Assembly: GCA_963845755.1 (NCBI GenBank) | Contig: CAWJTV010000012.1 | Location: 128,001-192,000 of the forward strand | DNA from: an uncultured Planctomycetota bacterium | GTDB taxonomy: Bacteria > Planctomycetota > Planctomycetia > Isosphaerales > Isosphaeraceae | Length of the DNA: 64,000 nt | Direction: 5' to 3' | Shown here: positions 1 through 64,000 of the stretch, piece by piece | Layout: each line of letters starts with the position of its first letter | Position numbering within the stretch: position 1 is the stretch's first letter | Notes under the pieces: generated by a model | What the model saw: only the letters and a program-made list of their open reading frames with translations | The model's database searches: none | Told to the model about the DNA's origin: nothing | Translations under genes and position numbers: made by a program

Positions 1-422
1 TCGACGATCGAGTCGCGGGTGTCGTGGGGGACCCAGGCCCCGGTCAGAGTTCCCCAATCTCTTTTTTTAGTTTGATATGTTCCTCCATCAATTCGGCGAC
101 GACCTCGTTCTTGCGCTGGAGCTTATCGCGCAGGGCGGCGATTGTCCGCTGGAGGTGGCCGTCGGTGGTGGCATTCTTGCGCTCGAAGGCGGCAGGGCCG
201 TTCTCGAAGAACTGCTTCTGCCAGACGTAGAACAGCGTGGGCGAGAGTTGGTGCTCGTCGCAGAGGTCAGAGACGGGGACGTGGTCGATCAGGTGCCGCC
301 GCAGGATGGCGACCTTCCCGACGGGCGTATAGTTCTTGCGAGGCTTTCGCATGGCGAGACTCCTGCCGAGTTATCATATAACTCGGGTGGGGCGTCTCTC
401 CATTTCCGTCTGAAGCAAGACA
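1..422 (-). mobile_element. IS3-family insertion sequence, left part (runs off window start)
   Basis: Minus strand starts TGTCTTGCTTCAGACGGAAATGGAG at 422 (TG end typical of IS3). OrfA is 44..352, with an A7G slippery motif at 61-68, and OrfB (..LTGAWVPHDTRDSIV) starts near 47. Confidence 0.85.
44..352 (-). CDS. IS3-family transposase OrfA (HTH + coiled coil)
   Basis: RKNYT..KVAILRRHL..VSDLCDEHQLSPTLFYVWQKQFFENG HTH; LRDKLQRKNEVVAELMEEH zipper. Confidence 0.9.
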   Translation of the reverse strand: MRKPRKNYTPVGKVAILRRHLIDHVPVSDLCDEHQLSPTLFYVWQKQFFENGPAAFERKNATTDGHLQRTIAALRDKLQRKNEVVAELMEEHIKLKKEIGEL

Positions 423-775
423 TCGCCGCCTGGCGCCTGGCCCGAAGGGTTTTCCCCGACGAAGGTGAAGACCACCAGTGCGTTCACGTGATCGTGGCCG
501 CGTGGGCATGGATCGCCGGTTCCGCAATGGCCCTGGGGTCCAGCGGGGCCCTTACGGGTATCGCGTTGATGGCCACGGTCGCCATCTCAGTGGGTCTGGT
601 CATCTACAAGGGTCGCCGAGTCGGAAAGGACAAAACGGACGGGACGCCCCCCGGCGATCGGGCCGACCTCGCCTGCCAGATCGTGAAATACCTGTTCTTA
701 GCTTACTTTGTAGTTTTTGTACTAAAGAAAACAGACGTTTGGTTTACCACCGAGCAGAGGTGGTCATGCGGATAG
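423..775 (+). pseudogene. Membrane protein remnant truncated by IS3
   Basis: Open frame with hydrophobic segments (VIVAAWAWIAG, IALMATVAISVGLVIY, YLFLAYFVVFVL) abutting the IS3 end; no start codon of its own. Confidence 0.35.
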
Positions 776-840
776 GAGCTACGCGGGGGTGTCAGCTCCT
801 CGACCTCAGCGTGGCCGAGTCGCCGCCGGGAATAGAAAAG

Positions 841-868
841 GTGACCTATAAATCAACCTTTACAGGAA
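841..868 (-). repeat. Array motif copy A (28-bp core only)
   Basis: Minus: TTCCTGTAAAG GTTGAT TTATAGGTCAC, matching consensus nnRGYGYAAAG-YCTGAT-TYATAGTTGAC. Confidence 0.55.
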
Positions 869-935
869 ATGGGTCAGCACGAAGAGTTCTTCGACCTGTC
901 AGGAGCCAGCCCTCTTTCCCTTGCCTTCGATGCCT

Positions 936-2992
936 CTAGCCCATGTTTGGGGTGGCGCATCGTAAGTCCTTGCGGCGCAAGGGTCGGATTTTCCATTAGT
1001 CACTACATGACCGTATTCTCCCCCTCCAGCGGCGCCGGAGGGCGTTGGTCCACCAGCTTCAGCGCCTTCAGCACCCTCCGGGCATCGGGACAGCCGCCGG
1101 CCAGCCCTCGCCGCTGCGGTTGGCCTTCCAGACGGAACGTCACCAGCCTCACGGTCGCCAATGCTTGCATGGCCCGCGACGGCGACAGATCCAACCCCGC
1201 CTCGTTGAGCCGGCGGCCCAGCAGGCGTTGAACCAACAACGCCAACGCCGCCACAAAAATATGAGCCTTGATTCGTATCTCGATCTGGTGATAGATCGGC
1301 CGCAGCGCCAGCACATCCTTGAGTTGGCGGAACCCGCTCTCGACCTCGGTCAATTCCTTGTACATCGCCACCGCGTCCCGCACGCTCAGCCCTTTCTCAC
1401 TCGTCATGATCACATATTTTCCCTCGATCTTCTTCTCACGTCCCAGCCGCGCCTCGCTCTCGGTGATCTCCAGCGTCCCATCCTTGAGTTTCCAATCGAA
1501 GTAGCGATAACCGTGATATTTCTGCATAATCCGCTCGACGGCCGCCCCGATCTTCTCGGGCCGCTTCAAGTTCCCCGCGGCGACGCGCCCCTTGAGCTTC
1601 TCCAGGCGCTGGCCGGCTCGCTCCATCGCCTGTTCCCGCTTCGCCTGCTCGTAGCCGCGGCGCTCGTCCGAGTCGATGACGATGACGCGCAGGTCGGGAT
1701 CTCCGGAGGCGACTTCCTGGGCACGGGTGCGCCGTGGGTTGGTCTTCCGTTCCTGGGTATTGATGCCCCCGGGGCAACGGACCCACTGGGTGTCGTCAAC
1801 GGCGTCGAGCCAACCGTCGATCTGGGCGTTGCGCCGCCGCTTGACGCCAACCAGGAACCCATGCTCGTCTTTCGTAATCGCCTCGATGTTCTCATCGGTG
1901 ACCATACCCCGATCACCGACGAAGACGAGCCGGCCGAAGGCGAACCGCTGGCGCAGGTCGCGGATGACGTCTTGGACCGTGGAATGGTCGATGCAGTTGC
2001 CCGCCCAGACATGATGAGCGATCGGCCAGCCGGCGACCATCACCACGCCGACGACCACCTGGACGTTCTGCGGCTTGCCATCGCGGCTGTAGCCGTGCTT
2101 GGCGAAGTCGCGCGGGCCGGCGCCCTCGAAATAGGTGCTGGTCATATCGTAGAGGACCAGGTCGGGCTTGAAGCTGAAGAGATCGCGAAGGCGGTGGTAG
2201 AGCGCCACTTCGATGCGATCTTTGGCCGCGTGGAGCTGGTCGAGGGTGCGGTACCAGGCGTCGAGCTGGCGGGGATGGACGCGGACCCGTCGGCGTTGGT
2301 GCCAATGAGGAACGAAGCGACGGCCCTTGCGGTCGCAGACGAAATCGGTCTCGAGCCAGCCGGCGAGCCCATGCTCACTGGCCGGGGCGATGAGCCGGTT
2401 GGCGACGAGCACGAAGGCGCGGTCGGCGAAGGGGACGCCCTTGGCGAGCCCGAGGTATTGGTCGAGGATCGCCCAGAGGCCGAGTTGGTCGAACAGGGCC
2501 CGAACGACGAGGATCGGCCCCCAGGTAGAGGCATCGATCACGTGAGGGTCGGCGGGATCGCCGGCGTCGCACTGGGCGTCGCCGTCGAGGAGCCGGCGGA
2601 GCTTGGGGAGCAGCTCGACGAGGAGATCCTTGCGCCCGAGGTCGGCGACGACACGTTGCTTGACCTTGCCGCCGTCGCGGTAAGCTTCGACGACGCGGAC
2701 GTATTCGTGGACGGTGCCGTTCTGGGAGCGGACTTTGACGGTTCTTGGATACATGACTGGTTGCTGGCATCGCTGGCGAGGGATGTCCGGAGATGCACCG
2801 CAATCATTATCACGACAGATTCTGGCGAAATCAAGGTAATTAATCGGAATTCAATTGGAAGTTCCCGCCTAGAGTTGTCACTACACTTTTGGGGCCGGCG
2901 AGACCACAACCCAAGCGAAAAGCCTGGGAAAATAGCGGTTTTTGCGCACAGGACCAGGCGGCCCCGGCTCCGTCACCCCAAACATAGGCTAG
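936..2992 (-). mobile_element. IS1634-family insertion sequence
   Basis: Terminal inverted repeats CTAGCCCATGTTTGGGGTG (936) / CACCCCAAACATAGGCTAG (2992) around a DDE transposase. CTAG may be a target duplication. Confidence 0.88.
1003..2754 (-). CDS. IS1634-family transposase
   Basis: YVRVVEAYR..KVKQRVVADLGR N-terminus; LYDMTSTYFEG, GYSRDGK, VGDRGM, YKELTEVESGFRQLK..LRPIYH motifs. Confidence 0.92.
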   Translation of the reverse strand: MYPRTVKVRSQNGTVHEYVRVVEAYRDGGKVKQRVVADLGRKDLLVELLPKLRRLLDGDAQCDAGDPADPHVIDASTWGPILVVRALFDQLGLWAILDQYLGLAKGVPFADRAFVLVANRLIAPASEHGLAGWLETDFVCDRKGRRFVPHWHQRRRVRVHPRQLDAWYRTLDQLHAAKDRIEVALYHRLRDLFSFKPDLVLYDMTSTYFEGAGPRDFAKHGYSRDGKPQNVQVVVGVVMVAGWPIAHHVWAGNCIDHSTVQDVIRDLRQRFAFGRLVFVGDRGMVTDENIEAITKDEHGFLVGVKRRRNAQIDGWLDAVDDTQWVRCPGGINTQERKTNPRRTRAQEVASGDPDLRVIVIDSDERRGYEQAKREQAMERAGQRLEKLKGRVAAGNLKRPEKIGAAVERIMQKYHGYRYFDWKLKDGTLEITESEARLGREKKIEGKYVIMTSEKGLSVRDAVAMYKELTEVESGFRQLKDVLALRPIYHQIEIRIKAHIFVAALALLVQRLLGRRLNEAGLDLSPSRAMQALATVRLVTFRLEGQPQRRGLAGGCPDARRVLKALKLVDQRPPAPLEGENTVM

Positions 2993-4215
2993 TGCTTTGT
3001 CACAGCTAAAAATTGGGGTTGGGGAAACCTCCGCGACCGTGGATGATACGGGGAACAAGGAGGCCCCCATGAACAAGAAGTACATTGTCCGGCTTACGGC
3101 TGAGGAACGGGACGAGTTGGCGGCCGTGATCAAGAAGTTGAAGGGAACCAGCGAGAAGGTTCGACGCGCCCAGATCCTGTTCAAGGCCGATGCGGACGGT
3201 CCGAACTGGACCGATCGTCGCATCGCCGAGGCGTTCGGATGCCGAACGCAGACCGTCGAGAACATTCGTCAGCGTCTCGTGGAGTACGGCTTTCGAGAGG
3301 CATTGGACCGCAGCAGGCGCCAGATGCCGCCGGTCGAGAAGCGACTCAACGGCGAACAGGAGGCGAAGATCATCGCCACACGGCTCGGGTCACCGCCCCC
3401 GGGTTATGCCAACTGGACGCTGCGGCTCTTAGCTCGAAAGGTGGTGGAACTGGGGATCGTCGAAACCGTCAGTTACGAGACGGTGCGGCGGACTCTGAAA
3501 AAAACGGGATGACCAACCGCAAGATCGAGTACTGGGTCATCCCGCCCGAGGCTGACGGTGAGTTCGTGGCCCACATGGAAGAGGTGCTGGAGACCTACGC
3601 CAAGCCTTACGACTCGATGCGGCCGATCCTGTCCATGGACGAACAGCCGGTGCAATTGCTGAAGGAGTCCCGCGTGCCGATCCCTGCCACGCGCCGACAC
3701 GCCAAGCGCGTGAACTACGAATACGAGCGTGCCGGGACGGCGAACATCTTTATGTTCACCGAGCCGCTGGCGGGCTGGCGCGAGGTGGCCGTCCGGGATA
3801 CCAAGACCAAGGTCGAACTGGGCGATCGAGATGGCCGCGCTGTTGGAGGGCCGTTATGCCAGTGCCGAGCGAGTGATCGTGGTATGCGACAACTTGAACA
3901 CGCACACCAAGGGTGCCTTCTACGAAGTCTTTGCACCGCCCCGTGCTCGCCAGTTGGTCCGCCGCATCGAGTTCTGCTACACCCCCAAGCACGGCAGTTG
4001 GCTGAACATCGCCGAGAACGAGCTCAGCTCGTTGACGCGGCAGTGTATAGCCGGCCGCCGCTTCGGTGATGCCCAGGCGCTGCGAGTGGAGACCACCGCT
4101 TGGTCAACCGACGTCAACAGCACCCAGCGCGGAGTGGATTGGCAGATGAAGATCGACGATGCCCGCTCCAAATTGAAGTCGATCTACCCCAAAATTAAGC
4201 TGTGACAGAGCACTA
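2990..4215 (+). mobile_element. IS630-family insertion sequence
   Basis: TA-GTGCTTTGTCACAGCT ... AGCTGTGACAGAGCAC-TA inverted repeats with TA duplication inside CTAG. Confidence 0.9.
3069..4205 (+). CDS. IS630-family transposase (programmed -1 frameshift at A7 3498-3504; extra indel near 3815)
   Basis: MNKKYIVRLT..WTLRLLA..VSYETVRRTLKK; MDEQP, YEYERAGTANIF, DNLNTH, YTPKHGSWLNIAENE. Confidence 0.88.
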
Positions 4216-4219
4216 GCCC

Positions 4220-6448
4220 TCAGCGCACGTCCCAGACGATGGCGCTGCCCCGGTGGAATCCGGTGAAGAGCTTGGTGCCGTCGGGTGAGAACGCCAGCAC
4301 GTAGGCCCGGTTGTCAACAGGTTCGAGCGTGAGGTACTGCCCACCAGTCGCGATGTCATAGAGGCGGATCGTGTCCTGGCCGAGATCGTCGCCGTACCGG
4401 ATGTCCGAGGTCGCCAGGGTGCGACCGCCGGGGGCGAGCCCAGGTGGCAGCCGTGCCGGTGCGGATGCCGGAACTTCCGGCGCATCAGGCCCGACTCGAC
4501 GTCCCACACGTAGACCCACTCCATCTGGCATGAGACCAGCGTGCGGCCGTCGGCGCTGAACGTGGCCTCCCACATGTCGGGCTTGCGGGGCTGCCCGGCC
4601 TTCTGCTCCTCCGGAGTCCGCCATTCGGCCAGGAATCGGCGCTGCTCGTGGCCGGTGAGAGCACTAAAGCGGATCACGTCGCCACCCCTCAGGGCCGCCT
4701 GGAACCAGGGCGTGTTGCCCGCGAATTGCATTCGGGCCACGGGAGGGAACCCGACCCGCTGATCCCGGGGGGGGATGGACCAACGGGTCCGCCCCGTCCC
4801 GACCTCGATCCCCAGGAAATGCGTATCGCCGTAGGCACCGTCCGAGGTGGCGATGACGACGATCCGCCCATCGGGCGCCATCGCCGCCGATCGGATCGCT
4901 TTCTGAGGGACCTCGCGCACCGTCCGGCCGCTGTCGGCCTCGTAGAATACGACGATCCCATGGTCCTCAGTCACCGGGTCATCGCGAATGCCGGCCGCGA
5001 CCACGAGCTTGCCGTCGCGCGAGAAGCACACAGACGCTGCGCGGGGGTTCCGCCCGATCGGGCTGACGACCGGTGCCAGGGGCTTATGCCAGATCAGCTT
5101 GCCGGTCGCGCCGTCCCAGACGCGCACGAGGCCGTCGAACTGGCCGACCGCAAGCCGGTCGCCCGATGGCGACCAGGCCGCCGAGGCGACATAGCCTACG
5201 GGCGTACTCTCGTCGTGGTGCAGCCGTCGGCCGGTCGAGACCTCGAAGAGGCTGATCGCGTTGGCGATCGGCATGGCGACGAGGCGGCCATCGGGCGAGA
5301 ACGCCGGCCGCCCGCCCGATGAGCCGGGTAGTTCAATCGTCCGCTCGGTCCAGCCGGTCGCAGCGTCGAGGATGCGAAGCCGGTTGTGGTCGGCCACCGC
5401 CACGCGCCGGCCGTCACGCGACAGCGCTCCGTAGCCGAAGCCGTAGTCCTCGTCGCCGTGGTAATCGGCGATGCGCTCACCGCTCGCGACGTCCCAGAAT
5501 CGGACCTCGCTCATCGCCACGTGCGAGTGCCGGCCCCGGAGCTTCGTCTCCTCGCGTCGCTTCGCGGTCTGCCCGGCCGACATGATCCGACGCCCATCGG
5601 GCGTCACCGCCACGCAGTTCAGCCGGGGATTGATCGACTCGTCCAGAGGCGTGCCGTGCGCCAGGGGATCTTGCGCAGGAGCCGGCCATCGCCGATCTGC
5701 CAGATGAAGAGTGTGGCATCGCCGGAGGTCCCCGCGACGAGCCGGGTCCCGTCGGGCGTGAACGCCAGACATCCGATGCCTTGCCGGCCCATGACGGTCC
5801 CCACGACCTTCGGTGCTTCGAGCTGGCCCGCCGCCGGGCGCGGTCGCGTCGAGAGGTCTCGAACGACTTCCGCAGGCTTCGCCACTCGCCGGAGGCGGAC
5901 GACCTCATCGCCCCCGATGGCGATCAGGCTGCCATCGGGAGAGAATGCGACCTCGTTGACCTCGTCTTCGCGCAGCCTCTCGCGGAACAAGAGCCGGTTG
6001 CCCGGCAGGTCCATAGCGCGACTTGGCCGTCGTATTCCCCCCAGAGCAGTTTCGTGCCGTCCGGTGAGAGCGCGAGCGACCCGACACCGCCCTCCCGATT
6101 CCCCGGCGCGACGATCTGCTTGACCTCCTGGCCGGTCCGCACGTCGAAGATGACGACCCGTGGACTCGCGGCGACGCCGCCCGCGACGGCGACCGAACGG
6201 CCGTCGGGCGAGAAGGCGAACACAGGGTGGAGGTCCTGCGCCCGCAGGTCGTCCGTGCCGATTCGCAGCAGCGCTCGCGGCGGTAGGGCTCGTTTGGCGG
6301 CGTCCGTCCGGGGCGGATCGCTCCGCTCTGCGGAGGCCGCACCGGGCGCGATTTGCGCCTCGGACTGCACACCGGGTGGCCCTAGGGCGAGAACCGTCAC
6401 CGCGCCCGTGATAGTCCGGATTGCAAGCCGCGCACGGACAAGCTGCAT
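4220..6448 (-). CDS. WD40-repeat beta-propeller protein (several frameshifts)
   Basis: Signal-like N-terminus, LPPRALLRIGT lead-in, repeated AFSPDG..WD motifs spread over ORFs 5924-6448, 5619-6014, 4213-5772 and 4220-4624. Confidence 0.85.
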
Positions 6449-6486
6449 GGCCTATTTCTCATGGAACCCTAAAAGGTTTGATCTCC

Positions 6487-6561
6487 GGATCACCCGTTCT
6501 ACGTCCAGGCATCGTTCCGCGCCACCTGACCGGCTCAACTATGGATCAGGCTTTGCGCTGA
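6487..6561 (-). repeat. Array motif copy B (about 75 bp)
   Basis: Core TCAGCGCAAAG CCTGAT CCATAGTTGAG (6534-6561), followed by cggtcaggtggcgcggAACGAT..gaacgggtgatcc. Confidence 0.85.
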
Positions 6562-6652
6562 AACGACGGTTGGACTCGGCGCCGCAAGACGAAATCGGTC
6601 CACACGAGGTGGAAAGTCGGGTGGGCTCTACCTACCGGCGGGAAGCCTTCTT

Positions 6653-6709
6653 CCCGCATCGTCCCGCACCCGACCGTCCGCGCCAACGATGAATCGGGCA
6701 ATGCGCCCG
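6653..6709 (-). repeat. Array motif copy C
   Basis: Core CGGGCGCATTG CCCGAT TCATCGTTGGC (6682-6709) plus cggacggtcgggtgcggGACGAT; 7 bp after the stop codon at 6717. Confidence 0.7.
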
Positions 6710-6716
6710 AAGGGAC

Positions 6717-7226
6717 TCATTTCGGCTCCAGCGGGTCGGGCTCGACGGTAAGCCAGGGGCGGGATGCGGCGGCCATATACTTCCGCCCGAGTGCGGCGTG
6801 GTATTCCGCCAGCTTTCGGTGAGGCTCCGTCACCCGTTGGGCGTAATTGGCCTGGATCTCGCGTCTCTTGTCCGCCATCGAACGCACTCTCGCTTGGGCT
6901 TCTCTGAAACGATCGTGCCCCTCGGGTTGAATCGGTTTCCCCTCAGGGAAACCGAACCATCGTTCGATCCCCCTGTCAAGTTCGTCGCTCGTCTCCGGAG
7001 GGGACGCCGGCACTTGGTTCGCCAATCCGTTGCCAGCGGCGAGAGTCGCGGCCGATGCAACCGAGCGGCGGTAGAATGCTTCCGCCTCGGCGTGCCATGT
7101 CGCCCTCGCGAGGCAACTCTCACGCTTCCGCTTGAGTCGTCTCGCCTCGCGATAGCCGCCGAACAGCAGCGCCACGACCGCCACCGCGATCATCCACCGC
7201 CCTGTCGTCATTCGGGGCAGTCGCAT
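6717..7226 (-). CDS. Hypothetical protein with R-rich/hydrophobic leader
   Basis: MRLPRMTTGRWMIAVAVVALLFGG...YHAALGRKY..AASRPWLTVEPDP, a planctomycete-type small protein pattern. Confidence 0.8.
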   Translation of the reverse strand: MRLPRMTTGRWMIAVAVVALLFGGYREARRLKRKRESCLARATWHAEAEAFYRRSVASAATLAAGNGLANQVPASPPETSDELDRGIERWFGFPEGKPIQPEGHDRFREAQARVRSMADKRREIQANYAQRVTEPHRKLAEYHAALGRKYMAAASRPWLTVEPDPLEPK

Positions 7227-7287
7227 GGCTCACGGCCCTCTCGTTCACACCCCACCAGCCTTTGCGGCTCACTCGTCCCCCGTCGCT

Positions 7288-7552
7288 TCACTCCGAATCC
7301 GGCCCGACCGCCAACCACGGCCGGGCCGCCCGCCCGTTGGTACATCCTCGCAAGCCTTTCGTTGTGCTCTGCAGCTCTCAGGTCCCCCGCGGGGCCTGCC
7401 GTGCCACGCAGATGATCGGCCAAGTTCTCATGGACCGCGGCCAGCCGCATGAATTGGGCCGCCCGCCGCAACATCACGAAGGCCCCGAGCAGCAGCGAGA
7501 CGGTTAGGACCGCCACCATCCACCGCCGCGTCGTCATCCGGGGTAGTCGCAT
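7288..7552 (-). CDS. Paralog of 6717..7226 (frameshift near 7330)
   Basis: MRLPRMTTRRWMVAVLTVSLLLG..HNERLARMYQRA, then ARPWLAVGPDSE in the shifted frame. Confidence 0.65.
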
Positions 7553-7563
7553 CGCTGAAGCCC

Positions 7564-7812
7564 TCATCTCACCCCACTCACTCCCCCAGCCGCCCCGAGC
7601 CCTTCGCCTGGTCGAGCGCATTGCGGCGTTCGGCTTCCGCCTGCGCCGCCGCCACGGCTCGATTCGCCTCCGCCGCTGCCCGCAGGCGCGTACGCCGCGG
7701 CCTGCCGTTCCGCCGCCAGCCTCTTCGTTCGCTCGGCCACCAGCGCCGCGATGATGACAAGGAGCATCAGAGTACGGATGCGGACGCGCCAGCGGGGACG
7801 TTGCTGTTTCAT
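7564..7812 (-). CDS. Small protein with R-rich/hydrophobic leader (frameshifted tail)
   Basis: MKQQRPRWRVRIRTLMLLVIIAALVAER.. Confidence 0.6.
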   Translation of the reverse strand: MKQQRPRWRVRIRTLMLLVIIAALVAERTKRLAAERQAAAYAPAGSGGGESSRGGGAGGSRTPQCARPGEGLGAAGGVSGVR

Positions 7813-7854
7813 GGTCGGGATCTCGACGCCGTTTGCCTGAAAGGTCTCAGCTCT

Positions 7855-7931
7855 GGATCACCCGTTCCGGCTCACCGCCATAGTCCCGCGCCCGACTGTT
7901 CGCGCGAGCTATAAATGGGACGTTCCGATCA
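7855..7931 (-). repeat. Array motif copy D
   Basis: Core TGATCGGAACG TCCCAT TTATAGCTCGC (7904-7931) plus cgaacagtcgggcgcggGACTAT..ggaacgggtgatcc. Confidence 0.75.
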
Positions 7932-7939
7932 CGCGCTCA

Positions 7940-8380
7940 TCAAATGGCCGGCCCATCGCGCCAGACGCCTTTGTCGTCCTCTTGCTTGGTCTTCCCCGTC
8001 TGCTTCTGAGAGCAGCCCAAGGCGAGAGTGCCAAAGCAGCCGATCACTCGCATCACCCAGCCGGCGAAGACGCCTGTCATCATCCCGACGACCGCCCCGA
8101 AGCTCAGGAACAAGATCGAGAAAAGTAAGCTCAGGAACAATTCACCGAACGTGTTCGGATAGCGAGGCGGCGTTGGGGAACGAGATGTTCAGGCGGTTAT
8201 CATGGAGATCGAGTGTCACCAGACGATGCAATGGTCGTTGATTCTTCGGGATTCCTCGAACTGAAAGACCGAGCGGGCCGCCGAAAGTATGCCGGCAGCG
8301 ATCTCCGAGCGCAACGGAACCCTGCCAGAGGTCACCACGCCAGACAATTACGATGGGATGAGTCTCATCGAGCATACGCA
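7940..8380 (-). CDS. Small membrane protein (start uncertain, probably frameshifted)
   Basis: Hydrophobic LFLSLLFSILFLSFGAVVGMMTGVFAGWV in ORF 7940..8140; upstream part in another frame. Confidence 0.4.
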
Positions 8381-8418
8381 TGGATCGTACCTGATACGCC
8401 GTGGCAAGGGTCGATACT

Positions 8419-8494
8419 GGATCACCCGTTACGCGTCCCGCCATTGTCCCGCGCCCGCCTGTCCGGGCCAACTATGAATCAGACTTTGCGCTCA
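8419..8494 (-). repeat. Array motif copy E
   Basis: Core TGAGCGCAAAG TCTGAT TCATAGTTGGC (8467-8494), whose first TGA is the stop codon of the upstream gene; then cggacaggcgggcgcggGACAAT..taacgggtgatcc. Confidence 0.88.
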
Positions 8495-8896
8495 CAGCGT
8501 TGGGGAGAGTCTCGGGGGACGACCCGCCAGTGCGTCCTCATACGCCTCTCGGATGATAGGGGTGACCGGGTAAAGAGGCCCGTGAACCATCGACAACTGC
8601 TCTCGGATCTCATTCGGGCTTACCACACCGGAGGCAATCGACCCGCACATCACTTCGTAGGCAATCGCATAGAGTTCCGCCTCCGGTAAGACTTCCGACA
8701 TATCTTTCAGGAACAGCGTCCTGCCTACGGCCTCGAATTCCTTCCGCTCCCGCTCTATTTTCTGCCGTTCCTCCTCGGAGAGGAGGTGGTCTATGGTCGT
8801 CTTGGGAAAGAGCTTCTCGAAGGCATCGTCATCCAGCCAGACGAGACGACCGCCAGAGGGGGCGTCGTTTGGCCCTGGGGACTCGGGTGTCAACAT
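8492..8896 (-). CDS. Hypothetical protein
   Basis: Protein-like composition (LSEEERQKIERERKEFEAVG..PIIREAYEDALAGRPPR); GGAGG-like RBS upstream of ATG 8896. Confidence 0.7.
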   Translation of the reverse strand: MLTPESPGPNDAPSGGRLVWLDDDAFEKLFPKTTIDHLLSEEERQKIERERKEFEAVGRTLFLKDMSEVLPEAELYAIAYEVMCGSIASGVVSPNEIREQLSMVHGPLYPVTPIIREAYEDALAGRPPRLSPTL

Positions 8897-8947
8897 GGGC
8901 CTCCCCTCGATCAAAGCGCTTGGCGCCCCGGACATCACCCGGAGCAT

Positions 8948-8975
8948 CTGATCTATAGATCAGACCTTACGCTCA
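8948..8975 (-). repeat. Array motif copy F (core only)
   Basis: TGAGCGTAAGG TCTGAT CTATAGATCAG; again begins with the TGA stop of the upstream gene (8973-8975). Confidence 0.75.
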
Positions 8976-9712
8976 ATCCTCGCATTCGTACCGCCACTCG
9001 TCGGACAATTTCAGATCCAAGTACAGGTTGTAGAGCGGACCGCTGGCACGCCCAGTGGGCGCGCGCCGGGGGAGGCGCCGACTCGGACGAACCCAGAGCG
9101 ACCCGATGGGTCCCGGTCGATGATCAGGCCGACATTGCCACTGGAGGGATCGACTGCCGTGGCGACTACGCGGAACAACCCGGCCCATTCCGGGCTGGTG
9201 ATCCCCTGCCCGGCGGCAACACGATTGGCTAGGCGATCCAAAGCCCGCGCGGAGGCGAGGAATGCCAGGCGTAGCGGCCAAGGGGTGAGGAGCATCGTGA
9301 GCGGAAGGATGCCCGATGCGACAACCAACGGCCAAGCCCAGAACGTGGCGCGTTGTGATCTCGTTTCTCGCCGCGTCGCTGTGGTCGCCCAGGCGGCACC
9401 GGCACTGAAGACCAGCGGAAAGGCCAAGAGCCAGACGAGGAGCATCAGGAAGACGCCGCCCATACAGAGTCGGTGAATGCACAGGCCGGCGGTCGCGATG
9501 TTGCTCAAGGCGGCCACGAGCCCGAAACAGGCGGCCGAGACCCGTCGGAAGCCATGGAAGATCCACCACAGTACGCCGATCAGGGCGAGGTAAGCCAGTC
9601 CGAATGCGACGAACAGGCCGATTGGTGAACGCGCGGCGACGAGGAGTCCAGCCGCCGCCGCGACCACGATCATGAGATTCCAGATCGTGAACCGAACGCG
9701 GGGCCATCGCAT
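8973..9712 (-). CDS. Multi-pass membrane protein with R-rich leader (frameshift near 9045)
   Basis: MRWPRVRFTIWNLMIVVAAAAGLL, several TM segments, WPLRLAFLAS; C-terminus LYNLYLDLKLSDEWRYECED in the adjacent frame. Confidence 0.75.
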
Positions 9713-9739
9713 GGCTCACTCCTGCCACGTCTCATCACT

Positions 9740-9814
9740 AATCGCCCGTTCCACGTCCCGGCCTCGTCACGCGACCGTCTGACCGGGTCAACTATAATTC
9801 AGACTTGTCACTGG
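9740..9814 (-). repeat. Array motif copy G
   Basis: Core CCAGTGACAAG TCTGAA TTATAGTTGAC (9787-9814) plus ccggtcagacggtcgcgtGACGAG..ggaacgggcgat. Confidence 0.82.
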
Positions 9815-9822
9815 AAGCTCGC

Positions 9823-10359
9823 TCAGCGGAGAAGGGCAAAGCTGCGATACAGGGCGACAACTAGCACGATCCAAGCGAGCCCGATTACGAATCCGAGCCA
9901 GTCGATCCAGGAACGCTCAAATCGCCACCGCCCTCCCAGAATACTCGCCGACCAGGCACCGATCACAGCGAAGCCAGGACTTTGGTAGAAGTTGTGTGAG
10001 AACGGCGTTATCACGAAGTCAGGTCGCGCCCCCCCGACGATCTGCAAAACCATTAAGGTCGTTTCCAGAGCGATGGCGCATGACATGGCGACGATCGCTG
10101 AGGTGCCCGGATAGTCTGCCAGAAGCCTTACAGGATGTCGGGGAGTTCGAAGCCGTAAGACGAGGCAGGCGACGGTGCAAGCGGCAAGCATGGGGGGGAC
10201 ATAGAGGAGAGAATCTCTCACGTATCCGAATCGGTCCGAGAGCGAAACGAACCTCGGGGGAGCGGGAAGGAAGCTCGTCAAGCTCGTTCGGCATAGCGCC
10301 AAGCCAACCGCAATCGCCGCCACTAACAAGACTGCGTCGAGGAGGTTGAATCTTCGCAT
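9823..10359 (-). CDS. Membrane protein with R-rich leader
   Basis: MRRFNLLDAVLLVAAIAVGLA..LRLRTPR..PG..GFAVIGAW..GRWRFERSWIDWLG, a planctomycete-type membrane family pattern. Confidence 0.8.
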   Translation of the reverse strand: MRRFNLLDAVLLVAAIAVGLALCRTSLTSFLPAPPRFVSLSDRFGYVRDSLLYVPPMLAACTVACLVLRLRTPRHPVRLLADYPGTSAIVAMSCAIALETTLMVLQIVGGARPDFVITPFSHNFYQSPGFAVIGAWSASILGGRWRFERSWIDWLGFVIGLAWIVLVVALYRSFALLR

Positions 10360-10402
10360 GGCGGTCCGATCTACGACGGCCTCTTGGCAACTATCGCCTC
10401 TA

Positions 10403-10477
10403 GTCCACCCGTTCCAGCTCCGGCCATCGTCCCGCGCCCACCTGTCCGGGTCAACCATGACCCAGGCTTTACACTTT
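10403..10477 (-). repeat. Array motif copy H
   Basis: Core AAAGTGTAAAG CCTGGG TCATGGTTGAC (10450-10477); TTGACC-N17-GACGAT; ..ggaacgggtgga. Confidence 0.85.
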
Positions 10478-10547
10478 GGACTATGGCTCTTCAACCCCAC
10501 AATCCAGGAGCGGTCGCCAGGCAGATCGATGGGCAGAGCACGGCGAT

Positions 10548-11299
10548 TCAGCGGACGCGGCCGGACTTTCCGAGGCGTTCGAGGGAGTCTCTGGCCACCT
10601 CGGTAGGCTGGGCATCGGGATGGCCGGTGGCCATGTCCCTGAGGATGGCGATCGCCTCCGGGGTGCCGATGTGCTCCAGCAGTGCGATGGTGCGCACGAT
10701 TCGGGTCCACTTCTTCTTGGGGTTGCGCCGATTCGGTTGAGGTCCTCGATCTTGTGGTCGGCCCTCAAGAAACTCTTAAGGGTGCCGAAGTAGAACATGC
10801 CGTTCCGGCTCCTCCCGAAATTGACCTCCTGATCCCCGAACCAGCCGGCCTCCTTCCCGCTCATCACCTCGACCATCCGTTTCCTCGCCGGGCTCTCCTT
10901 GTAGCGATCCATCAACGTCTCGAGGTCCATCGCCAGCCGCGGATCAAAGTATTCGAGTTCCTCGAAGGCCGGCCTCCAGACTTTCTCGTTCTCGTTCCCC
11001 AGCTTTAGTAGCAGCGCCCGTACTGCTCCGGGCGTGATCTTCAGCGGCTTCATCTTCGTCTTGAGGAACGCGACCGCCTTCTCGCGCCGGTCAGCCAGGC
11101 TGAGCAGGGCGCGTATGGCGTCGGTCTCACCCTTCTCCAGATCCGCCCACCAGACATCCGTCGTGCCTGGGCTGTCCCTCGGGCTCATGCCCGGATTGGC
11201 CGCCGGTGGGCGATGCTCAACAGGCTGGATCGTGAACGCAAGCAGCGCTAGGAACAACAATGGTAGGAGTCGCATCATCTGGTTCCTTGTACGCCTCAT
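10548..11299 (-). CDS. Secreted helical/HEAT-like hypothetical protein (frameshift near 10725)
   Basis: Signal peptide MMRLLPLLFLALLA; WADL..AVAFLK; shifted-frame tail RTIALLEHIGTPEAIAILRDMATGHPDA..ARDSLERL. Confidence 0.7.
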
Positions 11300-11333
11300 C
11301 GTCTACTTGGGGCGCGGCCGCCAGATGGCAAGT

Positions 11334-11361
11334 CTGAGTTCTAAATGAGGCTTTACACCGG
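11334..11361 (-). repeat. Array motif copy I (core only)
   Basis: CCGGTGTAAAG CCTCAT TTAGAACTCAG; left arm GTGTAAAG identical to copy H. Confidence 0.55.
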
Positions 11362-11470
11362 GGATTCGACGTAAGTCCCGAAACGAAGCCTCGGATTTCG
11401 TTGAGCCGCGACGGTCGAACGCTGCCAGGTTTCGCGGATACGAGCCTGGCCCGACCGTGCGGACCGACGG

Positions 11471-14400
11471 TCATCGGCGAGGCCCTGGTTCTTCGACGGT
11501 TCGCGCGACGGAAGGATCCCAGAGCTTGATCGTGGTGTCGCGACTGGCAGTGAAGAGGATTCGGCCGTCGGCCGAGAAGGCGACCCAGTCAATCGCATCG
11601 TGATGACCGCGGAAGGTGGCTCGCAGCTTTCCGGAGGGCGTGTCCCAGAGGCGGAGCACCTCGTCCGCTCCGCCCGCGGCAAGGGTCTTGCCGTCGGGGG
11701 AGAAGGCCAGGTAGAGGGCCGGCCCGGACAGCGATTTCAGCGTGACGAGGGGCGACCTTGCCATGACGTCCCAGAGCATGACAGTCGCGGCCTCGGTCGC
11801 CGCGGCCAGAGTCTCGACCATCGGGGGTGAATGCCAGTCGCGTGACCCGACCATCGGGCACGGGCAGGACCGCGAGCCGTCGACCGGTGGCGAGGTCCCA
11901 GAGCCGGACCTCGCCCGAGCCGGACGTCGTGATGGCACCGCTCCCGACCTTGCTGCCACCGGTGGCAAGGGTCTTGCCGTCGGTGCTGAGCACCACCATG
12001 TTCATCCCGCCGGGATGCTGGAAATTGGCCCTCGCCTTGCCGGTCTGCACGTCCCAGAGCGTCACCAGGCCCGCCGCGTTGGCCCCGACCAGGGTCTTGT
12101 CATCGGCCGAGAACTGGACGAGATCCACGCCCCCCTGTCGCCCCGACGGAACGACCGTGGCCTTGAACGTGCGGGTGTCCCAAAGCTTCACGACCCCGGC
12201 GCGACTGGTGGTCGCCAGGGTCTTGCCGTCGTGGCTGAATTCGAGCGCGACGACCTCGCCGTTGTGCCCGGAGAGCATCGCACGCTCGTGGCCATCGTCG
12301 AGGCTCCAGACCTTCGCCTCGACGGTCGGCGGGGCGTCGGGTTGGCGCTGGGGAGCGGGCTTGCTCTGCGCGGTGGGCTTGGCCACGGGAGCCGGCCGGG
12401 CCTGCGCAGCGGGCTTGGCCGCGGGAGCCGGCTGGGGGCGGGCACCAGCTTCGAGGCCTTGAGCTTTGGGTGCTCAGGGCCTTCACCTTTAGCCGCCGGG
12501 CCAGCCGGGCGGGCGGGAGCGGCGGGCGGCTTGACGGCGGCCCGATTGGCGCGGATGCCGGCCGCCAGCAAGCGGCCGTCCGGTGAGATTCCCATGCAAC
12601 GGACGCGCGACGTCCTCACTGCCGAGCGTCAATCGCACGCGGCCAGTTCCGATGTCCCAGACCTTGATCGTTCCGTCCGCGCCGCGCGTGGCCAGTGTCT
12701 TGCCGTTGTCGAGGACCGCCAGGCTCCGCACGATATCGGCGTGACCCCGAAGGGTGGCTCGCTCCTGGCCCCGGGACGAAGCCGCCGTGCGGACCAAGGA
12801 CCGGCCTGCCGGCGACACGTCCCAGGCCTCGATCCGCCGTTCGCCGGCCGTGTACAGCGTCTTGCCGTCGGGGTCGAACGCCAGGCAAGAGACGCCTTCG
12901 CCCGCCGACGCGCCGGGCAAGGTGAGTGTCGCGGCGAGGCGGCCCGGGGCCACGTCCCAGAGCGATACGGTCGGGTCGCCATCGCATGACGAGGCGAGCC
13001 GCTTGCTGTCCGGCGCGAATGCGAGAGCCGTGATCGGCACGATGGGCCCGCGGAGCGTCGCGCGCTCGGTCCATGTGGCGACGTCCCAGAGCCGGACGGT
13101 GCGATCCGCCCCGCTGCTGGCCAGGATCTTGCCGTCGGGGGAGAAGACGACGGACAGGGTCGCCCGGGTGTGACCTTTCAAGTTGGTGAAGGGCACGCCG
13201 GCAGCCACGTCCCAGACGGTCACGATGCCGTCGGCGCCCGCGGTGGCAATCGTCGAACCGTCGGGGGAGACGGAAATCGATCGGGCCACGCTCCTCGATT
13301 TCGATTTGAAGGGCCGGAGCGGTTGCTTCGCGTCCAGTCCAAACAAGATAGGCGGCCCGCCGGCCATCGCCAGCGACCGGCCGTCGGGGGTGAAGGCAAT
13401 GACCCGGGCGCCGGACGGGTTGACCGGCAGTTGGCCCATCTCGTGCAGGGTGGCGGTATCCCAGAGCTTGAGCAAATTCGAACCCGAGCCGACGGGGAGC
13501 ATGGCCAGGATCTTGCCGTTGGGAGAGAGGGCAAGCTGAACGTCCTGGGCTGCGAGCAGGATGGGATCGCCCCGCTCCCGGCCCAGTTTCGGGTCCCAGA
13601 GCTGAACGTCGCCATTGGTCGTCGCTGATGCGAGCACCTTGCCATCGCGCGAGAGCACCAGGGATCGGACTTTCGCCTCCACGCCCGCGAACGGCCGAGG
13701 CGCGAGCTGGGCGGCCACATCCCAAAGCTTGAGCTGGCCGTCGCCCCCGCCGGTGGCGAGCGTCTGACCATCGCCGGCGATGGCCATCGCCGCGAGCGGT
13801 GTCGGGTGCGCCTCGGTGTGGAGGGCCTGAGCGTGGCCGTCGGCCGCATCCCATCGGCGGAGCGAGCCGTCGGCACCGCCGGTGAACAGCGACTGGCCGT
13901 CGGGCAGGTATGCAACCGCACCGACCGATCCCGAGCGAGACCGCAGCGACGCCCGACCCGACGCCTTGGCGAGGTCCCAGAGCCGCGTCGTGCCATCGCG
14001 GCTCGTCGAAGCGAGGGTCTTGCCGTCGGGTGCGAACGCCAACGCGTCGATCGCGTCACGATGCCCGTCGAGAGAACGGCGAAGCGAGCCTCTAGGCAGG
14101 TCCCACACCTTCACTGTCCAATCGACCGATCCTGTGGCGAGCGTCCGGCCATCGGCGGCGAACGCCACGCAGGTGATCCCGCTGGTGTGCCGGGCCAGGG
14201 TCGTTCGCTCGGCCGCCTTGGCGACGTCCCAGATGATCGCGGCGGCATCCCGACTCCCCGATGCGAGGCTCTTGCCGTCGGGCGCGAACGACAGGCAGGT
14301 GATCGCACCCTCGTGACCCTTCAGCACGGCCCGCTCACGGCCCGCGGCCAGGTCCCAGAGAGTGACGACTCGACCGTCACCGCCGAAGGCCATGGTGACG

Positions 14401-15715
14401 CCGTCTGGGCTGATGGCCAGGGCGCGGACGGTTCCGGAGGGATCGCGGAGCCGACGTCGGATCTCGTGCGTCGTGATGTCCCAGAACGTCACGATGGGAC
14501 TCTCGGTCGCGGTCGCCACCGTCTTGCCATCGGGCGAGAACGCCAGGGCCAACACCGGCTCGGGGTGCATCATGATCCGGTCTTGCACGGGACCGGGCGG
14601 GCGGAGGCCCAGCCAGACGGCCCGCGTCGTCCCGGACGACGACGTCCCAGAGTCGGATCGAACGATCGGCACCGCACGATGGCGAGGGTCTTGCCGTCGG
14701 GCGCGAACGCCAGCGCCCGGACCGCGCCCAGGTGGCCCTTCCGATGAGCCCCGATGACCTGTCGATTCGCCATGTTCACGAACGCGATCGAACCGGGAGA
14801 CGGCACGGTCGCCCGCGGGTCGGACAGGGCCACGGCCATGATTCCGCCGTCGGGCGCGAACGCGATCGCGAGCACGTCGTTTCCGACCGGCAGCGACTGC
14901 GGCATGGGTTGTTGCGGTTGCGGAGCTTGAGGCCTTTCTGAGGTTCCCGAGGCGGTTTCGGTTTGTGCTCGCCGACCGGCCAGAACCGCAACGTCTTGTC
15001 CGCGCCTCCCGAGACGACGATCTTGCCATCGGGGGCGAAGGCCACGCACCAAGCCGGTTCATTCTGCTTGCCCAGGAGCGTCAACGGCCGATCGACGACC
15101 ACGTCCCAGAGCCACACCGTCCCGTCGAGGCTCGCCGAGGCGAGGGCCTTGCCGTCGGGCGCGAACGCCAGGCCCTGGACGCTCGCCTCGTGCCCCTCGA
15201 GCGTGCGCAAGGCGCCGGTTCGGCGACATCCCAGAGCCGGATCGTGGTGTCCGGGCTGCCGGATGCAACGGTCTTGCCATCAGGCGCGAACGCCAGGGCG
15301 GTCACGGCACCCGAGTGACCCGAGAGCGTGCCCAGCCCCGCGCCGTCGACGGTCTTCCAGAGTCGAACCGTCCGATCCTCGCCCGCGGTGGCGATCGTTG
15401 TCCCGTCGGACGAGATTGCGACGCGGAGAACCTTGCCCTCATGCCCGCGCAGGTCGGCCCGCACGGTCCGGGTTGCGACGTCCCAGATCTTGGCCAGCCC
15501 GTCGGAGCCAGCCGTTGATCAGCGTCTTGCCGTCGGGTGTGAAGACCGAGCCCGAGGACGTCGCCGACGTGCCCCTTGGGATTGACCGGGTCGAGAGGCA
15601 GCTCATCGGCCCTCATCGGTCCGGCGAGGACCGGCAGGATCAGCAGCGCCGATGCCAGTCGCCAAAGCGTCTTTGAGGCGCAACGCATTCGTCTTGACGA
15701 GCTGTCAAGTCGCAT
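11471..15715 (-). CDS. Very large WD40-repeat protein (many frameshifts)
   Basis: Signal-like N-terminus and more than 20 GH..V..LAF(S/A)PDGKTLA..D..V.LWD repeats across successive ORFs. Confidence 0.85.
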
Positions 15716-15899
15716 CCTTCGAGCCTCCCTCGGTCAATCGATTGGTCGTTGTCTGCTCAGCGAGCACGGTTTCACGGTCTTGGCGAGATGAAGAGCGACG
15801 TTTGTAGCGGAAACACGAGGCGCGATGCGAGCACCCGGCTGTGTCTTGCAACGGCAGCCCGGTGCTCGCGGAGCGACTCGACTTCGGCTTCACGATCAC

Positions 15900-17502
15900 T
15901 CAGTCGCCATTGCGGGCAAGCCGGACAGAGGACGGGGCGACCAGTGACTTGAGGAACGCCTCGACTTGCTGCCGCTCGCGAGGAGTGAGGGTGAAGAACC
16001 GATGCGCCGCGGCTGCGCCCTGGCCCCCATGCATCGCGACGGCCTCTTCCAGAGTCTGGGCGCGTCCGTCGTGGAGATAGGGGCCCGAGTCGCGGAAGCC
16101 CCACAGCGGCGGGGTCTTCCACTCCAGGCGGGTGGCGCCCCGGAGCTGGGGCGACCTCGCGGGAGCGACCTGCGGATTTCCGGCCAGGTTGGGGACGATC
16201 CGAGGAACCAGCGGCTCATCGTCGTCGGAGGTGTCCTCGCCATACGACCCCTCGTCGCCCATCTCCTGACCCATATCGTGGAGGAGCAGGTCGCTGTATA
16301 TCCCCTGGACATTGCCCAGCGAGGGCGTATGGCAATTCGCACAGCCGACGGCTGCGAAGGTCGTCCGGCCGGCATCGAGGTGCTTGGAATCCGCGCCCGC
16401 CGACGTCCGGCGCTCGACCGGCTGGGGCAGGCTCCGCACGTAGGCGACCAGTGCCGAGCACTCCTCGGCTGTCAGGTCGAACCCGTCCGTACGATACTTC
16501 GGGGCTTGAGGAGTCATGGCCTGATGATGACCGGGAACCTCCAGACCAACCTCGACCGCACAGGCATTCAGGACGAAGTCTTCGACGTTGGCGGTCTGGC
16601 CTTTCCATCCCAGCCGTCCGATCCGACCGTCCTTGAGCCGGCTGACCCGCCCGCACGTCGCGGGCGACTCCTTGGCCTGACGTGTCTCCATGGCCAGGAT
16701 CGCCTCATCCGGGATGGCGTCGATCAGACCGAGTCCGAACAACGGCGTCGGATTGCGCTGCGACCGCCTGACGAGTAACCCGCCAGCCCCCATGATCGGC
16801 TGCCGGTTGGACGCGATGCTCGCGAACACCGCCGAGCGTACTTGATTGAGCCGCGCCGTCAGCGCGATCGGTGGCCGGGTCACCCCCAGGTCGAACCGAA
16901 TTCTCGCGAGGATTGAACGTCAAGCCTGTCCTCTCCGCACGAAGAACCGCGGTGGAATCCGTGGGAACGGAGGGTAAGGGGATGAGGATCGCATCGCCTT
17001 GAGATCCGGGCGTCGCGGACCGACTCAGGGCCTGGCTGCGCCATGCATCGTAGTTCGGGTCGATGCCGAACTTGTGCAGGACGACTGTCCGGCTGGTCCG
17101 GAACCCGGCGTGGAAATCGGTCAATCGGTTGGCCGATGTCGGCGAAGGCGGAGCACTGCCCGAACGGGTTTGGGTCTGAGGATTCCCGAGGTTACGCGAT
17201 GCGTTGAGGATATCGATGTTCTTGCTCACTGGCCCCGCACCGCCGCTGCCTCCCGAGTTGTGGCAGGCGACACATGATGAATCGTTGTACACCGGCCCGA
17301 GCCCGTCGCCGCCGTGGCTACGCGGGTCGTTCGCGATCCACTCCCGGTTGAAGATCTCGTAGCCGACCGCGACCGCGTCCGGTTTCTCCGACTTCGAATC
17401 GGCTCGGGCCAGGCCGCCACCGATCGATTGAACTGCCACGACGCACAAACCCATCCACACAAACAAACCGCCGAGTCTCATCGCCGAACGTGTTACCCGC
17501 AT
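15900..17502 (-). CDS. Di-heme oxidoreductase (DHOR)-family c-type cytochrome (frameshift near 16885)
   Basis: GDGLGPVYN..SCVACH, RNPTPLFGLGLIDAI, GRLGWKGQ, GCANCH, YSDLLLHDMG, WKTPPLWG, PYLHDGRA. Confidence 0.9.
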
Positions 17503-17832
17503 CGCGAGTCCCTCCGTCGAGTGTCGAACAGATCGTCGGCCGTCACCGAGCACGGACTGTCATCCTACATCTGTCTGCACCAAATCTCAACGAGTCTTAT
17601 CAGATCTCCTGACGGACAGGGATTTCGGGGGCCCTCGTTTGCTCGACAGGCGGAATGCCGAAGCGGTCGCTCGGCTCTGCCACCCAGCCCCAGGGGATTG
17701 CTCTGGCCGTTTCATTACTAATGCGCGAAAGAAAACCGTCGCTTATGAAACGGAACATCCAGTCAGGCGAGACGGTGTCTCGTCTCTGTCCGATGCCATC
17801 AAGATGGTGAGCCGTGACACGACTGGAGACCG

Positions 17833-18804
17833 ATGATGACCTCGCGGAAGCTTGCCGCTCCTGCCACCTTGGCCCTCTTCCTCGTGACGGTCGCAATCTA
17901 CCTGGTGCAGGTCCTGGCCGGTGTCGATATCCTCGAGCGGGCGATCGGCCTCATACCCGCCCGCGTCTCCAATCTCGCCACGCTCACGGCCATCGGGAGC
18001 GGACAACTGGTCCACGCATGGCTGACCCTCGTCACCTACATCTTCCCGCACGGGGCCTGGTGGCACGTCACGATGAACATGGCCGGCCTGTGGTTCTTCG
18101 GCCGGCTCGCCGAGCCCATCATGGGCACCAAGCGTTTCTTGTTCACCTACGTCGCCTCAGGTGTAGTCACCGGGCTCGTCATCGTTCTCCTCGGCCCCCA
18201 CTGGACGACGCCGGCGGCCGGGGCCTCCGGGGCGATTAGCGGGATACTCGGTGCCTTCTTGGCCCTTCGCCTGCCCCGCTGGCCCATGCGGAGGGACCGC
18301 CGCAACCTCGCGGTCCTGGCCATCGAGTCGACGTGTCTACTTGGCATTGTGGCGTGGCTGCTCGTTCGGACGCCGCCCCAAGTGCCGGACCGCATGTCGG
18401 CCTTGATGTGGCACCTCATTCCGTTTCTGGCAGGCTGGCTGTGGGTACGTGCCAGGGGGCAAGTTGTTGCGGGGACCGACGCCCACTGCCCTTATGGTTG
18501 CATAGACCCTCATTATCCCCGGCGACGACGGGGCCGGCTGACAAAGAGCGATGCAGAATCCCGGCCAATTGCCGATGCAGTTGACAACGACCGGTTTTGG
18601 CCTTGGGAGAGCGGCTCAGTCGAACCTCCCCACCGTGAGAAAGTGGATGACGGGCAGGCCGCCCCCTACCTTCGCCGATTCGATCAAGATCCCGGCCGAG
18701 CGACCGTCAGAGAGCTCCAGCTCATAGATCTCTCCCACCTCGGGGACGGCTTGGCCCTCCGGGACGAGGAAATCCCCTTGCCAGTCCCTCGCCCTCCCGG
18801 ATGA
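17833..18804 (+). CDS. Rhomboid-family intramembrane serine protease (true 3' end probably near 18480)
   Basis: TYIFPHGAWWHVTMNM, GASGAISG catalytic Ser motif, WHLIPFLAG catalytic His. The tail overlaps the next gene. Confidence 0.85.
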   Translation: MMTSRKLAAPATLALFLVTVAIYLVQVLAGVDILERAIGLIPARVSNLATLTAIGSGQLVHAWLTLVTYIFPHGAWWHVTMNMAGLWFFGRLAEPIMGTKRFLFTYVASGVVTGLVIVLLGPHWTTPAAGASGAISGILGAFLALRLPRWPMRRDRRNLAVLAIESTCLLGIVAWLLVRTPPQVPDRMSALMWHLIPFLAGWLWVRARGQVVAGTDAHCPYGCIDPHYPRRRRGRLTKSDAESRPIADAVDNDRFWPWESGSVEPPHREKVDDGQAAPYLRRFDQDPGRATVRELQLIDLSHLGDGLALRDEEIPLPVPRPPG

Positions 18805-18885
18805 CGGACTCTCCTCGATCGACAGGCGGATGTCGCGGAGGACGATGTTCCCTGCCTGGCTGATCGTCCCGGTCAGTCCTTCCAT
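18616..18885 (-). CDS. Small hypothetical beta-rich protein
   Basis: MEGLTGTISQ..WQGDFLVP..YELELSDGRSAGILI; GGAG RBS upstream. Confidence 0.55.
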   Translation of the reverse strand: MEGLTGTISQAGNIVLRDIRLSIEESPSSGRARDWQGDFLVPEGQAVPEVGEIYELELSDGRSAGILIESAKVGGGLPVIHFLTVGRFD

Positions 18886-19265
18886 CGCCGAATCTCCAAG
18901 GCTTGAGGACGGATATCCCGCCGGCGGTATGGCGAGCATCCCGCGGCCGGCGGGGTACTTATCGACGAGTCTGCAGAGGAGGATACCCGCTCATCCGGGG
19001 CCGGGCGATCCGCGGCGGTTTCGGATCGCCGCGATCGGCGGTAGACTGGGGTGGTTCGCCCCCGGTCAACTCGGGGACACGGGCCCCGATCCCGGAAGGG
19101 GACGATGGGGCGGCCCGGCCCTCCGGGGCGCCTACGACTGGCCGTCGGGGCAGGAATGAACCCGCCCCGGGACGTCGGATGCCCTCGATCGCCCCCGGAG
19201 CCTGTCCGATGACCGCGATCCTGCGAGACGTGCCCGAGGGCCGTATCGATCTCGAGAGGCGCGCC

Positions 19266-21314
<2,049 letters not shown>

Positions 21315-21476
21315 CGCCCTCTATGCGAGTCAAGCTGCGGGGCAGGGGATAGGGCTCAAGAGATTGCCAGCAGTAGCAAGTGTTATCATCTTCAAAAGAA
21401 CGCGCGTCGTGTCTCTCGCGGAATGACTTTGGTGCTAGCGAGTCATCGCTGTCGGGCGTAGGTCAGAGGCGGCACT

Positions 21477-23089
21477 TCATCGAGGAGGCCAGGCGCGCTC
21501 CGCCTGCGGCGGATCCCACCAAAGGTCTAGGCCCAGATCAGCGGCCAGCACCGCGGCGGCGTTGTATCCGCACAAGCCCGTGATGTTGCCCCCCGGATGG
21601 GTCGACCCGCCGCACAAGTACAGGCCGCCTACGGGGGTCCGATATTGACCGGCCCCGGGAAATGGCCGGTGGTAGCCGACCTGGCCGTCGGACAACGACC
21701 CGACGAGGAGATCCCCGCGGCACATGTTTGGCAGGCCGCGCTCCGTATCCAGCGGCGAGCGGGTGAACGCATCGAGAATCGTCTCCTCGTCCGCCAGGTT
21801 CGGGGCGAAGCGCCCCCAAAGGGCGAGCATCGCCCGGCCATGCACCTCCTGAACCGCATCCCAATTGCGGGCATCCCCCTGCAAGTCGTAGGGGGCCTTC
21901 TGCCACATGAACGCGGTGTGCCGGCCTGGAGGGGCCTGGCTGGGGTCGAAGAGGGTCGGACATGCGCCCCACATGATCGCAGGAGGGAACTCGCCCCGCC
22001 CGTGCGCCGCCACCATCTCGTGGAATTGGTCCATCCGCTCCAAGCCGAGGATGACCATGAATGCCCGGTTCAGTTCCGGCCGTCGCTCCGCGGCTGTATA
22101 CCGCGGCGGCTCCCGCAGCGCCAGATTCAGGGCGAACAACGGGGCGATCCGGTTGTATCGGAAACCGGAAGCGGCCTCGCGCGTCGGCCGTGGGGCTGTG
22201 TCCGCGTCCAGTAGATCCAGGAACGTCTGCTGAGGGTTGAGCCCGGACGCGACGAAGGCCCTGGCGGCGATCCGTTCGCCACCGGCCAGCTCCACGCCAG
22301 TCGCCCGGCCATCACGGGTCAGGATGGCCTCCGGCTCGACTCCGGTGCGGATCTCCCCCCCGTGCTCCCGGATATCCTCGACCAGCGCCTCGGCGAGCCG
22401 GGCCGAGCCGCCCAGGCACATCTGGGCCTTGTGGCGACCGGCCAAGAGTGCCGCGATCGAGTGGCCGAAGCCGGGCGCGCGTAGGTCAATCTCCCTCATG
22501 CCGTTGAAGAACAAGAGTCCGGCGCGGACCACGTCGTGCTCGAATTCCTCTCGGACAAACTCCAGCGGCGTGCGCGCCGAGACCTCCAAGAACCGCCGTC
22601 CCAGGGCCGAGCGCCGAGTAGCTCTCTTCGCCGCTGGGGCGGCAAAGGCGGCGATTGCACCTCGGGCAGGATGATCTGCTCGACGATCGGCTGGAACTCC
22701 GCGACCCAGCGCCGTAAGGCGGCCGCGTCCCGTGGGGAGAACTCCGCAAACGAGTCCACAGTTCTGTCGAACTCGGTCCACCACTGAAGAGACCGCCCGT
22801 CGGGCAGGATCAGGGCGACGTTGAGCTCGGGCTCGAGATACACGGCCCCGTGGCGGCGTAGCTCCAGGTCGCGGTACCAGGGCATCATGGTGACGGCCCG
22901 GTGGAAGAAGGAATGGATATTGTGCCGGAACCCGGGAAGGCGGGGGTTCTCCACCGTGGCCAGCCCTCCGCCGGGTACCGAAGCACGGTCCAGGCTCAGG
23001 ACGCGCAGGCCGCAGCGCGCGAGGTAGGCCTGTAGCACAAGGGCGTTATGGCCGGTGCCGAGAATGATGCCGTCGTAGTCCGAGCTCAT
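21477..23089 (-). CDS. Phytoene-desaturase-like NAD(P)/FAD oxidoreductase (frameshift near 22620)
   Basis: YDGIILGTGHNALV Rossmann motif; GGSARLAEAL; YRTPVGGLYLCGGSTHPGGNITGLCGYNAA. Confidence 0.88.
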
Positions 23090-23755
23090 GGTCGCCGCTC
23101 CTGGGTGTCGGTCGGAGTCGAGCCGGAATGACCGGTCAGGGTTGGCTGGCCGCCGCGAGCGATCAGCACAAGCGCAGTCCGGTCAGCATATCAGCCCGGT
23201 CAGTATAACAGGGCGCCAATCGGCCCATCGTCGGCGTCAACCATCTCTCCGGGCGTCCGCTGTTCCATGCTCCCAAGGCGCGAAAAGGCGGCTCGAGTGG
23301 GTCGCATCGAGCAACGCAAAATGGCATCGATCGGCTTCGGTGTCGTCGGACGAATGGCACTAGCTTAAGCGTAAACCCTTGCTACGAAATGGCATGCGTT
23401 CGTGGCGGGCGGGTCTTTTGCGGAGAATATGCAAGTATAATCATTTTACCGGTGGCCAGCTAGCCGGGAAACATAGGGGTTTTAGGTGGCGTCCTGGGAA
23501 TCAGGCCCAAGGAGCCGGGAAGCCCGATATTCGCAAGTCTAATCGCCATTGGGAGTTGCGCTAAGCTAGTGCCATTCGTGTCGTCGGACCGAAGCGCCAG
23601 CCAATTGGGCGGGCCTGCTCGAGTCGCTGCAATCTCCTTGACAGCCGCTCCCGCCGCACAAGACAATGCGGTTCGTCTGGCTGGCGAAGTCCTCGCAGGC
23701 GAAGCCGCGACGTCTCTCGCCCCCCCCCGAAAAACTGCACCAGACTGAGGCTGCG

Positions 23756-24586
23756 ATGCTTGGCATTTGCTTGACGATCGGGCTGGTCATCGCCGGAGAG
23801 GCCCAAACGCCAGAAAAGGACGTCAAGACTCGCCCTTGGGCCGTGATCGCCAAGCGGCACGCGATGGCCTCGAAAGTGTACGCGACGGCCGATCCCGCTC
23901 ATCCATTCGTTCCGCTCAAGGAACCGGTGTTGCATCGGACCCAGGAAGTCCAAGGGAGCTCGAAGGGCTCGGTCTTCGTCTGGCTTGAGCCCTCGGGTCA
24001 ACCGGCGGTGATTTGTGACGTCTGGACGGAAGCCGGCCACCTATGGAACGAGTGGCATTCGCTGTCCGCGTCTCCACTGCGGGCCGAATCGTCCAATGGG
24101 GTGTTGTTCAACGCCACCGGCCCGGGGCTGGAATGGAAGCCGATCCCGAATGCCCCGGCGCCCGCCGACACGCCGCCGGGGCGCGACCGGCAAGCCCGCC
24201 GGCTTGCCGAACGGTTCAGCGCCGACGAGGTCAACCGCAAGAAACAGCGCTTTCGCTTGCGGCTGCTGACGACGCCGTTGCATCGTTACGACACGATCGA
24301 CTCGCTGGTCTCACGCGGCGGGGCGATGTTCGCGTTTTGCCAGCAGACCGACCCGGAACTCCTCTTGCTCATCGAGGCCCGCAAGTCGGGTGCGGGGTAT
24401 CGATGGGAGTATGCCGTCGCGGGGTTCTCGGACATGGATCTCTACCTGCACCTCGACAGGAGTGAGGTGTCGCGCGACGTTCCCGCCTTCTCGAGCGGTC
24501 GCGGCGTTCACAGCGGCGGTCTGGTTCGGGGCGTCGATACCGCCGCGGAACTCGAAGCGGCGAAACGCGAGAAACGCGAAGAGTGA
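23756..24586 (+). CDS. Secreted hypothetical protein
   Basis: Signal peptide; EPVLH..GSVFVW..EWHSLS..LRLLTTPLHRY..GAMFAF..TDPELLLLIEAR, a planctomycete-type family pattern. Confidence 0.75.
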   Translation: MLGICLTIGLVIAGEAQTPEKDVKTRPWAVIAKRHAMASKVYATADPAHPFVPLKEPVLHRTQEVQGSSKGSVFVWLEPSGQPAVICDVWTEAGHLWNEWHSLSASPLRAESSNGVLFNATGPGLEWKPIPNAPAPADTPPGRDRQARRLAERFSADEVNRKKQRFRLRLLTTPLHRYDTIDSLVSRGGAMFAFCQQTDPELLLLIEARKSGAGYRWEYAVAGFSDMDLYLHLDRSEVSRDVPAFSSGRGVHSGGLVRGVDTAAELEAAKREKREE

Positions 24587-24699
24587 GCGCGGAAAACGGC
24601 GCCACCGTGGATCGACGAGAAAGCATCGGCCCGCAGGCAGAACTCAGGCCAACCCGGAGCTTAGCCCTCGCGGCGAGCGAGTCGTCGATGGGCCAATTG

Positions 24700-25019
24700 A
24701 TTGCGACCGCCAGGCGGCCAGACAAACAACGCTCGGCATCGAGGAGCCGGAAGAAGCGCCAACGGCCTCCAAGGCCAAGCTCCCCTGGCCGAAAACGCTC
24801 CCCGAGCCGGCCCAGGCCATACGGACGGCGCTGGCGACCCGCCGCGACCCCGTCACGCCGGAGGAGCTCGCCAAGCAATTTCACCGCGCCAGGCTCGACC
24901 TGATCGAGGAACTGCTCGATACGCTCGTGTCACTGGGGCAAGCCCGCACCCTGCCCGACGGCCGCTTCATCGCGGGCATCATCGGGCCGAAGCGAAAGTC
25001 CCCGGCGAAATCGGTGTAG
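24700..25019 (+). pseudogene. C-terminal remnant of MmeI-like type IIL restriction-modification methyltransferase
   Basis: KLPWPKTLPE.AQAIR.AL..PVTPEELAKQF.RAR...IEELLDTLVSLGQAR..GRF tail; no catalytic domains upstream. Confidence 0.6.
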
Positions 25020-25058
25020 ACATCAGAACAGGCGATCGTACTGCCGCGAGGCGAATTC

Positions 25059-25811
25059 ATGGATGGCAGGGACCAGAACCGACGCCTCAAAGAGCTGAAC
25101 CAGGCTCTACGTGACACCGGCTGTCTGGAGGTGCGCTTTCGACTTTACAAATTCTCGCAGAGCCTGAACATTTTCCTAAGCAATCACGAGGACTTGGAAA
25201 ATGCCATCAGTAAGCACGTGTCCTATATACCCTTACTTGATTATTACGACCCCGAATTGAATGCCGCCGTGAGCGAGCAGCTCTTTCAGATAATCCGGCA
25301 TCTCCATAACACGGTCGCCGCCGCGCAATCATTGGTTGATCATACGACCATCTTTTTTCGCAGGTTTTATCGGGATTCCAACCAGATTCCCGATTATCAA
25401 GCTCAAATCGACAGCCGATTCAAGAACCATGGACTGACCCAATTCGTGATCTGCCTGCGGCAGTTCTGCCAGCACTACCGCAATGTTGCCCTGACGTCGA
25501 GCCTACTCTTCGACCACCTGCATCGTCCGCATACTCGAATCATCCGTCTGACCAAGCATGACCTGCTGGAATTCGGCAGTTGGAAAGCCGCCGCCAAGCA
25601 GTTCCTCAACGGACTCCCCGAAGAGATCGACATCCTCGATATCCTCAGAAACTATAAAAATCACATCATAGAATTTTATAATTGGTTCATGTCCCGCTTA
25701 AACGATATTCACCAGGAGGATTTCGCCACGTACAACCGTATCATGGATGAAATCGAGCTATACCGTCCACCTCGATTCCCCCTCGCCATCGTTCCGAAAT
25801 CCAACGATTGA
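25059..25811 (+). CDS. Lower-GC hypothetical protein with Rx4H motif (HEPN-like candidate)
   Basis: Helical protein, RHLHN..AA..LVDHT and LRQFCQHY; visibly AT-richer than its flanks. Confidence 0.6.
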   Translation: MDGRDQNRRLKELNQALRDTGCLEVRFRLYKFSQSLNIFLSNHEDLENAISKHVSYIPLLDYYDPELNAAVSEQLFQIIRHLHNTVAAAQSLVDHTTIFFRRFYRDSNQIPDYQAQIDSRFKNHGLTQFVICLRQFCQHYRNVALTSSLLFDHLHRPHTRIIRLTKHDLLEFGSWKAAAKQFLNGLPEEIDILDILRNYKNHIIEFYNWFMSRLNDIHQEDFATYNRIMDEIELYRPPRFPLAIVPKSND

Positions 25812-25819
25812 TGCTCATC

Positions 25820-25977
25820 ATGCCCTCGAAGCCCAAACCTCAGCCACCCGCGCCGTCCAAGGTCATGAAAGTCACTCTGTGGCTGCGCGTCGAGAACAAC
25901 AACAAGTACATCCGGGGCAAGAAGAAGGCCCGCCAGGAGATCGAGGACCGCGTCCTCAGCCGCTACCACATGAAGAA
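25820..25977 (+). pseudogene. Fragment resembling the C-terminal domain of some serine resolvases, cut by ISL3
   Basis: KVTLWLRVENNNKYIRGKKKARQEIEDRVL, interrupted by the ISL3 IR at 25978. Confidence 0.55.
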
Positions 25978-27355
25978 GGCTCTTCTGCAAAACGTGTGGG
26001 TAGGAAATCGTGTATTGCGGCCCTGAAACCCCTCGTTTGAAGGGCCTTTTGGCTTCTCTTCGGCGCGAAGAATCTGGCATGATGACCGGATGCGAAAACA
26101 ACGTCGATTGGAAGATGCGTACCGGTTTATCGGTTTCCGTCCGGACCCCAGGGTCCGTGGCATCTTCGGAGATCCCAAGGCGAGGATCGTGCGGCTCCTG
26201 CGCCGGGGAAAAAAATGGCCTGCGGCGCCTGTGGGCGGATTCAGCGAACCTTTTACGACCGCACGACCCGTCGAGTACGCGACCTCTCCTGTGGCGACAC
26301 CCGGGTCAACCTGGAGTTCGAGGTCCGGCGAGTGTCTTGCCGGAGCTGCGGCGCCGTGAAACGGGAGCATCTGCCCTGGTTGGCCAACAACCCTTTCTAC
26401 ACCAAGCGGTTCGCCTTCTATGTGGGGCGGCGCTGTCGGGCCTCGACGGTCCGGGATGTGGCCCGCGAACTCCGGCTCGATTGGAGAACCGTCAAGGCGC
26501 TGGAAATGGAGTACATGGGCGAGCAACTCCGACGCGCCGGGACGCCTGGCCCGAAGGTGATCGGCATCGACGAACTCTCCATCGGCAAGGGGCACAACTA
26601 CCGCATCGTCGTGAGCGATTTGATCCGCGGCCGGCCGATCTGGTTCGGAGGCACGGATCGATCCGAGGAGAGCATGGACCTCTTCTTCCAGTGGCTGGGG
26701 CCGCGGAAATGCAAGGGAATCCGCCTGACCGTGATGGACATGTGGAAGGCGTTCCGCAACTCCACCCTCAAGACGGGGAACGCGCCCCAGGCCGGCATCC
26801 TCTATGACAAGTTTCACATTCTCAAGCACTTGAACGAGGCCTTGGACAAGGTGCGCAAGAGCGAGTACGCCCGGCTCTCGGGAAAGGACCGAAAGTTCAT
26901 CAAGGGCCAGAAGTACACACTGCTGTCCCGCCGGGCCAACTTGTCCCAGGAGGGGCGGCAGTCGTTGAAGGCGCTGTTCAAGGCCAACAGGAGGTTGAAC
27001 AAAGCCTACCTCCTCAAGGAGATGTTCGGTCAGCTCTGGGATTACAAGCGGGAGGTATGGGCGCGGCGATTCTTCGAGCGATGGAAATCGGCCTTGAGGT
27101 GGCAACGCCTCAAGCCGTACGAGAAGTTCGCACGGATGGTCGATGAGCACTGGGACGGAATCGCGTCGTATTGCCATGAGGAGAACAAGGTGCCCTTGGG
27201 TTTCGTCGAAGGGATCAACAACAAGATCCGCGTCATCCAACGACGGGCCTACGGACTTCGAGACGAAGAATACCTCCGGCTCAAAATCCTCACGTGCATG
27301 CTGCCGGAAATCTGAAAATCGGTCCGAAGTTACCCACACGCTTTGCAGAAGAGCC
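25978..27355 (+). mobile_element. ISL3-family insertion sequence
   Basis: IRs GGCTCTTCTGCAAAACGTGTGGGTA / TACCCACACGCTTTGCAGAAGAGCC; no matching target duplication. Confidence 0.92.
26090..27315 (+). CDS. ISL3-family transposase (frameshift at G4A7 near 26205-26215)
   Basis: Zn finger CGAC..CRSC, IGIDE, MDMWKAF, YDKFH, VEGINNKIRVIQRRAYG. Confidence 0.92.
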
Positions 27356-27363
27356 CAAAAAAA

Positions 27364-29074
27364 CTAGGATAGCAAAAGTAGCTGGGAAGCCCCTCGGCTT
27401 GGTATAATGGACGTAAGAACAGAACAGAGCAGAGGAGGCTTTCCATGCGCAACCCACAAACGACGACCTCGACCGCAACCCGATCGCGCCTTAACCCTCA
27501 CTCCGGTCCTCTTGAACTGCCCCGAGTGCCAGCACCGGACCGGTGCCGACTACAACAACTTTCGCACCATCAGCACCCTCGACGGCGTCTTCCGGCTGAC
27601 CCTGACGATCCGACGCTGCCCCAATCCCGCCTGCTCCCGCTTCCTGAGACCCTACCGCCCTGAGGCTGAGCCCCACTTCGCCTTGCCCTATCACGAGTTC
27701 GGCCTCGACGTCATGGCCCTGGTGGGCCGGCTCCGCTATGCCGAGCACCGCAGCATCCCCGAGATCCACCGCGAGCTCACGCACCGCGGGCTCATCCTGG
27801 CCGAACGCACCGTCACCAACCTGTTGGACCGCTACGACGAGCTGCGGTCCCTGGCCACGGCCGATCCCCAGCGACTCGGTCCGCTGTTGCGCCCGCAGGG
27901 CCGCGTCATCCTGGCCATCGACGGCCTGCAGCCGGATGTCGGCCACGAGGTCCTCTGGGTGCTGCGCGACTGCCTCTCCGGCGAGATCCTCCTGGCCAAG
28001 AGCCTGCTGTCGTCCACGGCCCAGGACCTGGCCGGCCTGATCGACCAGGTGCGGAAGGTCCTGCCGGTGCCGATCACCGGCGTGGTCTCCGACGGTCAGG
28101 AGAGCATCCGCAACGCCGTGGCTATCGCCCTCAAAGGTGTCCCCCATCAGCTCTGCCATTTCCACTACCTCCGCGAGGCGGCCAAGCCGATCTACGAGGC
28201 GGATCGCCACGCCAAGAAGGAGTTGAAGAAGCGGGTGCGGGGCATCCGGAAGATCGAGCGTGCGGCGGAGAAGGAGCTGGAGGACGACGCGGAGGACGCG
28301 GAGGCGGAGGTGGTGCGGGACTACTGCGCCGCGGTGCGCGGGGCCTTGACCGACGACGGACTGCCACCGCTTTCGGCCTCCGGGCTGAAGCGGCAGGATC
28401 GATTGAGCCGGATTGCCGCCAACTTGGACGATGTCGTCGCCAAGGCGGGCGACCTGCCCGGGGGTTTGAAACGGCTGAGGCAATTGCTGCGGCGCGGGCT
28501 GGAGGAGACGGCCGCGCTGTTCCCGGCGGTGCGCGAGTCGTACCAATGGGTCAAGCGCGCCGCCCGGATCCTCAAGAACGAGGAGGGGCTGCCGGCGAAG
28601 AAGGTGCGGCGGCGGCTGGTGCAACTGCTGGCGCAAATGCGCCGGGCGGTGGCGACGACAGACGAGCCCACGGTGCGGGCGGGTTTGAAGCAGTTCGTGA
28701 AGGTGACCCGGAGCTACTGGCCGGGCTTGTTTGCCTGCTACGAGTCGTCGGATCTGCCGCGGACGAATAACGACCTGGAGCACACCTTCGGCAGTCATCG
28801 CTACCACGAGCGCCGGGCCAGCGGTCGGCGTCGGGGGTCGCCGGGCCTGGTGGTGATGGGCTCGGCGCGGGTGATCTCGGGGCTGGCGACGCGGCTGCGG
28901 CCGGACGAAGGCTTGGTGCTGAGCCCGGGCTATGTTGAGGATTGGAAGGGACTGCGCGCGGAACTGGAGGCGCGGCGGGAATCGCGGCGGAAGCAACGCC
29001 GGTTCCGCCACAATCCCGATGCCTACCTCAAGGACTTGGAGCACCGCTGCCTCCAGCTAACTTTGCCAGCCTAG
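27364..29074 (+). mobile_element. ISNCY-type (Mutator-like DDE) insertion sequence, copy 1
   Basis: IRs CTAGGATAGCAAAAGTAGCTGG / CCAGCTAACTTTGCCAGCCTAG, flanked on both sides by A7. Confidence 0.85.
27407..29074 (+). CDS. DDE transposase (ISNCY-type)
   Basis: CPEC..CPNPAC Zn motif, ILAIDGLQPD, VVSDGQ, HQLCHFH, RTNNDLE; near-identical to 43722..45350. Confidence 0.88.
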   Translation: MDVRTEQSRGGFPCATHKRRPRPQPDRALTLTPVLLNCPECQHRTGADYNNFRTISTLDGVFRLTLTIRRCPNPACSRFLRPYRPEAEPHFALPYHEFGLDVMALVGRLRYAEHRSIPEIHRELTHRGLILAERTVTNLLDRYDELRSLATADPQRLGPLLRPQGRVILAIDGLQPDVGHEVLWVLRDCLSGEILLAKSLLSSTAQDLAGLIDQVRKVLPVPITGVVSDGQESIRNAVAIALKGVPHQLCHFHYLREAAKPIYEADRHAKKELKKRVRGIRKIERAAEKELEDDAEDAEAEVVRDYCAAVRGALTDDGLPPLSASGLKRQDRLSRIAANLDDVVAKAGDLPGGLKRLRQLLRRGLEETAALFPAVRESYQWVKRAARILKNEEGLPAKKVRRRLVQLLAQMRRAVATTDEPTVRAGLKQFVKVTRSYWPGLFACYESSDLPRTNNDLEHTFGSHRYHERRASGRRRGSPGLVVMGSARVISGLATRLRPDEGLVLSPGYVEDWKGLRAELEARRESRRKQRRFRHNPDAYLKDLEHRCLQLTLPA

Positions 29075-29159
29075 AAAAAAACAACGATTCGGTCGGCCAT
29101 CATCCCCCGCGATGCCAACGTGGACGTGACCCCAAGACGATGAATCGCGTTGACCGCCG

Positions 29160-29187
29160 CCATCCGGTAATGGGGCTTATGTTAGGT
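29160..29187 (+). other. dif/Xer-like site candidate
   Basis: CCATCCGGTAA TGGGGC TTATGTTAGGT; the right arm matches the E. coli XerD arm TTATGTTAAAT at 9/11. Confidence 0.4.
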
Positions 29188-29667
29188 CATGAACAGTCCT
29201 GAAGGATATGCGGACTTTGCGGGCGGACATTCGACCGCGAGTGGCTAGCGGCCGTGTACGGGGCTCACGCCCGAAAGATCGTCGGTATCGGTTCGACCGA
29301 CGCACGTTCAAAGTATGCTCGCGGCTCGATGAAAACGGTACGCTTGTCACTCTCGGCCCGCGAATACGGGTACTCCGATCCGACCCCCTTGACGTCCCGG
29401 CGTCCCGGAGATAACATCTCGCCTAACTTAATAGGTTAGGCATCCGGCAGTTGCGGAGCAGTAGAGCACGCGGTCCAGCCATCGAGTTCCCCGGTAGCTG
29501 GCGCGATCTCTTTGCAGCGAACGGGTGAATCTCAGGCGACCTCTGTTGTCCGGATGCCTTGGCCGGCCGGGCTGGGCCACCGCCGCGATGCTTAACCGCG
29601 TCGATCCGGTTCGGGACAACGACAGGGCCCGATCATCCAGGCCGGGCGGACCGCAGGAACCTCCGTC

Positions 29668-29880
29668 ATGCTCGACCACTTCCGGCGTCCCGGCCAGCCC
29701 CTTAACTTTCTCCCGAGGGCGGTCCGGCTGCTGGGGCGATCCGAGGGCCGGATGAGACCCGGCCACCTCTACGAGCTGCGCGTGCGGCACGATGACTGGT
29801 GCCACCACTGGGGCGGCGGGGCCTGCGACTGCGATCCGGATTGCAGCCTGGTCGAGGTCGGCACTCCTGAGCGGAACTAG
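29668..29880 (+). CDS. Small His/Cys-rich hypothetical protein
   Basis: VRHDDWC....GACDCDPD motif; converges on the next gene. Confidence 0.5.
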   Translation: MLDHFRRPGQPLNFLPRAVRLLGRSEGRMRPGHLYELRVRHDDWCHHWGGGACDCDPDCSLVEVGTPERN

Positions 29881-29932
29881 CCGACTCGATCGCGACCCCT
29901 CGGGGATCCCGCGCCGGCGAGCCGGCGAGGTC

Positions 29933-31408
29933 TCACGGCCGACCGGCCAGACACTCGCCGAGGGCGTCGGCCATCCGCTGGAAGACGCCAACCCAGTCCC
30001 CGCGCGTCGCCTGCCGGAACAGGCGGGCGCTCGAATACCAGGGTGAGTCGTCCCGGTCGAGCAGCCAGCGCCACTCGGCGCAATGGGATAGCGCGATCCA
30101 TGTCGGCCGCCCCAGGCCGCCCGCGCAATGGGCGACCGAGCTATCCGGGCTGATGACCAAGTCGAGCTGGCTGATGATCGCGGCGGTGTGGAGCCAGTCT
30201 CCGACCTGGTACTCGAAGCCGAGGTCCACGACTGGGAATCCCGACGCGGCGAGCTGCTCGCACCCGGGGCCCTTCTGCAGGCTGACCAGCGCCACACTCG
30301 GGACGGCCGCCAGCGGCGCCAGGTGCTCCAGGCGGAACGATCGCCTGGCGTCGGCCGCGTGCCGTGGATGTCCCTGCCAGCAGACGCCGACCCGGAATCC
30401 GCCGCGGGCCGCTCCCACTGAGCCCCTCCATCGCCCGGTCGTCTCGCTGTCCGGCGACAGATAGGGCTCGCCACCCCGCATCGTCTCCGGGGTCACCCCG
30501 AGGGCCGCCGCCAGGCCCAGGACGGTCGCCTGGGCCGCGGCCGGCGACAGGTCGCCCGGGTCGGTTGCGACCCGGTCGATCCCGCGGCAACGCCCCAACA
30601 GCCGGGCCTCGGCCGGGCGGCAGAGCAGCACGATCTCGCGCACCCGTCGAACGCGCCTCGGCCGCGAAGCGGATCGCCATCAGGGCGTCGCCGTATCCAT
30701 CCGTCGTGGTATTGAGCGCCAGCGTGCCGTCCAGCGGCTCGCCGCGCCAACTCGCGACCCCGGGGAGCCGGATGCCTCCGGCGGCGGGCGCCTCGTGCCG
30801 CAGCTCCAGCGCCGGCCAGCCAGCGTCGAAGTCGCCCAGCTTCAGCTTGAGGAGCCCGCGCCGAAGCGGACGGCGGCAGTCGCCGCCGCGGGGACGTCCC
30901 GCACGAACGCGTCGTAAGCGATCGCGGCCTCCCGGGGATGGCCGGCCCACTCCAGGGCCTGAGCCATCCGTTCCAGCAGCGCCGCGTCGCCGGGCCTGAG
31001 CCGCAGGGCCTCGCGGAATTCGGCGGCCGCGGCGACGTGGTCGTGCAGGCCATCGCGCAGGAGATGGGCGAGGTTGACGCGCGCCGGGTACGACCCGGGT
31101 TCGAGCCGGATCGCGGCGCGGTACTCGACCGCCGCTGCATCCAGTCCTCCCAGGAGCTGCCAGGCGATGCCGAGGTTGTTGTGGGCCCCCGGCAGCGTCG
31201 GATCGAGCCGGATGGCCTCGCGGAGCTCGATGATGGCCTGCCGTGGGTGCCCGTCGCGGATCAGGGCGAAACCCTGGTTATTGAGGTCCTTGGCCCGGGC
31301 GGAGCGGTCGGCGGGGGTCGGGACGATCGCCGACCGGTCCGTCGGCTGGGGGCCGCCCGCACGGCGATCCCGCTCGCGGAGGCGTCTCTTCGGCTGGCGC
31401 ATGGTCAC
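29933..31408 (-). CDS. TPR-repeat + GT9-like glycosyltransferase protein (frameshifted)
   Basis: TPRs (AHNNLGIAW..EYRAAIRLEP), GYGDALM, RVGVCWQG, VSLQKG, TAAIISQLDLVISPDSSVAHCAGGLG, WRWLLDRDDSPWY. Confidence 0.85.
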
Positions 31409-31743
31409 CCCCGCCCGGTCCCGAAGGGCGCCGGATCCCGGGCCGTTCGAGCCGGATTCGCCGTGCGGGCGGCCCGCGGTCGGCGGACCACCGCATCGCG
31501 AATCCGGCTTGGGGCACCGGTCACCTCTCCGGGTCCCGCAGCCATCCGGCGGTCTACCGGGTCATCTCCCCGAGCCGCTCCCCCCGGGCCGGCCGGTCGG
31601 CCGCCGAGGTTTGCGGGCCCGGGCCTCTATGTGACACGAGTCGGAGGCAACCTTATCACAACTGTCCGAGTATGCCAAGGCTTCCCGGCACGTGCCCGGG
31701 TCCATCACAGTGACCCGGATTCAAGAAGGCGCCGCCGCCGCTA

Positions 31744-32385
31744 GTGACCTACCTTGAGAAGCCCGAGATCGAGGCCATACTAGCGGCCCCCGATGTCCGC
31801 ACGGCTCAGGGGTTTAAGGACTACGCGGTGCTTCTGTTTCTGTACAACACGGGCGCCCGGGCGGATGAGGCCGCTCACGTGTTGATCGGCGATCTTGAAC
31901 TCGGACCCATGCCAAAACGAGACATCTCTGCCGTCCTCATCCGGGGCAAAGGCGACAAGCGGCGACGTTGCCCCTTATGGGCCAGGACGGTCACTGAGTT
32001 GGTCTCGTTCATCGCCAACAGTAGGCCCGAAGAGCATGTTTTCCTCAACCGCCGTGGAGAACCGCTGACCCGCTTCGGTGTGCACGCGCTTGTCGAGCGC
32101 CACGCTCGAAGGGCAGCGGCGAAGTTACCCTCGCTGGCGAGCAAGCGCGTCGGCCCGCACACGATCCGGCACACGACGGCAACGCATCTCTTGCGGGCCG
32201 GAGTGGACATCAACACGATCCGAGCATGGTTGGGGCACGCTTCACTGGCCACCACGAACATGTACGCGGAAGTCGATCTGGAGATGAAGGCGAGGGCCCT
32301 GGAGACCTGCGAAATCAAAGGGGAGCGGGGCCGGAAGGCGTGGCGCCAGAACGCGGGCGTGATGGAGTTCTTGAGAAACCTGTAG
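31744..32385 (+). pseudogene. Tyrosine recombinase catalytic domain only (RIT third-recombinase-like), 5' truncated
   Basis: LYNTGARADE, RGKGDK, HTIRH, AGVDINTIRAWLGH, TTNMYAEVDLEMK; no N-terminal core-binding domain. Confidence 0.8.
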
Positions 32386-32617
32386 GAGTCTCACCCCTCC
32401 GAGGATCTGCCCGTACCCCGACCGCGAGTCAACGTGTCTACCTGGTTCTTTAACAGCAATATCGATCTGCGATAATCGTTCCGTCCCTTTTTCGACTTCC
32501 CTCGGGCCAGCCACCCGACACGACGTAATCCACTCGATCACAATGCGGAGTCCAGCCCCAGCCGTCGAGCGGTTTTCGGGCGAACGCGTTCCTCGGCTCG
32601 TCATTGAGCGCCTCATC

Positions 32618-35482
32618 TCACGATGGGGGCTTGCCGATCCTGACGTCGCCGAGCTCCACATTCTCGCCGGGTTTGACGGTGAAATCCCGGGAAGGCTCCG
32701 AGGTCCGGTACGTCGCGCCGGGGATCAAGGCGGGGAAAGTCAGTCGTCCCTGAGCATCCGACAAGCGAACTTGCCTGTAGTGGATCGGGTCGATGACCTG
32801 CAACAACTCCGTTTCGGCCGAGAGACGATCGCCCACCGCAAGTCCGCGTTGGTCGAGCGGGCCGGGAGCGACGACCAACGTGAGCCAGATCAGCCCGCGA
32901 TTCCCTTCGATCGGCTTGCCGCTCGAGTCGAGCAGCCGCTGAGTGGCCGTGCCGCACGGCTCGAGCCGGATCGTAACCGGTCCGCCGTCTGCCGACTTGC
33001 CAGAGAGATAGGCCGTCGCGCCGAGCTGTCGCTTTGGTTCGAGGAAATAGACGGGGATCGCAACCTCCGGGGCAAGGCCGTGGATCGTGAAGCGACCGTT
33101 GCGGACCACGCCGTGGTCGCCGGACCGCCAATGGCGCCATGGCACGATGGACCGAGTCAAGATGACCGGGCTGACCATCGAGACGTCCTGGACCGCCTGA
33201 CCGTCCGGCCCGATGACTTGACCGCTTACGCTGACGCCTCGGCGGAGTACAGCGTTGATTTCAAGGGCCTCCTTGCCTGGCTTCGGGTCGCAGGCGATGA
33301 AAGCGTGTGAGTAAAAGCGTCGGCCGCCAGGCTTGCCATCGGTCAGCATCCGATGACCGATCTCCTGAAGAACGTATTCGTCACTGGGGCCCTCGATCAC
33401 GACATAACCCGGGGCCGGTGGAACTGCGAGGCGGAACGAGCCATCGGGTCCGGAGCGGCTCTTCGAGATGAGCGGTGTCGGCACGTCTGCCCAGCGATCT
33501 GGATTGAACCATACTCTCGCGTCCGCGACCGGCTTGCCGGATCCTTGCTCGGTGATCTTGCCACGGATAAGGATGCCGGGGGGCAACGCCAGATCTACCG
33601 AGTGCTCGACCGACCCCTTGGGCCACTCGAATCGTTTGGTGTCGGTTAAGTAGGGCTGTCCTTCCGGTGCAAAGGCCGATATATGAAAGCTGTCACCGGG
33701 CGAAGGATTCACGCGGAACCGCCCTCCGCCGTCGGTCTCGAATTCCATCGGGTACATCTGGTTCCCCTTGACGGCCCCGACCTCGAGCAAGGTGTGAGCA
33801 ACCGGCTTGCCGGTGTCCGCATAAGTGACGCGCCCGGTGACGGTCTGAGGGGGTAGGAGCGTCCTCGTCAGTTGCTTTGGATCGGGAGTACGATCCGTTT
33901 CGACTTCAATTCTTTGCAGGCCAAAGCGCGGGTCATTGACGGAGAGGAAGACGAGCAGTTCCTGGCCCACCCCGCGCAGGGTGAATCGGCCGTCGGAGTC
34001 GGTGCTCACCGGCTTGGGCCACCCGGAGAAGTCGTTGGCACGAATCCATGGGAAGAAAACGCCGTCGGGGGATTGAGGAAGCCGCGGGTTAAACCGCGGG
34101 CCTACAACACTGACCGACGAAACCGAGACACTGACGCCGCGAGCGGGCCTTCCTTGCACGTCGAATAGGCGGCCTTGGATCAGTTGCTCCGGTCGGAGCC
34201 TGATGTCGGCGGCCGGCTGATCGGCGTCGAGGTCGAGCTGGACCCAGCCGACACCGTAGCCCGGCGCCAGGGCGACAGCGCAGAACGTGTCATACCGTGC
34301 CGACGAAGTTCGCGGCGCGTCGAGTCGATACAGCCCCGAGCTGTCACTGCCACCGTGACCGATCGGAATCGAATGCCAGCTCACCATTTGGTCGACACGA
34401 CTCGACATTTTCAGGCGGGCGTGGACCATGACCGTTGCATTCGGCACCGGCTTTCCGTGAGGGTCGAGAACGCGGCCAGTAACGAACATTCGGCCCGGAC
34501 CTGGGACATCGGACTTGGCCGCTGGCGGCGGCTGCCCGGTCTTGCGCGGTGCCTTTGGCTCATCATTCATCGCAAGAGAATTGGATAGATAAAGGCCGCC
34601 GGTGGCGACGGCGCCGAGGAACAACGCGGTCACGGCGGCCAGCTTCAGCTTGTGGATCAGCATGGATCTCAATACCTCGTGCGCCAGGGCTATCGTTGAG
34701 GCGGAAAGGGCATCGACCGCCGCCGGTCCGGCCGCGAAGCGGACTGCGGCCCGCGTCGTCATCTCGAACAGAGCGGATGAAACCGACGCCGACGCCGGCC
34801 GCGAGTCGAGCACGGCAGCTACCGCAGCGGCGGGCGCCACAATGCCGCGGCGCATCAGGCCACGGCGGAGCTTTTCGCGCGCCCGGGCCATGCGGCTGCG
34901 GACCGTGCCATGCGACCAGCGGAGCTGCCGGGCCGCCTCGCGGACCGTCAAACCTTCGAGGTAGCACAGCACGACCGGCAGACGGAACCTGTCCGGCAGT
35001 CGCGCGATCTCGCCGTGCAGCGCCTTCGCGTGCTCGCGGGCCATGATCGCCTCGTCGGCCGGCGGGACCGTCGGCTCGGCAGGCGCCTTTGAGCCGGCGC
35101 GCATCATGGTGCCGATCTCCTCATTCTTGCGTCGGTGAGCGAGCCGCAGCCGGGCACACCGGGCCGTACGGGACGCAACACCATAGAGCCAGTTGCACAG
35201 ACGGTCGCCGTTCCGGATTGAGCGTGCCCTCCGAGCCAGCACCAGGAACGTGGCTTGGAAGGCGTCTTCGGCCAGGTGTTGGTCATCGAGGAGGTGCCGG
35301 CAAACGCCGAGCACCATCGGCCCGTGCCGCACCACCAGTGCAGAGAAGGCCGCCTCGCCGCCCGTGTCCCGCCCAGCGTTGAATCGCTCCAGGAGTTGGC
35401 GGTCGGAGAGCCCGACCACGGAACCCTCCTCGAAGAGCGTCCCGATCTGCTGGGCCACGGCCCCGATTTCTAATTGCCCCAT
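32618..35482 (-). CDS. ECF RNA polymerase sigma factor with TM segment and long extracytoplasmic extension (carboxypeptidase-regulatory-like repeats)
   Basis: DRQLLERF..AFSALVVRHGPMVLGVCR..AEDAFQATFLVL; LPDRFRLPVVLCYLEG; GTVRSRMARAR; repeated GRVLDP.GKPV..A.V. Confidence 0.92.
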   Translation of the reverse strand: MGQLEIGAVAQQIGTLFEEGSVVGLSDRQLLERFNAGRDTGGEAAFSALVVRHGPMVLGVCRHLLDDQHLAEDAFQATFLVLARRARSIRNGDRLCNWLYGVASRTARCARLRLAHRRKNEEIGTMMRAGSKAPAEPTVPPADEAIMAREHAKALHGEIARLPDRFRLPVVLCYLEGLTVREAARQLRWSHGTVRSRMARAREKLRRGLMRRGIVAPAAAVAAVLDSRPASASVSSALFEMTTRAAVRFAAGPAAVDALSASTIALAHEVLRSMLIHKLKLAAVTALFLGAVATGGLYLSNSLAMNDEPKAPRKTGQPPPAAKSDVPGPGRMFVTGRVLDPHGKPVPNATVMVHARLKMSSRVDQMVSWHSIPIGHGGSDSSGLYRLDAPRTSSARYDTFCAVALAPGYGVGWVQLDLDADQPAADIRLRPEQLIQGRLFDVQGRPARGVSVSVSSVSVVGPRFNPRLPQSPDGVFFPWIRANDFSGWPKPVSTDSDGRFTLRGVGQELLVFLSVNDPRFGLQRIEVETDRTPDPKQLTRTLLPPQTVTGRVTYADTGKPVAHTLLEVGAVKGNQMYPMEFETDGGGRFRVNPSPGDSFHISAFAPEGQPYLTDTKRFEWPKGSVEHSVDLALPPGILIRGKITEQGSGKPVADARVWFNPDRWADVPTPLISKSRSGPDGSFRLAVPPAPGYVVIEGPSDEYVLQEIGHRMLTDGKPGGRRFYSHAFIACDPKPGKEALEINAVLRRGVSVSGQVIGPDGQAVQDVSMVSPVILTRSIVPWRHWRSGDHGVVRNGRFTIHGLAPEVAIPVYFLEPKRQLGATAYLSGKSADGGPVTIRLEPCGTATQRLLDSSGKPIEGNRGLIWLTLVVAPGPLDQRGLAVGDRLSAETELLQVIDPIHYRQVRLSDAQGRLTFPALIPGATYRTSEPSRDFTVKPGENVELGDVRIGKPPS

Positions 35483-35683
35483 GTTCGCCGATTCCCCGGA
35501 GGCCGCGACCGGTGCGCCCAATGTCAACTCGTCCCGCCGCAATATACTGTCGCGCCCTCCGCCATCGTATCCCGCAGCCGACTTCAGAATTCGCAATTCT
35601 TGGCAAACGGGCTGGACGCGTTATCCTGGTAGTCGTGCGCTCATAAGCTCGCTGAGGTCGAAGTACGGACGCGCTTTTCGTTG

Positions 35684-36082
35684 ATAGGGGTAGGGAGCGC
35701 CGATTGGTCTCAGCCCCCCCTCCCTCCAAACCGTGCAGGCGGATCTCCCGCACACGGCTTTCCAGTCAGTGGTTTTACTTGACTCGGTGCTCATTGAGAG
35801 CGTCGAGTATGCTCAGTTCGCTCAGGGAGTCAGCGAACGGCAGGCTTCCTCCGGCATTGCTTGCCTTCGCCGATCCTGGCCCGGTTTCCACCACCACATT
35901 CCATGCAATCCCGAGGCTCTCCACCGCGTCATTACTCGGCGTCATTGCTCGGTACGATTCCCCGCTCACGGCCACGCTCGAGAATATCCCAGCAACGGTC
36001 CAGGTTAACCGTCGGACCGCCTTCGATGAGGCCATATTGCTTCATACTGTCGAGCGCCAGCATCGCTTCCGCGGCATCCTAC
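35684..36082 (-). ncRNA. ORF-less group II intron (about 400 nt)
   Basis: 34-nt domain V AAAGCCGTGTGCGGGAGATCCGCCTGCACGGTTT (35728-35761; AGC triad, GAGA loop) and domain VI ending CCCTACCCCTAT. The 5' boundary is inferred (GTAGG, non-canonical). Confidence 0.75.
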
Positions 36083-37213
36083 GTAGCTATCCTCTTCCGC
36101 GATCCGCGCCTCGATCTTTTCGATCGCCTCTTCGAGTGTCATCCCTTCGGGCAGGTCGTCAACGGGCGTGCCGTCGTCGCACGCCTGCACGAGGCGGTCG
36201 CGCACCGCTTCCAGCCCCGCATACCTGATGATCTTCCGAGCGACATCGTCTTGCATCAGCTCCTTGTTCCTCACCGCGATCGCCCGCGCAAGCTCATCGC
36301 CGCCTTGGGGCAAGCCCAGTTGTGCCACGGCTTCCGCAACCCGTCGGCACAGGGAGAGGATGGCCCCCGGCTCGAGCCCCGTATGCCGCTGAATTTCATC
36401 ATCAGACACGCCCGGCTCCGCCAGGTACATCTGGTGAATAAGGTAGAACCACTGGCGCACCGGAACGGGCGAATCCTCGAAGAGCACGCCGGTCGTGACG
36501 GCGTACGACTTTCCGCACGCCGGGCAGGCGACCTCAGCCGGCGGATCGTCTCCTGCCTCCGCCCCGCAGTAGGGGTAGGCCGGGCCGTCCGGCCACCGCA
36601 CCCATTCCAGCAGCCAAAGCGCCACCGCCTCTTCGGCGAATATTCTGCGAAGCGTCTCCTCTTCCATGTTGCCGAGCATGGCGAGGAGGTCAAGCAGCGG
36701 AAAGCCCGTCGCAGCGGCCTCGTTACTACCGGCAGGCTCATTGCCGGGCAACCCTTTGGCCGCCCGCCGGACGGCGTCCAGCGGTGCCTCGCAAGGATTC
36801 TCCGCGAGAATTCCCGCGGCAATCAAATGGCGGAACGCGGCACGCAGACCCGTCAGGTAAGTAGCCGTCGAATGGGGTGACATCCTGGCGCTGAGTTCGG
36901 CGGCGTAGGCGGAAACATCCGCAGGGCTGATCGATTCCAGGGCCAGCCCGTGAACTTCAGCCCAACGGAAGAATCGCCCTGCCTGCTGCCGGTAGAGATT
37001 GCGCGTAGCCCCGCTCCAATCCGGCTGATTCAGGAACGCGAGGTACGCCGCCACTGCCCCCTCCCCGGCGGCGCGCACCGATTCGGGCACGTTCCTAGGC
37101 ATGCTGGTTTCGGGCCGGATGGCCGTCGGCCCCGGGTCGAACGGCATACACCCCACGGGCATGTCATCGCCGGGAGAGCGCAGGGGAGCGGTGTGTTGGA
37201 TTTCCTCGGGCAT
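36083..37213 (-). CDS. Fusion of integrase N-terminal SAM-like domain and IS1595-like Zn-ribbon/HTH; 3' end interrupted by the intron
   Basis: TRNLY..AGRFFRWAE..LESISPADVSAY..YLTGLRAAFRHL..ENP; VRWPDGP..CPACGKSYAVTTGVLFEDS.VPVRQWF. Confidence 0.7.
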
Positions 37214-37228
37214 TTCCTTCTCCTTCGC

Positions 37229-37655
37229 TCAGTGGCGCTCGCAGCCACGCAGCAGCGCAACGCGGCCATACAGCGGGCTGGCCCGCTTCTGAAACGTCCC
37301 GTCTGCCGTGACCAGCTCGGCATCGAGCTTGCGCCGCGGCGAGGTACAGACAGTCCTGCAAGTTGTGCTTGATCTCCAGCGAGAGATTCAGCGCTTCATC
37401 CAGCAGATCCGCCTCCGGGACCAGCGTGATGGCCCCGATTCCAAGATGGCGCAGCCAGTTCCGGCACCGTGCTTGGGTTTCTTCCTGCCCCGCCTCGCCC
37501 GTCCGCACACAGCGAGTGACGGCGGCTAGGACCTCCAGCCGGATGAGGTCGGGGGCGAACAGCCGGCCTGGGCTGTCCATCAACTCCAGCGCGGCTTCCG
37601 TGCTGATCTCCGGCAGATACCATTTCGCGGCGACATTGGCGTCTACCACGATCAT
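37229..37655 (-). CDS. vapC: PIN-domain VapC toxin (frameshift near 37335)
   Basis: MIVVDANVAAKWYLPE..APDLIRLEV..HNLQDCLYLA. Confidence 0.85.
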
Positions 37656-37792
37656 CCGCGCCGATCCCTGTCCTCACGGATCACCTTGGCGCTGTCGGAA
37701 AACGTCCCGTATTTCGCGCGGAGTTCATCCAAGCCGGCCCGTAGCTCTTGGGCGATCGCGCGCTTCTTCGCCCGCGCCGCGTAAGCGTTCAC
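37652..37792 (-). CDS. Probable antitoxin (start uncertain)
   Basis: ..DELRAKYGTFSDSAKVIREDRDRRG, overlapping the vapC start by ATGA. Confidence 0.65.
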   Translation of the reverse strand: MNAYAARAKKRAIAQELRAGLDELRAKYGTFSDSAKVIREDRDRRG

Positions 37793-38263
37793 GCCTCGGT
37801 ACAGCGTTTTTCCGGAAAGGTGTCCAACGAGCTGGGGGGAACTTTGAGCGAGGCGGAGGGACCACGGCGATGGGCCCGATCTCGAGTTTGACCGCGAGGA
37901 AGTTGTCGAAGCATTACCCGCAGGGGTGTTAATAGCGGAAGAGGTCGCCGGTGCCGTGCTCCGCGACATGGTAGTGAGCAGCAGCCCCGACAGCGAAATC
38001 CTCTCCGCGGCGGCCGGCCTCCCGCCCGAGGTCCTTCGTGCACTACTCGGCCTACTCCGCGATGTCCGGGGTGCCAGCTTCAGGTGGATGCAGCTTCGGT
38101 TAGGCGCGAGCCCGTCAGCCCCGGATTCCCTCGATCCGGCGGGCTTGCGCCGGGTGTGCGAACTACTGGACCGCACGCATCCCGAGCGGGGTGCTCAAGG
38201 CGATCGGGGAGAGTGACGGCACCGGTTGACCATGTCGGTGGGCCCGATGGCACTGGGATAGTA

Positions 38264-38340
38264 TTTGTGGGGTCCGCTGTGCGGACCGTCCGTCGCCGGG
38301 CCCTCGGATCGAAGACGGTCCGCACAGCGGACCCTACAAA
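38264..38340. repeat. REP doublet (REPIN-like palindrome)
   Basis: TTTGTGGGGTCCGCTGTGCGGACCGTC ... GACGGTCCGCACAGCGGACCCTACAAA; GTAG-type REP arms. Confidence 0.8.
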
Positions 38341-38586
38341 GCAAGGCAAAGCGGCGCCTCGAACACGCGAAACACGTACCCCAATCGGGAATCGGGCATC
38401 GTCCCATTGACCATGCGTTCCTCAACAGGAGAGCGGGGAGCCGACCGCGAGGCTCGGTTCACGGACGCCCGAGCCGGAGGCAGCGCCCGACTTGCCCTTG
38501 AGGAAGGTATTCGGGGCGGTTATCCTGAAGGCCTTCGACAAACGTCGAAGCCCCGGTTCGAGAGATGAACCCCTGGGAGGCGAACG

Positions 38587-39795
38587 ATGAGGCTGATGTT
38601 ACTCTCAACGGTCCTGGCGGGCGGAACCCTGGCATTCGCAGGGCCGTCCGAGTTCCAGCCGCCGGTGAGGCTCAAGGCGGCCGGCGTGCCGGTGCGGGTC
38701 GACGAGCCGGGCTGGGCATGCCCGTGCTGGGCCGACATTGATGGCGACGGCAAGAAGGACCTGCTCGTCGGGCAGTACCGCGATGGGAAGATCCGCGTCT
38801 ACAGGAACCTCGGGGACGGAAAGCTCGCGCCGGGCGAGTGGCTGAAGGCCGACGGCGCTGTGGCCGAGATCCCGGGCGTGTGGTGATGCACCACCTCCAC
38901 TCCACAGTTTGTGGACCTCGACTGCGACGGCCGGCGCGACATCCTCTCCGGCTCCTATTCCCGCAGGGGAAACGACCACATGGCGGGCCTGTTCCAGGTC
39001 CTGTACGGCAAGCCGGACGGGACGTTCCGCAAGGCTGAGGTGCTGAAGGGCACCGACGGCGAGCCGCTGATCATCCCCGTCCGGAGCAAGCCCGGCAAAG
39101 GGGACGACTGGGCCAATGGTATCTGCACCCGGCCGTTCGCGGTCAACTGGGACGGTGACGGCCACCTCGACCTGGTCGTCGGCACTCTCCCCGGCTTGTT
39201 CTACCTGTTCAAGGGTCAGGGGCACGGCAAGTTCCTCCCCAAGCCGGAGGAGATGAAGGCCGGCGACCGGCCGCTGAAGTTCGAGGGCTATCACGGCGAC
39301 CCGTTCGTGGTCGACTGGGACGGCGACGGCGACCTTGACATCCTCAGCGGGTCGGACGAGGGGGGCGTGCAATGGGCCGAGAATCGCGCCGGGCCGGGCA
39401 AGCCGCCCCGCCTTGAGCCGTTCCGAATGCTGATCGAGCACGGCCCCAAGATCGAGTACGGCCAGATCCTGCAAGATGCGGACCTCAAGGGGCCGCTGGG
39501 CGACACGCGCATCTGGGTTAACGACGTCAATTCCGACGGGAAGCTCGATATCCTGGTCGGCGACCTGGCGCCGCTGATCTCCCCCGCCGACGGCCTGAGC
39601 GAGGAGGAGTTCAAGACGCGGTTCGCCGAATGGACGAAGGCGCTTGGCGAGGCGGGCGAAAAGATGCAGGCGGCGAGGAACGACAAGGAGAAGCGGCAGG
39701 AGGCGCAGCAGCGCTACGTGCAACTCTACGAGCAGCGGCTGCAGTTCATGAAGGAGGACCGGACGGGCTTCATCTGGCTATACCTCCGCAAGTGA
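38587..39795 (+). CDS. Secreted FG-GAP/VCBS repeat protein with in-frame TGA (candidate selenoprotein)
   Basis: Signal peptide and D.DGDG..DLLVG repeats. ORFs 38587..38886 and 38911..39795 share a frame, separated only by TGA 38884-38886 (PGVW*CTTSTPQFVDLDCDG). Confidence 0.8.
38901..38915 (+). promoter_or_regulatory. Putative bacterial SECIS hairpin
   Basis: TCCACA-GTT-TGTGGA; the loop starts with G, 20 nt after the TGA. Confidence 0.5.
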
Positions 39796-39922
39796 CCGTG
39801 CTTTCTCTCGTTGGCGAATTGGCAGGGCCCGGCATGACCTCGGTTGTGGCGGGGCCGGTCATGCTTTCGCCGTCTCCGTTCACGGGGAAGACGCCCCTAC
39901 GACCATCCTGCAAGTGCTCCAC

Positions 39923-41444
39923 GTAGCCGGTCACAGGGCGGCAAAGTTGGAATCAGGTGGCTTTGATTTCCGCTTGAGCGACCGGCAGGAGGGAGGGGAT
40001 CGCTTGGCCGTTCCGAGCCGCTTGGAAACACGAACTCAGATAGTCGAGGACGTTGCGTCCTTGCTGCCGGCACGTGGCGACCACTGTAAACATCCGCTCG
40101 ACGAACCGGCTCCCCGCCTTGCTATCGGTTCCCCCGCTGATCCGACGCCAGATCACCGCGTGACGCACGGCGCGCTCCGCCGCATTGTTCGTCGGCTCCA
40201 CGCCGGGGAACCACACGAAGTTCCAGAGACCTTCTTCCACTCGGAGGATCTCCGCGCAGGTTCCCGCCGTCATGGCGCACCGGCACACCGTGCCGTCCTC
40301 CAACGCACGGCGAACCGCGGGTCGGAGCCGGAGAATCGATTCCCGCATGCAATCGTACTCCAGGGTGCCGTCCCGCGCCCGCGCCAGAAACCGAAAACCC
40401 GGTCCGACAGCCTCATTAGCCGCCGTCCGATCACCCCCGCCTCGCCACCCCGGTCGATCATCGCCTGGAAGTCACGGCGGAGATGACTCCAGCAGATCTG
40501 CCGCCAGAACGCCCAGATCCAGTTGTACGCGCTGAACCGATCGCTGCCGACGACCTGATCTTCCTTGTCCCCCAACACAGTCCGAGCGACCTTGCCAGAG
40601 CGAGCCGCGGCGATGGTAAAGACCGTGGCCATCGCGGTCACCGTCACCCACAGCCAGGCCTTGCGTCGGTTCTCGCGCCACCCCGTCTCATCGATGTTGA
40701 CGACCTCAGCCTGATGGACCGCGTCGGCCAATTCCTGATAAGGCGCTGCCAACGCCAGAGCCGACTGCTGCTCCAACTTGGAGATCATCCCGGTGGAGAT
40801 CGACAGGCCAAACAGGTCGGCGGAGAGTTGCTGGATCTGCCGCTTGCTGAGACGGTAGGCACCCGCCAAGGTCGCCAAGACGGCCTGCAGAGAGAGGCCA
40901 AAGCTCCCGGTGGGAACACCCTCGGGCAGAGTGCCGCAGGTGGTCACTCCACAGTCCGGGCAGGTGAGGCGATGCAACCGGTATTGGTTGACGACTGGCT
41001 CAATCTTGGGCAGGTCGGCGACCTGATGGATCAAGGGCGTCGGATCTTCGCCGTGCAAGTCGTGGCCGCACCGCCGGCAGGAACGGGGCTTGCAATCGCG
41101 GCACGACCGGAGTTTCTCGGGCGGGACCAACGTGCGGAACGCCTTGGGATGGCCGGGTTGTGCGCCGCGGCTTCGTCCGGAGGGCGGAGCCGGAGGCTTG
41201 CGCTTCAGTCCGATGGGATCGGTGGAGGGCGGCTTGGACGAGTTGGTGGAGTTCTGGTTAAGCCGGCGCTCGAGCTCGGCGATCCGTTGGTAGAGGGAGT
41301 TCAAGAGGGCCAGTAGCGCGGCTTGGGCCTCGGGCGGAACAGTGTCCCAGAGAGGCTCAGGAATCGGAGGCTTCGACAGTGGAGGGATCATGCCAAGAAT
41401 ACTACGAACTTGCTGAACAAAAGGTTCGGACCGTGAACGGGCAC
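39923..41444 (-). mobile_element. IS66-family (single-ORF ISBst12-like) element; transposase 39953..41391, frameshifted near 40380
   Basis: IRs GTAGCCGGTCAC / GTGAACGGGCAC; LNQNSTNSSKPPSTD, IDETGW, SDRFSAY, QICWSHLRRDF, TNNAAER. Confidence 0.88.
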
Positions 41445-41471
41445 CTTTCCATAATGGTCCTTATAGAAGGT
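41444..41471 (+). other. dif/Xer-like site candidate
   Basis: CCTTTCCATAA TGGTCC TTATAGAAGGT; arms are near-inverted around a 6-bp spacer. Confidence 0.4.
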
Positions 41472-41502
41472 TCGTCGTTATCTGTACTTTCCGCGATTCT
41501 CT

Positions 41503-42185
41503 TCACTCTGATGCAGCCAGGTTGCGTAGGCGCCCGGCGGCGGCCTGGATTTCGGCGTGGGTGGCCTCAGGGCGGAGAACCGCCTGAATCTCCTCGGCCA
41601 GTGATTCCCGGCGCCACGGCCGACGCTTATCCGCAGGGCTCGGGCGACGATTCGGGTGGTCCCACGGCGATGTCTGGGGGCCCACCAACTCCTCCACCGA
41701 CCGCCTCCAGGCCGAAGCCTTGGTCATCGTGAAGGTCCAGAGGCAGACCTGGAACGCGCCGATGTTCGCCCAGAAGGACCGCACCGGCTGCTGGCCGACC
41801 CCGACGACTTCCTTGCAATCGCGGAAGGCCGTCTCCAGGGCGAACCGGTCTCCGGCGGTCGTCAGGATCTCCGCGACGGTCGCCGACGGCTCGGTGCAGA
41901 AGAACGCCACCCAACCCGTCGGCTCACCCACCAGTACCACTCGGATCACCCCGCTGGCCGGCTGCCACGTCGCCAGGAACGTCTTGTACCGCTTGACCGT
42001 CGCCTCGCCGTACAGGATGAACAGGCCGGTGGTCCACCCGCGACGTTGTCCCGACCGCTTGGCCAGGTCGATGCGGTGCTCGCCTTAGCTCCGTGGCCGG
42101 CCGTGCCGCCCCTTCCCCCGGCTCGTCAACCTGGCCGCCAAAGACGCCCTGGAGCCCCTCAAGCCACGGTGGCGGGCGGACCATG
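41503..42185 (-). pseudogene. IS701-like transposase C-terminal remnant
   Basis: IRVVLV..GWVAFFCT..RFALETAFRDCKEVVGVGQQ..SPWD...RRPS.ADKRR; stop and indels upstream. Confidence 0.7.
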
Positions 42186-42506
42186 GGGTTGCGAGAGCGA
42201 GCCGGCGCTGACACACTCGATGGGTCCAGGCGTGATGGCCCCTCGTTGAGGAGGGTCGTATGGCTGACGAATCGAGTCACGGCGTTGGCGTCGGCTCGCG
42301 AATCCTCGTCGTCGATGACAACGTGGACTCGGCCGAGACCATGGCGAGGCTGTCGGAACTCTCGGGCCACGAGGTCCAGATCGCCCACGATGGTCCGCAA
42401 GCGATCGCGGCAGCCCGGCGATGGCGCCCGGAATTCGTCCTGCTGGACATCGGCCTGCCGGCGATGGATGGCTATGAGGTGGCCAGGCGGCTCCGGCAAG
42501 AAGCGG

Positions 42507-45500
42507 CGGTGTGCGTCACATTAGTTGGTGGTACAGGCGATCAGTTGTGCGAGAAATCGCGGCTCCAGAAGGCTTCCCATTGGCCTTTTTCGCTGCGGTA
42601 GAGCGCGCGGAGGTGGCAAACGGCATTGGCTCCGTCCTCGCCCCAACGCATGCCGGCCAACTTCAGTCGTTGGCCCACGACCGTTTTGCACGCGCGCTCC
42701 ACCGCGCCACTGCCGATGCACCAGCCGTGGGCCAAGTATTCGGGGTACTCCATCCGATGCGCGTTCCGCTGGAGGTAACCGACCAGTTCGTCGACGGCCT
42801 CGCTCAGGCCCACCCGGCGCGGCCAGTCCCCTTCGCGCAGGACCGCCGCCAGAACCGCGCCCCCTTCCTCCTTCAGGAGATGACACCATTGCCGCGCTTG
42901 ATCCTCGGATTGGTCCTCGTCCTGAGGGTAAAGCAGCCGTGCCAGTCCGGTGAGCTTCTCCGCGGGGTGAAAGAAGTCAAGGATGATCACTTCCACTCGC
43001 GGGAAGTTCTCCCGCAGCCGGTCCTCCAGCCCATTGCCGCCGTCGGAGAGCCCGATCCAACGATCGGCCCGATCCATGCCGACGTGCCCGGCCGGCGTGC
43101 GGAGCAGCGGACCGAAGTCTTCCAAGGAGTACATCCCCGAGAGGTAACGCGCCTGCATCGGCAACGGCTTCTCGTCCGGCCACGGCCATTCGGGACTGGG
43201 GTTGCAGACCATCCCCACGTAGGCCATCCGGCCCTCGGCGGCGCCGCCGGCCTGGCCTTGCTGCCGGACGCCAGTGGCGTCGAGTTCGACGTAGGCACAT
43301 CGGCGGCCGTCGTAGTCCTTGTGCCAGGGCCAATCCCCCTTGGGACCCAGCGCCACACCGGCCTGCACGACGTCCGCTAGCCGTTGACCCGCGCCTTCGG
43401 TGGTTCGTTCGACCGTGGATTCCCCGAGCCGAACGCCGGCCATCTCTTCGAGCAGTTCGCCCCCCTTCTCGAAACTGTCGGCGACCGTCCCGGCCAAGGT
43501 CGTGACCCGCTCCAAAGCGGGTGTCAGCTTCCGTGCCGTCAAGCCCGCCGCCTCATCGAACGGGAAGCTCCCCTGGCCACAGCACCGGCAGAGATAATAG
43601 GCGCGCTGGTAGGGGACAGGACCGACAAGGCTCAGAGGGGTAGGGGCGCGGTGCGAGTGGAATTCGGCGGTCATCCCACAGTGGGGGCAGGTCACACTGG
43701 AGCCGTGGTATCCGTTTTTTTCTAGGCTGGCAAAGTTAGCTGGAGGCAGCGGTGCTCCAAGTCCTTGAGATAGGCCTCGGGATTGTGACGGAACCGGCGT
43801 TGCTTCCGCCGCGATTCCCGTCGCACCTCCAACTCCGCGCGCCATTCCTGCCAGTCCTCAACATAGCCCGGGCTCAACACCAAGCCTTCGTCCGGCCGCA
43901 GCCGCGTCGCCAGCCCCGAGATCACCCGCGCCGAGCCCATCACCACCAGGCCCGGCGACCCCCGACGCCGACCGCTGGCCCGGCGCTCGTGGTAGCGATG
44001 ACTGCCGAAGGTGTGCTCCAGGTCGTTATTCGTCCGCGGCAGATCCGACGACTCGTAGCAGGCAAACAAGCCCGGCCAGTAGCTCCGGGTCACCTTCACG
44101 AACTGCTTCAAACCCGCCCGCACCGCGGGCTCGTCCGTCGTCGCCACCGCCCGGCGCATTCGCGCCAGCAGTTGCACCAGCCGCCGTCGCACCTTCTTCG
44201 CCGGCAGCCCCTCCTCGTTCTTGAGGATCCGGGCGGCGCGCTTGACCCATTGGTACGACTCGCGCACCGCCGGGAACAGCGCGGCCGTCTCCTCCAGCCC
44301 GCGCCGCAGCAATTGCCTCAGCCGTTTCAAACCCCCGGGCAGGTCGCCCGCCTTGGCGACGACATCGTCCAAGCTGGCGGCAATCCGGCTCAATCGATCC
44401 TGCCGCTTCAGCCCGGAGGCCGAAAGCGGTGGCAGTCCGTCGTCGGTCAAGGCCCCGCGCACCGCGGCGCAGTAGTCCCGCACCACCTCCGCCTCCGCGT
44501 CCTCCGCGTCGTCCTCCAGCTCCTTCTCCGCCTGGCGCTCGATCTTCCGGATGCCCCGCACCCGCTTCTTCAACTCCTTCTTGGCGTGGCGATCCGCCTC
44601 GTAGATCGGCTTGGCCGCCTCGCGGAAGTAGTGGAAATGGCAGAGCTGATGGGGGACACCTTTGAGGGCGATAGCCACGGCGTTGCGGATGCTCTCCTGA
44701 CCGTCGGAGACCACGCCGGTGATCGGCACCGGCAGGACCTTCCGCACCTGGTCGATCAGGCCGGCCAGGTCCTGGGCCGTGGACGACAGCAGGCTCTTGG
44801 CCAGGAGGATCTCGCCGGAGAGGCAGTCGCGCAGCACCCAGAGGACCTCGTGGCCGACATCCGGCTGCAGGCCGTCGATGGCCAGGATGACGCGGCCCTG
44901 CGGGCGCAACAGCGGACCGAGTCGCTGGGGATCGGCCGTGGCCAGGGACCGCAGCTCGTCGTAGCGGTCCAACAGGTTGGTGACGGTGCGTTCGGCCAGG
45001 ATGAGCCCGCGGTGCGTGAGCTCGCGGTGGATCTCGGGGATGCTGCGGTGCTCGGCATAGCGGAGCCGGCCGACCAGCGCCATGACGTCGAGTCCGAACT
45101 CATGATAAGGCAAGGCGAAGTGGGGCTCGGCCTCGGGCCGATAGGGGCGGAGGAAGCGGGGGCAGGTGGGATTGGGGCAGCGTCGGATGGTCAGGGTCAG
45201 TCGGAAGACGCCGTCGAGAGTACTGATGGTGCGATAGTTATTGTAGTCGGCATAGGTCCGGTGCTGGCATTCGGGGCAGTCAAGAAGGACCGGCGTCAGG
45301 GTCAGGGCCCGGTCCGGTTGCGGGCGTGGTCGTTGTCGTCGTTTGCGCATGGGTGGATTCCTCCCGGGGTTCGATCTCCTCTTTCTACGCTCCCGGAGGG
45401 CTTTCCAGCCACTTTTGCCAGCCTAGTTTTTTTTGCGCCAGTCGCTGTGCGAGGGCCTTGGCGGCAATCTTGTGGGCGAGGGCGCGAATCCGGAATTCGT

Positions 45501-45734
45501 TGTCGCCGAAGACGTGGGCATCGTCGGTGGTGGCGAGGGTGGCAGCGAGTTCGCCGATCTCGGCGTCGACGGCCTCATGGATGGCTCGGGCGAGGTCATC
45601 GATCTCGGCCTGCTTCTCGGCTGACAAGGGAGCGGCTGGCATGACAGACTCCGTTTCCTGGCGCAATTCTCCTCAACAACGTCCGCAATCCCTCTTGTGT
45701 ACAAAAAATCCACCAACTTTCAAGACGCCCACCG
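42507..45734 (-). mobile_element. ISKra4-family element (ORFs about 45427-45642 and 42541-43721), itself interrupted by ISNCY copy 2
   Basis: IRs CGGTGTGCGTCACATTAGTTGGTGG / CCACCAACTTTCAAGACGCCCACCG; 9-bp TSD AAGAAGCGG (42498-42506, 45735-45743); YVELDATG, SDGGNGL, ILDFFH, IGSGAVE..CK. Confidence 0.9.
43722..45426 (-). mobile_element. ISNCY-type insertion sequence, copy 2 (transposase 43722..45350)
   Basis: CTAGGCTGGCAAA inverted ends flanked by T7/T8; near-identical transposase to copy 1. Confidence 0.88.
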
Positions 45735-46141
45735 AAGAAGCGGGGTGCCAGGACGCCATCATCATCGCGGTGACGGGCTACGGTCAGCCGGAGGACCTCC
45801 AACGGACGAGGGCCGCCGGCATCGATCGTCACCTGCTCAAGCCGGTCGACCCGGGTGTACTGCAGTCGCTGCTGTCGCGAGCCGGGGCGGCCTCTGGGGC
45901 AGAAGGATGCTCGCCGGGACGTCCTGATTCCTCCACTGCGGACTCCGGACCGGCGTCCTCGCCCGGCGAAGGCTGAGGCGTCGTGGACTGCGGTCGCTCG
46001 ATCACCGGCCCTCCCCCTTCGGCTTGGGGGAATAAGTGGCAGAGGGCGCAGAGGGATCGGGTTCGCTCGAGGATGGATACGAGCATCCGGCCACAGCGGG
46101 AGCACTTCATCGGCATCGTCCCTGAGTTGGCTCATCCCGAG

Positions 46142-46384
46142 TCATGTGCCGTCGCCCGGCGGCTTGTCTTCCGGACAGAGGGTCAGTTCGAGGGCGTCGG
46201 CAAGCTTATCCACCGTGGCCAGATTCAACCCACGTTCGTCGTTGAGGAATCGCTGCACGGCGTCCACCGAGACTCCCGCCCGCTTCGCGGCGGCGTAGGC
46301 GGTCATATCCCGTTCGCCGAGGGTCTGGCGTAAAGGCCGTCCGATAGGCCCATTCCCATGGCGCCGCTTCTTGGTTCTCGGCAT
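46142..46384 (-). CDS. XRE/Cro-type HTH regulator
   Basis: MTAYAAAKRAGVSVDAVQRFLNDERGLNLATVDKLADALEL. Confidence 0.8.
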   Translation of the reverse strand: MPRTKKRRHGNGPIGRPLRQTLGERDMTAYAAAKRAGVSVDAVQRFLNDERGLNLATVDKLADALELTLCPEDKPPGDGT

Positions 46385-47120
46385 GACCTGGATCACTCCG
46401 ATGCATGATGGGTACCGCCTTCTTGATCCCCGTAGGAAGCTTGCAACGATCATGCCAATTGGCGTATCCGCCATGTGGCGAGTGGAGTCGTCCGCATCGC
46501 GATCCGACGAAGATTCGCTTCTGCAACCGACGCAACGATTCCGCCTCGCACTGAACGCCCCATTGTCTGGCACACCGGACGGGGCCGGCAAGACGGCGAG
46601 GCAGGCTTGTCGGCGAGGCCGTCTTGAGGGCGGAGTTCGGCCTTCGTACCGGTGCCGGAGAGCCGTACAACCCCATCAGCCGGCGTGACTCGCTCCGGTG
46701 TACAGCCCCGGCATCAGCCACCTGGTAGAGCCGCCATGTTCCGGCTCAGCCGAAGGCATCGACGAGCCAGCCGAGTGCGTCGGCCAAGAAGCAGGCCGCA
46801 GGCCGTGAAGAACCAGGTAAGATCGATCCGGCCGGTCCCGGTTGATACCGGGGGATCAGCATCGAACTGCCGCCTAACGTTAGGCGGGACATATGCCCGG
46901 ATCCTCCGGCCGGTGCGACAAGAAACGGCCCAGGGTCCCGCTCGACGGGCCGGTGCCGGCCTCGATCGAGCGTGCCGGCGTCGAGGACGACCGGTAGTCA
47001 CCCCGCTTCCGGCCGACGACACCGGACGCGGGGCTGCGTAGGCAAGTGAATCGGGGAGAAACGGGTCTCCCACTTTTCGCCCCGGTGGAGTCATCCCGGC
47101 CACTCTGCGAGCCATGGCTC

Positions 47121-47375
47121 ATGGCGACCGGCAAACCCATCCTCAGAACAAACCCGGGCCGCGAGCCGGCCGCCAGGGCCCCGATGCGCTCGCTCATCGC
47201 CCGGGAGATGCAGGACATCCGCCTGGTCAACGGGTCGGAGGAGCTATACACCCTCTCATCCGAAGCGGACGAGCAGCTCAACGTGGCCGGCGATCCGACG
47301 GCCCGCACGGTCGTCCAGGGATTCCGCGATCGCCGCGCGGGAATGTCGCGGAAACAGCAGGGTCTACCGCCGTAG
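47121..47375 (+). CDS. Hypothetical protein
   Basis: Protein-like composition; no recognised motif. Confidence 0.4.
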   Translation: MATGKPILRTNPGREPAARAPMRSLIAREMQDIRLVNGSEELYTLSSEADEQLNVAGDPTARTVVQGFRDRRAGMSRKQQGLPP

Positions 47376-47487
47376 GATCGTGGCGCCGGCGATCGTCTGG
47401 AAACGGAGGGGAAACCGCGACGTGATGCGGACAGCGGGGGACTGGACCAGATCTTGTGCGCAGGCCACCTTTTCTTGTTCGGGCCTC

Positions 47488-48716
47488 TCAACGGCATGGA
47501 TTCGAACCTCCCGAACGTTGGCCGACTTCTTGGAAGAAGGTTTCGTACTGCTCGGCCAGATGGCCGGCATCCCATCGCCGCGCCTCGGCTTTGGCCAGGG
47601 CGCGGTGCTTGGCCTCGAAAGACGGATCGTCCCACAGCCGTTCGATCGTCGCGACCCAGGGGGCCACTTCGCGCGGTGTCGGGATCGCGAGGTTCGTCGG
47701 CGTGTACCGTTCGGGGATCGTGAACGCGAATCCGGCCTCGCCCAGGGTTTCGGGCAAGGCCCCGCGGTCGCTGGCCAGCACGGGGATGCCGTTGGCCATC
47801 GCCTCCACGGCCACCCGGCCCAGCGACTCGCGCCAGAGTGACGGCATCAGCACCACCCGGCTGAGCCTGTAGAAATCGCGCGGATCGGGCGTGTTGGCCA
47901 TCCGGTTCAGGTTGGTCAGTCCCGAGAGGTCCACCGGCAGCCGATCCAGCGAATCCGACGTCCCCCGCCCCTCGACGACCAGCAGTGGGATGTCCGGCCG
48001 CCGACGGCCCAGCTCCATCGCGATCCGGGCGAAGACCGTGAGGCCCTTCTCCGGCTGCGGGTTGATGAACGTCACATAGCGCGGGTCGGGATCCGCGGCG
48101 ATGACGCGGTCGAGCGGAATCGGGTCGGAGATCACCGGCCCGTCCAGGCCGATCCGAGCCCGGTGGAATCGCCGGGAATACTCCGAGGGGAACAGGACGG
48201 TGGAGACGTCGGCAAACCCGCGGCGGTCGTTGTAGCCGAAGTTGTGCAGGTGGAAGACGACCGGCGTCCCGCTCGCCCGGGCGCGTTTCATCAGCTCCAG
48301 GCTGACGGGATGGCCGCCGTAGGTCAGCAGCGCCTGGGGCCGGAACCGCTCGAGCACCTGCTGGACCAGGCTGAGGAAGACCTCGCCCTCGCGCGGGTGG
48401 TGGTGCGCTCGGCCCGGCTGGAGGTCGTGGGCATGATGGTGACGCGGACGCCGCCGACCTCCAGGTCGACCACCTCCGTGACCTCACCACGGCTGGGCGT
48501 CGCAGTCATCCGCCGGGCCGAGCCGTCGAGCTCGAGGATGCCCAGGAGCTGCTCGACCGAGGTTTCGCCCTGGTAGTCGAGGATCCCGCAGGTCAGCGCG
48601 CGGCAATCCCAGCCGCGCGCGGCCAGCATCTCCAGCACCTCGCGGCTACAGATCGCCGCCCCGCTGGCCGGATCGAGATAGCAGTGGATCGAGGCGAACA
48701 GCAGCCGTTTGGTCAT
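47488..48716 (-). CDS. GT4-family glycosyltransferase (frameshift near 48390)
   Basis: YLDPASGAA, TFINPQPEKG, LMPSLWRESLGRVAVEAMANGIPVLASDRGALPE. Confidence 0.9.
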
Positions 48717-48718
48717 GG

Positions 48719-49501
48719 TTATCGGATCCGGGTGCACGAACTGCGATCGGTCACGGCCCGACCGGGTTGGAGGACGACCTGGGGCCTGTCGATCGACGCC
48801 AGGAGACTCCGGCCCAATCGATCGGCCGGATCGGGTCCTGGATGCCGTCGCGCCTCGCGGAAGTCGTGGACGGCCCGACGGCAGCCCGCCACATTGCCGT
48901 AGTCGTCCACGATCACGTAGCCGCCCACCGAGAGGCGGTCGTAGAGGCTCTCGAGGGCCTGGATCGTCAACTCGTACAGGTCGCCGTCGAGCCGGAGTAC
49001 GGCCAGCCGCTCGATCGGTGCCGCCGGCAGCGTGTCCCGGAACCAGCCCGGGAGGAAGCGGACCTGCTCATCGAGCAGGCCGTACCGTCGGAAGTTGTCG
49101 CGGACCCGCTCCAGCGGCACGGCGAGCTGGGCGAATTCGTGCAGGCCATCATCGGCGTCGCAGGGGTAGCGGGCCGCGTCCGGCGGCGGCAGGCCGGCGA
49201 ACGAGTCGGCGACCCAGACGGTTCGATCGCCCACGCCGTGGACCTTGAGGATCGCGCGCATGAGGATCGTCGTCCCGCCGCGCCAGGCGCCGGTCTCGAT
49301 CAAGTCGCCCGGCACGCCGTCGGCCAGGACACTCTCGACGCACTCCCGCACGTTGGCGAGGCGCTTCAGGCCGATCATCGTGTGGGCCCGCGCCGGCCAG
49401 TCCAAGCCCTCGGCGCGGATCGGCTCTTCGAACTGGTCATAGAGCCAGTCGGTCAGGCATCGCATCATCAGGTCGAGGTAAAGGTCGGCCGCGGCGTTCA
49501 T
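48719..49501 (-). CDS. TylF/MycF/NovP-family O-methyltransferase
   Basis: AHTMIG..RL, ETGAWRGG, DSFAGLP, GWFRDTLP, LRLDGDLYE, IVDDY. Confidence 0.92.
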   Translation of the reverse strand: MNAAADLYLDLMMRCLTDWLYDQFEEPIRAEGLDWPARAHTMIGLKRLANVRECVESVLADGVPGDLIETGAWRGGTTILMRAILKVHGVGDRTVWVADSFAGLPPPDAARYPCDADDGLHEFAQLAVPLERVRDNFRRYGLLDEQVRFLPGWFRDTLPAAPIERLAVLRLDGDLYELTIQALESLYDRLSVGGYVIVDDYGNVAGCRRAVHDFREARRHPGPDPADRLGRSLLASIDRPQVVLQPGRAVTDRSSCTRIR

Positions 49502-49522
49502 ACGGGCTCCCATCCCCGGGGA

Positions 49523-50090
49523 TCACGGGCCGGATCCGGCCGTCGCGGCCTGAGCGAGGCTCGCCGCGCCGGCGGCCGGGGCGTCCTCGATGGGGCACGG
49601 CTCTCCGGGCCGCACGAGCACCGTCCAGCCCGACGTGCCCTCCCGGTACTCGTGGGCCTGCCAGCCGCCCGCGGCGATCACCTCGATGATGATCGGCCCG
49701 AGGAGGGATCGCGGATGGTGCGTATTGGCCACGGCGACGGCCCGGCACCTCCCCGCGTAGGCCCCCAACCATCGCCGTGCATCGTCCTCGCAATGCGCGT
49801 CGATGTCCACGTGCAGCAGGTCGATCCGCTCCCAGCGATCGACGACCGCCATCGGATCCGCCCGGACGAAGGTGAAGCGGGGGTCCCGGACGTCGTGACG
49901 ATCCAGGGGATCGACGCCCCAGACGTGGCCATCGACCGCGTGCGCCCCCTCGAGCAGGGCGCGGGTACTGACGCCGAAACGGACCCCCAGCTCGACGACG
50001 ACGGTGGCATGCAGCGCCTCGACCCAGGCGGCGACCCGCCGGGAGTCAGGTTCCGAAACCCCCGAAGCGCCAGCCGGAACAATGATCCGC
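49523..50090 (-). CDS. Class I SAM-dependent methyltransferase domain (possibly fused to the upstream GT-TPR)
   Basis: VVELGVRFGVST..VWGVDP..IDLLHVD. Confidence 0.7.
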
Positions 50091-51232
50091 CGTGAGCCGG
50101 GCACGATCCAGGAGACCGCGCGCGCCCCGACCTCGGCGTGGCGGCCGGCCGGGGGCGCCGCGCAGCAGGTCGAGTTTCGCCGTCGCCTCGCGGTCGCCGG
50201 GGCATTCCTCGAGCACCGCGCGCCAGAGCCGCTCGGCCTCCTCACGGTCACCGCGCTCGGCGGCCAGCGCGGCGAGGTTGCGCCGGGTCAGATGGCCGTA
50301 GATCCCCTGGTCGAGGCTGGCGAACTGCTCGGGGCGGCGGAGGGTCAGGACCTGCGCCAGCACCGCTCGGCGCCCTCGGCGTCGCCCGTATGCCGCTGGA
50401 CCACCGCTTCGCGGAAGAGCAATTCGGCATCGGCAGGATCCAGGGCCAGTCCCGCGGCGCAGGCGGCCAGGGCCTGGTCGGGCTCGGCGAGCATCTGGTG
50501 CGCCCGCGCGATCAGCGCATAGAGCTTCCGCGTGATCGAGTCACTCGGCGCCGAGCCGGCCAGGCTGCGGCGGAGCAATTCCAGCGCCTCGCGCCAGTCC
50601 TGGCGCTCGATGGCGATGGCGCCGAGGTTGAACAGGACGAACGGGTCATCGGGCCGTTCGTCCAGCTCGTCGCGGAGGATGCGTTCATCGCGTTGGAGCT
50701 TCCGCGCCCGGAGTGCCCGGTCGGTGTACCCCGTATGCCGCACGACGAGATCGGTCCAGCGCACGGGGATCTTCGCCCGCCGCAGCGCCGGCAAAATCTG
50801 CTCGTGAACGCGATAGGTCCAGCGGATCCCCTCGTGGAGCGGGAACAGCCGGATGTGATCGACGACGGTCTCGCCGCCGCTGCCATCTTCGCCGGGATCA
50901 CACGCACAACGCACGACGTAACCGCAATCCTGATCCGACCGCAGCGAGTCGAGCAGCACCTGCAACGTCTCGCGCTCGGGCGGCTCGACCACGTCGTCGG
51001 CATCGAGCCAGAAGGCGTAATCGCCGGTCGCCCGCGCCAGGGCGGCATTGCGAGCGGCGGCGAAGTCATCAACCCAGACGAAATCGAACACCCGCGCACC
51101 AAAGGATCGAGCCACCTCGACCGTACGATCGGTGCTGCCGGTATCGACAACTACGATCTCATCGAAGATCCCCCGCACCGACTCGAGGCATTTCGGAAGG
51201 TTCTTTTCCTCGTCTCGGACGATCATGGTCAA
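50046..51232 (-). CDS. GT2 glycosyltransferase + TPR repeats (frameshift near 50360)
   Basis: SLTMIVRDEE..VVVDTGSTDRT..DFAAARN..WLDADD..VHEQI..HTGY; TPR helices. Confidence 0.88.
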
Positions 51233-52746
51233 GCTGACTCGGGCCCGCTGTCGGTGGTCGGTTGTTCGTTCAGATACCGACTGCCCAGGAAGCGGGGCGT
51301 CTGGGGCCGAAGACCGAAAGTTGAGGGCCGAGGTTGATCCGGAATCCGGAATCGAGAATCGAGAATCCGGAATCGGGAATCCGGAATCCGGAATCGGGAA
51401 TCGGGAATCCGGAATCGGGAATCCGGAATCCGGAATCCGGAATCCGGAATCCGGAATCCGGAATCCGGAATCGGGTTCGTCCAGGCCCTCAGCTCAACTC
51501 GCCGTCCCCGAGGCGCGTCCTGCCCCCACTTCCCGGCGAACCGTCGCTCATTTTCCTCCAGCAGCGCCGACGCGTCGACCCCGTTGCCGACGAACGTCCG
51601 GCTGCCGAAGTGGTGGACGAACAGATCCTTCGCCACGGCCAGCTCGAACCCGCCACGACGCGCACGCACGGCCAGGTCGTCATCATCGAACAACCCCAAC
51701 CCGAACCGCTCGTCCAGCCCGCCGACGGCGTCGTAGACCGCCCGCGTCAAGAGCAGGCAGAAGCCCGACAGCTTCCCCACCGTGAACCACTGCCCGCGAT
51801 GCCGATCGCGCCACCGCCGGGCGAAGGCGTGCATCTCGTCCAGGTCGCGATACGGCACACTCTCGACCCCTTGCGGCGGCGCGGCGTAATTCGACATCGG
51901 CCCGGCCAGGCCGATCCGGTTCGGAACGGGTCTCTCGACCGCACCCGGGGAAGGAAAACGGGGACTGGCTCCCGGCCCAAGATAATCGGGGCTTTCGCGC
52001 GAACGATCGGCTGAGGCCGGGTGCCTGTCCCCGTTTTCCGCGAGAGTGCCGCCCCGCATCGCGCTCGGCGCGGGTCTCCCGCTCGGCACAGGTCTCCCGA
52101 CCCCATCGCTGCCCGAACCGGCGGTCTCCCGATCCTCCGTTCCCACTCGCACCGCCGTCAACGCGATGAGCTGATCGAGCCACGCATCGGTGACGACCGC
52201 GTCATTGTTGAGCAAGACGAGGTACTCACCACGTGCGGCCTGCAAGCCCTGGTTGATGGCCCGCGGAAACCCGACGTTCCGGGCATTCGCGATGATCGTG
52301 ACCGGCACGCCCGCCGCGTCCTGGACTCCGGCCAGGTAATCGCCGGTCCCATCGGTCGAGCCATTGTCGATGACGATCAACTCCCACGGCCGGCGCGTAT
52401 GGCGCAACAAACCCTGGACGCACAGCCGGGTGAACTCGCGCTGGTTCCAGCAGGGGACGATGATCGAGGCCAGGCCCCGGACCGCGGACACCTTGGGGTC
52501 CGGTGAGGGATCACGAGGATCCGCTTCCTGCCCACGTTCGAGCGTCCTCACCTTCCCAGGCGCGCACGATCCCTCGCGGAGGGCCGGCCCCACGGGCCGC
52601 GCCAGCGATCCGCTCCCCGCCTCGGCATTCCCCAGCACGAACACCTGCCCCTCGCGGTCGAACAGCGCGCACGGGGTCGCCACCGGCAACCGACTGGCCC
52701 ACTTGCGGGCGAACACCCGCGCACTGCGAACGAACGACTCGGTCAA
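51229..52746 (-). CDS. GT2 glycosyltransferase domain
   Basis: SIIVPCWN..IDNGSTDGT..NVGFPRAINQG..LLNND..LSGFCLL..GGLDERFGLGLFDDDD. Confidence 0.88.
   Translation of the reverse strand: MTESFVRSARVFARKWASRLPVATPCALFDREGQVFVLGNAEAGSGSLARPVGPALREGSCAPGKVRTLERGQEADPRDPSPDPKVSAVRGLASIIVPCWNQREFTRLCVQGLLRHTRRPWELIVIDNGSTDGTGDYLAGVQDAAGVPVTIIANARNVGFPRAINQGLQAARGEYLVLLNNDAVVTDAWLDQLIALTAVRVGTEDRETAGSGSDGVGRPVPSGRPAPSAMRGGTLAENGDRHPASADRSRESPDYLGPGASPRFPSPGAVERPVPNRIGLAGPMSNYAAPPQGVESVPYRDLDEMHAFARRWRDRHRGQWFTVGKLSGFCLLLTRAVYDAVGGLDERFGLGLFDDDDLAVRARRGGFELAVAKDLFVHHFGSRTFVGNGVDASALLEENERRFAGKWGQDAPRGRRVELRAWTNPIPDSGFRIPDSGFRIPDSRFRIPDSRFRIPDSRFRILDSRFRIPDQPRPSTFGLRPQTPRFLGSRYLNEQPTTDSGPESA
51341..51473. 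repeat. Heptamer tandem repeat, 19 x (G/A)GAATC(C/G/T-like variants)
   Basis: 133 bp = 19 units of GGAATCC/GGAATCG/AGAATCG/AGAATCC, counted directly. Confidence 0.95.
51953..52039. repeat. REP-like palindrome (GGGGACTGGCTCC...GGTGCCTGTCCCC family) inside the GT2 gene
   Basis: GGAAAACGGGGACTGGCTCCCGGCC ... GGCCGGGTGCCTGTCCCCGTTTTCC. Confidence 0.75.
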
Positions 52747-53411
52747 GCCGACGTTCCGCGAGTTGTGCCGGCACGGGGCCTCCAGCGCAACGACCGCCCA
52801 TCCGCGCCTCGACGGCCTGGAGGCAGAGATCGGCCCCGTAGAGATGGAACCCCAGCTCGGTGTCGAACCGGAGCGGCGAATCCCGCCGGATGATGAGCAA
52901 CAGCTCGTCCAGCGTGACGACCGGCGCGGGCAGATCCGGCCCGTGGAGCAGCACGCGATCCCGATCCACGACGCGGCCGATCCTCCGCACCGCGGGCGGA
53001 CCCTGGGATGATCCGGGAGCGATCACCGGGCCGACGCCGTAGACCCCGGCCACCCCGATCGGTCCGAATCGTCGCTCGGCCCGCCGATATTGCTCGAGGA
53101 TTTGCCGGTCCCAGTCCGGCGGCAGGACCACATCCTGGTGCACGCAGACGACCCACTCGTGCTTCGCCCGCTCCCGGCCGGCGTTCAGCGCCTCCGCGGC
53201 GTTGGGCGGGTTGCGGAGGACGATGACCTGGTGCGGCGCCGGGTCCCAGGCACGGTGAGGCCATCAGGTTCGCCGCGAGCACGGCCTCGTCGTCGACGCA
53301 GACCGCGAACGAGAGCGGGACGGCCTGATGAAGCGGCCCGGTCGAAGGACGGGGATCGCCGCTCTGAGCAGCCCGTGGATCGTCGCGCTGGGGCTTGTCC
53401 GCATCCGGCAT
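52743..53411 (-). CDS. Glycosyltransferase-like N-terminal domain (several frameshifts; probably fused to 51229..52746)
   Basis: LSFAVCVDDEAVLAANL.ASPCL; HQDVVLP..GVAGVYG..TLDELLL..FHLYGADLCL. Confidence 0.75.
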   Translation of the reverse strand: MPDADKPQRDDPRAAQSGDPRPSTGPLHQAVPLSFAVCVDDEAVLAANLMASPCLGPGAAPGHRPPQPAQRRGGAERRPGAGEARVGRLRAPGCGPAAGLGPANPRAISAGRATIRTDRGGRGLRRRPGDRSRIIPGSARGAEDRPRRGSGSRAAPRAGSARAGRHAGRAVAHHPAGFAAPVRHRAGVPSLRGRSLPPGRRGADGRSLRWRPRAGTTRGTSA

Positions 53412-53429
53412 CTCGCCTCCCAAGAGCTG

Positions 53430-53539
53430 TTTCAAAACGGGGACTGGCTCCGAGTCTTCGAGGTGCCTGTCCCCCTTTTGAAACGGCACCTCCAAAACGG
53501 GGCCTGGCTTCGAGTCTTCGCCGTGCCTGTCCCCTCTTT
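53430..53539. repeat. Two tandem REP-like palindromes (same family as 51953)
   Basis: AAAACGGGGACTGGCTCCGAGTCTTCGAGGTGCCTGTCCCCCTTTT and a second, degenerate copy. Confidence 0.75.
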
Positions 53540-53691
53540 ATGAGGGGCTGTTCCTGATGCAACCCAGTAACCCAGTTCGCCACTCTTCTCCAGGGAACTC
53601 CCCGTGTCCGATCGTTGTCGGGCCCCGGGGGAGCGTGTATCATCGAGAGATCCAGGGAAACCATCCGACGCGGATCGGAAGGAGCAAGGCC

Positions 53692-54129
53692 ATGCCAGCC
53701 CGCGGAGACAACGGCGTGGGGCGCTTCCGCGTCGAGATCGAGGTCGTGAATAATGCGGACTTGATCCGCCTCCAGGATGGCCACCTGCCCGCCGACCAGG
53801 TTCGCCGCGAGAGGATCCAGGGTCTGGTGGATTCCGACGCGACGAAGCTGGTGTTGCCCGCGGCGCTGGTCAAGCGCCTGGGCCTGCCGCTGGGCGACCC
53901 GATCAACGTCCGCTACGCCGACGGCCGCCGAGCCCGCCGCAAGGGTATGGATCAGGTCTACGTCCAGCTCCTGGGTCGTCACGGGACCTTCTCCGCGGTT
54001 TGCGAACCGAAACGCGAGACGGCCTTGATCGGGGCCATCGTCCTGAAAGACCTCGATCTGCTGGTGGACGGCTCGGCCCAACGGGTCATCCCCCGCGATC
54101 CCACCGGCATCACCTCCGAGATCGAGTGA
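53692..54129 (+). CDS. Clan AA (retropepsin-like) aspartic protease family protein
   Basis: GLVDSDATKLVLP, YADGR, ALIGAIVLKDLDLLVD. Confidence 0.8.
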   Translation: MPARGDNGVGRFRVEIEVVNNADLIRLQDGHLPADQVRRERIQGLVDSDATKLVLPAALVKRLGLPLGDPINVRYADGRRARRKGMDQVYVQLLGRHGTFSAVCEPKRETALIGAIVLKDLDLLVDGSAQRVIPRDPTGITSEIE

Positions 54130-54193
54130 ACGGGAAACTCAGTCGAGAGCGCTTGGCTTTTGCATGGCGCACGCCCTGAGTCGCTGCGAATTC

Positions 54194-54286
54194 ACCCCCC
54201 GGAACCCCCCCTTCGCAAGGGGGGGACAGGAAACGGGCTTTTCCCGATCAATATCCCCCCCTTGCGAAGGGGGGGTTCCGGGGGGT
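54194..54286. repeat. Palindromic REP-like doublet
   Basis: ACCCCCCGGAACCCCCCCTTCGCAAGGGGGGGA ... TCCCCCCCTTGCGAAGGGGGGGTTCCGGGGGGT. Confidence 0.8.
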
Positions 54287-54480
54287 TCTTCGAGAGCAGG
54301 CCTCACGTTTGGGCAACCCAACTGCGAGGCGTTCTAACGCCCCGACTCCCCGGAATCGCGCTGGCCTCGCGCCGGGCCATCTGCGATAATCTTTCCAAGT
54401 CCGATCCAGGAAACATGATGAGTCCCGAACTCATGACCACGAGAACCGGCACACCGCGACGCGAGCCGATTGGAACGGCG

Positions 54481-54732
54481 ATGCTCCAGCAACTTGCCGA
54501 CCTGGAGCCACGGAGCAGGTCCCCCGCGACCGCTCGGAAGATCCTGGAGCTGAGCTTCTCCCCAAGGCAACAAAAGCGTGCCGGCTTCCTCTCGGAGAAG
54601 GCCCAGGAGGGCTCGCTCACAGTTCCCGAGCGAGACGAGCTCGATGAGTACATCACGGTGGCCGACCTCTTGACCATCCTCCAATCCCGAGCCCGCCGGG
54701 CCCTGAAGCCCGCCAAGCGTTCGAAAGTGTAA
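54481..54732 (+). CDS. Small antitoxin-like protein
   Basis: ARKILELSF..LSEKAQEGSLT..ERDELDEY..DLLTILQSRARRAL; a near-copy precedes the HNH gene at 60682. Confidence 0.7.
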   Translation: MLQQLADLEPRSRSPATARKILELSFSPRQQKRAGFLSEKAQEGSLTVPERDELDEYITVADLLTILQSRARRALKPAKRSKV

Positions 54733-54802
54733 AAGGGGGCAAGCCTATTCATTAGTTATGTCCCCTGTCCTTCTCCTCGATAGAATACTCCCGGAGGCGC
54801 CC

Positions 54803-55006
54803 ATGAATCACGACGACCAGGCTCAGAGAGACGCGGACATCGCCGAGGTGGTCCGGCTCGTCGCCGAGGGCCAGCACGTGACCGACGCGGAACTCCTACG
54901 TCGGATCCGGCAGCGGTCCGATGCCTTGCGGCGGGAGATGCTGAAGACGCAAGGCCTGACGGATATCGCCGTCGACCTGGTCCAGGAAAGCCGCGACGAA
55001 GGATGA
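54803..55006 (+). CDS. Probable antitoxin (VapB-like)
   Basis: Ends DIAVDLVQESRDEG; ATGA overlap with the PIN toxin. Confidence 0.7.
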   Translation: MNHDDQAQRDADIAEVVRLVAEGQHVTDAELLRRIRQRSDALRREMLKTQGLTDIAVDLVQESRDEG

Positions 55007-55421
55007 AATACGTCCTGGATGTCAATGTCGCCCTCAAGTGGGTGCTCAATGAGGTCGAACTCGCCGAAGGCACGGCGGTTGCGGGATGACGGGCGGGCCC
55101 GGATCCACGAGCTGATCGCACCCGATGTGCTCCCCTTCGAGGCCGCCCACGCCCTGACGCGGGCGGAGCGGCGGCGGCTGATTGCGGACGCCGCCCAGTT
55201 CTGGGGTGAGATCATGACCGATTGCCCTCGGCTCTTCCCTGCGCTGCCGCTGGCCCAGCGCGCTGGCCATCTCACGGCAAGCCCGAATCGGTTTCTACGA
55301 CTGCCTCTATGTCGCCCTGGCGGAGCGGGAGGGGTGCGAGCTGATCACCGCCGACACCAGGATGGTGACCACGCTCAAGCCGACATTCCCCTTCATCATC
55401 GACCTGGCTTCCTTCCCTTGA
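55003..55421 (+). CDS. vapC: PIN-domain VapC toxin (frameshifted)
   Basis: MKYVLDVNVALKWVL; APDVLPFEAAHAL; FYDCLYVALAEREGCELITAD. Confidence 0.82.
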
Positions 55422-55795
55422 CGGAACCGCCATCTCGGTCCAGCCGGTTTGTTCACGGGAGGGGCAAAAGGGGACATTGCTGAATGCCATTAAGTTAAGC
55501 GTAAAGACAGATTCTAATTGCACTTAGGGTCGATCTCCCCGGCTCCAATCAGAAATAGTTTAGATATGTTAATTTGATTCTCAGAGCGAAAACACCCTGG
55601 ATCCAAGCCGCATGGAATGATCTAGATATCAACATACTTATAAAATCGCCGAAAACATGCTCGACGCAAGCCGTTTGGAGATCAGGAGTTAAACTTAACT
55701 TAATGCCATTCGGGACATTGCTAATTCCCCCCGCAGGCTGGACAATTTGGGTAAACCCATGATCTCTTCCCTCCCCCATGAGTCTCGGTGAGCCC

Positions 55796-56338
55796 ATGCC
55801 TCGAACCGCAAGAGCTTGCTCGGCCGGATACACCTACCATGTCCTCAATCGCGGCAACGCACGTGCCGAGGTGTTCCACAAGTCCGACGACTACGACGCG
55901 TTCGTCGAGATGATGGCCGAAGCCTCCCTCCGCACCCCGATGCGCATCCTGGCCTACTGCCTCATGCCCAATCACTTCCATCTGGCGCTCTGGCCCCGCG
56001 CCGACGGCGACCTCAGCCGCGGGATGCATTGGCTGATGACCACCCCAGTGCGCCGCTACCTGCGACACTATCACTCCAGCGGCCATGTGTGGCAAGGCCG
56101 GTTCAAGGCGTTCCCGACCGAGGAAGATGAGCGAGACTGGGTCGAGGGCGTCAACATGGCGATGACCGAGGCCGAAGTGGAGCAGGTGCGCGAATGCGTG
56201 CGCCGCGATCGGCCGTACGGCTCGGCGGCCTGGACGACAGCGACCGCCCGGAGCCTGGGGCTGGAGTATAGTCTCCGGCCCCGCGGTCGTCCGCCAGCCA
56301 CGGACCCGGCCACGCCGAACGGGAAAGGTCCCTGTTGA
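55796..56338 (+). pseudogene. REP-associated tyrosine (HUH Y1) transposase with internal deletion
   Basis: YHVLNRGN, AYCLMPNHFHL, GHVWQGRFKAF; the following Y..RNP catalytic segment is absent. Confidence 0.8.
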
Positions 56339-56608
56339 AGCTCGCTGAAAAACGGGTGTGTGTCGCATGGTTTTGCCGACCTAAGGCGGATACGGATTTC
56401 CCAGACTCTGCAGTTCAACCAGATCTCGCAATCCTCGTCAAGATTTAGGGATGTCCCCTGGTATGTGGCGAAGTGAGGTACTAAAGATTCTTGACCAGCA
56501 ACAACAGGGGGGCCTGGGGGGGTCAAGGATCTTTTCTACTGAACGCCCGAGCAGACTTCCAGAATGGGAGTTGGGTCTCTTCTCAACTCGATTCGGAGGT
56601 CCTGTTCC

Positions 56609-58183
56609 ATGGCTACCAAGTCCCCGTCGAAGAACCGTCGCCCGTCGCAGCCGCATGCCCTTCATAAGCCTCGGGGGGTCATTCACCCGCGCGTCCAAGC
56701 GGTCGGACCGGAGCACTTCGGCTTGGTGTGCGTCGATTGCGCCAAGGCACGCTCCCGGATGATGTTCGCCGACTTCTACGGCCGAGTCCTGCTCGAGCCG
56801 ACCACCGTCGAACACAACCGATCCGACTTCGAGACCGCCGTGACGTCGGTTCGCGCGGCCATGGCCCGGCACGGCATCCGGGAGGTGATCGTGGTCGTCG
56901 AGCGCACCGGTCGCTATCACGGCCCGGTCCAGCGCAGCTTCCGCAAGGCGGGGTTCGAGGTCCGCATCGTTCATCCTTACACCACCAAGCAGTATCGACT
57001 CCCCGCCGACCCCGGCAACAAGACCGACGACACCGACCTCTCCGCCATCCACCGCGCCGCCGTCAACGGCTTCGGCCTGCTGGAGCCCGAACCCGACCCG
57101 GTCTATGCCCGACTCCAACTGCTGGCCAGGCACCGCCGCACCTCGGTGCAAAAGCGAGTCGTCCTCCAACAGCAGATGCTCGAGCATCTTCAATCGTTCA
57201 TGCCAGGATACTCGAAGTGCGTCGGCGATCTCTTCGGTTCTCCGGCCATCCTCTGGGTGGCCAGGGACCTCGGCTCGGCCGCGGCGATCGCCCAGATCGG
57301 CCTGGCCGGCTTGAGCCAACAGGTTCGACAGGCCGGCCTCCGAGTGTATCGGTCCACCCTGGAAAAGATCGTCGCTTGGGCCCGGTCGGCACCGTCGGCC
57401 GAGGAACCGGCGTCGCTCCATCACCGCATCTTCCTGGAGCTCGACGCCGACCAGGTCGCCAAGGCTCAAGCCATCCAGGCGGTCGAGGGTGACCTGGCCG
57501 GGCTCTTGGCCGGGACGCCCTACCTGCTCCTGCTGGGCATCGTCGGGATCAACGTGGTCTCGGCCGCCGAGTTCGCCGGCGAGATGGGGCCGATCGAGCG
57601 CTACACCAAGGCCCGAGCGATTACGGGCCGCGCCGGGTTGTTCCCCTCGCGGTACCAGAGCGACCAGGTCGATCGTCGCGACGGTGCGCTGGTCCGACAC
57701 GCCAATCGCGACCTGCGATCCGCCATCCTCACGATTGCAGATAACTTGATCAAATGCAATGATCACTTCGCGGTCCTGGCCGCGGGATGGCGGCTCAGGG
57801 GCAAGGACGCCCGTAGCGTCCGTGTCCAGGTCGCCGGTCGGTTCTGCCGGATCGCCTACCAGATGGTAGCCGGTCGGATGACCTTCCAACACCCCTGCGC
57901 TCAGCAGCGGGATCCCATCCTCGATAAACTGATCAGGTTTTCTCTTGAGCATATCATTCCACCTGATCAGCTCTCGCGAAACCTCGACGCCGCAGTGGCC
58001 CAACTCCCGCACACGGCGCATCGTGAGGAAGCGGCCGCTGTGGCGGAGGAGCTGGCTCGGGTCCCGAAATCGCGGGGAACGGGACCGCGCCAGCTAGACA
58101 CGATTCTCCCCGCCATCTTGGCCAAACTGGAGGGGAACCTGGTAAGATCACCGGAGTCAGGGGAGGCTGATCCCACAGAGTGA
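56609..58183 (+). CDS. IS110 DEDD recombinase with C-terminal extension
   Basis: VDCAK, VVERTGRYH, NKTDDTD, IVGINVVSAA..AGE, AGLFPSRYQSD; GGAGG RBS at 56595. Confidence 0.92.
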   Translation: MATKSPSKNRRPSQPHALHKPRGVIHPRVQAVGPEHFGLVCVDCAKARSRMMFADFYGRVLLEPTTVEHNRSDFETAVTSVRAAMARHGIREVIVVVERTGRYHGPVQRSFRKAGFEVRIVHPYTTKQYRLPADPGNKTDDTDLSAIHRAAVNGFGLLEPEPDPVYARLQLLARHRRTSVQKRVVLQQQMLEHLQSFMPGYSKCVGDLFGSPAILWVARDLGSAAAIAQIGLAGLSQQVRQAGLRVYRSTLEKIVAWARSAPSAEEPASLHHRIFLELDADQVAKAQAIQAVEGDLAGLLAGTPYLLLLGIVGINVVSAAEFAGEMGPIERYTKARAITGRAGLFPSRYQSDQVDRRDGALVRHANRDLRSAILTIADNLIKCNDHFAVLAAGWRLRGKDARSVRVQVAGRFCRIAYQMVAGRMTFQHPCAQQRDPILDKLIRFSLEHIIPPDQLSRNLDAAVAQLPHTAHREEAAAVAEELARVPKSRGTGPRQLDTILPAILAKLEGNLVRSPESGEADPTE

Positions 58184-58366
58184 CCATCCGGACCAGGGGC
58201 CGAACAACGTCGAATCTGTCCCCAAGGCGCAAAGCCGTGGAAAAGCGTGGCGCTCTGTCTCGGATCACCAACGTCGGATAAGGCTGTGTGGGGTCACTCC
58301 CCTGATAAACCAGTATGGCGAGACGTGATCCCTGACGAGACAGAGGTGGCCCCTGGTCGGGATTGG
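58184..58366 (+). ncRNA. Putative bridge/seek RNA of IS110 copy 1
   Basis: Closing stem CCGGACCAGGGGCC/GGCCCCTGGTCGGG. Loop 1 has TGTCCCC + GGAAAAG (target); loop 2 has GGCTGT + ACCAG (donor). Confidence 0.8.
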
Positions 58367-58491
58367 CCATCAAACGACATCTGTAAAACCCGCCGGTTCG
58401 GCGGGGATAGGGATCGTCCGTACATAGGTCCCAAATCGGCATCACGCCAATTCCCACATGGCTGTCTTTTCCCTTTCAAGGGATGTCCCCT

Positions 58492-60496
58492 GGTATGTGG
58501 CGAAGTGAGGTACTAAAGATTCTTGACCAGCAACAACAGGGGGGCCTGGGGGGGTCAAGGATCTTTCTACTGAACGCCCGAGCAGACTTCCAGAATGGGA
58601 GTTGGGTCTCTTCTCAACTCGATTCGGAGGTCCTGTTCCATGGCTACCAAGTCCCCGTCGAAGAACCGTCGCCGTCGCAGCCGCATGCCCTTCATAAGCC
58701 TCGGGGGGTCATTCACCCGCGCGTCCAAGCGGTCGGACCGGAGCACTTCGGCTTGGTGGCGTCGATTGCGCCAAGGCACGCTCCAGGATGATGCTCGCCG
58801 ACTTCTACGGCCGAGTCCTGCTCGAGCCGACCACCGTCGAACACAACAGATCCGACTTCGAGACCGCCGTGACGTCGCTTCGCGAGGCCATGGCCCGGCA
58901 CGGCATCCAGGACGTGATCGTGGTCGTCGAGCGCACCGGTCGCTATCACGGCCCGGTCCAGCGCAGCTTCCGCAAGGCGGGCTTCGAGGTCCGCATCGTT
59001 CATCCTTACACCACCAAGCAGTATCGACTCCCCGCCGACCCCGGCAACAAGACCGACGACACCGATCTCTCCGCCATCCACCGCGCCGCCGTCAACGGCT
59101 TCGGCCTGCTGGAGCCCGAACCCGACCCGATCTATGCCCGACTCCAACTGCTGGCCAGGCACCGCCGCACCTCGGTGCAAAAGCGAGTCGTCCTCCAACA
59201 GCAGATGCTCGAGCATCTTCAATCGTTCATGCCAGGATACTCGAAGTGCTTCGACGATCTCTTCGATTCTCCGGCCATCCTCTGGGTGGCCAGGGACCTC
59301 GGCTCGGCCGCGGCGATCGCCCAGATCGGCCTGGCCGGCTTGAGCCAACAGGTTCGACAGGCCGGCCTCCGAGTGTATCGGTCCACCCTGGAAAAGATCG
59401 TCGCTTGGGCCCGGTCGGCACCGTCGGCCGAGGAACCGGCGTCGCTCCATCACCGCATCTTCCTGGAGCTCGACGCCGACCAGGTCGCCAAGGCTCAAGC
59501 CATCCAGGCGGTCGAGGGTGACCTGGCCGGGCTCTTGGCCGGGACGCCCTACCTGCTCCTGCTGGGCATCGTCGGGATCAACGTGGTCTCGGCCGCCGAG
59601 TTCGCCGGCGAGATGGGGCCGATCGAGCGCTACACCAAGGCCCGAGCGATCACGGGCCGCGCCGGGTTGTTCCCCTCGCGGTACCAGAGCGACCAGGTCG
59701 ATCGTCGCGACGGTGCGCTGGTCCGACACGCCAATCGCGACCTGCGATCCGCCATCCTCACGATTGCAGATAACTTGATCAAATGCAATGATCACTTCGC
59801 GGTCCTGGCCGCGGGATGGCGGCTCAGGGGCAAGGACGCCCGTAGCGTCCGTGTCCAGGTCGCCGGTCGGTTCTGCCGGATCGCCTACCAGATGGTAGCC
59901 GGTCGGATGACCTTCCAACACCCCTGCGCTCAGCAGCGGGATCCCATCCTCGATAAACTGATCAGGTTTTCTCTTGAGCATATCATTCCACCTGATCAGC
60001 TCTCGCGAAACCTCGACGCCGCAGTGGCCCAACTCCCGCACACGGCGCATCGTGAGGAAGCGGCCGCTGTGGCGGAGGAGCTGGCTCGGGTCCCGAAATC
60101 GCGGGGAACGGGACCGCGCCAGCTAGACACGATTCTCCCCGCCATCTTGGCCAAACTGGAGGGGAACCTGGTAAGATCACCGGAGTCAGGGGAGGCTGAT
60201 CCCACAGAGTGACCATCCGGACCAGGGGCCGAACAACGTCGAATCTGTCCCCAAGGCGCAAAGCCGTGGAAAAGCGTGGCGCTCTGTCTCGGATCACCAA
60301 CGTCGGATAAGGCTGTGTGGGGTCACTCCCCTGATAAACCAGTATGGCGAGACGTGATCCCTGACGAGACCGAGGTGGCCCCTGGTCGGGATTGGCCATC
60401 AAACGACATCTGTAAAACCCGCCGGTTCGGCGGGGACAGGGATCGTCCGTACATAGGTCCCAAATCGGCATCACGCCAATTCCCACATGGCTGTCT
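58492..60496 (+). mobile_element. IS110-family element, copy 2 (recombinase 58640..60212, 5' indels)
   Basis: Same ends and CT cores (58490-91, 60495-96); several amino-acid differences from copy 1 in the N-terminal half. Confidence 0.9.
60213..60395 (+). ncRNA. Putative bridge/seek RNA of IS110 copy 2
   Basis: Near-identical to 58184..58366, with the same guide segments. Confidence 0.8.
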
Positions 60497-60506
60497 TTTC
60501 CCTTTC

Positions 60507-60530
60507 AAGGGATGTCCCCTTTTCCCTTTC
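60507..60530 (+). repeat. Intact (empty) unit of the 24-bp IS110 target repeat
   Basis: AAGGGATGTCCCCTTTTCCCTTTC; split copies flank both IS110s. Confidence 0.85.
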
Positions 60531-60685
60531 AAAACGAGCCGGCTTCCTCGGAGAAGGCCCAGGCGGGCTCGCTCACAGTTCCGGAGCGAGACGAGCTCGA
60601 TGAGTACATCGCGGTGGCCGACCACTTGGCCATCCTCCGATCCCAAGCCCGCCGGGCCTTGGAGCCCGCCAAGCCTTCGTCGTGA
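60531..60685 (+). pseudogene. 5'-truncated duplicate of antitoxin 54481..54732
   Basis: GCCGGCTTCCTC..GGAGAAGGCCCAGG..GAGCGAGACGAGCTCGATGAGTACATC matches about 54570-54730. Confidence 0.8.
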
Positions 60686-61104
60686 ATCCCATGCGCATCC
60701 GCACGAACCTCGTCCGGCGAGTGAGGGCGCGAGCAAGGGGACGGCGTGAATACTGTCATCTTCCCCAGGCGCCCTACAGGCTCATCTTTCCCCTCGATCA
60801 CATCCTCGCTAGCCAGCAAGGCGAAAGGACGCAGAGCGATAACCTGGGGGTCGTGTGACCGCGATTCAACCGGAACAACGGACCGAACATAGCTGGATCC
60901 GGCATCCGTAAACGTGAGATTATCAGGCTCTTTCATCCGCGTCGCGATCGGTGGGTGGATCACTTCCTGTGGCGTGGATCGCAGTTGATCGGCTTGACCC
61001 CAATCGGCCGTGCGACCATTCGCGTCCTCGCGATCAATCACCCCGATGCGATCAAGGTCCGGAGGGAGTTGATGGCCGAAAGCCTTTTCCCGCTTGATGA
61101 ATAA
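60682..61104 (+). pseudogene. HNH endonuclease pseudogene
   Basis: RARGRREYC..LDHI..DNL..*PRFN..RLFHPRRDRWVDHF.W..GLTPIGRATIRVL.IN; TGA at 60856 and lost Cys ligands. Confidence 0.8.
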
Positions 61105-61465
61105 ATCGGCTCCTCGGGGTCTCGGGCTCCTGGCGAACCCATGCCTGGCACCGCCTCGGGCAGATACACCGACTTCTGCTCCAGCAACGACCGCACTGAC
61201 GTGTTTCATGACACGGACCTCTGCGTGACACGGACTTCTGCTCTGTTTATTAAGGCTCTCCTGAGAAAGTGACAGCGCAGTTGTCATGTCATGACCCTGA
61301 CGTCTGCAAAGACGCCCTGTTCGCCCTGATGATCGCCGAGAGAAACTGGAAATAGGTCTGACCCAATCGCTCCTAATGTCTCTATTCTCCTCGCGCTCCG
61401 CGAAGACGATGAAGGTACGCGTTCAATCTCCCGTCCCAAGACCTACATGGCAGCCTTTCTTTCCT

Positions 61466-62773
61466 TCATCGCTCCCCCGTTAACGGCTTAGGCAACTCTC
61501 GAAGCGCGTCGGCCACGTCCCACAGTTTGATCGTATGATCCTTACTCGCCGTCGCCAGGAGCTTGCTGTCGGGAGAGAAAGCCAGGGAACGAATGAGCTT
61601 CTCATGGCCCTTCACAACAAGGGGCCGTCCGTAAGTCGTCGTCTCGATGAATCGGAGCATCCCGTCGGCGTCGCCCGTGGCGAGCAGCTTTCCGTCGGGA
61701 GAGTAGGCCATGCTGGTCACTGTCTCCTTATTCCCCGGCAAAGTACGCCACACCTCATTCGTGACCAGGGACCAAACTTGGACGTTGCCGGCAGCGCCCG
61801 GGGCAGCCAGGAACCTGCCATCGGGTGAGAATGTCAGGGTGTCCACTGGACCCTTGTGACGCTTGAGGACGGCCCTTTGTTCCCAAGTCTTGGTATCCCA
61901 TAAGACGATTGATCCTTCGTTCGTCGTGGCCAGGGTCGTGCCGTCCCGTGAGAACGCCACGTCGTCGCTGAATGGGAGACAGAAGGGGAGACTTCCGTTC
62001 CCGAGCGCTGCTCGAAACCGTTGGGAGGCGACGTTCCAGAGGAGGATTCGTCCTTCGAGGCCAGCAACGGAGATCAGCAGGGTCTTTCCGTCAGGAGAGT
62101 ACTCGAGACAAAAGACGATATCCGCAGTCTTGAGGATCACCCTCCGATTTCCTGTCGTAATGTCCCAGAGCTCGACGGTTTCATCCGGGATGTACCTTTG
62201 GTTGCCACGCTTATTAGGACGGTAAGACGAGCTCGTGGCCACAGTCTTGCCATCAGGAGAAAAGGCCAGATTTCGAATCCTCGTATTCCTCTTCGTGAAG
62301 ATGTCCCGCTGCCGACCGCTGGGGATCTCCCAAAGCCTCATCGTATCATCGCCATGGCTTCCCCCGGCCGAGACCAAGAGCTTACCGTCCGGCGAAAAGG
62401 CCACACCTCCTTCGACAGCATCCGTGTGTCCGCGGAGGACAGCCCGCGGCCGTAGATATTCCGCTTGGGCCTGGAAAGACTCCGAGACGAGGGCCAGGAA
62501 TCCCGTGAGCACTGCAAGTCGTCGAAGTTGGGGAAGGCCCGAGAAAGAACGTGTGGCCGGACGTTGTGCCCTCACGTCCGGCGACAGCCCTCGTCGAGAC
62601 CGTGGCGCTTCAACTCCCCGGGAAGGATTGATGATCATGATCGCCGCTCCAAAAAAACGGGCCGAGATTGCGTTAGTACCGTCGGCGTCAACAGGTGTTC
62701 CTGGCGAACTTATAGAGCCGAATAGAGCGAAATAGAGACACATCAAGAGCGGCTTACAGCGAACTGGAGGCAT
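61466..62773 (-). CDS. WD40-repeat protein (7-blade propeller)
   Basis: Seven GH..AFSPDGKLL..LWD-type repeats; intact frame. Confidence 0.9.
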   Translation of the reverse strand: MPPVRCKPLLMCLYFALFGSISSPGTPVDADGTNAISARFFGAAIMIINPSRGVEAPRSRRGLSPDVRAQRPATRSFSGLPQLRRLAVLTGFLALVSESFQAQAEYLRPRAVLRGHTDAVEGGVAFSPDGKLLVSAGGSHGDDTMRLWEIPSGRQRDIFTKRNTRIRNLAFSPDGKTVATSSSYRPNKRGNQRYIPDETVELWDITTGNRRVILKTADIVFCLEYSPDGKTLLISVAGLEGRILLWNVASQRFRAALGNGSLPFCLPFSDDVAFSRDGTTLATTNEGSIVLWDTKTWEQRAVLKRHKGPVDTLTFSPDGRFLAAPGAAGNVQVWSLVTNEVWRTLPGNKETVTSMAYSPDGKLLATGDADGMLRFIETTTYGRPLVVKGHEKLIRSLAFSPDSKLLATASKDHTIKLWDVADALRELPKPLTGER

Positions 62774-62861
62774 GAAAGCTCGGTCTTTCTCCGATCCATG
62801 CCGAAGACCGCTTAGCTCTCTCCTCCTGTCTCACGGTACAGGATCTGGGCCCATACCCACA

Positions 62862-64000
62862 TCATGAGCCGGATAATCTCTTGTTCGTGTCTAACCTCGG
62901 CAAGAATGGGGGTCCAGGCTGAGGGCGTACGTTCCGGAAGAACTCGGCGTAGAGCGGTCGGAGCCGGTCCGGATGCCATCGTTTGGCTTCTTTCCGACTT
63001 TTGGCGCTGTGCTCCTCGTACAAGGTCTGATCATCCCAGAGGCGAACGATCGCCTCCACCCACGGCTTGACCTCCGCTGCAGTCGGCAAGATTTCACTTG
63101 TCGCTCTCAGCCTCTTGGGTAGCGGCAGAACGAAGCCAGCGTCGCCCAGGGTTTCGGGAATTCCGCCCCGGTCGGAGCCAATAACTGGGATTCCATTGAT
63201 CATGGCTTCTATCGCGACTAAACCTTGGGTTTCCCACCATAACGAGGGCATTAGCAGGATCTTAGTGATACTCCAGAATCGACGGGGATCGGATGTGTTC
63301 GCCATGAACTGAATGTTGCCGTGAGCATTGGGATCCAAGCCGCAGGCAGCAAGTGTGTCCTTGGTCCCCCGACTCTCGACGACCAAGAATCGGATGTCAG
63401 GGCGGAGGCGGCCCAATTCGTCAGCGATGCGGGCGAACGGGTAGACACCTTTCTCAAGGGAAGGATTGACAAAGGTGACAAGGCGAGGATCGCGATCGTT
63501 CGCCAGAACGCGCTCCCAGGCGACCGGATTGGGTAGGGTGTGACAGGCCAGCCCGACGTTGTCCCAATAGAACCGGCGCGCAAACTCCGAGGGAACAGTG
63601 CAATAATCGATTCTCCAGAAAGGGCTCAGGCTGCGATACGAGAAGTTATGGACAACGAAGACCACAGGAATATCTCGTCGCTTGGCCAGAGCGACCATGC
63701 CGAGCGAGATTGAGTCAGAGTCAATTGTGAGAAGCACATCAGGTCGAAATGAATCCAAAGACCTCTCGAAAAAGCGCAGAACATCAGTCACCCTCTGATT
63801 TATCGGTTTTCCTAGCCAGCTCGAGCCGAGGTGGAAGACCGTGATGGGAACCTCGTGTAGGCGCGTGAAGAGGAGCGTCGCGCGACCAGAGCCGCAAACG
63901 GAATGTCTGAGCTGATAGGAAACGCCGGCCTTACGAAGGAAACCCTGGTAGGGGACGTCGGTGTCAAAGTCCAGCATCGATGCGCAGAACGCTTGACATT
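62862..64000 (-). CDS. GT4-family glycosyltransferase (5' end beyond window), paralog of 47488..48716
   Basis: TFVNPSLEKG, LMPSLWWETQGLVAIEAMINGIPVIGSDRGGIPE. Confidence 0.9.
   Translation of the reverse strand, partial: CQAFCASMLDFDTDVPYQGFLRKAGVSYQLRHSVCGSGRATLLFTRLHEVPITVFHLGSSWLGKPINQRVTDVLRFFERSLDSFRPDVLLTIDSDSISLGMVALAKRRDIPVVFVVHNFSYRSLSPFWRIDYCTVPSEFARRFYWDNVGLACHTLPNPVAWERVLANDRDPRLVTFVNPSLEKGVYPFARIADELGRLRPDIRFLVVESRGTKDTLAACGLDPNAHGNIQFMANTSDPRRFWSITKILLMPSLWWETQGLVAIEAMINGIPVIGSDRGGIPETLGDAGFVLPLPKRLRATSEILPTAAEVKPWVEAIVRLWDDQTLYEEHSAKSRKEAKRWHPDRLRPLYAEFFRNVRPQPGPPFLPRLDTNKRLSGS

Follow-up and report, generated by a model that had tools for sequence, protein, structure and literature searches.

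The repeated motif in the window, a 64,000-nt stretch of DNA from an uncultured Planctomycetota bacterium (Isosphaeraceae; GCA_963845755.1, contig CAWJTV010000012.1, positions 128,001-192,000), is probably part of a lox/FRT-like site of ~34 bp, co-oriented copies of which bound single-gene cassettes moved by a site-specific recombinase. Sequence comparisons support the cassette reading because closely similar blocks recur among unrelated neighbours, with their ends at site centres. The motif would delimit small, exchangeable gene cassettes, which uncultured soil planctomycetes stack in arrays and pass between genomes, with a recombination site and an enzyme both unlike those of classical integrons. 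All of the data are from metagenome-assembled genomes. A first-pass annotation of this DNA had described an integron-like array delimited by nine copies of a 28-bp repeat; its observations were partly confirmed and its interpretation partly supported.

All nine cores of that annotation were found at their reported coordinates on the minus strand. Using a weight matrix comprising the left arm and centre, six of them (841, 6534, 8467, 8948, 9787 and 11334) scored 20-25 bits and three were weak (7904 and 10450, 13.2 bits; 6682, 8.2 bits). The count of nine was incomplete, as five further copies had been overlooked 56-58 nt downstream of B, D, E, G and H, with position 1 at 6502, 7870, 8434, 9754 (weak) and 10417. 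The earlier consensus, allowing up to 3 mismatches, recovered 4/9 cores, with 0 matches in 100 shuffles. Fifteen matches in the window scored at least 13 bits, 14 of which were within 832-11358; twelve of these 14 were on the minus strand and the other two, on the plus strand, were the palindromic partners of sites A and F.

The palindrome parses as 13-8-13 over 34 bp, not as the 11-6-11 proposed previously. More specifically, the site is an imperfect palindrome with arms of ~13 bp (GTGTAAAGCCTGA and its complement) and a centre of ~8 bp (TCCATAGT or TCTAGAGA), and the earlier motif corresponds to its left arm and centre. Outside the long elements described below, 51 sites had at least 8/13 complementary arm pairs versus 26 in a control in which right halves were dealt to other sites; that control is an imperfect null. 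The conserved stretch is ~110 nt instead of 28 bp at B, D, E, G and H. In loxP and FRT, 13-bp inverted arms likewise surround an 8-bp centre, whose asymmetry sets orientation. The present sites differ from loxP/Cre and FRT/Flp in their many degenerate copies, and no Cre- or Flp-like enzyme was found.

The G+C content of the array is 0.59-0.63 versus 0.69-0.72 in the flanking WD40 genes (Table 1). BLASTP detected similarity in only 2 pairs among the 11 window ORFs, in agreement with the earlier view that genes separated by the copies are for the most part unrelated. Removal of the two insertion sequences had been predicted to bring the WD40 stop to ~75 bp from copy A, and the interrupted WD40 frame indeed lies ~64 nt from site A. 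Of two stop codons said to abut the motif, the TGA at 8492-8494 does so; the stop at 8973 belongs to ORF 8973-9728, which is probably not the real gene, 9011-9712 having coding-type GC3. The B-C interval had been likened to an empty cassette. It spans 148 nt from start to start and is not an ordinary one, C being a truncated copy of the 57-nt unit.

Table 1. Features of the array in the window (PWM, weight-matrix score in bits; E, nhmmer E value).
Feature	Position	Strand	Details
Site A, simple, 34 bp	832..865	-	CTGTAAAGGTTGA-TTTATAGG-TCACCTTTTCTAT; PWM 25.0, 8/13 arm pairs; earlier core 841; putative crossover 850|849
Conserved 125-nt stretch beginning at site A centre	723..849	-	91-93% identity to C6:46805-46945 and C39:204451-204577; C6 copy precedes a serine recombinase gene
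Two abutting insertion sequences interrupting the last cassette	930..4216		IS1634-like 930-2992, IS630-like 2989-4216; Pfam DDE_Tnp_1, HTH_32; 3 and at least 6 genomic copies with the same ends
WD40 cassette gene	4213..6448	-	ORFs 5924-6448 and 4213-5772; Pfam WD40; downstream of element B; ATG at 6448 aligns with other cassette starts; 3' end cut by IS630-like element
Long element B	6457..6566	-	Site 1 6525-6558, 57-nt unit, site 2 6469-6502; E 1e-25; PWM 23.7, 18.1
Element C, truncated copy, no gene	6646..6712	-	Degenerate site 1 6673-6706 and first part of 57-nt unit; nhmmer positions 3-69 only, E 1e-11; PWM 8.2
Three small ORFs between D and C	6717..7812	-	7564-7812, 7208-7621, 6717-7226; no Pfam family; two have N-terminus MRLPRMTT.RWM in common
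Long element D	7827..7936	-	Weak site 1 7895-7928, 57-nt unit with 1-nt insertion, site 2 7837-7870; E 2e-24; PWM 13.2, 25.9
Cassette ORFs	7940..8381	-	8142-8381 (79 aa), 7940-8140 (66 aa); no Pfam family
Long element E	8390..8499	-	Site 1 8458-8491, 57-nt unit, site 2 8401-8434; E 5e-27; PWM 23.6, 24.5
F cassette	8411..8971	-	Gene 8492-8947; duplicate at G000:C39:106893-107453, 93.4% identity, left end at CTATAG|ATCAG in site F, clear divergence past CATAGTTG of element E site 1
Site F, simple	8939..8972	-	18-bp perfect palindrome core TCTGATCTATAGATCAGA; PWM 22.3 (minus strand), 14.9 (plus strand)
Cassette gene	9011..9712	-	233 aa, multi-pass membrane-like protein; no Pfam family
Long element G	9710..9819	-	Site 1 9778-9811, 57-nt unit, weak site 2 9721-9754; E 1e-24; PWM 20.0, 12.3
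Cassette gene	9823..10347	-	174 aa (MRRFNLLD...); no Pfam family
Long element H	10373..10482	-	Site 1 10441-10474, 57-nt unit, site 2 10384-10417; E 2e-25; PWM 13.2, 23.5
Cassette gene	10481..11299	-	272 aa, signal-peptide-like N-terminus; no Pfam family
Site I, simple, 34 bp, first site of the array	11325..11358	-	GTGTAAAGCCTCA-TTTAGAAC-TCAGACTTGCCAT; PWM 21.2, 8/13 arm pairs; ~80 nt around it recur in same-genus genome G001, 76-86% identity

Gene-plus-leader blocks of 88-96% identity recur across arrays and genera beside unrelated neighbours; other matched DNA between the same genomes is 65-86% identical over stretches of at least 400 nt. Different array regions are connected by 18 blocks of 180 bp or longer with an identity of 86% or higher. 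Examples join G000:C5 to G001 (1002 bp, 93%), G000:C41 to G012 and G001 (664 and 601 bp, 93% and 92%), G012 to G015 (787 bp, 91%) and a metagenome contig to G012 (560 bp, 93%). Locus L034 has exactly one site-to-site cassette more than L039. Among the 36 ends of the 18 blocks, 25 touch a site and 15 of these fall at site positions 14-20, so that the crossover is confined to 16|17-19|20. Extra loci add two blocks with an end in a site centre, such that 17 of 27 site-touching ends map to the central 3-4 bp; one central end bounds the crossover to at least 19|20, in conflict with the others. Ten of the 27 are not central: two are ~6 nt left of centre, two are at the left arm's outer edge, with a partner that lacks the site (#4 end, #16 start), one is past the right arm at a start codon, and five could not be assigned a position, similar long elements being present in both partners.

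These common blocks in other arrays and genera, ending at the site centre, bear out the claim that the motif delimits cassettes. The breakpoints had been expected in the 6-bp YCTGAT spacer; the crossover instead maps to TY|ATAG, within what had been taken for the right arm. Identity across a junction covers only 5-10 nt, which would hardly suffice for sequences to be wrongly joined during assembly. In the reads, neither excised circles nor cassette indels at strain level were seen. A cassette would extend from one site centre to the next and comprise a right arm, a short leader, the gene and the next left arm. A site-specific recombinase encoded elsewhere would cut the central 2-4 bp of the site to excise, insert and shuffle cassettes, which would then travel between genomes of this Isosphaeraceae clade. 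In contrast to loxP and FRT, the junction bounds are mid-centre and not at the edges of the centre, a position at least equally compatible with exchange of a single strand or with a 2-bp stagger in the middle.

The long element (~110 nt, five copies in the window) consists of a site 1 half-site, a conserved 57-nt unit and a second, full site. Site 1 averages 4.06/13 arm pairs, about random; as it lacks a palindromic right arm, there would be only a half-site for a symmetric dimer to occupy. The 57-nt unit is G-rich and carries three GCGGGAC copies. Every long element precedes a same-strand ORF and ends ~15-40 nt before the start codon, often with a GGAG-like box. It contains a conserved TTG(G/A)NN-17 nt-GACGAT motif (TTG and A.. 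AT conserved 89-98%), and its sequence is held across genera (mean column identity ~67%) without any fold. These features, together with the five unplaceable block ends that continue through long elements, fit an alternative to which we assign a low probability: that the long element is a shared promoter and 5' leader module ('mobile promoter') through which a single regulator controls many unrelated accessory genes, the mosaics having arisen as the repeated ~110-nt modules underwent gene conversion or ordinary homologous recombination. This alternative is compatible with the cassette reading as far as the 57-nt unit is concerned, and excludes it only in denying site-specific exchange. However, a simple consensus scan found no sigma-70-type promoter in 6300-11600, and the simple sites A, F and I, which have no 57-nt unit and lie 0-25 nt before an ORF, bound cassettes likewise. 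Moreover, junctions concentrate in 3-4 bp of the centre even between a long element and a simple site, which share only ~20 nt, too little for homologous exchange, and a regulon leaves gene blocks that are 91-95% identical across genera unexplained. Under the cassette reading, the 57-nt unit may be a gene-less mini-cassette directly upstream of the gene, between two sites 57 nt apart, that supplies a promoter (TTGNNN-17 nt-GACGAT) or, through the GCGGGAC repeats, binding sites for an accessory protein. A 57-bp circle would nevertheless be too small to be excised as such.

Members of the element family are present in 22 metagenome contigs and a small number of Isosphaeraceae assemblies with large genomes. 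The source genome has 31 nhmmer matches at E<1e-3 (37 with R1, a sequence-only model). The site matrix gave 131 matches at 16 bits or more, versus 24-41 from three column-permuted matrices, and 72 versus 10-11 at 18 bits. The source genome holds ~70 sites, in 17 mostly co-oriented clusters rather than as singly scattered hits; 46/53 adjacent pairs are co-oriented, about half of these pairs being formed by both sites of a single long element. Array content varies between relatives, with no identical synteny. The 101 proteins downstream of sites group into three clusters (12, 9 and 3 members), nine pairs and 59 singletons, and the cassette genes are mostly unrelated rather than tandem paralogs.

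Such clustering is at odds with dispersal of the 34-bp site as a REP/MITE-like selfish palindrome. In that scenario, a transposase such as a RAYT-type Y1 enzyme spread the site between genes, the palindrome doubled as an RNA hairpin at 3' ends, and fragile hairpins acted as recombination hot spots to yield the mosaics. Simple sites are indeed imperfect palindromes directly after stop codons, and the partner without a site at two block ends looks as though a site had been added beside a gene. The genome has 10 Y1_Tnp hits, and an IS200-like Y1 gene lies ~570 bp past the last element of a G001 array (L040:757-1437). By contrast, 0/10 of the Y1_Tnp hits in the source genome adjoin a site cluster, and site 1 of the long element is not palindromic. 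We found no conserved RNA or DNA fold in the element and no Rfam match; on 30 of the 46 good copies, the elements were no more stable than shuffles as either RNA or DNA (z ~ -0.3 to 0). Insertion of a palindrome also does not explain how the same gene block carries different right halves that switch at the centre. We consider this explanation improbable.

As reported previously, no integrase adjoins the array, nor did we find any recombinase consistently linked to the arrays. The 43 tyrosine-recombinase hits in the genome lie, at their nearest, 1.3-20 kb from arrays and belong to different families; G001, G008, G012 and G015 have no adjacent tyrosine recombinase. The sole adjacent small serine recombinase gene, of the Hin/resolvase type (C6), is 240 nt from one site. 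Its close homologues occur in genomes without the element, and its homologues have no such site within ~1.5 kb. The crossover sites of small serine recombinases (hix/gix, res site I) are also imperfect palindromes with exchange at a central dinucleotide, and the outer arm motif TGTAAA..CC recalls gix/hix half-sites. They differ from the present site in length (26-28 versus 34 bp), and the C6-type family does not track the element phyletically.

The suggested resemblance to chromosomal dif was not borne out. The dif-like family of the genome is ACGTCCGATAAT-N6-TTATGTTCGCT, and XerCD is therefore not favoured. The pdif sites of Acinetobacter plasmids are 28 bp (11-6-11), similar to host dif and alternate in orientation; the present sites are 13-8-13, co-oriented and unlike the dif-like family, and their arrays are on contigs of up to 848 kb, not small plasmids. 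The pdif modules are discrete gene modules bounded by short core-type sites for XerC/XerD (PMC6449649, PMC13141974, PMC5790767). The two systems are alike in lacking a dedicated recombinase alongside and in having modules that are common to several replicons and end at sites.

The arrays resemble those of integrons and CALINs: they are co-oriented, with mostly single-gene cassettes of mostly unknown function and almost no spacer DNA, the same cassettes occur in different arrays and genomes, and junctions coincide with a single point of the repeated site. Like CALINs, the clusters have no integrase beside them and are found at scattered positions in the genome. The attC sites of integrons are hairpins of 60-140 nt, conserved in structure, with R''/R' boxes and crossover at G|TT. 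The present sites, by contrast, are ~34-bp palindromes of the double-strand type, conserved in sequence, and the conserved DNA is mainly 5' of the gene. They have no fold and no RYYYAAC/GTTRRRY pair, in line with the first-pass annotation, which had held that they are not attC. It is very unlikely that they are unusual attC or secondary sites of the genome's own IntI, in CALIN-type arrays of a divergent classical integron, despite the identical layout and the intact IntI (TIGR02249, 484.9 bits; cut-off 265). This IntI is on another contig, C3, beside at least 8 canonical attC sites (GCCTAAC...GTTAGGC, ~75 nt) unlike the array sites. IntI-like matches occur in all five element-rich genomes, those in G001, G008, G012 and G015 being partial or sub-cut-off; IntI above the cut-off occurs in 13/41 relatives, among which only the source genome holds many elements. 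Finally, the crossover is not at G|TT, as three block ends (#1 start, #9 end and #11 end) put it left of position 19.

All nine motif cores described by the first-pass annotation are present on the minus strand, each at the position it had reported. Allowing up to three mismatches, its consensus recovered four of the nine cores and gave no match in 100 shuffles. In weight-matrix scoring, six copies reached 20–25 bits, two 13.2 bits and copy C 8.2 bits, and 14 of the 15 window matches scoring at least 13 bits fell within 832-11358. When the copies, labelled A to I, were aligned with their flanks, B, D, E, G and H proved to have ~110 nt in common, a stretch that stops 20-50 nt short of the start codon of the minus-strand gene that follows. 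Conservation of this long element, assessed in 63 copies from five genomes, was highest in the blocks G.AA....TGA..CATAGTTG, CGGACA, GGGCGCGGGACGATG and GGAACGGGTGATCCAG. The pattern G.AA.GGGTGATCCA(T/G)AG recurs 57 nt downstream inside the long element. We therefore designated the reported core site 1 and its recurrence site 2; site 2 of every long element had been missed.

Single sites are found at copies A, F and I. Throughout the genome, sites of this kind form imperfect 34-bp palindromes, many of which score on both strands, with 13-bp arms (GTGTAAAGCCTGA and TCAGGCTTTACAC) and an 8-bp centre. The palindrome is partial in site 2; in site 1 the left arm and centre are intact and TTGGCGCGGACAGG takes the place of the right arm. 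Core sites of tyrosine recombinases of the lox/FRT type consist of two inverted binding arms around a 6-8-bp overlap, and have a cognate enzyme. The simple sites and site 2 have arms and a centre of this geometry, but no cognate enzyme was found among the tyrosine recombinases described below. The architecture is 13-8-13 rather than the 11-6-11 of Xer/dif sites originally proposed.

The 57-nt unit lies between two sites and occurs occasionally in tandem (C15:120799-120913 and C5:521855-521933 on other contigs of the genome, and copy C of the window, which is truncated), and it therefore behaves as a gene-less cassette. Its sense strand (e.g. window 8401-8475) carries three direct GCGGGAC repeats, and a TTG-17-GACGAT motif is present in the unit, which may act as a promoter or accessory site. 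The same strand might form a G-quadruplex, its four GGG runs being separated by loops of 3, 8 and 9 nt.

Several other identities were considered for the long element. Rfam gave no match up to E=1 in window 1-14000, RNAalifold predicted 0 pairs and no consensus structure for 27 copies, and folding of 30 of the 46 good copies, as RNA and DNA on both strands, did no better than shuffles (z-scores -0.36 to 0.02). Because it has no Rfam family, no predicted pairs and no fold beyond that of shuffles, the element is neither an attC-type hairpin nor a structured leader; a structured cis-regulatory RNA or riboswitch was rejected on the same grounds. A leader peptide starting at the conserved ATG was also rejected, as the ATG is absent from 5 of the 27 copies and the reading frame is disrupted by indels that do not come in threes. 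Judged by eye, the spacings are unsuitable for an ECF- or sigma-54-type promoter, and a consensus scan of window 6300-11600 found no sigma-70-type sites. Finally, no full-length version of the long element, split by a gene that it carries, was found: the 5' and 3' halves lay 2-12 nt apart in 25 of the 30 5'-half matches, and a gene separated them in none of the 30.

As first described, the genes separating the copies are encoded on the minus strand and are mostly unrelated, any similarity among 11 ORFs being confined to two pairs. Among the ORFs between copies, the WD40 gene is the only one with a Pfam family. The G+C content of the array is below that of its flanks. Both insertion sequences recognized earlier inside the array, one IS1634-like and one IS630-like, were borne out. 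They abut each other, and the end of the IS630-like element provides the stop codon of the WD40 ORF (4213-5772). Their removal leaves the WD40 frame ending about 64 nt from site A, somewhat nearer than the ~75 bp first estimated. In a wider set of 207 array ORFs (57 + 150), Pfam content comprised LRR, TPR, WD40/PD40, CarboxypepD_reg, DUF1559 and a few enzymes. Many cassette proteins open with a membrane-anchor-like N-terminus, MR(L/V)PR(M/V)..RR.M..VA..A, found in the window at 6717-7621, 9011-9712 and 9823-10347 and at many related loci. This N-terminus may serve as a sorting signal for proteins that are unrelated in other respects.

Some proteins encoded downstream of the element were nearly identical between genomes, and we therefore compared the DNA. 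A 1002-bp block on contig C5 of the window's genome is 93% identical to one on contig C33 of G001, a genome of the same genus, and its flanks are unrelated; the two sequences match from ..CTAT|AGTTGG.. in one element as far as ..CATCTAT| in the following one. Another block, of 664 bp on contig C41, was found again in G001 (92%) and in a further holder, G012 (93%); it stands behind a long element in one copy and a simple site in another, the switch being at CCAG|AATCC. Two cassettes that adjoin each other at array locus L039 of G012 are separated, at locus L034 of the same genome, by one additional site-to-site unit of about 840 bp, and this unit is found again in the holder G015 (91%). Cassette F of the window (8411-8971) has a duplicate on contig C39 (93%), with homology that runs from CTATAG|ATCAG of site F and diverges past the CATAGTTG block of site 1 of E.

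Comparing all array regions with one another yielded 18 blocks; additional loci gave four further blocks and then two more, each batch including one block with an end at a site centre. The initial 18 blocks have 36 ends, of which 25 touch a site and 11 have no site nearby; three of the blocks with site-less ends are unrelated repeats. Homology switches at site positions 14-20 in 15 of the 25 site-touching ends, five are off-centre, and five are unplaceable, similar long elements being present in both partners. With the two central ends from the added loci, 17 of 27 are central, although the ends are partly non-independent, one cassette being present in three genomes. Because the automatic junction caller was noisy, junction positions were read from the alignments. 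For central ends, the lower bound is 16|17 or higher at four ends and 14|15 or higher at one, and upper bounds lie at or below 16|17, 17|18, 18|19 or 19|20; one end has a conflicting bound of at least 19|20. The bounds confine the exchange to C|AT(A/G), at site positions 16|17-19|20. Elsewhere, DNA that could be matched between these genomes has 65-86% identity. Sequence across the junctions is identical over 5-10 nt only, which we judged too short for assembly chimeras. In four soil read runs, represented by short low-depth contigs, no joint at a site was supported, and one weak joint, from 7229 to 7879 (side 21), lay away from a site centre.

The simplest reading of these data is site-specific recombination of gene cassettes, with exchange at the site centre. 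Cassettes bounded by the motif are co-oriented and recur in other arrays with their ends at sites; what the first-pass annotation proposed as cassette recombination is thus retained, on sites of a different anatomy. We consider such cassette exchange probable. Each exchange would occur at a single position within the centre of the site, which is short, oriented and palindromic. Serine invertases and resolvases act on a palindrome, with exchange at the central dinucleotide by a cognate serine recombinase; the junction bounds are compatible with a crossover site of this type, and a mid-centre junction fits cleavage of the central dinucleotide. Exchange of a single strand, of the kind known from integrons, is also compatible with such a junction, and the two edge cuts made by a Cre-like enzyme are less so.

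Candidate recombinases were then weighed by position and distribution. No integrase adjoins the array, as had been noted: the nearest PF00589 match in the window is at 31750-32277, about 20 kb away. The corresponding gene (31744-32385) belongs to a multi-copy family, being 66-72% identical to copies on contigs C6 and C40. Among 43 tyrosine recombinase matches in the genome, those nearest to arrays are 1.3-20 kb off and of different families; none adjoins an array in four other genomes, and the two array-proximal ones are not conserved across all holders. The serine recombinase reading has a candidate in a gene for a 193-aa Hin/resolvase-type protein, 240 nt from one simple site. This gene adjoins only one of 17 clusters, and its close homologues occur in genomes lacking the element, with no such site nearby. 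None of the 10 Y1_Tnp matches in the genome adjoins a cluster, a Y1 gene near an array being seen once, in G001; no IS110 transposase is adjacent. The window itself holds a Y1 transposase match (55826-56143) and two IS110-type transposase genes (56729-59234), at least 20 kb from the array. By Pfam, no recombinase recurs among the 207 array ORFs. Overall, neither consistent linkage nor a phyletic match to the element was found for PF00589 (in five genomes), IntI, the resolvase, Y1_Tnp or IS110. Candidates for an enzyme acting on the sites would be an Xer-like pair (C34:357572-358573 and C33:301921-303231), IntI (C3:161203-162195) and the Hin/resolvase-type serine recombinase of contig C6.

A profile of long-element copies gave 31 matches at E<1e-3 in the 14.27-Mb genome, with clusters on ten other contigs, and 70 accepted sites fall into the 17 clusters. 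According to a sequence-only covariance model, the element occurs in seven of 41 related genomes, the other 34 giving no match. The five clear holders, with genomes of 10.8-14.3 Mb, have 37 copies (the window's genome), 34 (G001), 43 (G012), 15 (G008) and 11 (G015); G021 and G014 have single weak matches. When 185,579 species genomes were scanned for the exact pattern, 23 stretches were recovered from 10 assemblies whose titles give uncultured Isosphaeraceae or Planctomycetota. Among metagenome contigs, 22 were positive, from 12 different record prefixes, and the viral contigs and plasmids scanned contained no match.

Among systems that use site-specific recombination to assemble promoter-less genes into arrays, only integrons are, to our knowledge, well understood. 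Their attC sites are imperfect hairpins that carry an R'' box (RYYYAAC) and an R' box (GTTRRRY) and preserve their structure rather than their sequence; crossover takes place at the G|TT step of the R' box, and intI beside attI heads the array, except that CALIN do not require it. The present arrays resemble integrons and CALIN in their co-oriented cassettes, which recur in other arrays with ends at sites. By contrast, the sites have no conserved hairpin, in line with the proposal that they are not attC, and differ from the true attC sites of a classical integron on contig C3. No intI is linked to the array, IntI sitting on C3, and the exchange at C|AT(A/G) lies to the left of the G-TT step. 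The system thus works like an integron or CALIN, yet has neither attC sites, nor a linked intI, nor the G|TT crossover. IntI scored above cut-off in 13 of the 41 related genomes, without regard to element presence.

Features of the window and of other contigs of the same genome
Feature	Location	Remarks
IS1634-like element	window 930-2992	3 genomic copies
IS630-like element	window 2989-4216	at least 6 genomic copies at 99%
Classical integron	C3, L063:4736-14196	intact intI and at least 8 attC (canonical GCCTAAC...GTTAGGC, about 75 nt, upstream of intI)
intI of this integron	L063:13204-14196	intact; TIGR02249, 484.9 bits
dif-like sites	C24:7800, C40:96669, C40:123497, C40:131793, C41:370851, C39:272946	
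Conserved non-coding stretch, 125 nt	window 723-849; C6:46805-46945; C39:204451-204577	starts at simple-site centre

Other short sites can act similarly to integron sites, as do the dif modules of Acinetobacter, in which XerC/D sites of 28 bp (11-6-11), like the host dif, alternate in orientation around modules. Those modules reportedly likewise have core-type sites and no linked enzyme, and differ from the present arrays in the size and orientation of the sites and in their likeness to dif. Here, 46 of 53 neighbouring site pairs in the genome are co-oriented rather than alternating, orientation being uncertain for near-perfect palindromes. The proposed likeness to Xer/dif was not upheld in comparison with the genome's own dif-like family (ACGTCCGATAAT-N6-TTATGTTCGCT), which has a different sequence. 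At least six copies of this family, of the form ACGTC(C/T)GATAAT-N6-TTATGTTCG(C/G)T, were found. The co-occurrence of several dif-like sites and several tyrosine recombinase matches on C40 suggests that they may belong to Xer-dependent or integrase-borne elements. In REP/BIME systems, a Y1 (RAYT) gene is flanked by palindromes and copies are dispersed singly in intergenic DNA; in contrast, the sites described here are clustered, and the genome's Y1_Tnp matches lie away from the clusters.

The family is a real, clade-restricted set of lox-like sites bounding mobile gene cassettes, of the integron/dif-module kind. More tentatively, it could constitute a second gene-capture system beside the classical integron of the same genome, using short, double-strand lox-like 13-8-13 sites rather than folded attC and a recombinase acting in trans, not IntI and probably not XerCD. 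This system would place its own 57-bp gene-less 'promoter cassette' before captured genes and would carry accessory genes, mostly for membrane-anchored and secreted proteins, from genus to genus among soil Isosphaeraceae with giant genomes. Co-oriented lox-like sites and cassettes common to different genera make this a third layout beside integrons and dif modules, and the integron in the same genome allows direct comparison. Literature searches, which do not prove absence, brought up no account of sites of this type for the Planctomycetota, a phylum in which unexplained accessory genes abound in genomes of 10-14 Mb. If confirmed, the system would help to explain how these genomes grow and would provide a new family of recombination sites, with a recombinase to be found, and a catalogue of mobile planctomycete genes.

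Three copies of a conserved non-coding stretch were also observed. It ends in a second, hix-like palindrome of 26 bp (GTAAATCAAAC-GTGG-GTTTTCTTTAC in the C6 copy), and at C6 it precedes the gene for the 193-aa Hin/resolvase-type recombinase.

Follow-up and report, generated by a model that had tools for sequence, protein, structure and literature searches.

A divergent IS110 insertion sequence with a candidate bridge RNA 3' of its recombinase gene, occupying two of three tandem REP-like units

Background

Characterised IS110 and IS1111 enzymes are 300–456 amino acids long, the recombinase of IS621 having 326, and the subterminal inverted repeats of IS1111 elements span 7–17 bp. In IS621 and ISCro4, both of the IS110 group, the RNA is encoded in the left end of the element. 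In the IS1111 elements described in PMC11187229, the guide segments are ordered with the complement of the top strand first (5') and that of the bottom strand second. A third point of reference is ISPpu9 of Pseudomonas putida, described in PMC12288879 as an IS110-family element that resides in REP sequences and has a small-RNA gene 3' of its transposase.

The element described here is very probably an IS110 insertion sequence that chooses its target by means of a bridge RNA (seekRNA), encoded just 3' of the recombinase gene. It clearly adds a further member to a kind of system that is already known. A search of the literature on IS110 in Planctomycetes, or on a C-terminal extension of bridge recombinases, found no paper on the clade; the supplementary tables of PMC11208160 (Durrant et al.) and PMC11187229 (Siddiquee et al.) may already list it, or list IS110-type elements with a downstream non-coding region.

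Results

Layout of the locus

Two copies of the element were present in the window (the whole stretch of 64,000 nucleotides that was analysed). Copy 1 occupied positions 56460–58465 on the + strand and was intact at 2006 bp, its ends being set by comparison of four full copies in the genome. Copy 2 (58492–60494, + strand) was 2003 bp long, and its guides and both of its ends were identical to those of copy 1. A CT core was located at the left and right junctions of copy 1 (56458–56459 and 58466–58467) and of copy 2 (58490–58491 and 60495–60496), such that the spacer between the copies (58466–58491) comprised a core, the right half of unit 1, the left half of unit 2 and another core. When both elements were excised in silico, there remained tAGGGATGTCCC-CT-TTTCCCTTTC, followed by two units of AAGGGATGTCCC-CT-TTTCCCTTTC. 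The third unit of 24 bp (60507–60530) was empty and carried a perfect TGTCCCCTTTTCC site, of which the genome has only three. Three tandem units, two of them interrupted at CT and the last empty, had been proposed by a sequence-only reading of this DNA; the arrangement was confirmed, save that the left edge of unit 1 was imperfect (TTTAGGG against TCAAGGG).

Inspection of the raw sequence identified CT at both junctions of every element copy inspected, with target duplication beyond CT absent; the guide/flank table used below was built with regular expressions that required CT, and is therefore not an independent test of the core. The non-coding ends of the element measured 104–149 bp at left and 282 bp at right. 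A subterminal inverted repeat, ATGTGG (56463–56468) with its partner CCACAT (58454–58459), was perfect over 6 bp and extended imperfectly beyond; in Singulisphaera relatives the two arms had changed together, to ATGTAG and CTACAT. Matching contigs were found in 20 sequencing runs, which were soil, peat or wetland metagenomes (shares of at most 0.15) and none of which was recorded as RNA. Relatives from four runs were approximately 90–99% identical, and their contigs ended near 56449–56458 and 58470–58472, as expected because these are the ends of a repeated element.

The recombinase

The recombinase gene of copy 1 (56564–58183, + strand) encoded 539 amino acids from the ATG at 56564, or 524 from the ATG at 56609; public gene calls gave 524 for most relatives. 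Matches to PF01548 (residues 56–214, E = 6.9e-20) and PF02371 (residues 322–402, E = 1e-10) were obtained. Residues D58, E113, D155, D158 and S366 were invariant among 19 aligned sequences, and the catalytic residues aligned to the IS621 motifs IEATG, NKTDTVD and PRRYES. The top Foldseek matches were IS621 and ISCro4 (E about 4e-10; 3.9e-10 to 8wt9), and VIA-align against the same structures placed 299–301 of 306–308 residues (Z = 17.6), residues 51–447 aligning to 4–321 of IS621; the rmsd was about 11 Å, with the domains positioned differently. Both the Pfam domains and the fold thus bear out the earlier assignment to the IS110 recombinase family. The score against NCBIfam NF033542 (IS110 family RNA-guided transposase) was 118.7 bits, under the cut-off of 140, for residues 55–436 and model positions 2–339 of 343; the protein is a divergent IS110 member, and this score is no evidence against the family.

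The protein had also been described as large and C-terminally extended, in agreement with an IS621 fold that spans only residues 51–447 of 539. The C-terminal extension, residues 448–539 (57905–58180, + strand), is predicted to form four helices that are absent from IS621. Structure prediction had been advised for this part; it returned the four helices, although the C-terminal 100 residues modelled alone gave a poor result (pLDDT 60, pTM 0.33). The clade is of substantial size: when the C-terminal part alone was used as query, 175 representative clusters were retrieved at E up to 0.001. The extension was confined to the C-terminus of proteins of approximately 514–536 amino acids, or fragments thereof. 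Relative to characterised family members, the protein is longer by approximately 50 residues at the N-terminus and 92 at the C-terminus, and these additions are conserved in the clade. The recombinase of copy 2 required a correction to the first account of the locus: its gene is broken, and the longest reading frame (58788–60212) starts past D58.

The bridge RNA candidate

Directly 3' of the stop codon lay an RNA candidate of approximately 195 nt with two internal loops (58181–58376, + strand), in which an outer stem is predicted to enclose a target-binding arm, followed by a donor-binding arm. It scored 188.6 bits against a covariance model. With that model, the RNA was located directly 3' of the gene at 52 of the 58 related loci, including the 24 whose sequences had gone into the model. 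The consensus fold of 24 relatives contained 35 pairs, with 98% of cells paired and compensatory change at 9 pairs; none of 500 shuffles matched these values, and slid controls paired just 42–55%. Folding of 58184–58366, which had been suggested as a check, gave -85.8 kcal/mol (z = -4.67), a stability that none of 200 shuffles reached. The two similar loops noticed at the outset were also recovered: their 5' sides share CAACGTCG(A/G)AT, their 3' sides (G/A)TGGCG.

Solo RNA modules were found elsewhere in the genome, at C29:192347–192543, C34:350340–350533 and C18:17119–17312; the first of these had unchanged donor-loop segments and the target guide TGACCCC. A search of Rfam 15 over 55500–61500 at E up to 1 gave no match. 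In the region 56400–58520, a sigma-70 promoter scan detected none, and the only terminator-like site, intragenic and in minus orientation, did not exceed chance.

Guides and their covariation

The coordinates first proposed for the four guides proved exact. In loop 1, the left target guide UGUCCCC (58217–58223, + strand) matches the left flank in top-strand sense, and the right target guide GGAAAAG (58239–58245, + strand) is the reverse complement of CT+TTTCC. In loop 2, the left donor guide GGCUGU (58282–58287, + strand) matches the element's right end in the same sense, and the right donor guide ACCAG (58309–58313, + strand) is the reverse complement of CT+GGT at the left end. Mismatches occurred at the core, where the left target guide has A against T in the target and the left donor guide has G against C in the element.

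Covariation of the guides with flanks and ends, which had been put forward as a check, was evaluated in up to 51 related elements and was clear in three of four permutation tests; the means were taken per guide class, and the shuffles leave shared ancestry among elements in place. The mean longest exact match was 6.27 between left target guide and left flank (shuffled, 4.63; 0 of 5000 as high), 5.57 between left donor guide and right end (shuffled, 3.97; 0 of 5000) and 4.90 between right target guide and right flank (shuffled, 4.30; 1 of 5000). The right donor guide gave a weak result, the observed value being reached by 212 of 5000 shuffles; its covariation came from one lineage (L029, L030 and L054), where the guide had become UUUCAG and the left end CT+GAAAT. 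Of 48 elements, 36 had a longest exact match of 6 nt or more for the left target guide and 12 had one of 5 nt or less, L039 (2 nt) and L028 (4 nt) being among the latter. Guides reading TGTCCCC, CTGACCCC, TTCCTCT, CGTGTCT and GTCGCC each adjoined a matching flank, and the fourth base of the left donor guide varied (T, G or A) together with that of the right end, which read GGCTGT, GGCGGT or GGCAGT respectively. Two sister elements in a single genome differed likewise: L058, with guide TTATCCCC, was inserted in a TTATCCCC site, and L059, with guide TCATCCCC, in a TCATCCCC site. Among related elements, a single guide was used with ATGTCC-CT, ATGTCCC-CT and ATGTCCCC-CT.

Site choice might instead depend on protein–DNA contacts alone, with the structured region acting as a 3' UTR stabiliser, a terminator or a regulator. 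Many relatives had a similar left target half (GTCCCC), and some of the signal could thus reflect a conserved preference of the protein; in addition, the sites of L028 and L039 fitted their own guides poorly. Yet protein-only recognition is most improbable when four RNA segments change in step with four DNA segments, and when single-base changes at the right end, as well as the changed left end, are each paired with a changed guide. Moreover, the recombinase is structurally homologous to enzymes whose solved structures include such an RNA, and the IS110 family needs RNA in the experiments described in PMC11208160 and PMC11187229. The bispecific RNA first suggested for the element was upheld by the covariation of guide segments with both flanks and ends across relatives. 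Together with homology, this covariation suggests that the recombinase may be 'programmable'.

Targets and the RAYT-like gene

Every other copy in the genome, full or truncated, was located in a related xxGTCCC-CT-TTTC site, in keeping with the core and site specificity that had been claimed. Within the window, six sites had at most two mismatches to TGTCCCCTTTTCC, compared with 1.3 expected, and none of 100 shuffles reached six. Among the near-matches previously listed, those at 52026 and 55464 (minus strand) had at most two mismatches to TGTCCCCTTTTCC and were retained, while those at 53468 and 53527 had three or more differences and were not. Upstream of copy 1 was a RAYT-like Y1 (HUH) transposase gene (55778–56338, + strand; PF01797, E = 1.5e-12), which scored 43.3 bits against NCBIfam NF047646, under the cut-off of 80. 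Inverted arms of 17 nt, 82% complementary, lay around this gene at 55469–55485 and 56443–56459, and the right arm was target unit 1. Homologous RAYT-like genes adjoined further sites on contigs C47 and C27. The targets are arms of a small REP-like family flanking RAYT-like genes. A REP-like target family had been anticipated, and related sites do exist, but the family is small, with 12 GTCCCCTTTTC sites in 14.3 Mb where base composition predicts 5.6; 'REP-like' is a name for the arrangement and denotes no abundant repeat family.

History of the two copies

Copy 1 differed from the copy on contig C1 at 4 positions, and had 2 private changes. Copy 2 had 14 private substitutions and 3 single-base deletions, of which two fall within the coding region. 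At positions 297, 421, 778 and 1163, copy 2 kept the state of at least three of four outgroup elements; since it was outgroup-like at these 4 of 14 sites, the states that copy 1 has there in common with the distant copies on C1 and C34 are derived. Copy 2 is older than copy 1. Other features of the alignment united the two neighbours: site 1226 was T in both, compared with C in the C1 and C34 copies, and the private changes of copy 2 fell mostly in the first 780 bp, the two copies differing at only 3 sites from position 779 to the end. Gene conversion has thus obscured how the copies are related, as the grouping at site 1226 and the massing of changes in the first 780 bp show.

These similarities could also be explained if a single insertion had been followed by local duplication of the element plus 24 bp, through slippage or unequal crossing-over involving the 24-bp repeats that flank it, with the differences between copies arising later or from gene conversion. 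Unequal exchange between flanking units yields exactly element plus 24 bp, and both the shared T at 1226 and the near-identity after position 779 accord with such a duplication. It is nevertheless unlikely, given the disparity in private changes and the outgroup states of copy 2, because the derived states common to copy 1, C1 and C34 would require that copy 1 was later converted by a distant copy. Furthermore, an active element would find a perfect target in the adjacent unit, and tandem or clustered target copies also adjoin other insertions. The greater age of copy 2, and the grouping of copy 1 with distant copies, therefore favour two separate insertions over local duplication.

Discussion

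Under the mechanism proposed for this element, the RNA encoded 3' of the gene would be produced and bound by the recombinase. In loop 1, UGUCCCC would base-pair to the left target half on its bottom strand and GGAAAAG to the core and right target half on the top strand, while GGCUGU and ACCAG of loop 2 would pair likewise with the right and left ends of the element, with CT joining these ends in a circle or a copied-out molecule. The DEDD/serine recombinase would hold both DNAs on the RNA and swap strands at CT, so the element would land between TGTCCC-CT and TTTCC with only CT duplicated. A probe of the right end joined through CT to the left end had no match in the assembly at either 26 nt or 18 nt, which is uninformative on the circle either way. 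Where three REP-like units stood in tandem, the older copy 2 would have entered unit 2 first, and the younger copy 1, near-identical to copies on other contigs, would have entered unit 1 later, leaving unit 3 still empty.

The locus makes all four pairings between bridge RNA guides and DNA directly readable in one natural setting, where three neighbouring targets are also on display, one filled, one filled earlier and one empty. Two mobile systems are connected here as well, in that an RNA-guided insertion sequence lives on the repeats of RAYT-like genes. Relative to the enzymes now being engineered, the clade is approximately 200 residues longer, with conserved extensions, and combines IS1111-like placement of the RNA with IS110-like guide order; these properties make it a candidate for testing the role of the extra parts. 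Similarly, the run of C in the guide is a candidate for testing how much register slippage is tolerated. A tentative view, for which the odds are somewhat against, is that these elements constitute a long-form subgroup of their own among bridge recombinases, at approximately 524 amino acids and thus beyond the 300–456 of characterised enzymes, with conserved N- and C-terminal extensions, IS1111-like downstream RNA and IS110-type guide order, specialised on RAYT-flanking repeats, and that orphan RNA modules, such as that on C29, may act in trans and send the active element to a second group of sites.

Comparison with ISPpu9, made by description and not by sequence, showed a similar location in REP sequences and a similar RNA gene 3' of the transposase, as well as a genome with extra solo copies of the RNA module (PMC12288879). 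The same account gives Ssr9, the downstream RNA of ISPpu9, as dispensable for transposition, whereas the downstream RNA here carries the guide segments.

Membership of IS1111 was considered but set aside; the downstream RNA fits, but protein length and guide order do not, and an IS1111 reading gives way to the conclusion that the element is no typical member of that group. With ISEc11, ISPa11 and ISKpn4, as described in PMC11187229, it shares a long non-coding stretch after the transposase gene, and with the IS1111 elements covered there it also shares subterminal inverted repeats, site-specific insertion and the GL-P----S motif, which is GLFPSRYQSD here. That motif ends in SD, compared with SG or TG in theirs, and 524 or 539 residues compare with transposases of 330–350 (PMC11187229). 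The guide order is reversed relative to IS1111, as it is in the IS110-type ISEc21 described in that source. The perfect subterminal repeat spans only 6 bp and continues imperfectly, against the 7–17 bp of IS1111 repeats.

The nearest relatives in structure are IS621 and ISCro4, despite a sequence identity of 17–18%. Differences from these elements concern the position of the RNA, which is 3' of the gene in the right end rather than in the left end, and the size of the protein, since 524 or 539 residues and a longer middle region contrast with a chain of 328 residues in the PDB entry for IS621. Other features are shared: the fold of IS621 is retained over its full length, along with the DEDD and serine residues and the CT core, the RNA presents a target loop and then a donor loop, the 5' segment of each loop has the sense of the top strand while the 3' segment is complementary to it, and the targets are of REP type, as described for these elements in PMC11208160.

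A tandem pair in a repeated target

Reading of positions 56200-60800, together with alignment of the two halves, showed one element present twice as a direct repeat: copy 1 at 56460-58465 (+ strand, 2006 bp) and copy 2 at 58492-60494 (+ strand, 2003 bp). Both copies began with GGTATGTGGCG and ended with CCCACATGGCTGT, and a CT stood on either side of each. The spacer between them was 26 bases long and consisted of CT, TTTCCCTTTC, AAGGGATGTCCC and CT; copy 1 was preceded by TTTAGGGATGTCCC-CT, while copy 2 was followed by CT-TTTCCCTTTC and then by one intact unit, AAGGGATGTCCCCTTTTCCCTTTC (60507-60530). Taking both elements out therefore left three 24-bp units, interrupted by copy 1, interrupted by copy 2 and empty respectively, the first being imperfect at its left edge. 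The sequence-only reading had described this layout and had placed four guide segments in an RNA downstream of the recombinase gene; the layout and all four guide coordinates proved exact in the window sequence.

The two copies differed in their condition. Copy 1 had 4 differing positions relative to the copy on C1, another contig of the same genome (G000). Copy 2 had lost single bases at three places, twice within the coding part, so that its longest frame begins after D58; it also carried 14 private substitutions, of which 13 fell inside the first 780 bp. Four related elements served as outgroup: copy 2 retained the outgroup state at sites 297, 421, 778 and 1163, where copy 1 and the copies on contigs C1 and C34 shared a derived state; site 1226 was the only one to group copy 1 with copy 2. 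The pattern was taken to mean that unit 2 was entered long ago and that the currently active lineage entered unit 1 later and separately, probably with some gene conversion between the neighbouring copies afterwards. Local duplication would group the neighbours as site 1226 does, and subsequent conversion from a distant copy would have to supply the state that copy 1 shares with C1 and C34 at the other four sites; this history was considered improbable, and two separate insertions were preferred.

A predicted RNA downstream of the recombinase gene

The 183 bases following the stop codon (58184-58366), whose folding the sequence-only reading had proposed as a check, gave a predicted structure of -85.8 kcal/mol (z = -4.67), in which an outer stem surrounds two arms, each passing from a stem through an internal loop to a small inner hairpin. 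A consensus fold of 24 non-redundant relatives contained 35 pairs, with 98% of cells paired and 9 pairs changed on both sides, which none of 500 shuffles equalled; when partners were slid by 1-3 columns as a control, only 42-55% could pair.

Related loci were collected by scanning one genome per species, which yielded 58 loci at 44-83% protein identity, mostly from Planctomycetota and many from Isosphaeraceae or Singulisphaera. In 52 of the 58, of which 24 were members of the model, a covariance model built from the alignment of 24 relatives placed the RNA immediately 3' of the gene and in its orientation. Two of the six loci without a match lay on contigs ending just after or inside the gene (L063, L069), and the others were partial gene matches (L041, L062, L076, L078). 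Speaking against a guide RNA, the region had no match in Rfam, and promoter prediction found none at the element.

In G000 the model identified seven RNA copies, four belonging to full elements and three without a recombinase gene (C29:192347-192543; C34:350340-350533, near 350 kb; C18:17119-17312). The C29 module (176.7 bits) had the donor-loop segments of the active element and the target guide TGACCCC, and the final codons of a decayed gene still precede the C34 orphan. A GC-rich hairpin was also seen at 58386-58405, approximately 10 nt 3' of the covariance-model match (58181-58376); by eye, it was present in relatives with differing stem sequences, and might signal a 3' end or processing.

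Guides covary with insertion sites and element ends

Comparison of flanks across the 14.3-Mb genome showed that its other copies all occupied related sites, where unrelated ones would have told against the sequence-only reading: TTCCGTCCC-CT / CT-TTTCACGCC on C1, CCGCTCCC-CT / CT-TTTCCTCTCC on C34, and GTTATGTCCC-CT for a truncated copy on C47. Loop segments, flanks and ends were then extracted for 51 of the 58 related loci plus four local copies, and mean longest exact matches between true partners were set against 5000 shuffles of guide classes. For target guides (loop 1), the left guide matched the left flank at 6.27 against 4.63 when shuffled (48 elements, 18 classes; no shuffle as high), and the right guide matched the right flank at 4.90 against 4.30 (51 elements, 22 classes; 1 shuffle as high). 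For donor guides (loop 2), the left guide matched the right end at 5.57 against 3.97 (51 elements, 11 classes; no shuffle as high), and the right guide matched the left end at 5.74 against 5.19 (47 elements, 11 classes; 212 shuffles as high).

Individual cases weigh more than these values, because shuffling guide classes leaves shared ancestry in. Right ends with GGCTGT, GGCGGT or GGCAGT were exactly matched by the same guide variant. UUUCAG replaced ACCAG as guide in four elements (L029, L030, L031 and L054), and the three of these with a readable left end (L029, L030, L054) had GAAAT, not GGTAT. The guides CTGACCCC, TTCCTCT, CGTGTCT and GTCGCC each lay beside flanks of the same sequence, and L058, the only element in its genome with a TTATCCCC guide, was inserted in a TTATCCCC site. 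Hence guides varied with flanks and ends across homologous elements, a covariation that the sequence-only reading had proposed to examine. Against the guide reading, an A of the left target guide faces the core T in 24 of 24 aligned RNAs, as a G of the left donor guide faces the core C.

Also against it, the left match was 5 nt or less in 12 of 48 elements. By exact match, L022 and L024 were in apparently unrelated sites; in our own reading of the junctions, L022 would fit its guide at 7/8 positions and L024 at 6/7 if crossover used an earlier C of the C-run. The poor left matches of L028 and L039 were not accounted for. L022 and L024 came from one metagenome-assembled genome with four copies, and had the sites AGATCAGAC(C)T / CT-TAC. 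Among Singulisphaera copies (L032-L037, L052, L066), the guide AATGTCCCCGT occurred beside left junctions of ATGTCC-CT, ATGTCCC-CT and ATGTCCCC-CT, and crossover apparently shifts along the C-run. At L041 (about 90-117), the 14 bases that open the left end occurred twice in tandem (GGTATGTGGCAATT twice).

The target repeat and a RAYT-like gene

Just upstream of copy 1 was a gene (55778-56338) with a Y1 transposase domain, which matched the RAYT model weakly (43.3 bits, where the cut-off is 80). It lay between inverted arms at 55469-55485 and 56443-56459, the right arm being target unit 1. Besides this locus (55469-56459), homologues occurred at three other places in G000: on C47 (224480-225445), where the truncated element copy begins approximately 25 bp past the last aligned residue; on C27 (323412-324126), where a perfect empty site adjoins the homologue and is oriented like the upstream arm; and on C34, where the homologue is interrupted by stop codons. 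Across the four loci, an element copy was directly 3' in two and a perfect empty site in one. A 23-nt inverted repeat was present upstream of the window's Y1 gene (55482-55504 and 55689-55711, 87% complementary, 184 nt apart).

For other insertions, in G000 and in relatives, the site was the right arm of a long palindrome, GAAAAGGGGAC...GTCCCCTTTTC. The target repeat family is small: GTCCCCTTTTC occurred 12 times in G000, where base composition predicts 5.6, and perfect 13-mers numbered 3. An extra target copy, often in tandem, was seen approximately 15-50 bp from many insertions, as in the window (C1 near 284440; right flanks of L021, L034, L046, L057, L059 and L061); we know of no mechanism by which the element would make these. 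At C47:225159-225470, the element copy ended after 287 bp and was followed immediately by the inverted target half GAAAAGGGGACATAAC; deletion or inversion between two inverted sites may have produced this short copy.

An extended recombinase

The recombinase gene (56564-58183, + strand) encodes 539 aa, or 524 aa if translation begins with the ATG at 56609, with matches to PF01548 (residues 56-214) and PF02371 (residues 322-402). The clade is divergent within IS110, the NCBIfam IS110 model scoring 118.7 bits against a cut-off of 140 (residues 55-436). Sequence search among solved structures found the IS621 and ISCro4 transposases, and alignment to these identified E113 as the IEATG glutamate, placed D155 and D158 on NKTDTVD, and made S366 the PRRYES serine; all four, and D58, were invariant among 19 relatives. 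An AlphaFold2 model from that alignment (mean pLDDT 79.3) had IS621 and ISCro4 as its best Foldseek matches (E ~4e-10). VIA-align superimposed IS621 residues 4-321 on model residues 51-447 (Z 17.6, 299 residues aligned), with a high rmsd because the domains are placed differently.

Since the IS621 fold spans only residues 51-447, the protein has approximately 50 additional residues at its N-terminus and 92 at its C-terminus, which bears out the earlier description of a large, C-terminally extended recombinase. The C-terminal part was kept through its last residues in all relatives of the 19-sequence alignment. Searched alone, it produced 55 matches, only to IS110-type proteins and mostly of 521-527 aa; in 175 representative clusters it was always C-terminal, in proteins of approximately 514-536 aa or shorter pieces. 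For this extension, four helices were predicted within the full model; the part modelled by itself gave a poor model.

Comparison with known systems

By its domains, catalytic residues, fold and predicted RNA, the element belongs to the IS110 family, and by analogy it is predicted to act like known bridge-RNA/seekRNA elements. The observation of the sequence-only reading was confirmed and its interpretation supported: the element is an unusually long representative of the known IS110 system. Its value lies in a clean natural read-out of all four guide-DNA pairings, and in its conserved extensions, apparent register tolerance in the C-run and association with RAYT-type repeats.

Bridge RNAs (IS110) and seekRNAs (IS1111, IS110) are established, and are described as having two loops, pairing with both strands and a CT core, IS621 targeting REP sequences (PMC11208160; PMC11187229). 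A preprint has proposed copy-out transposition, which would fit the build-up of element copies (10.1101/2025.10.25.684509). Siddiquee et al. (PMC11187229) give transposase sizes of 330-350 aa for IS1111 and 315-455 aa for IS110, and a 2026 review gives ~300-456 aa for both alike (PMC13604230). The window protein exceeds both ranges of Siddiquee et al. (PMC11187229), who also note IS110-type elements whose non-coding region lies downstream. Its RNA downstream of the gene and its subterminal repeats are like those of IS1111, whereas the order of its guide segments is like that of IS110-type elements; the element fits neither described subgroup cleanly. The clade may already be in the supplementary tables of Siddiquee et al. 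or Durrant et al. For REP targets combined with solo RNA modules, the nearest parallel described is ISPpu9 (PMC12288879).
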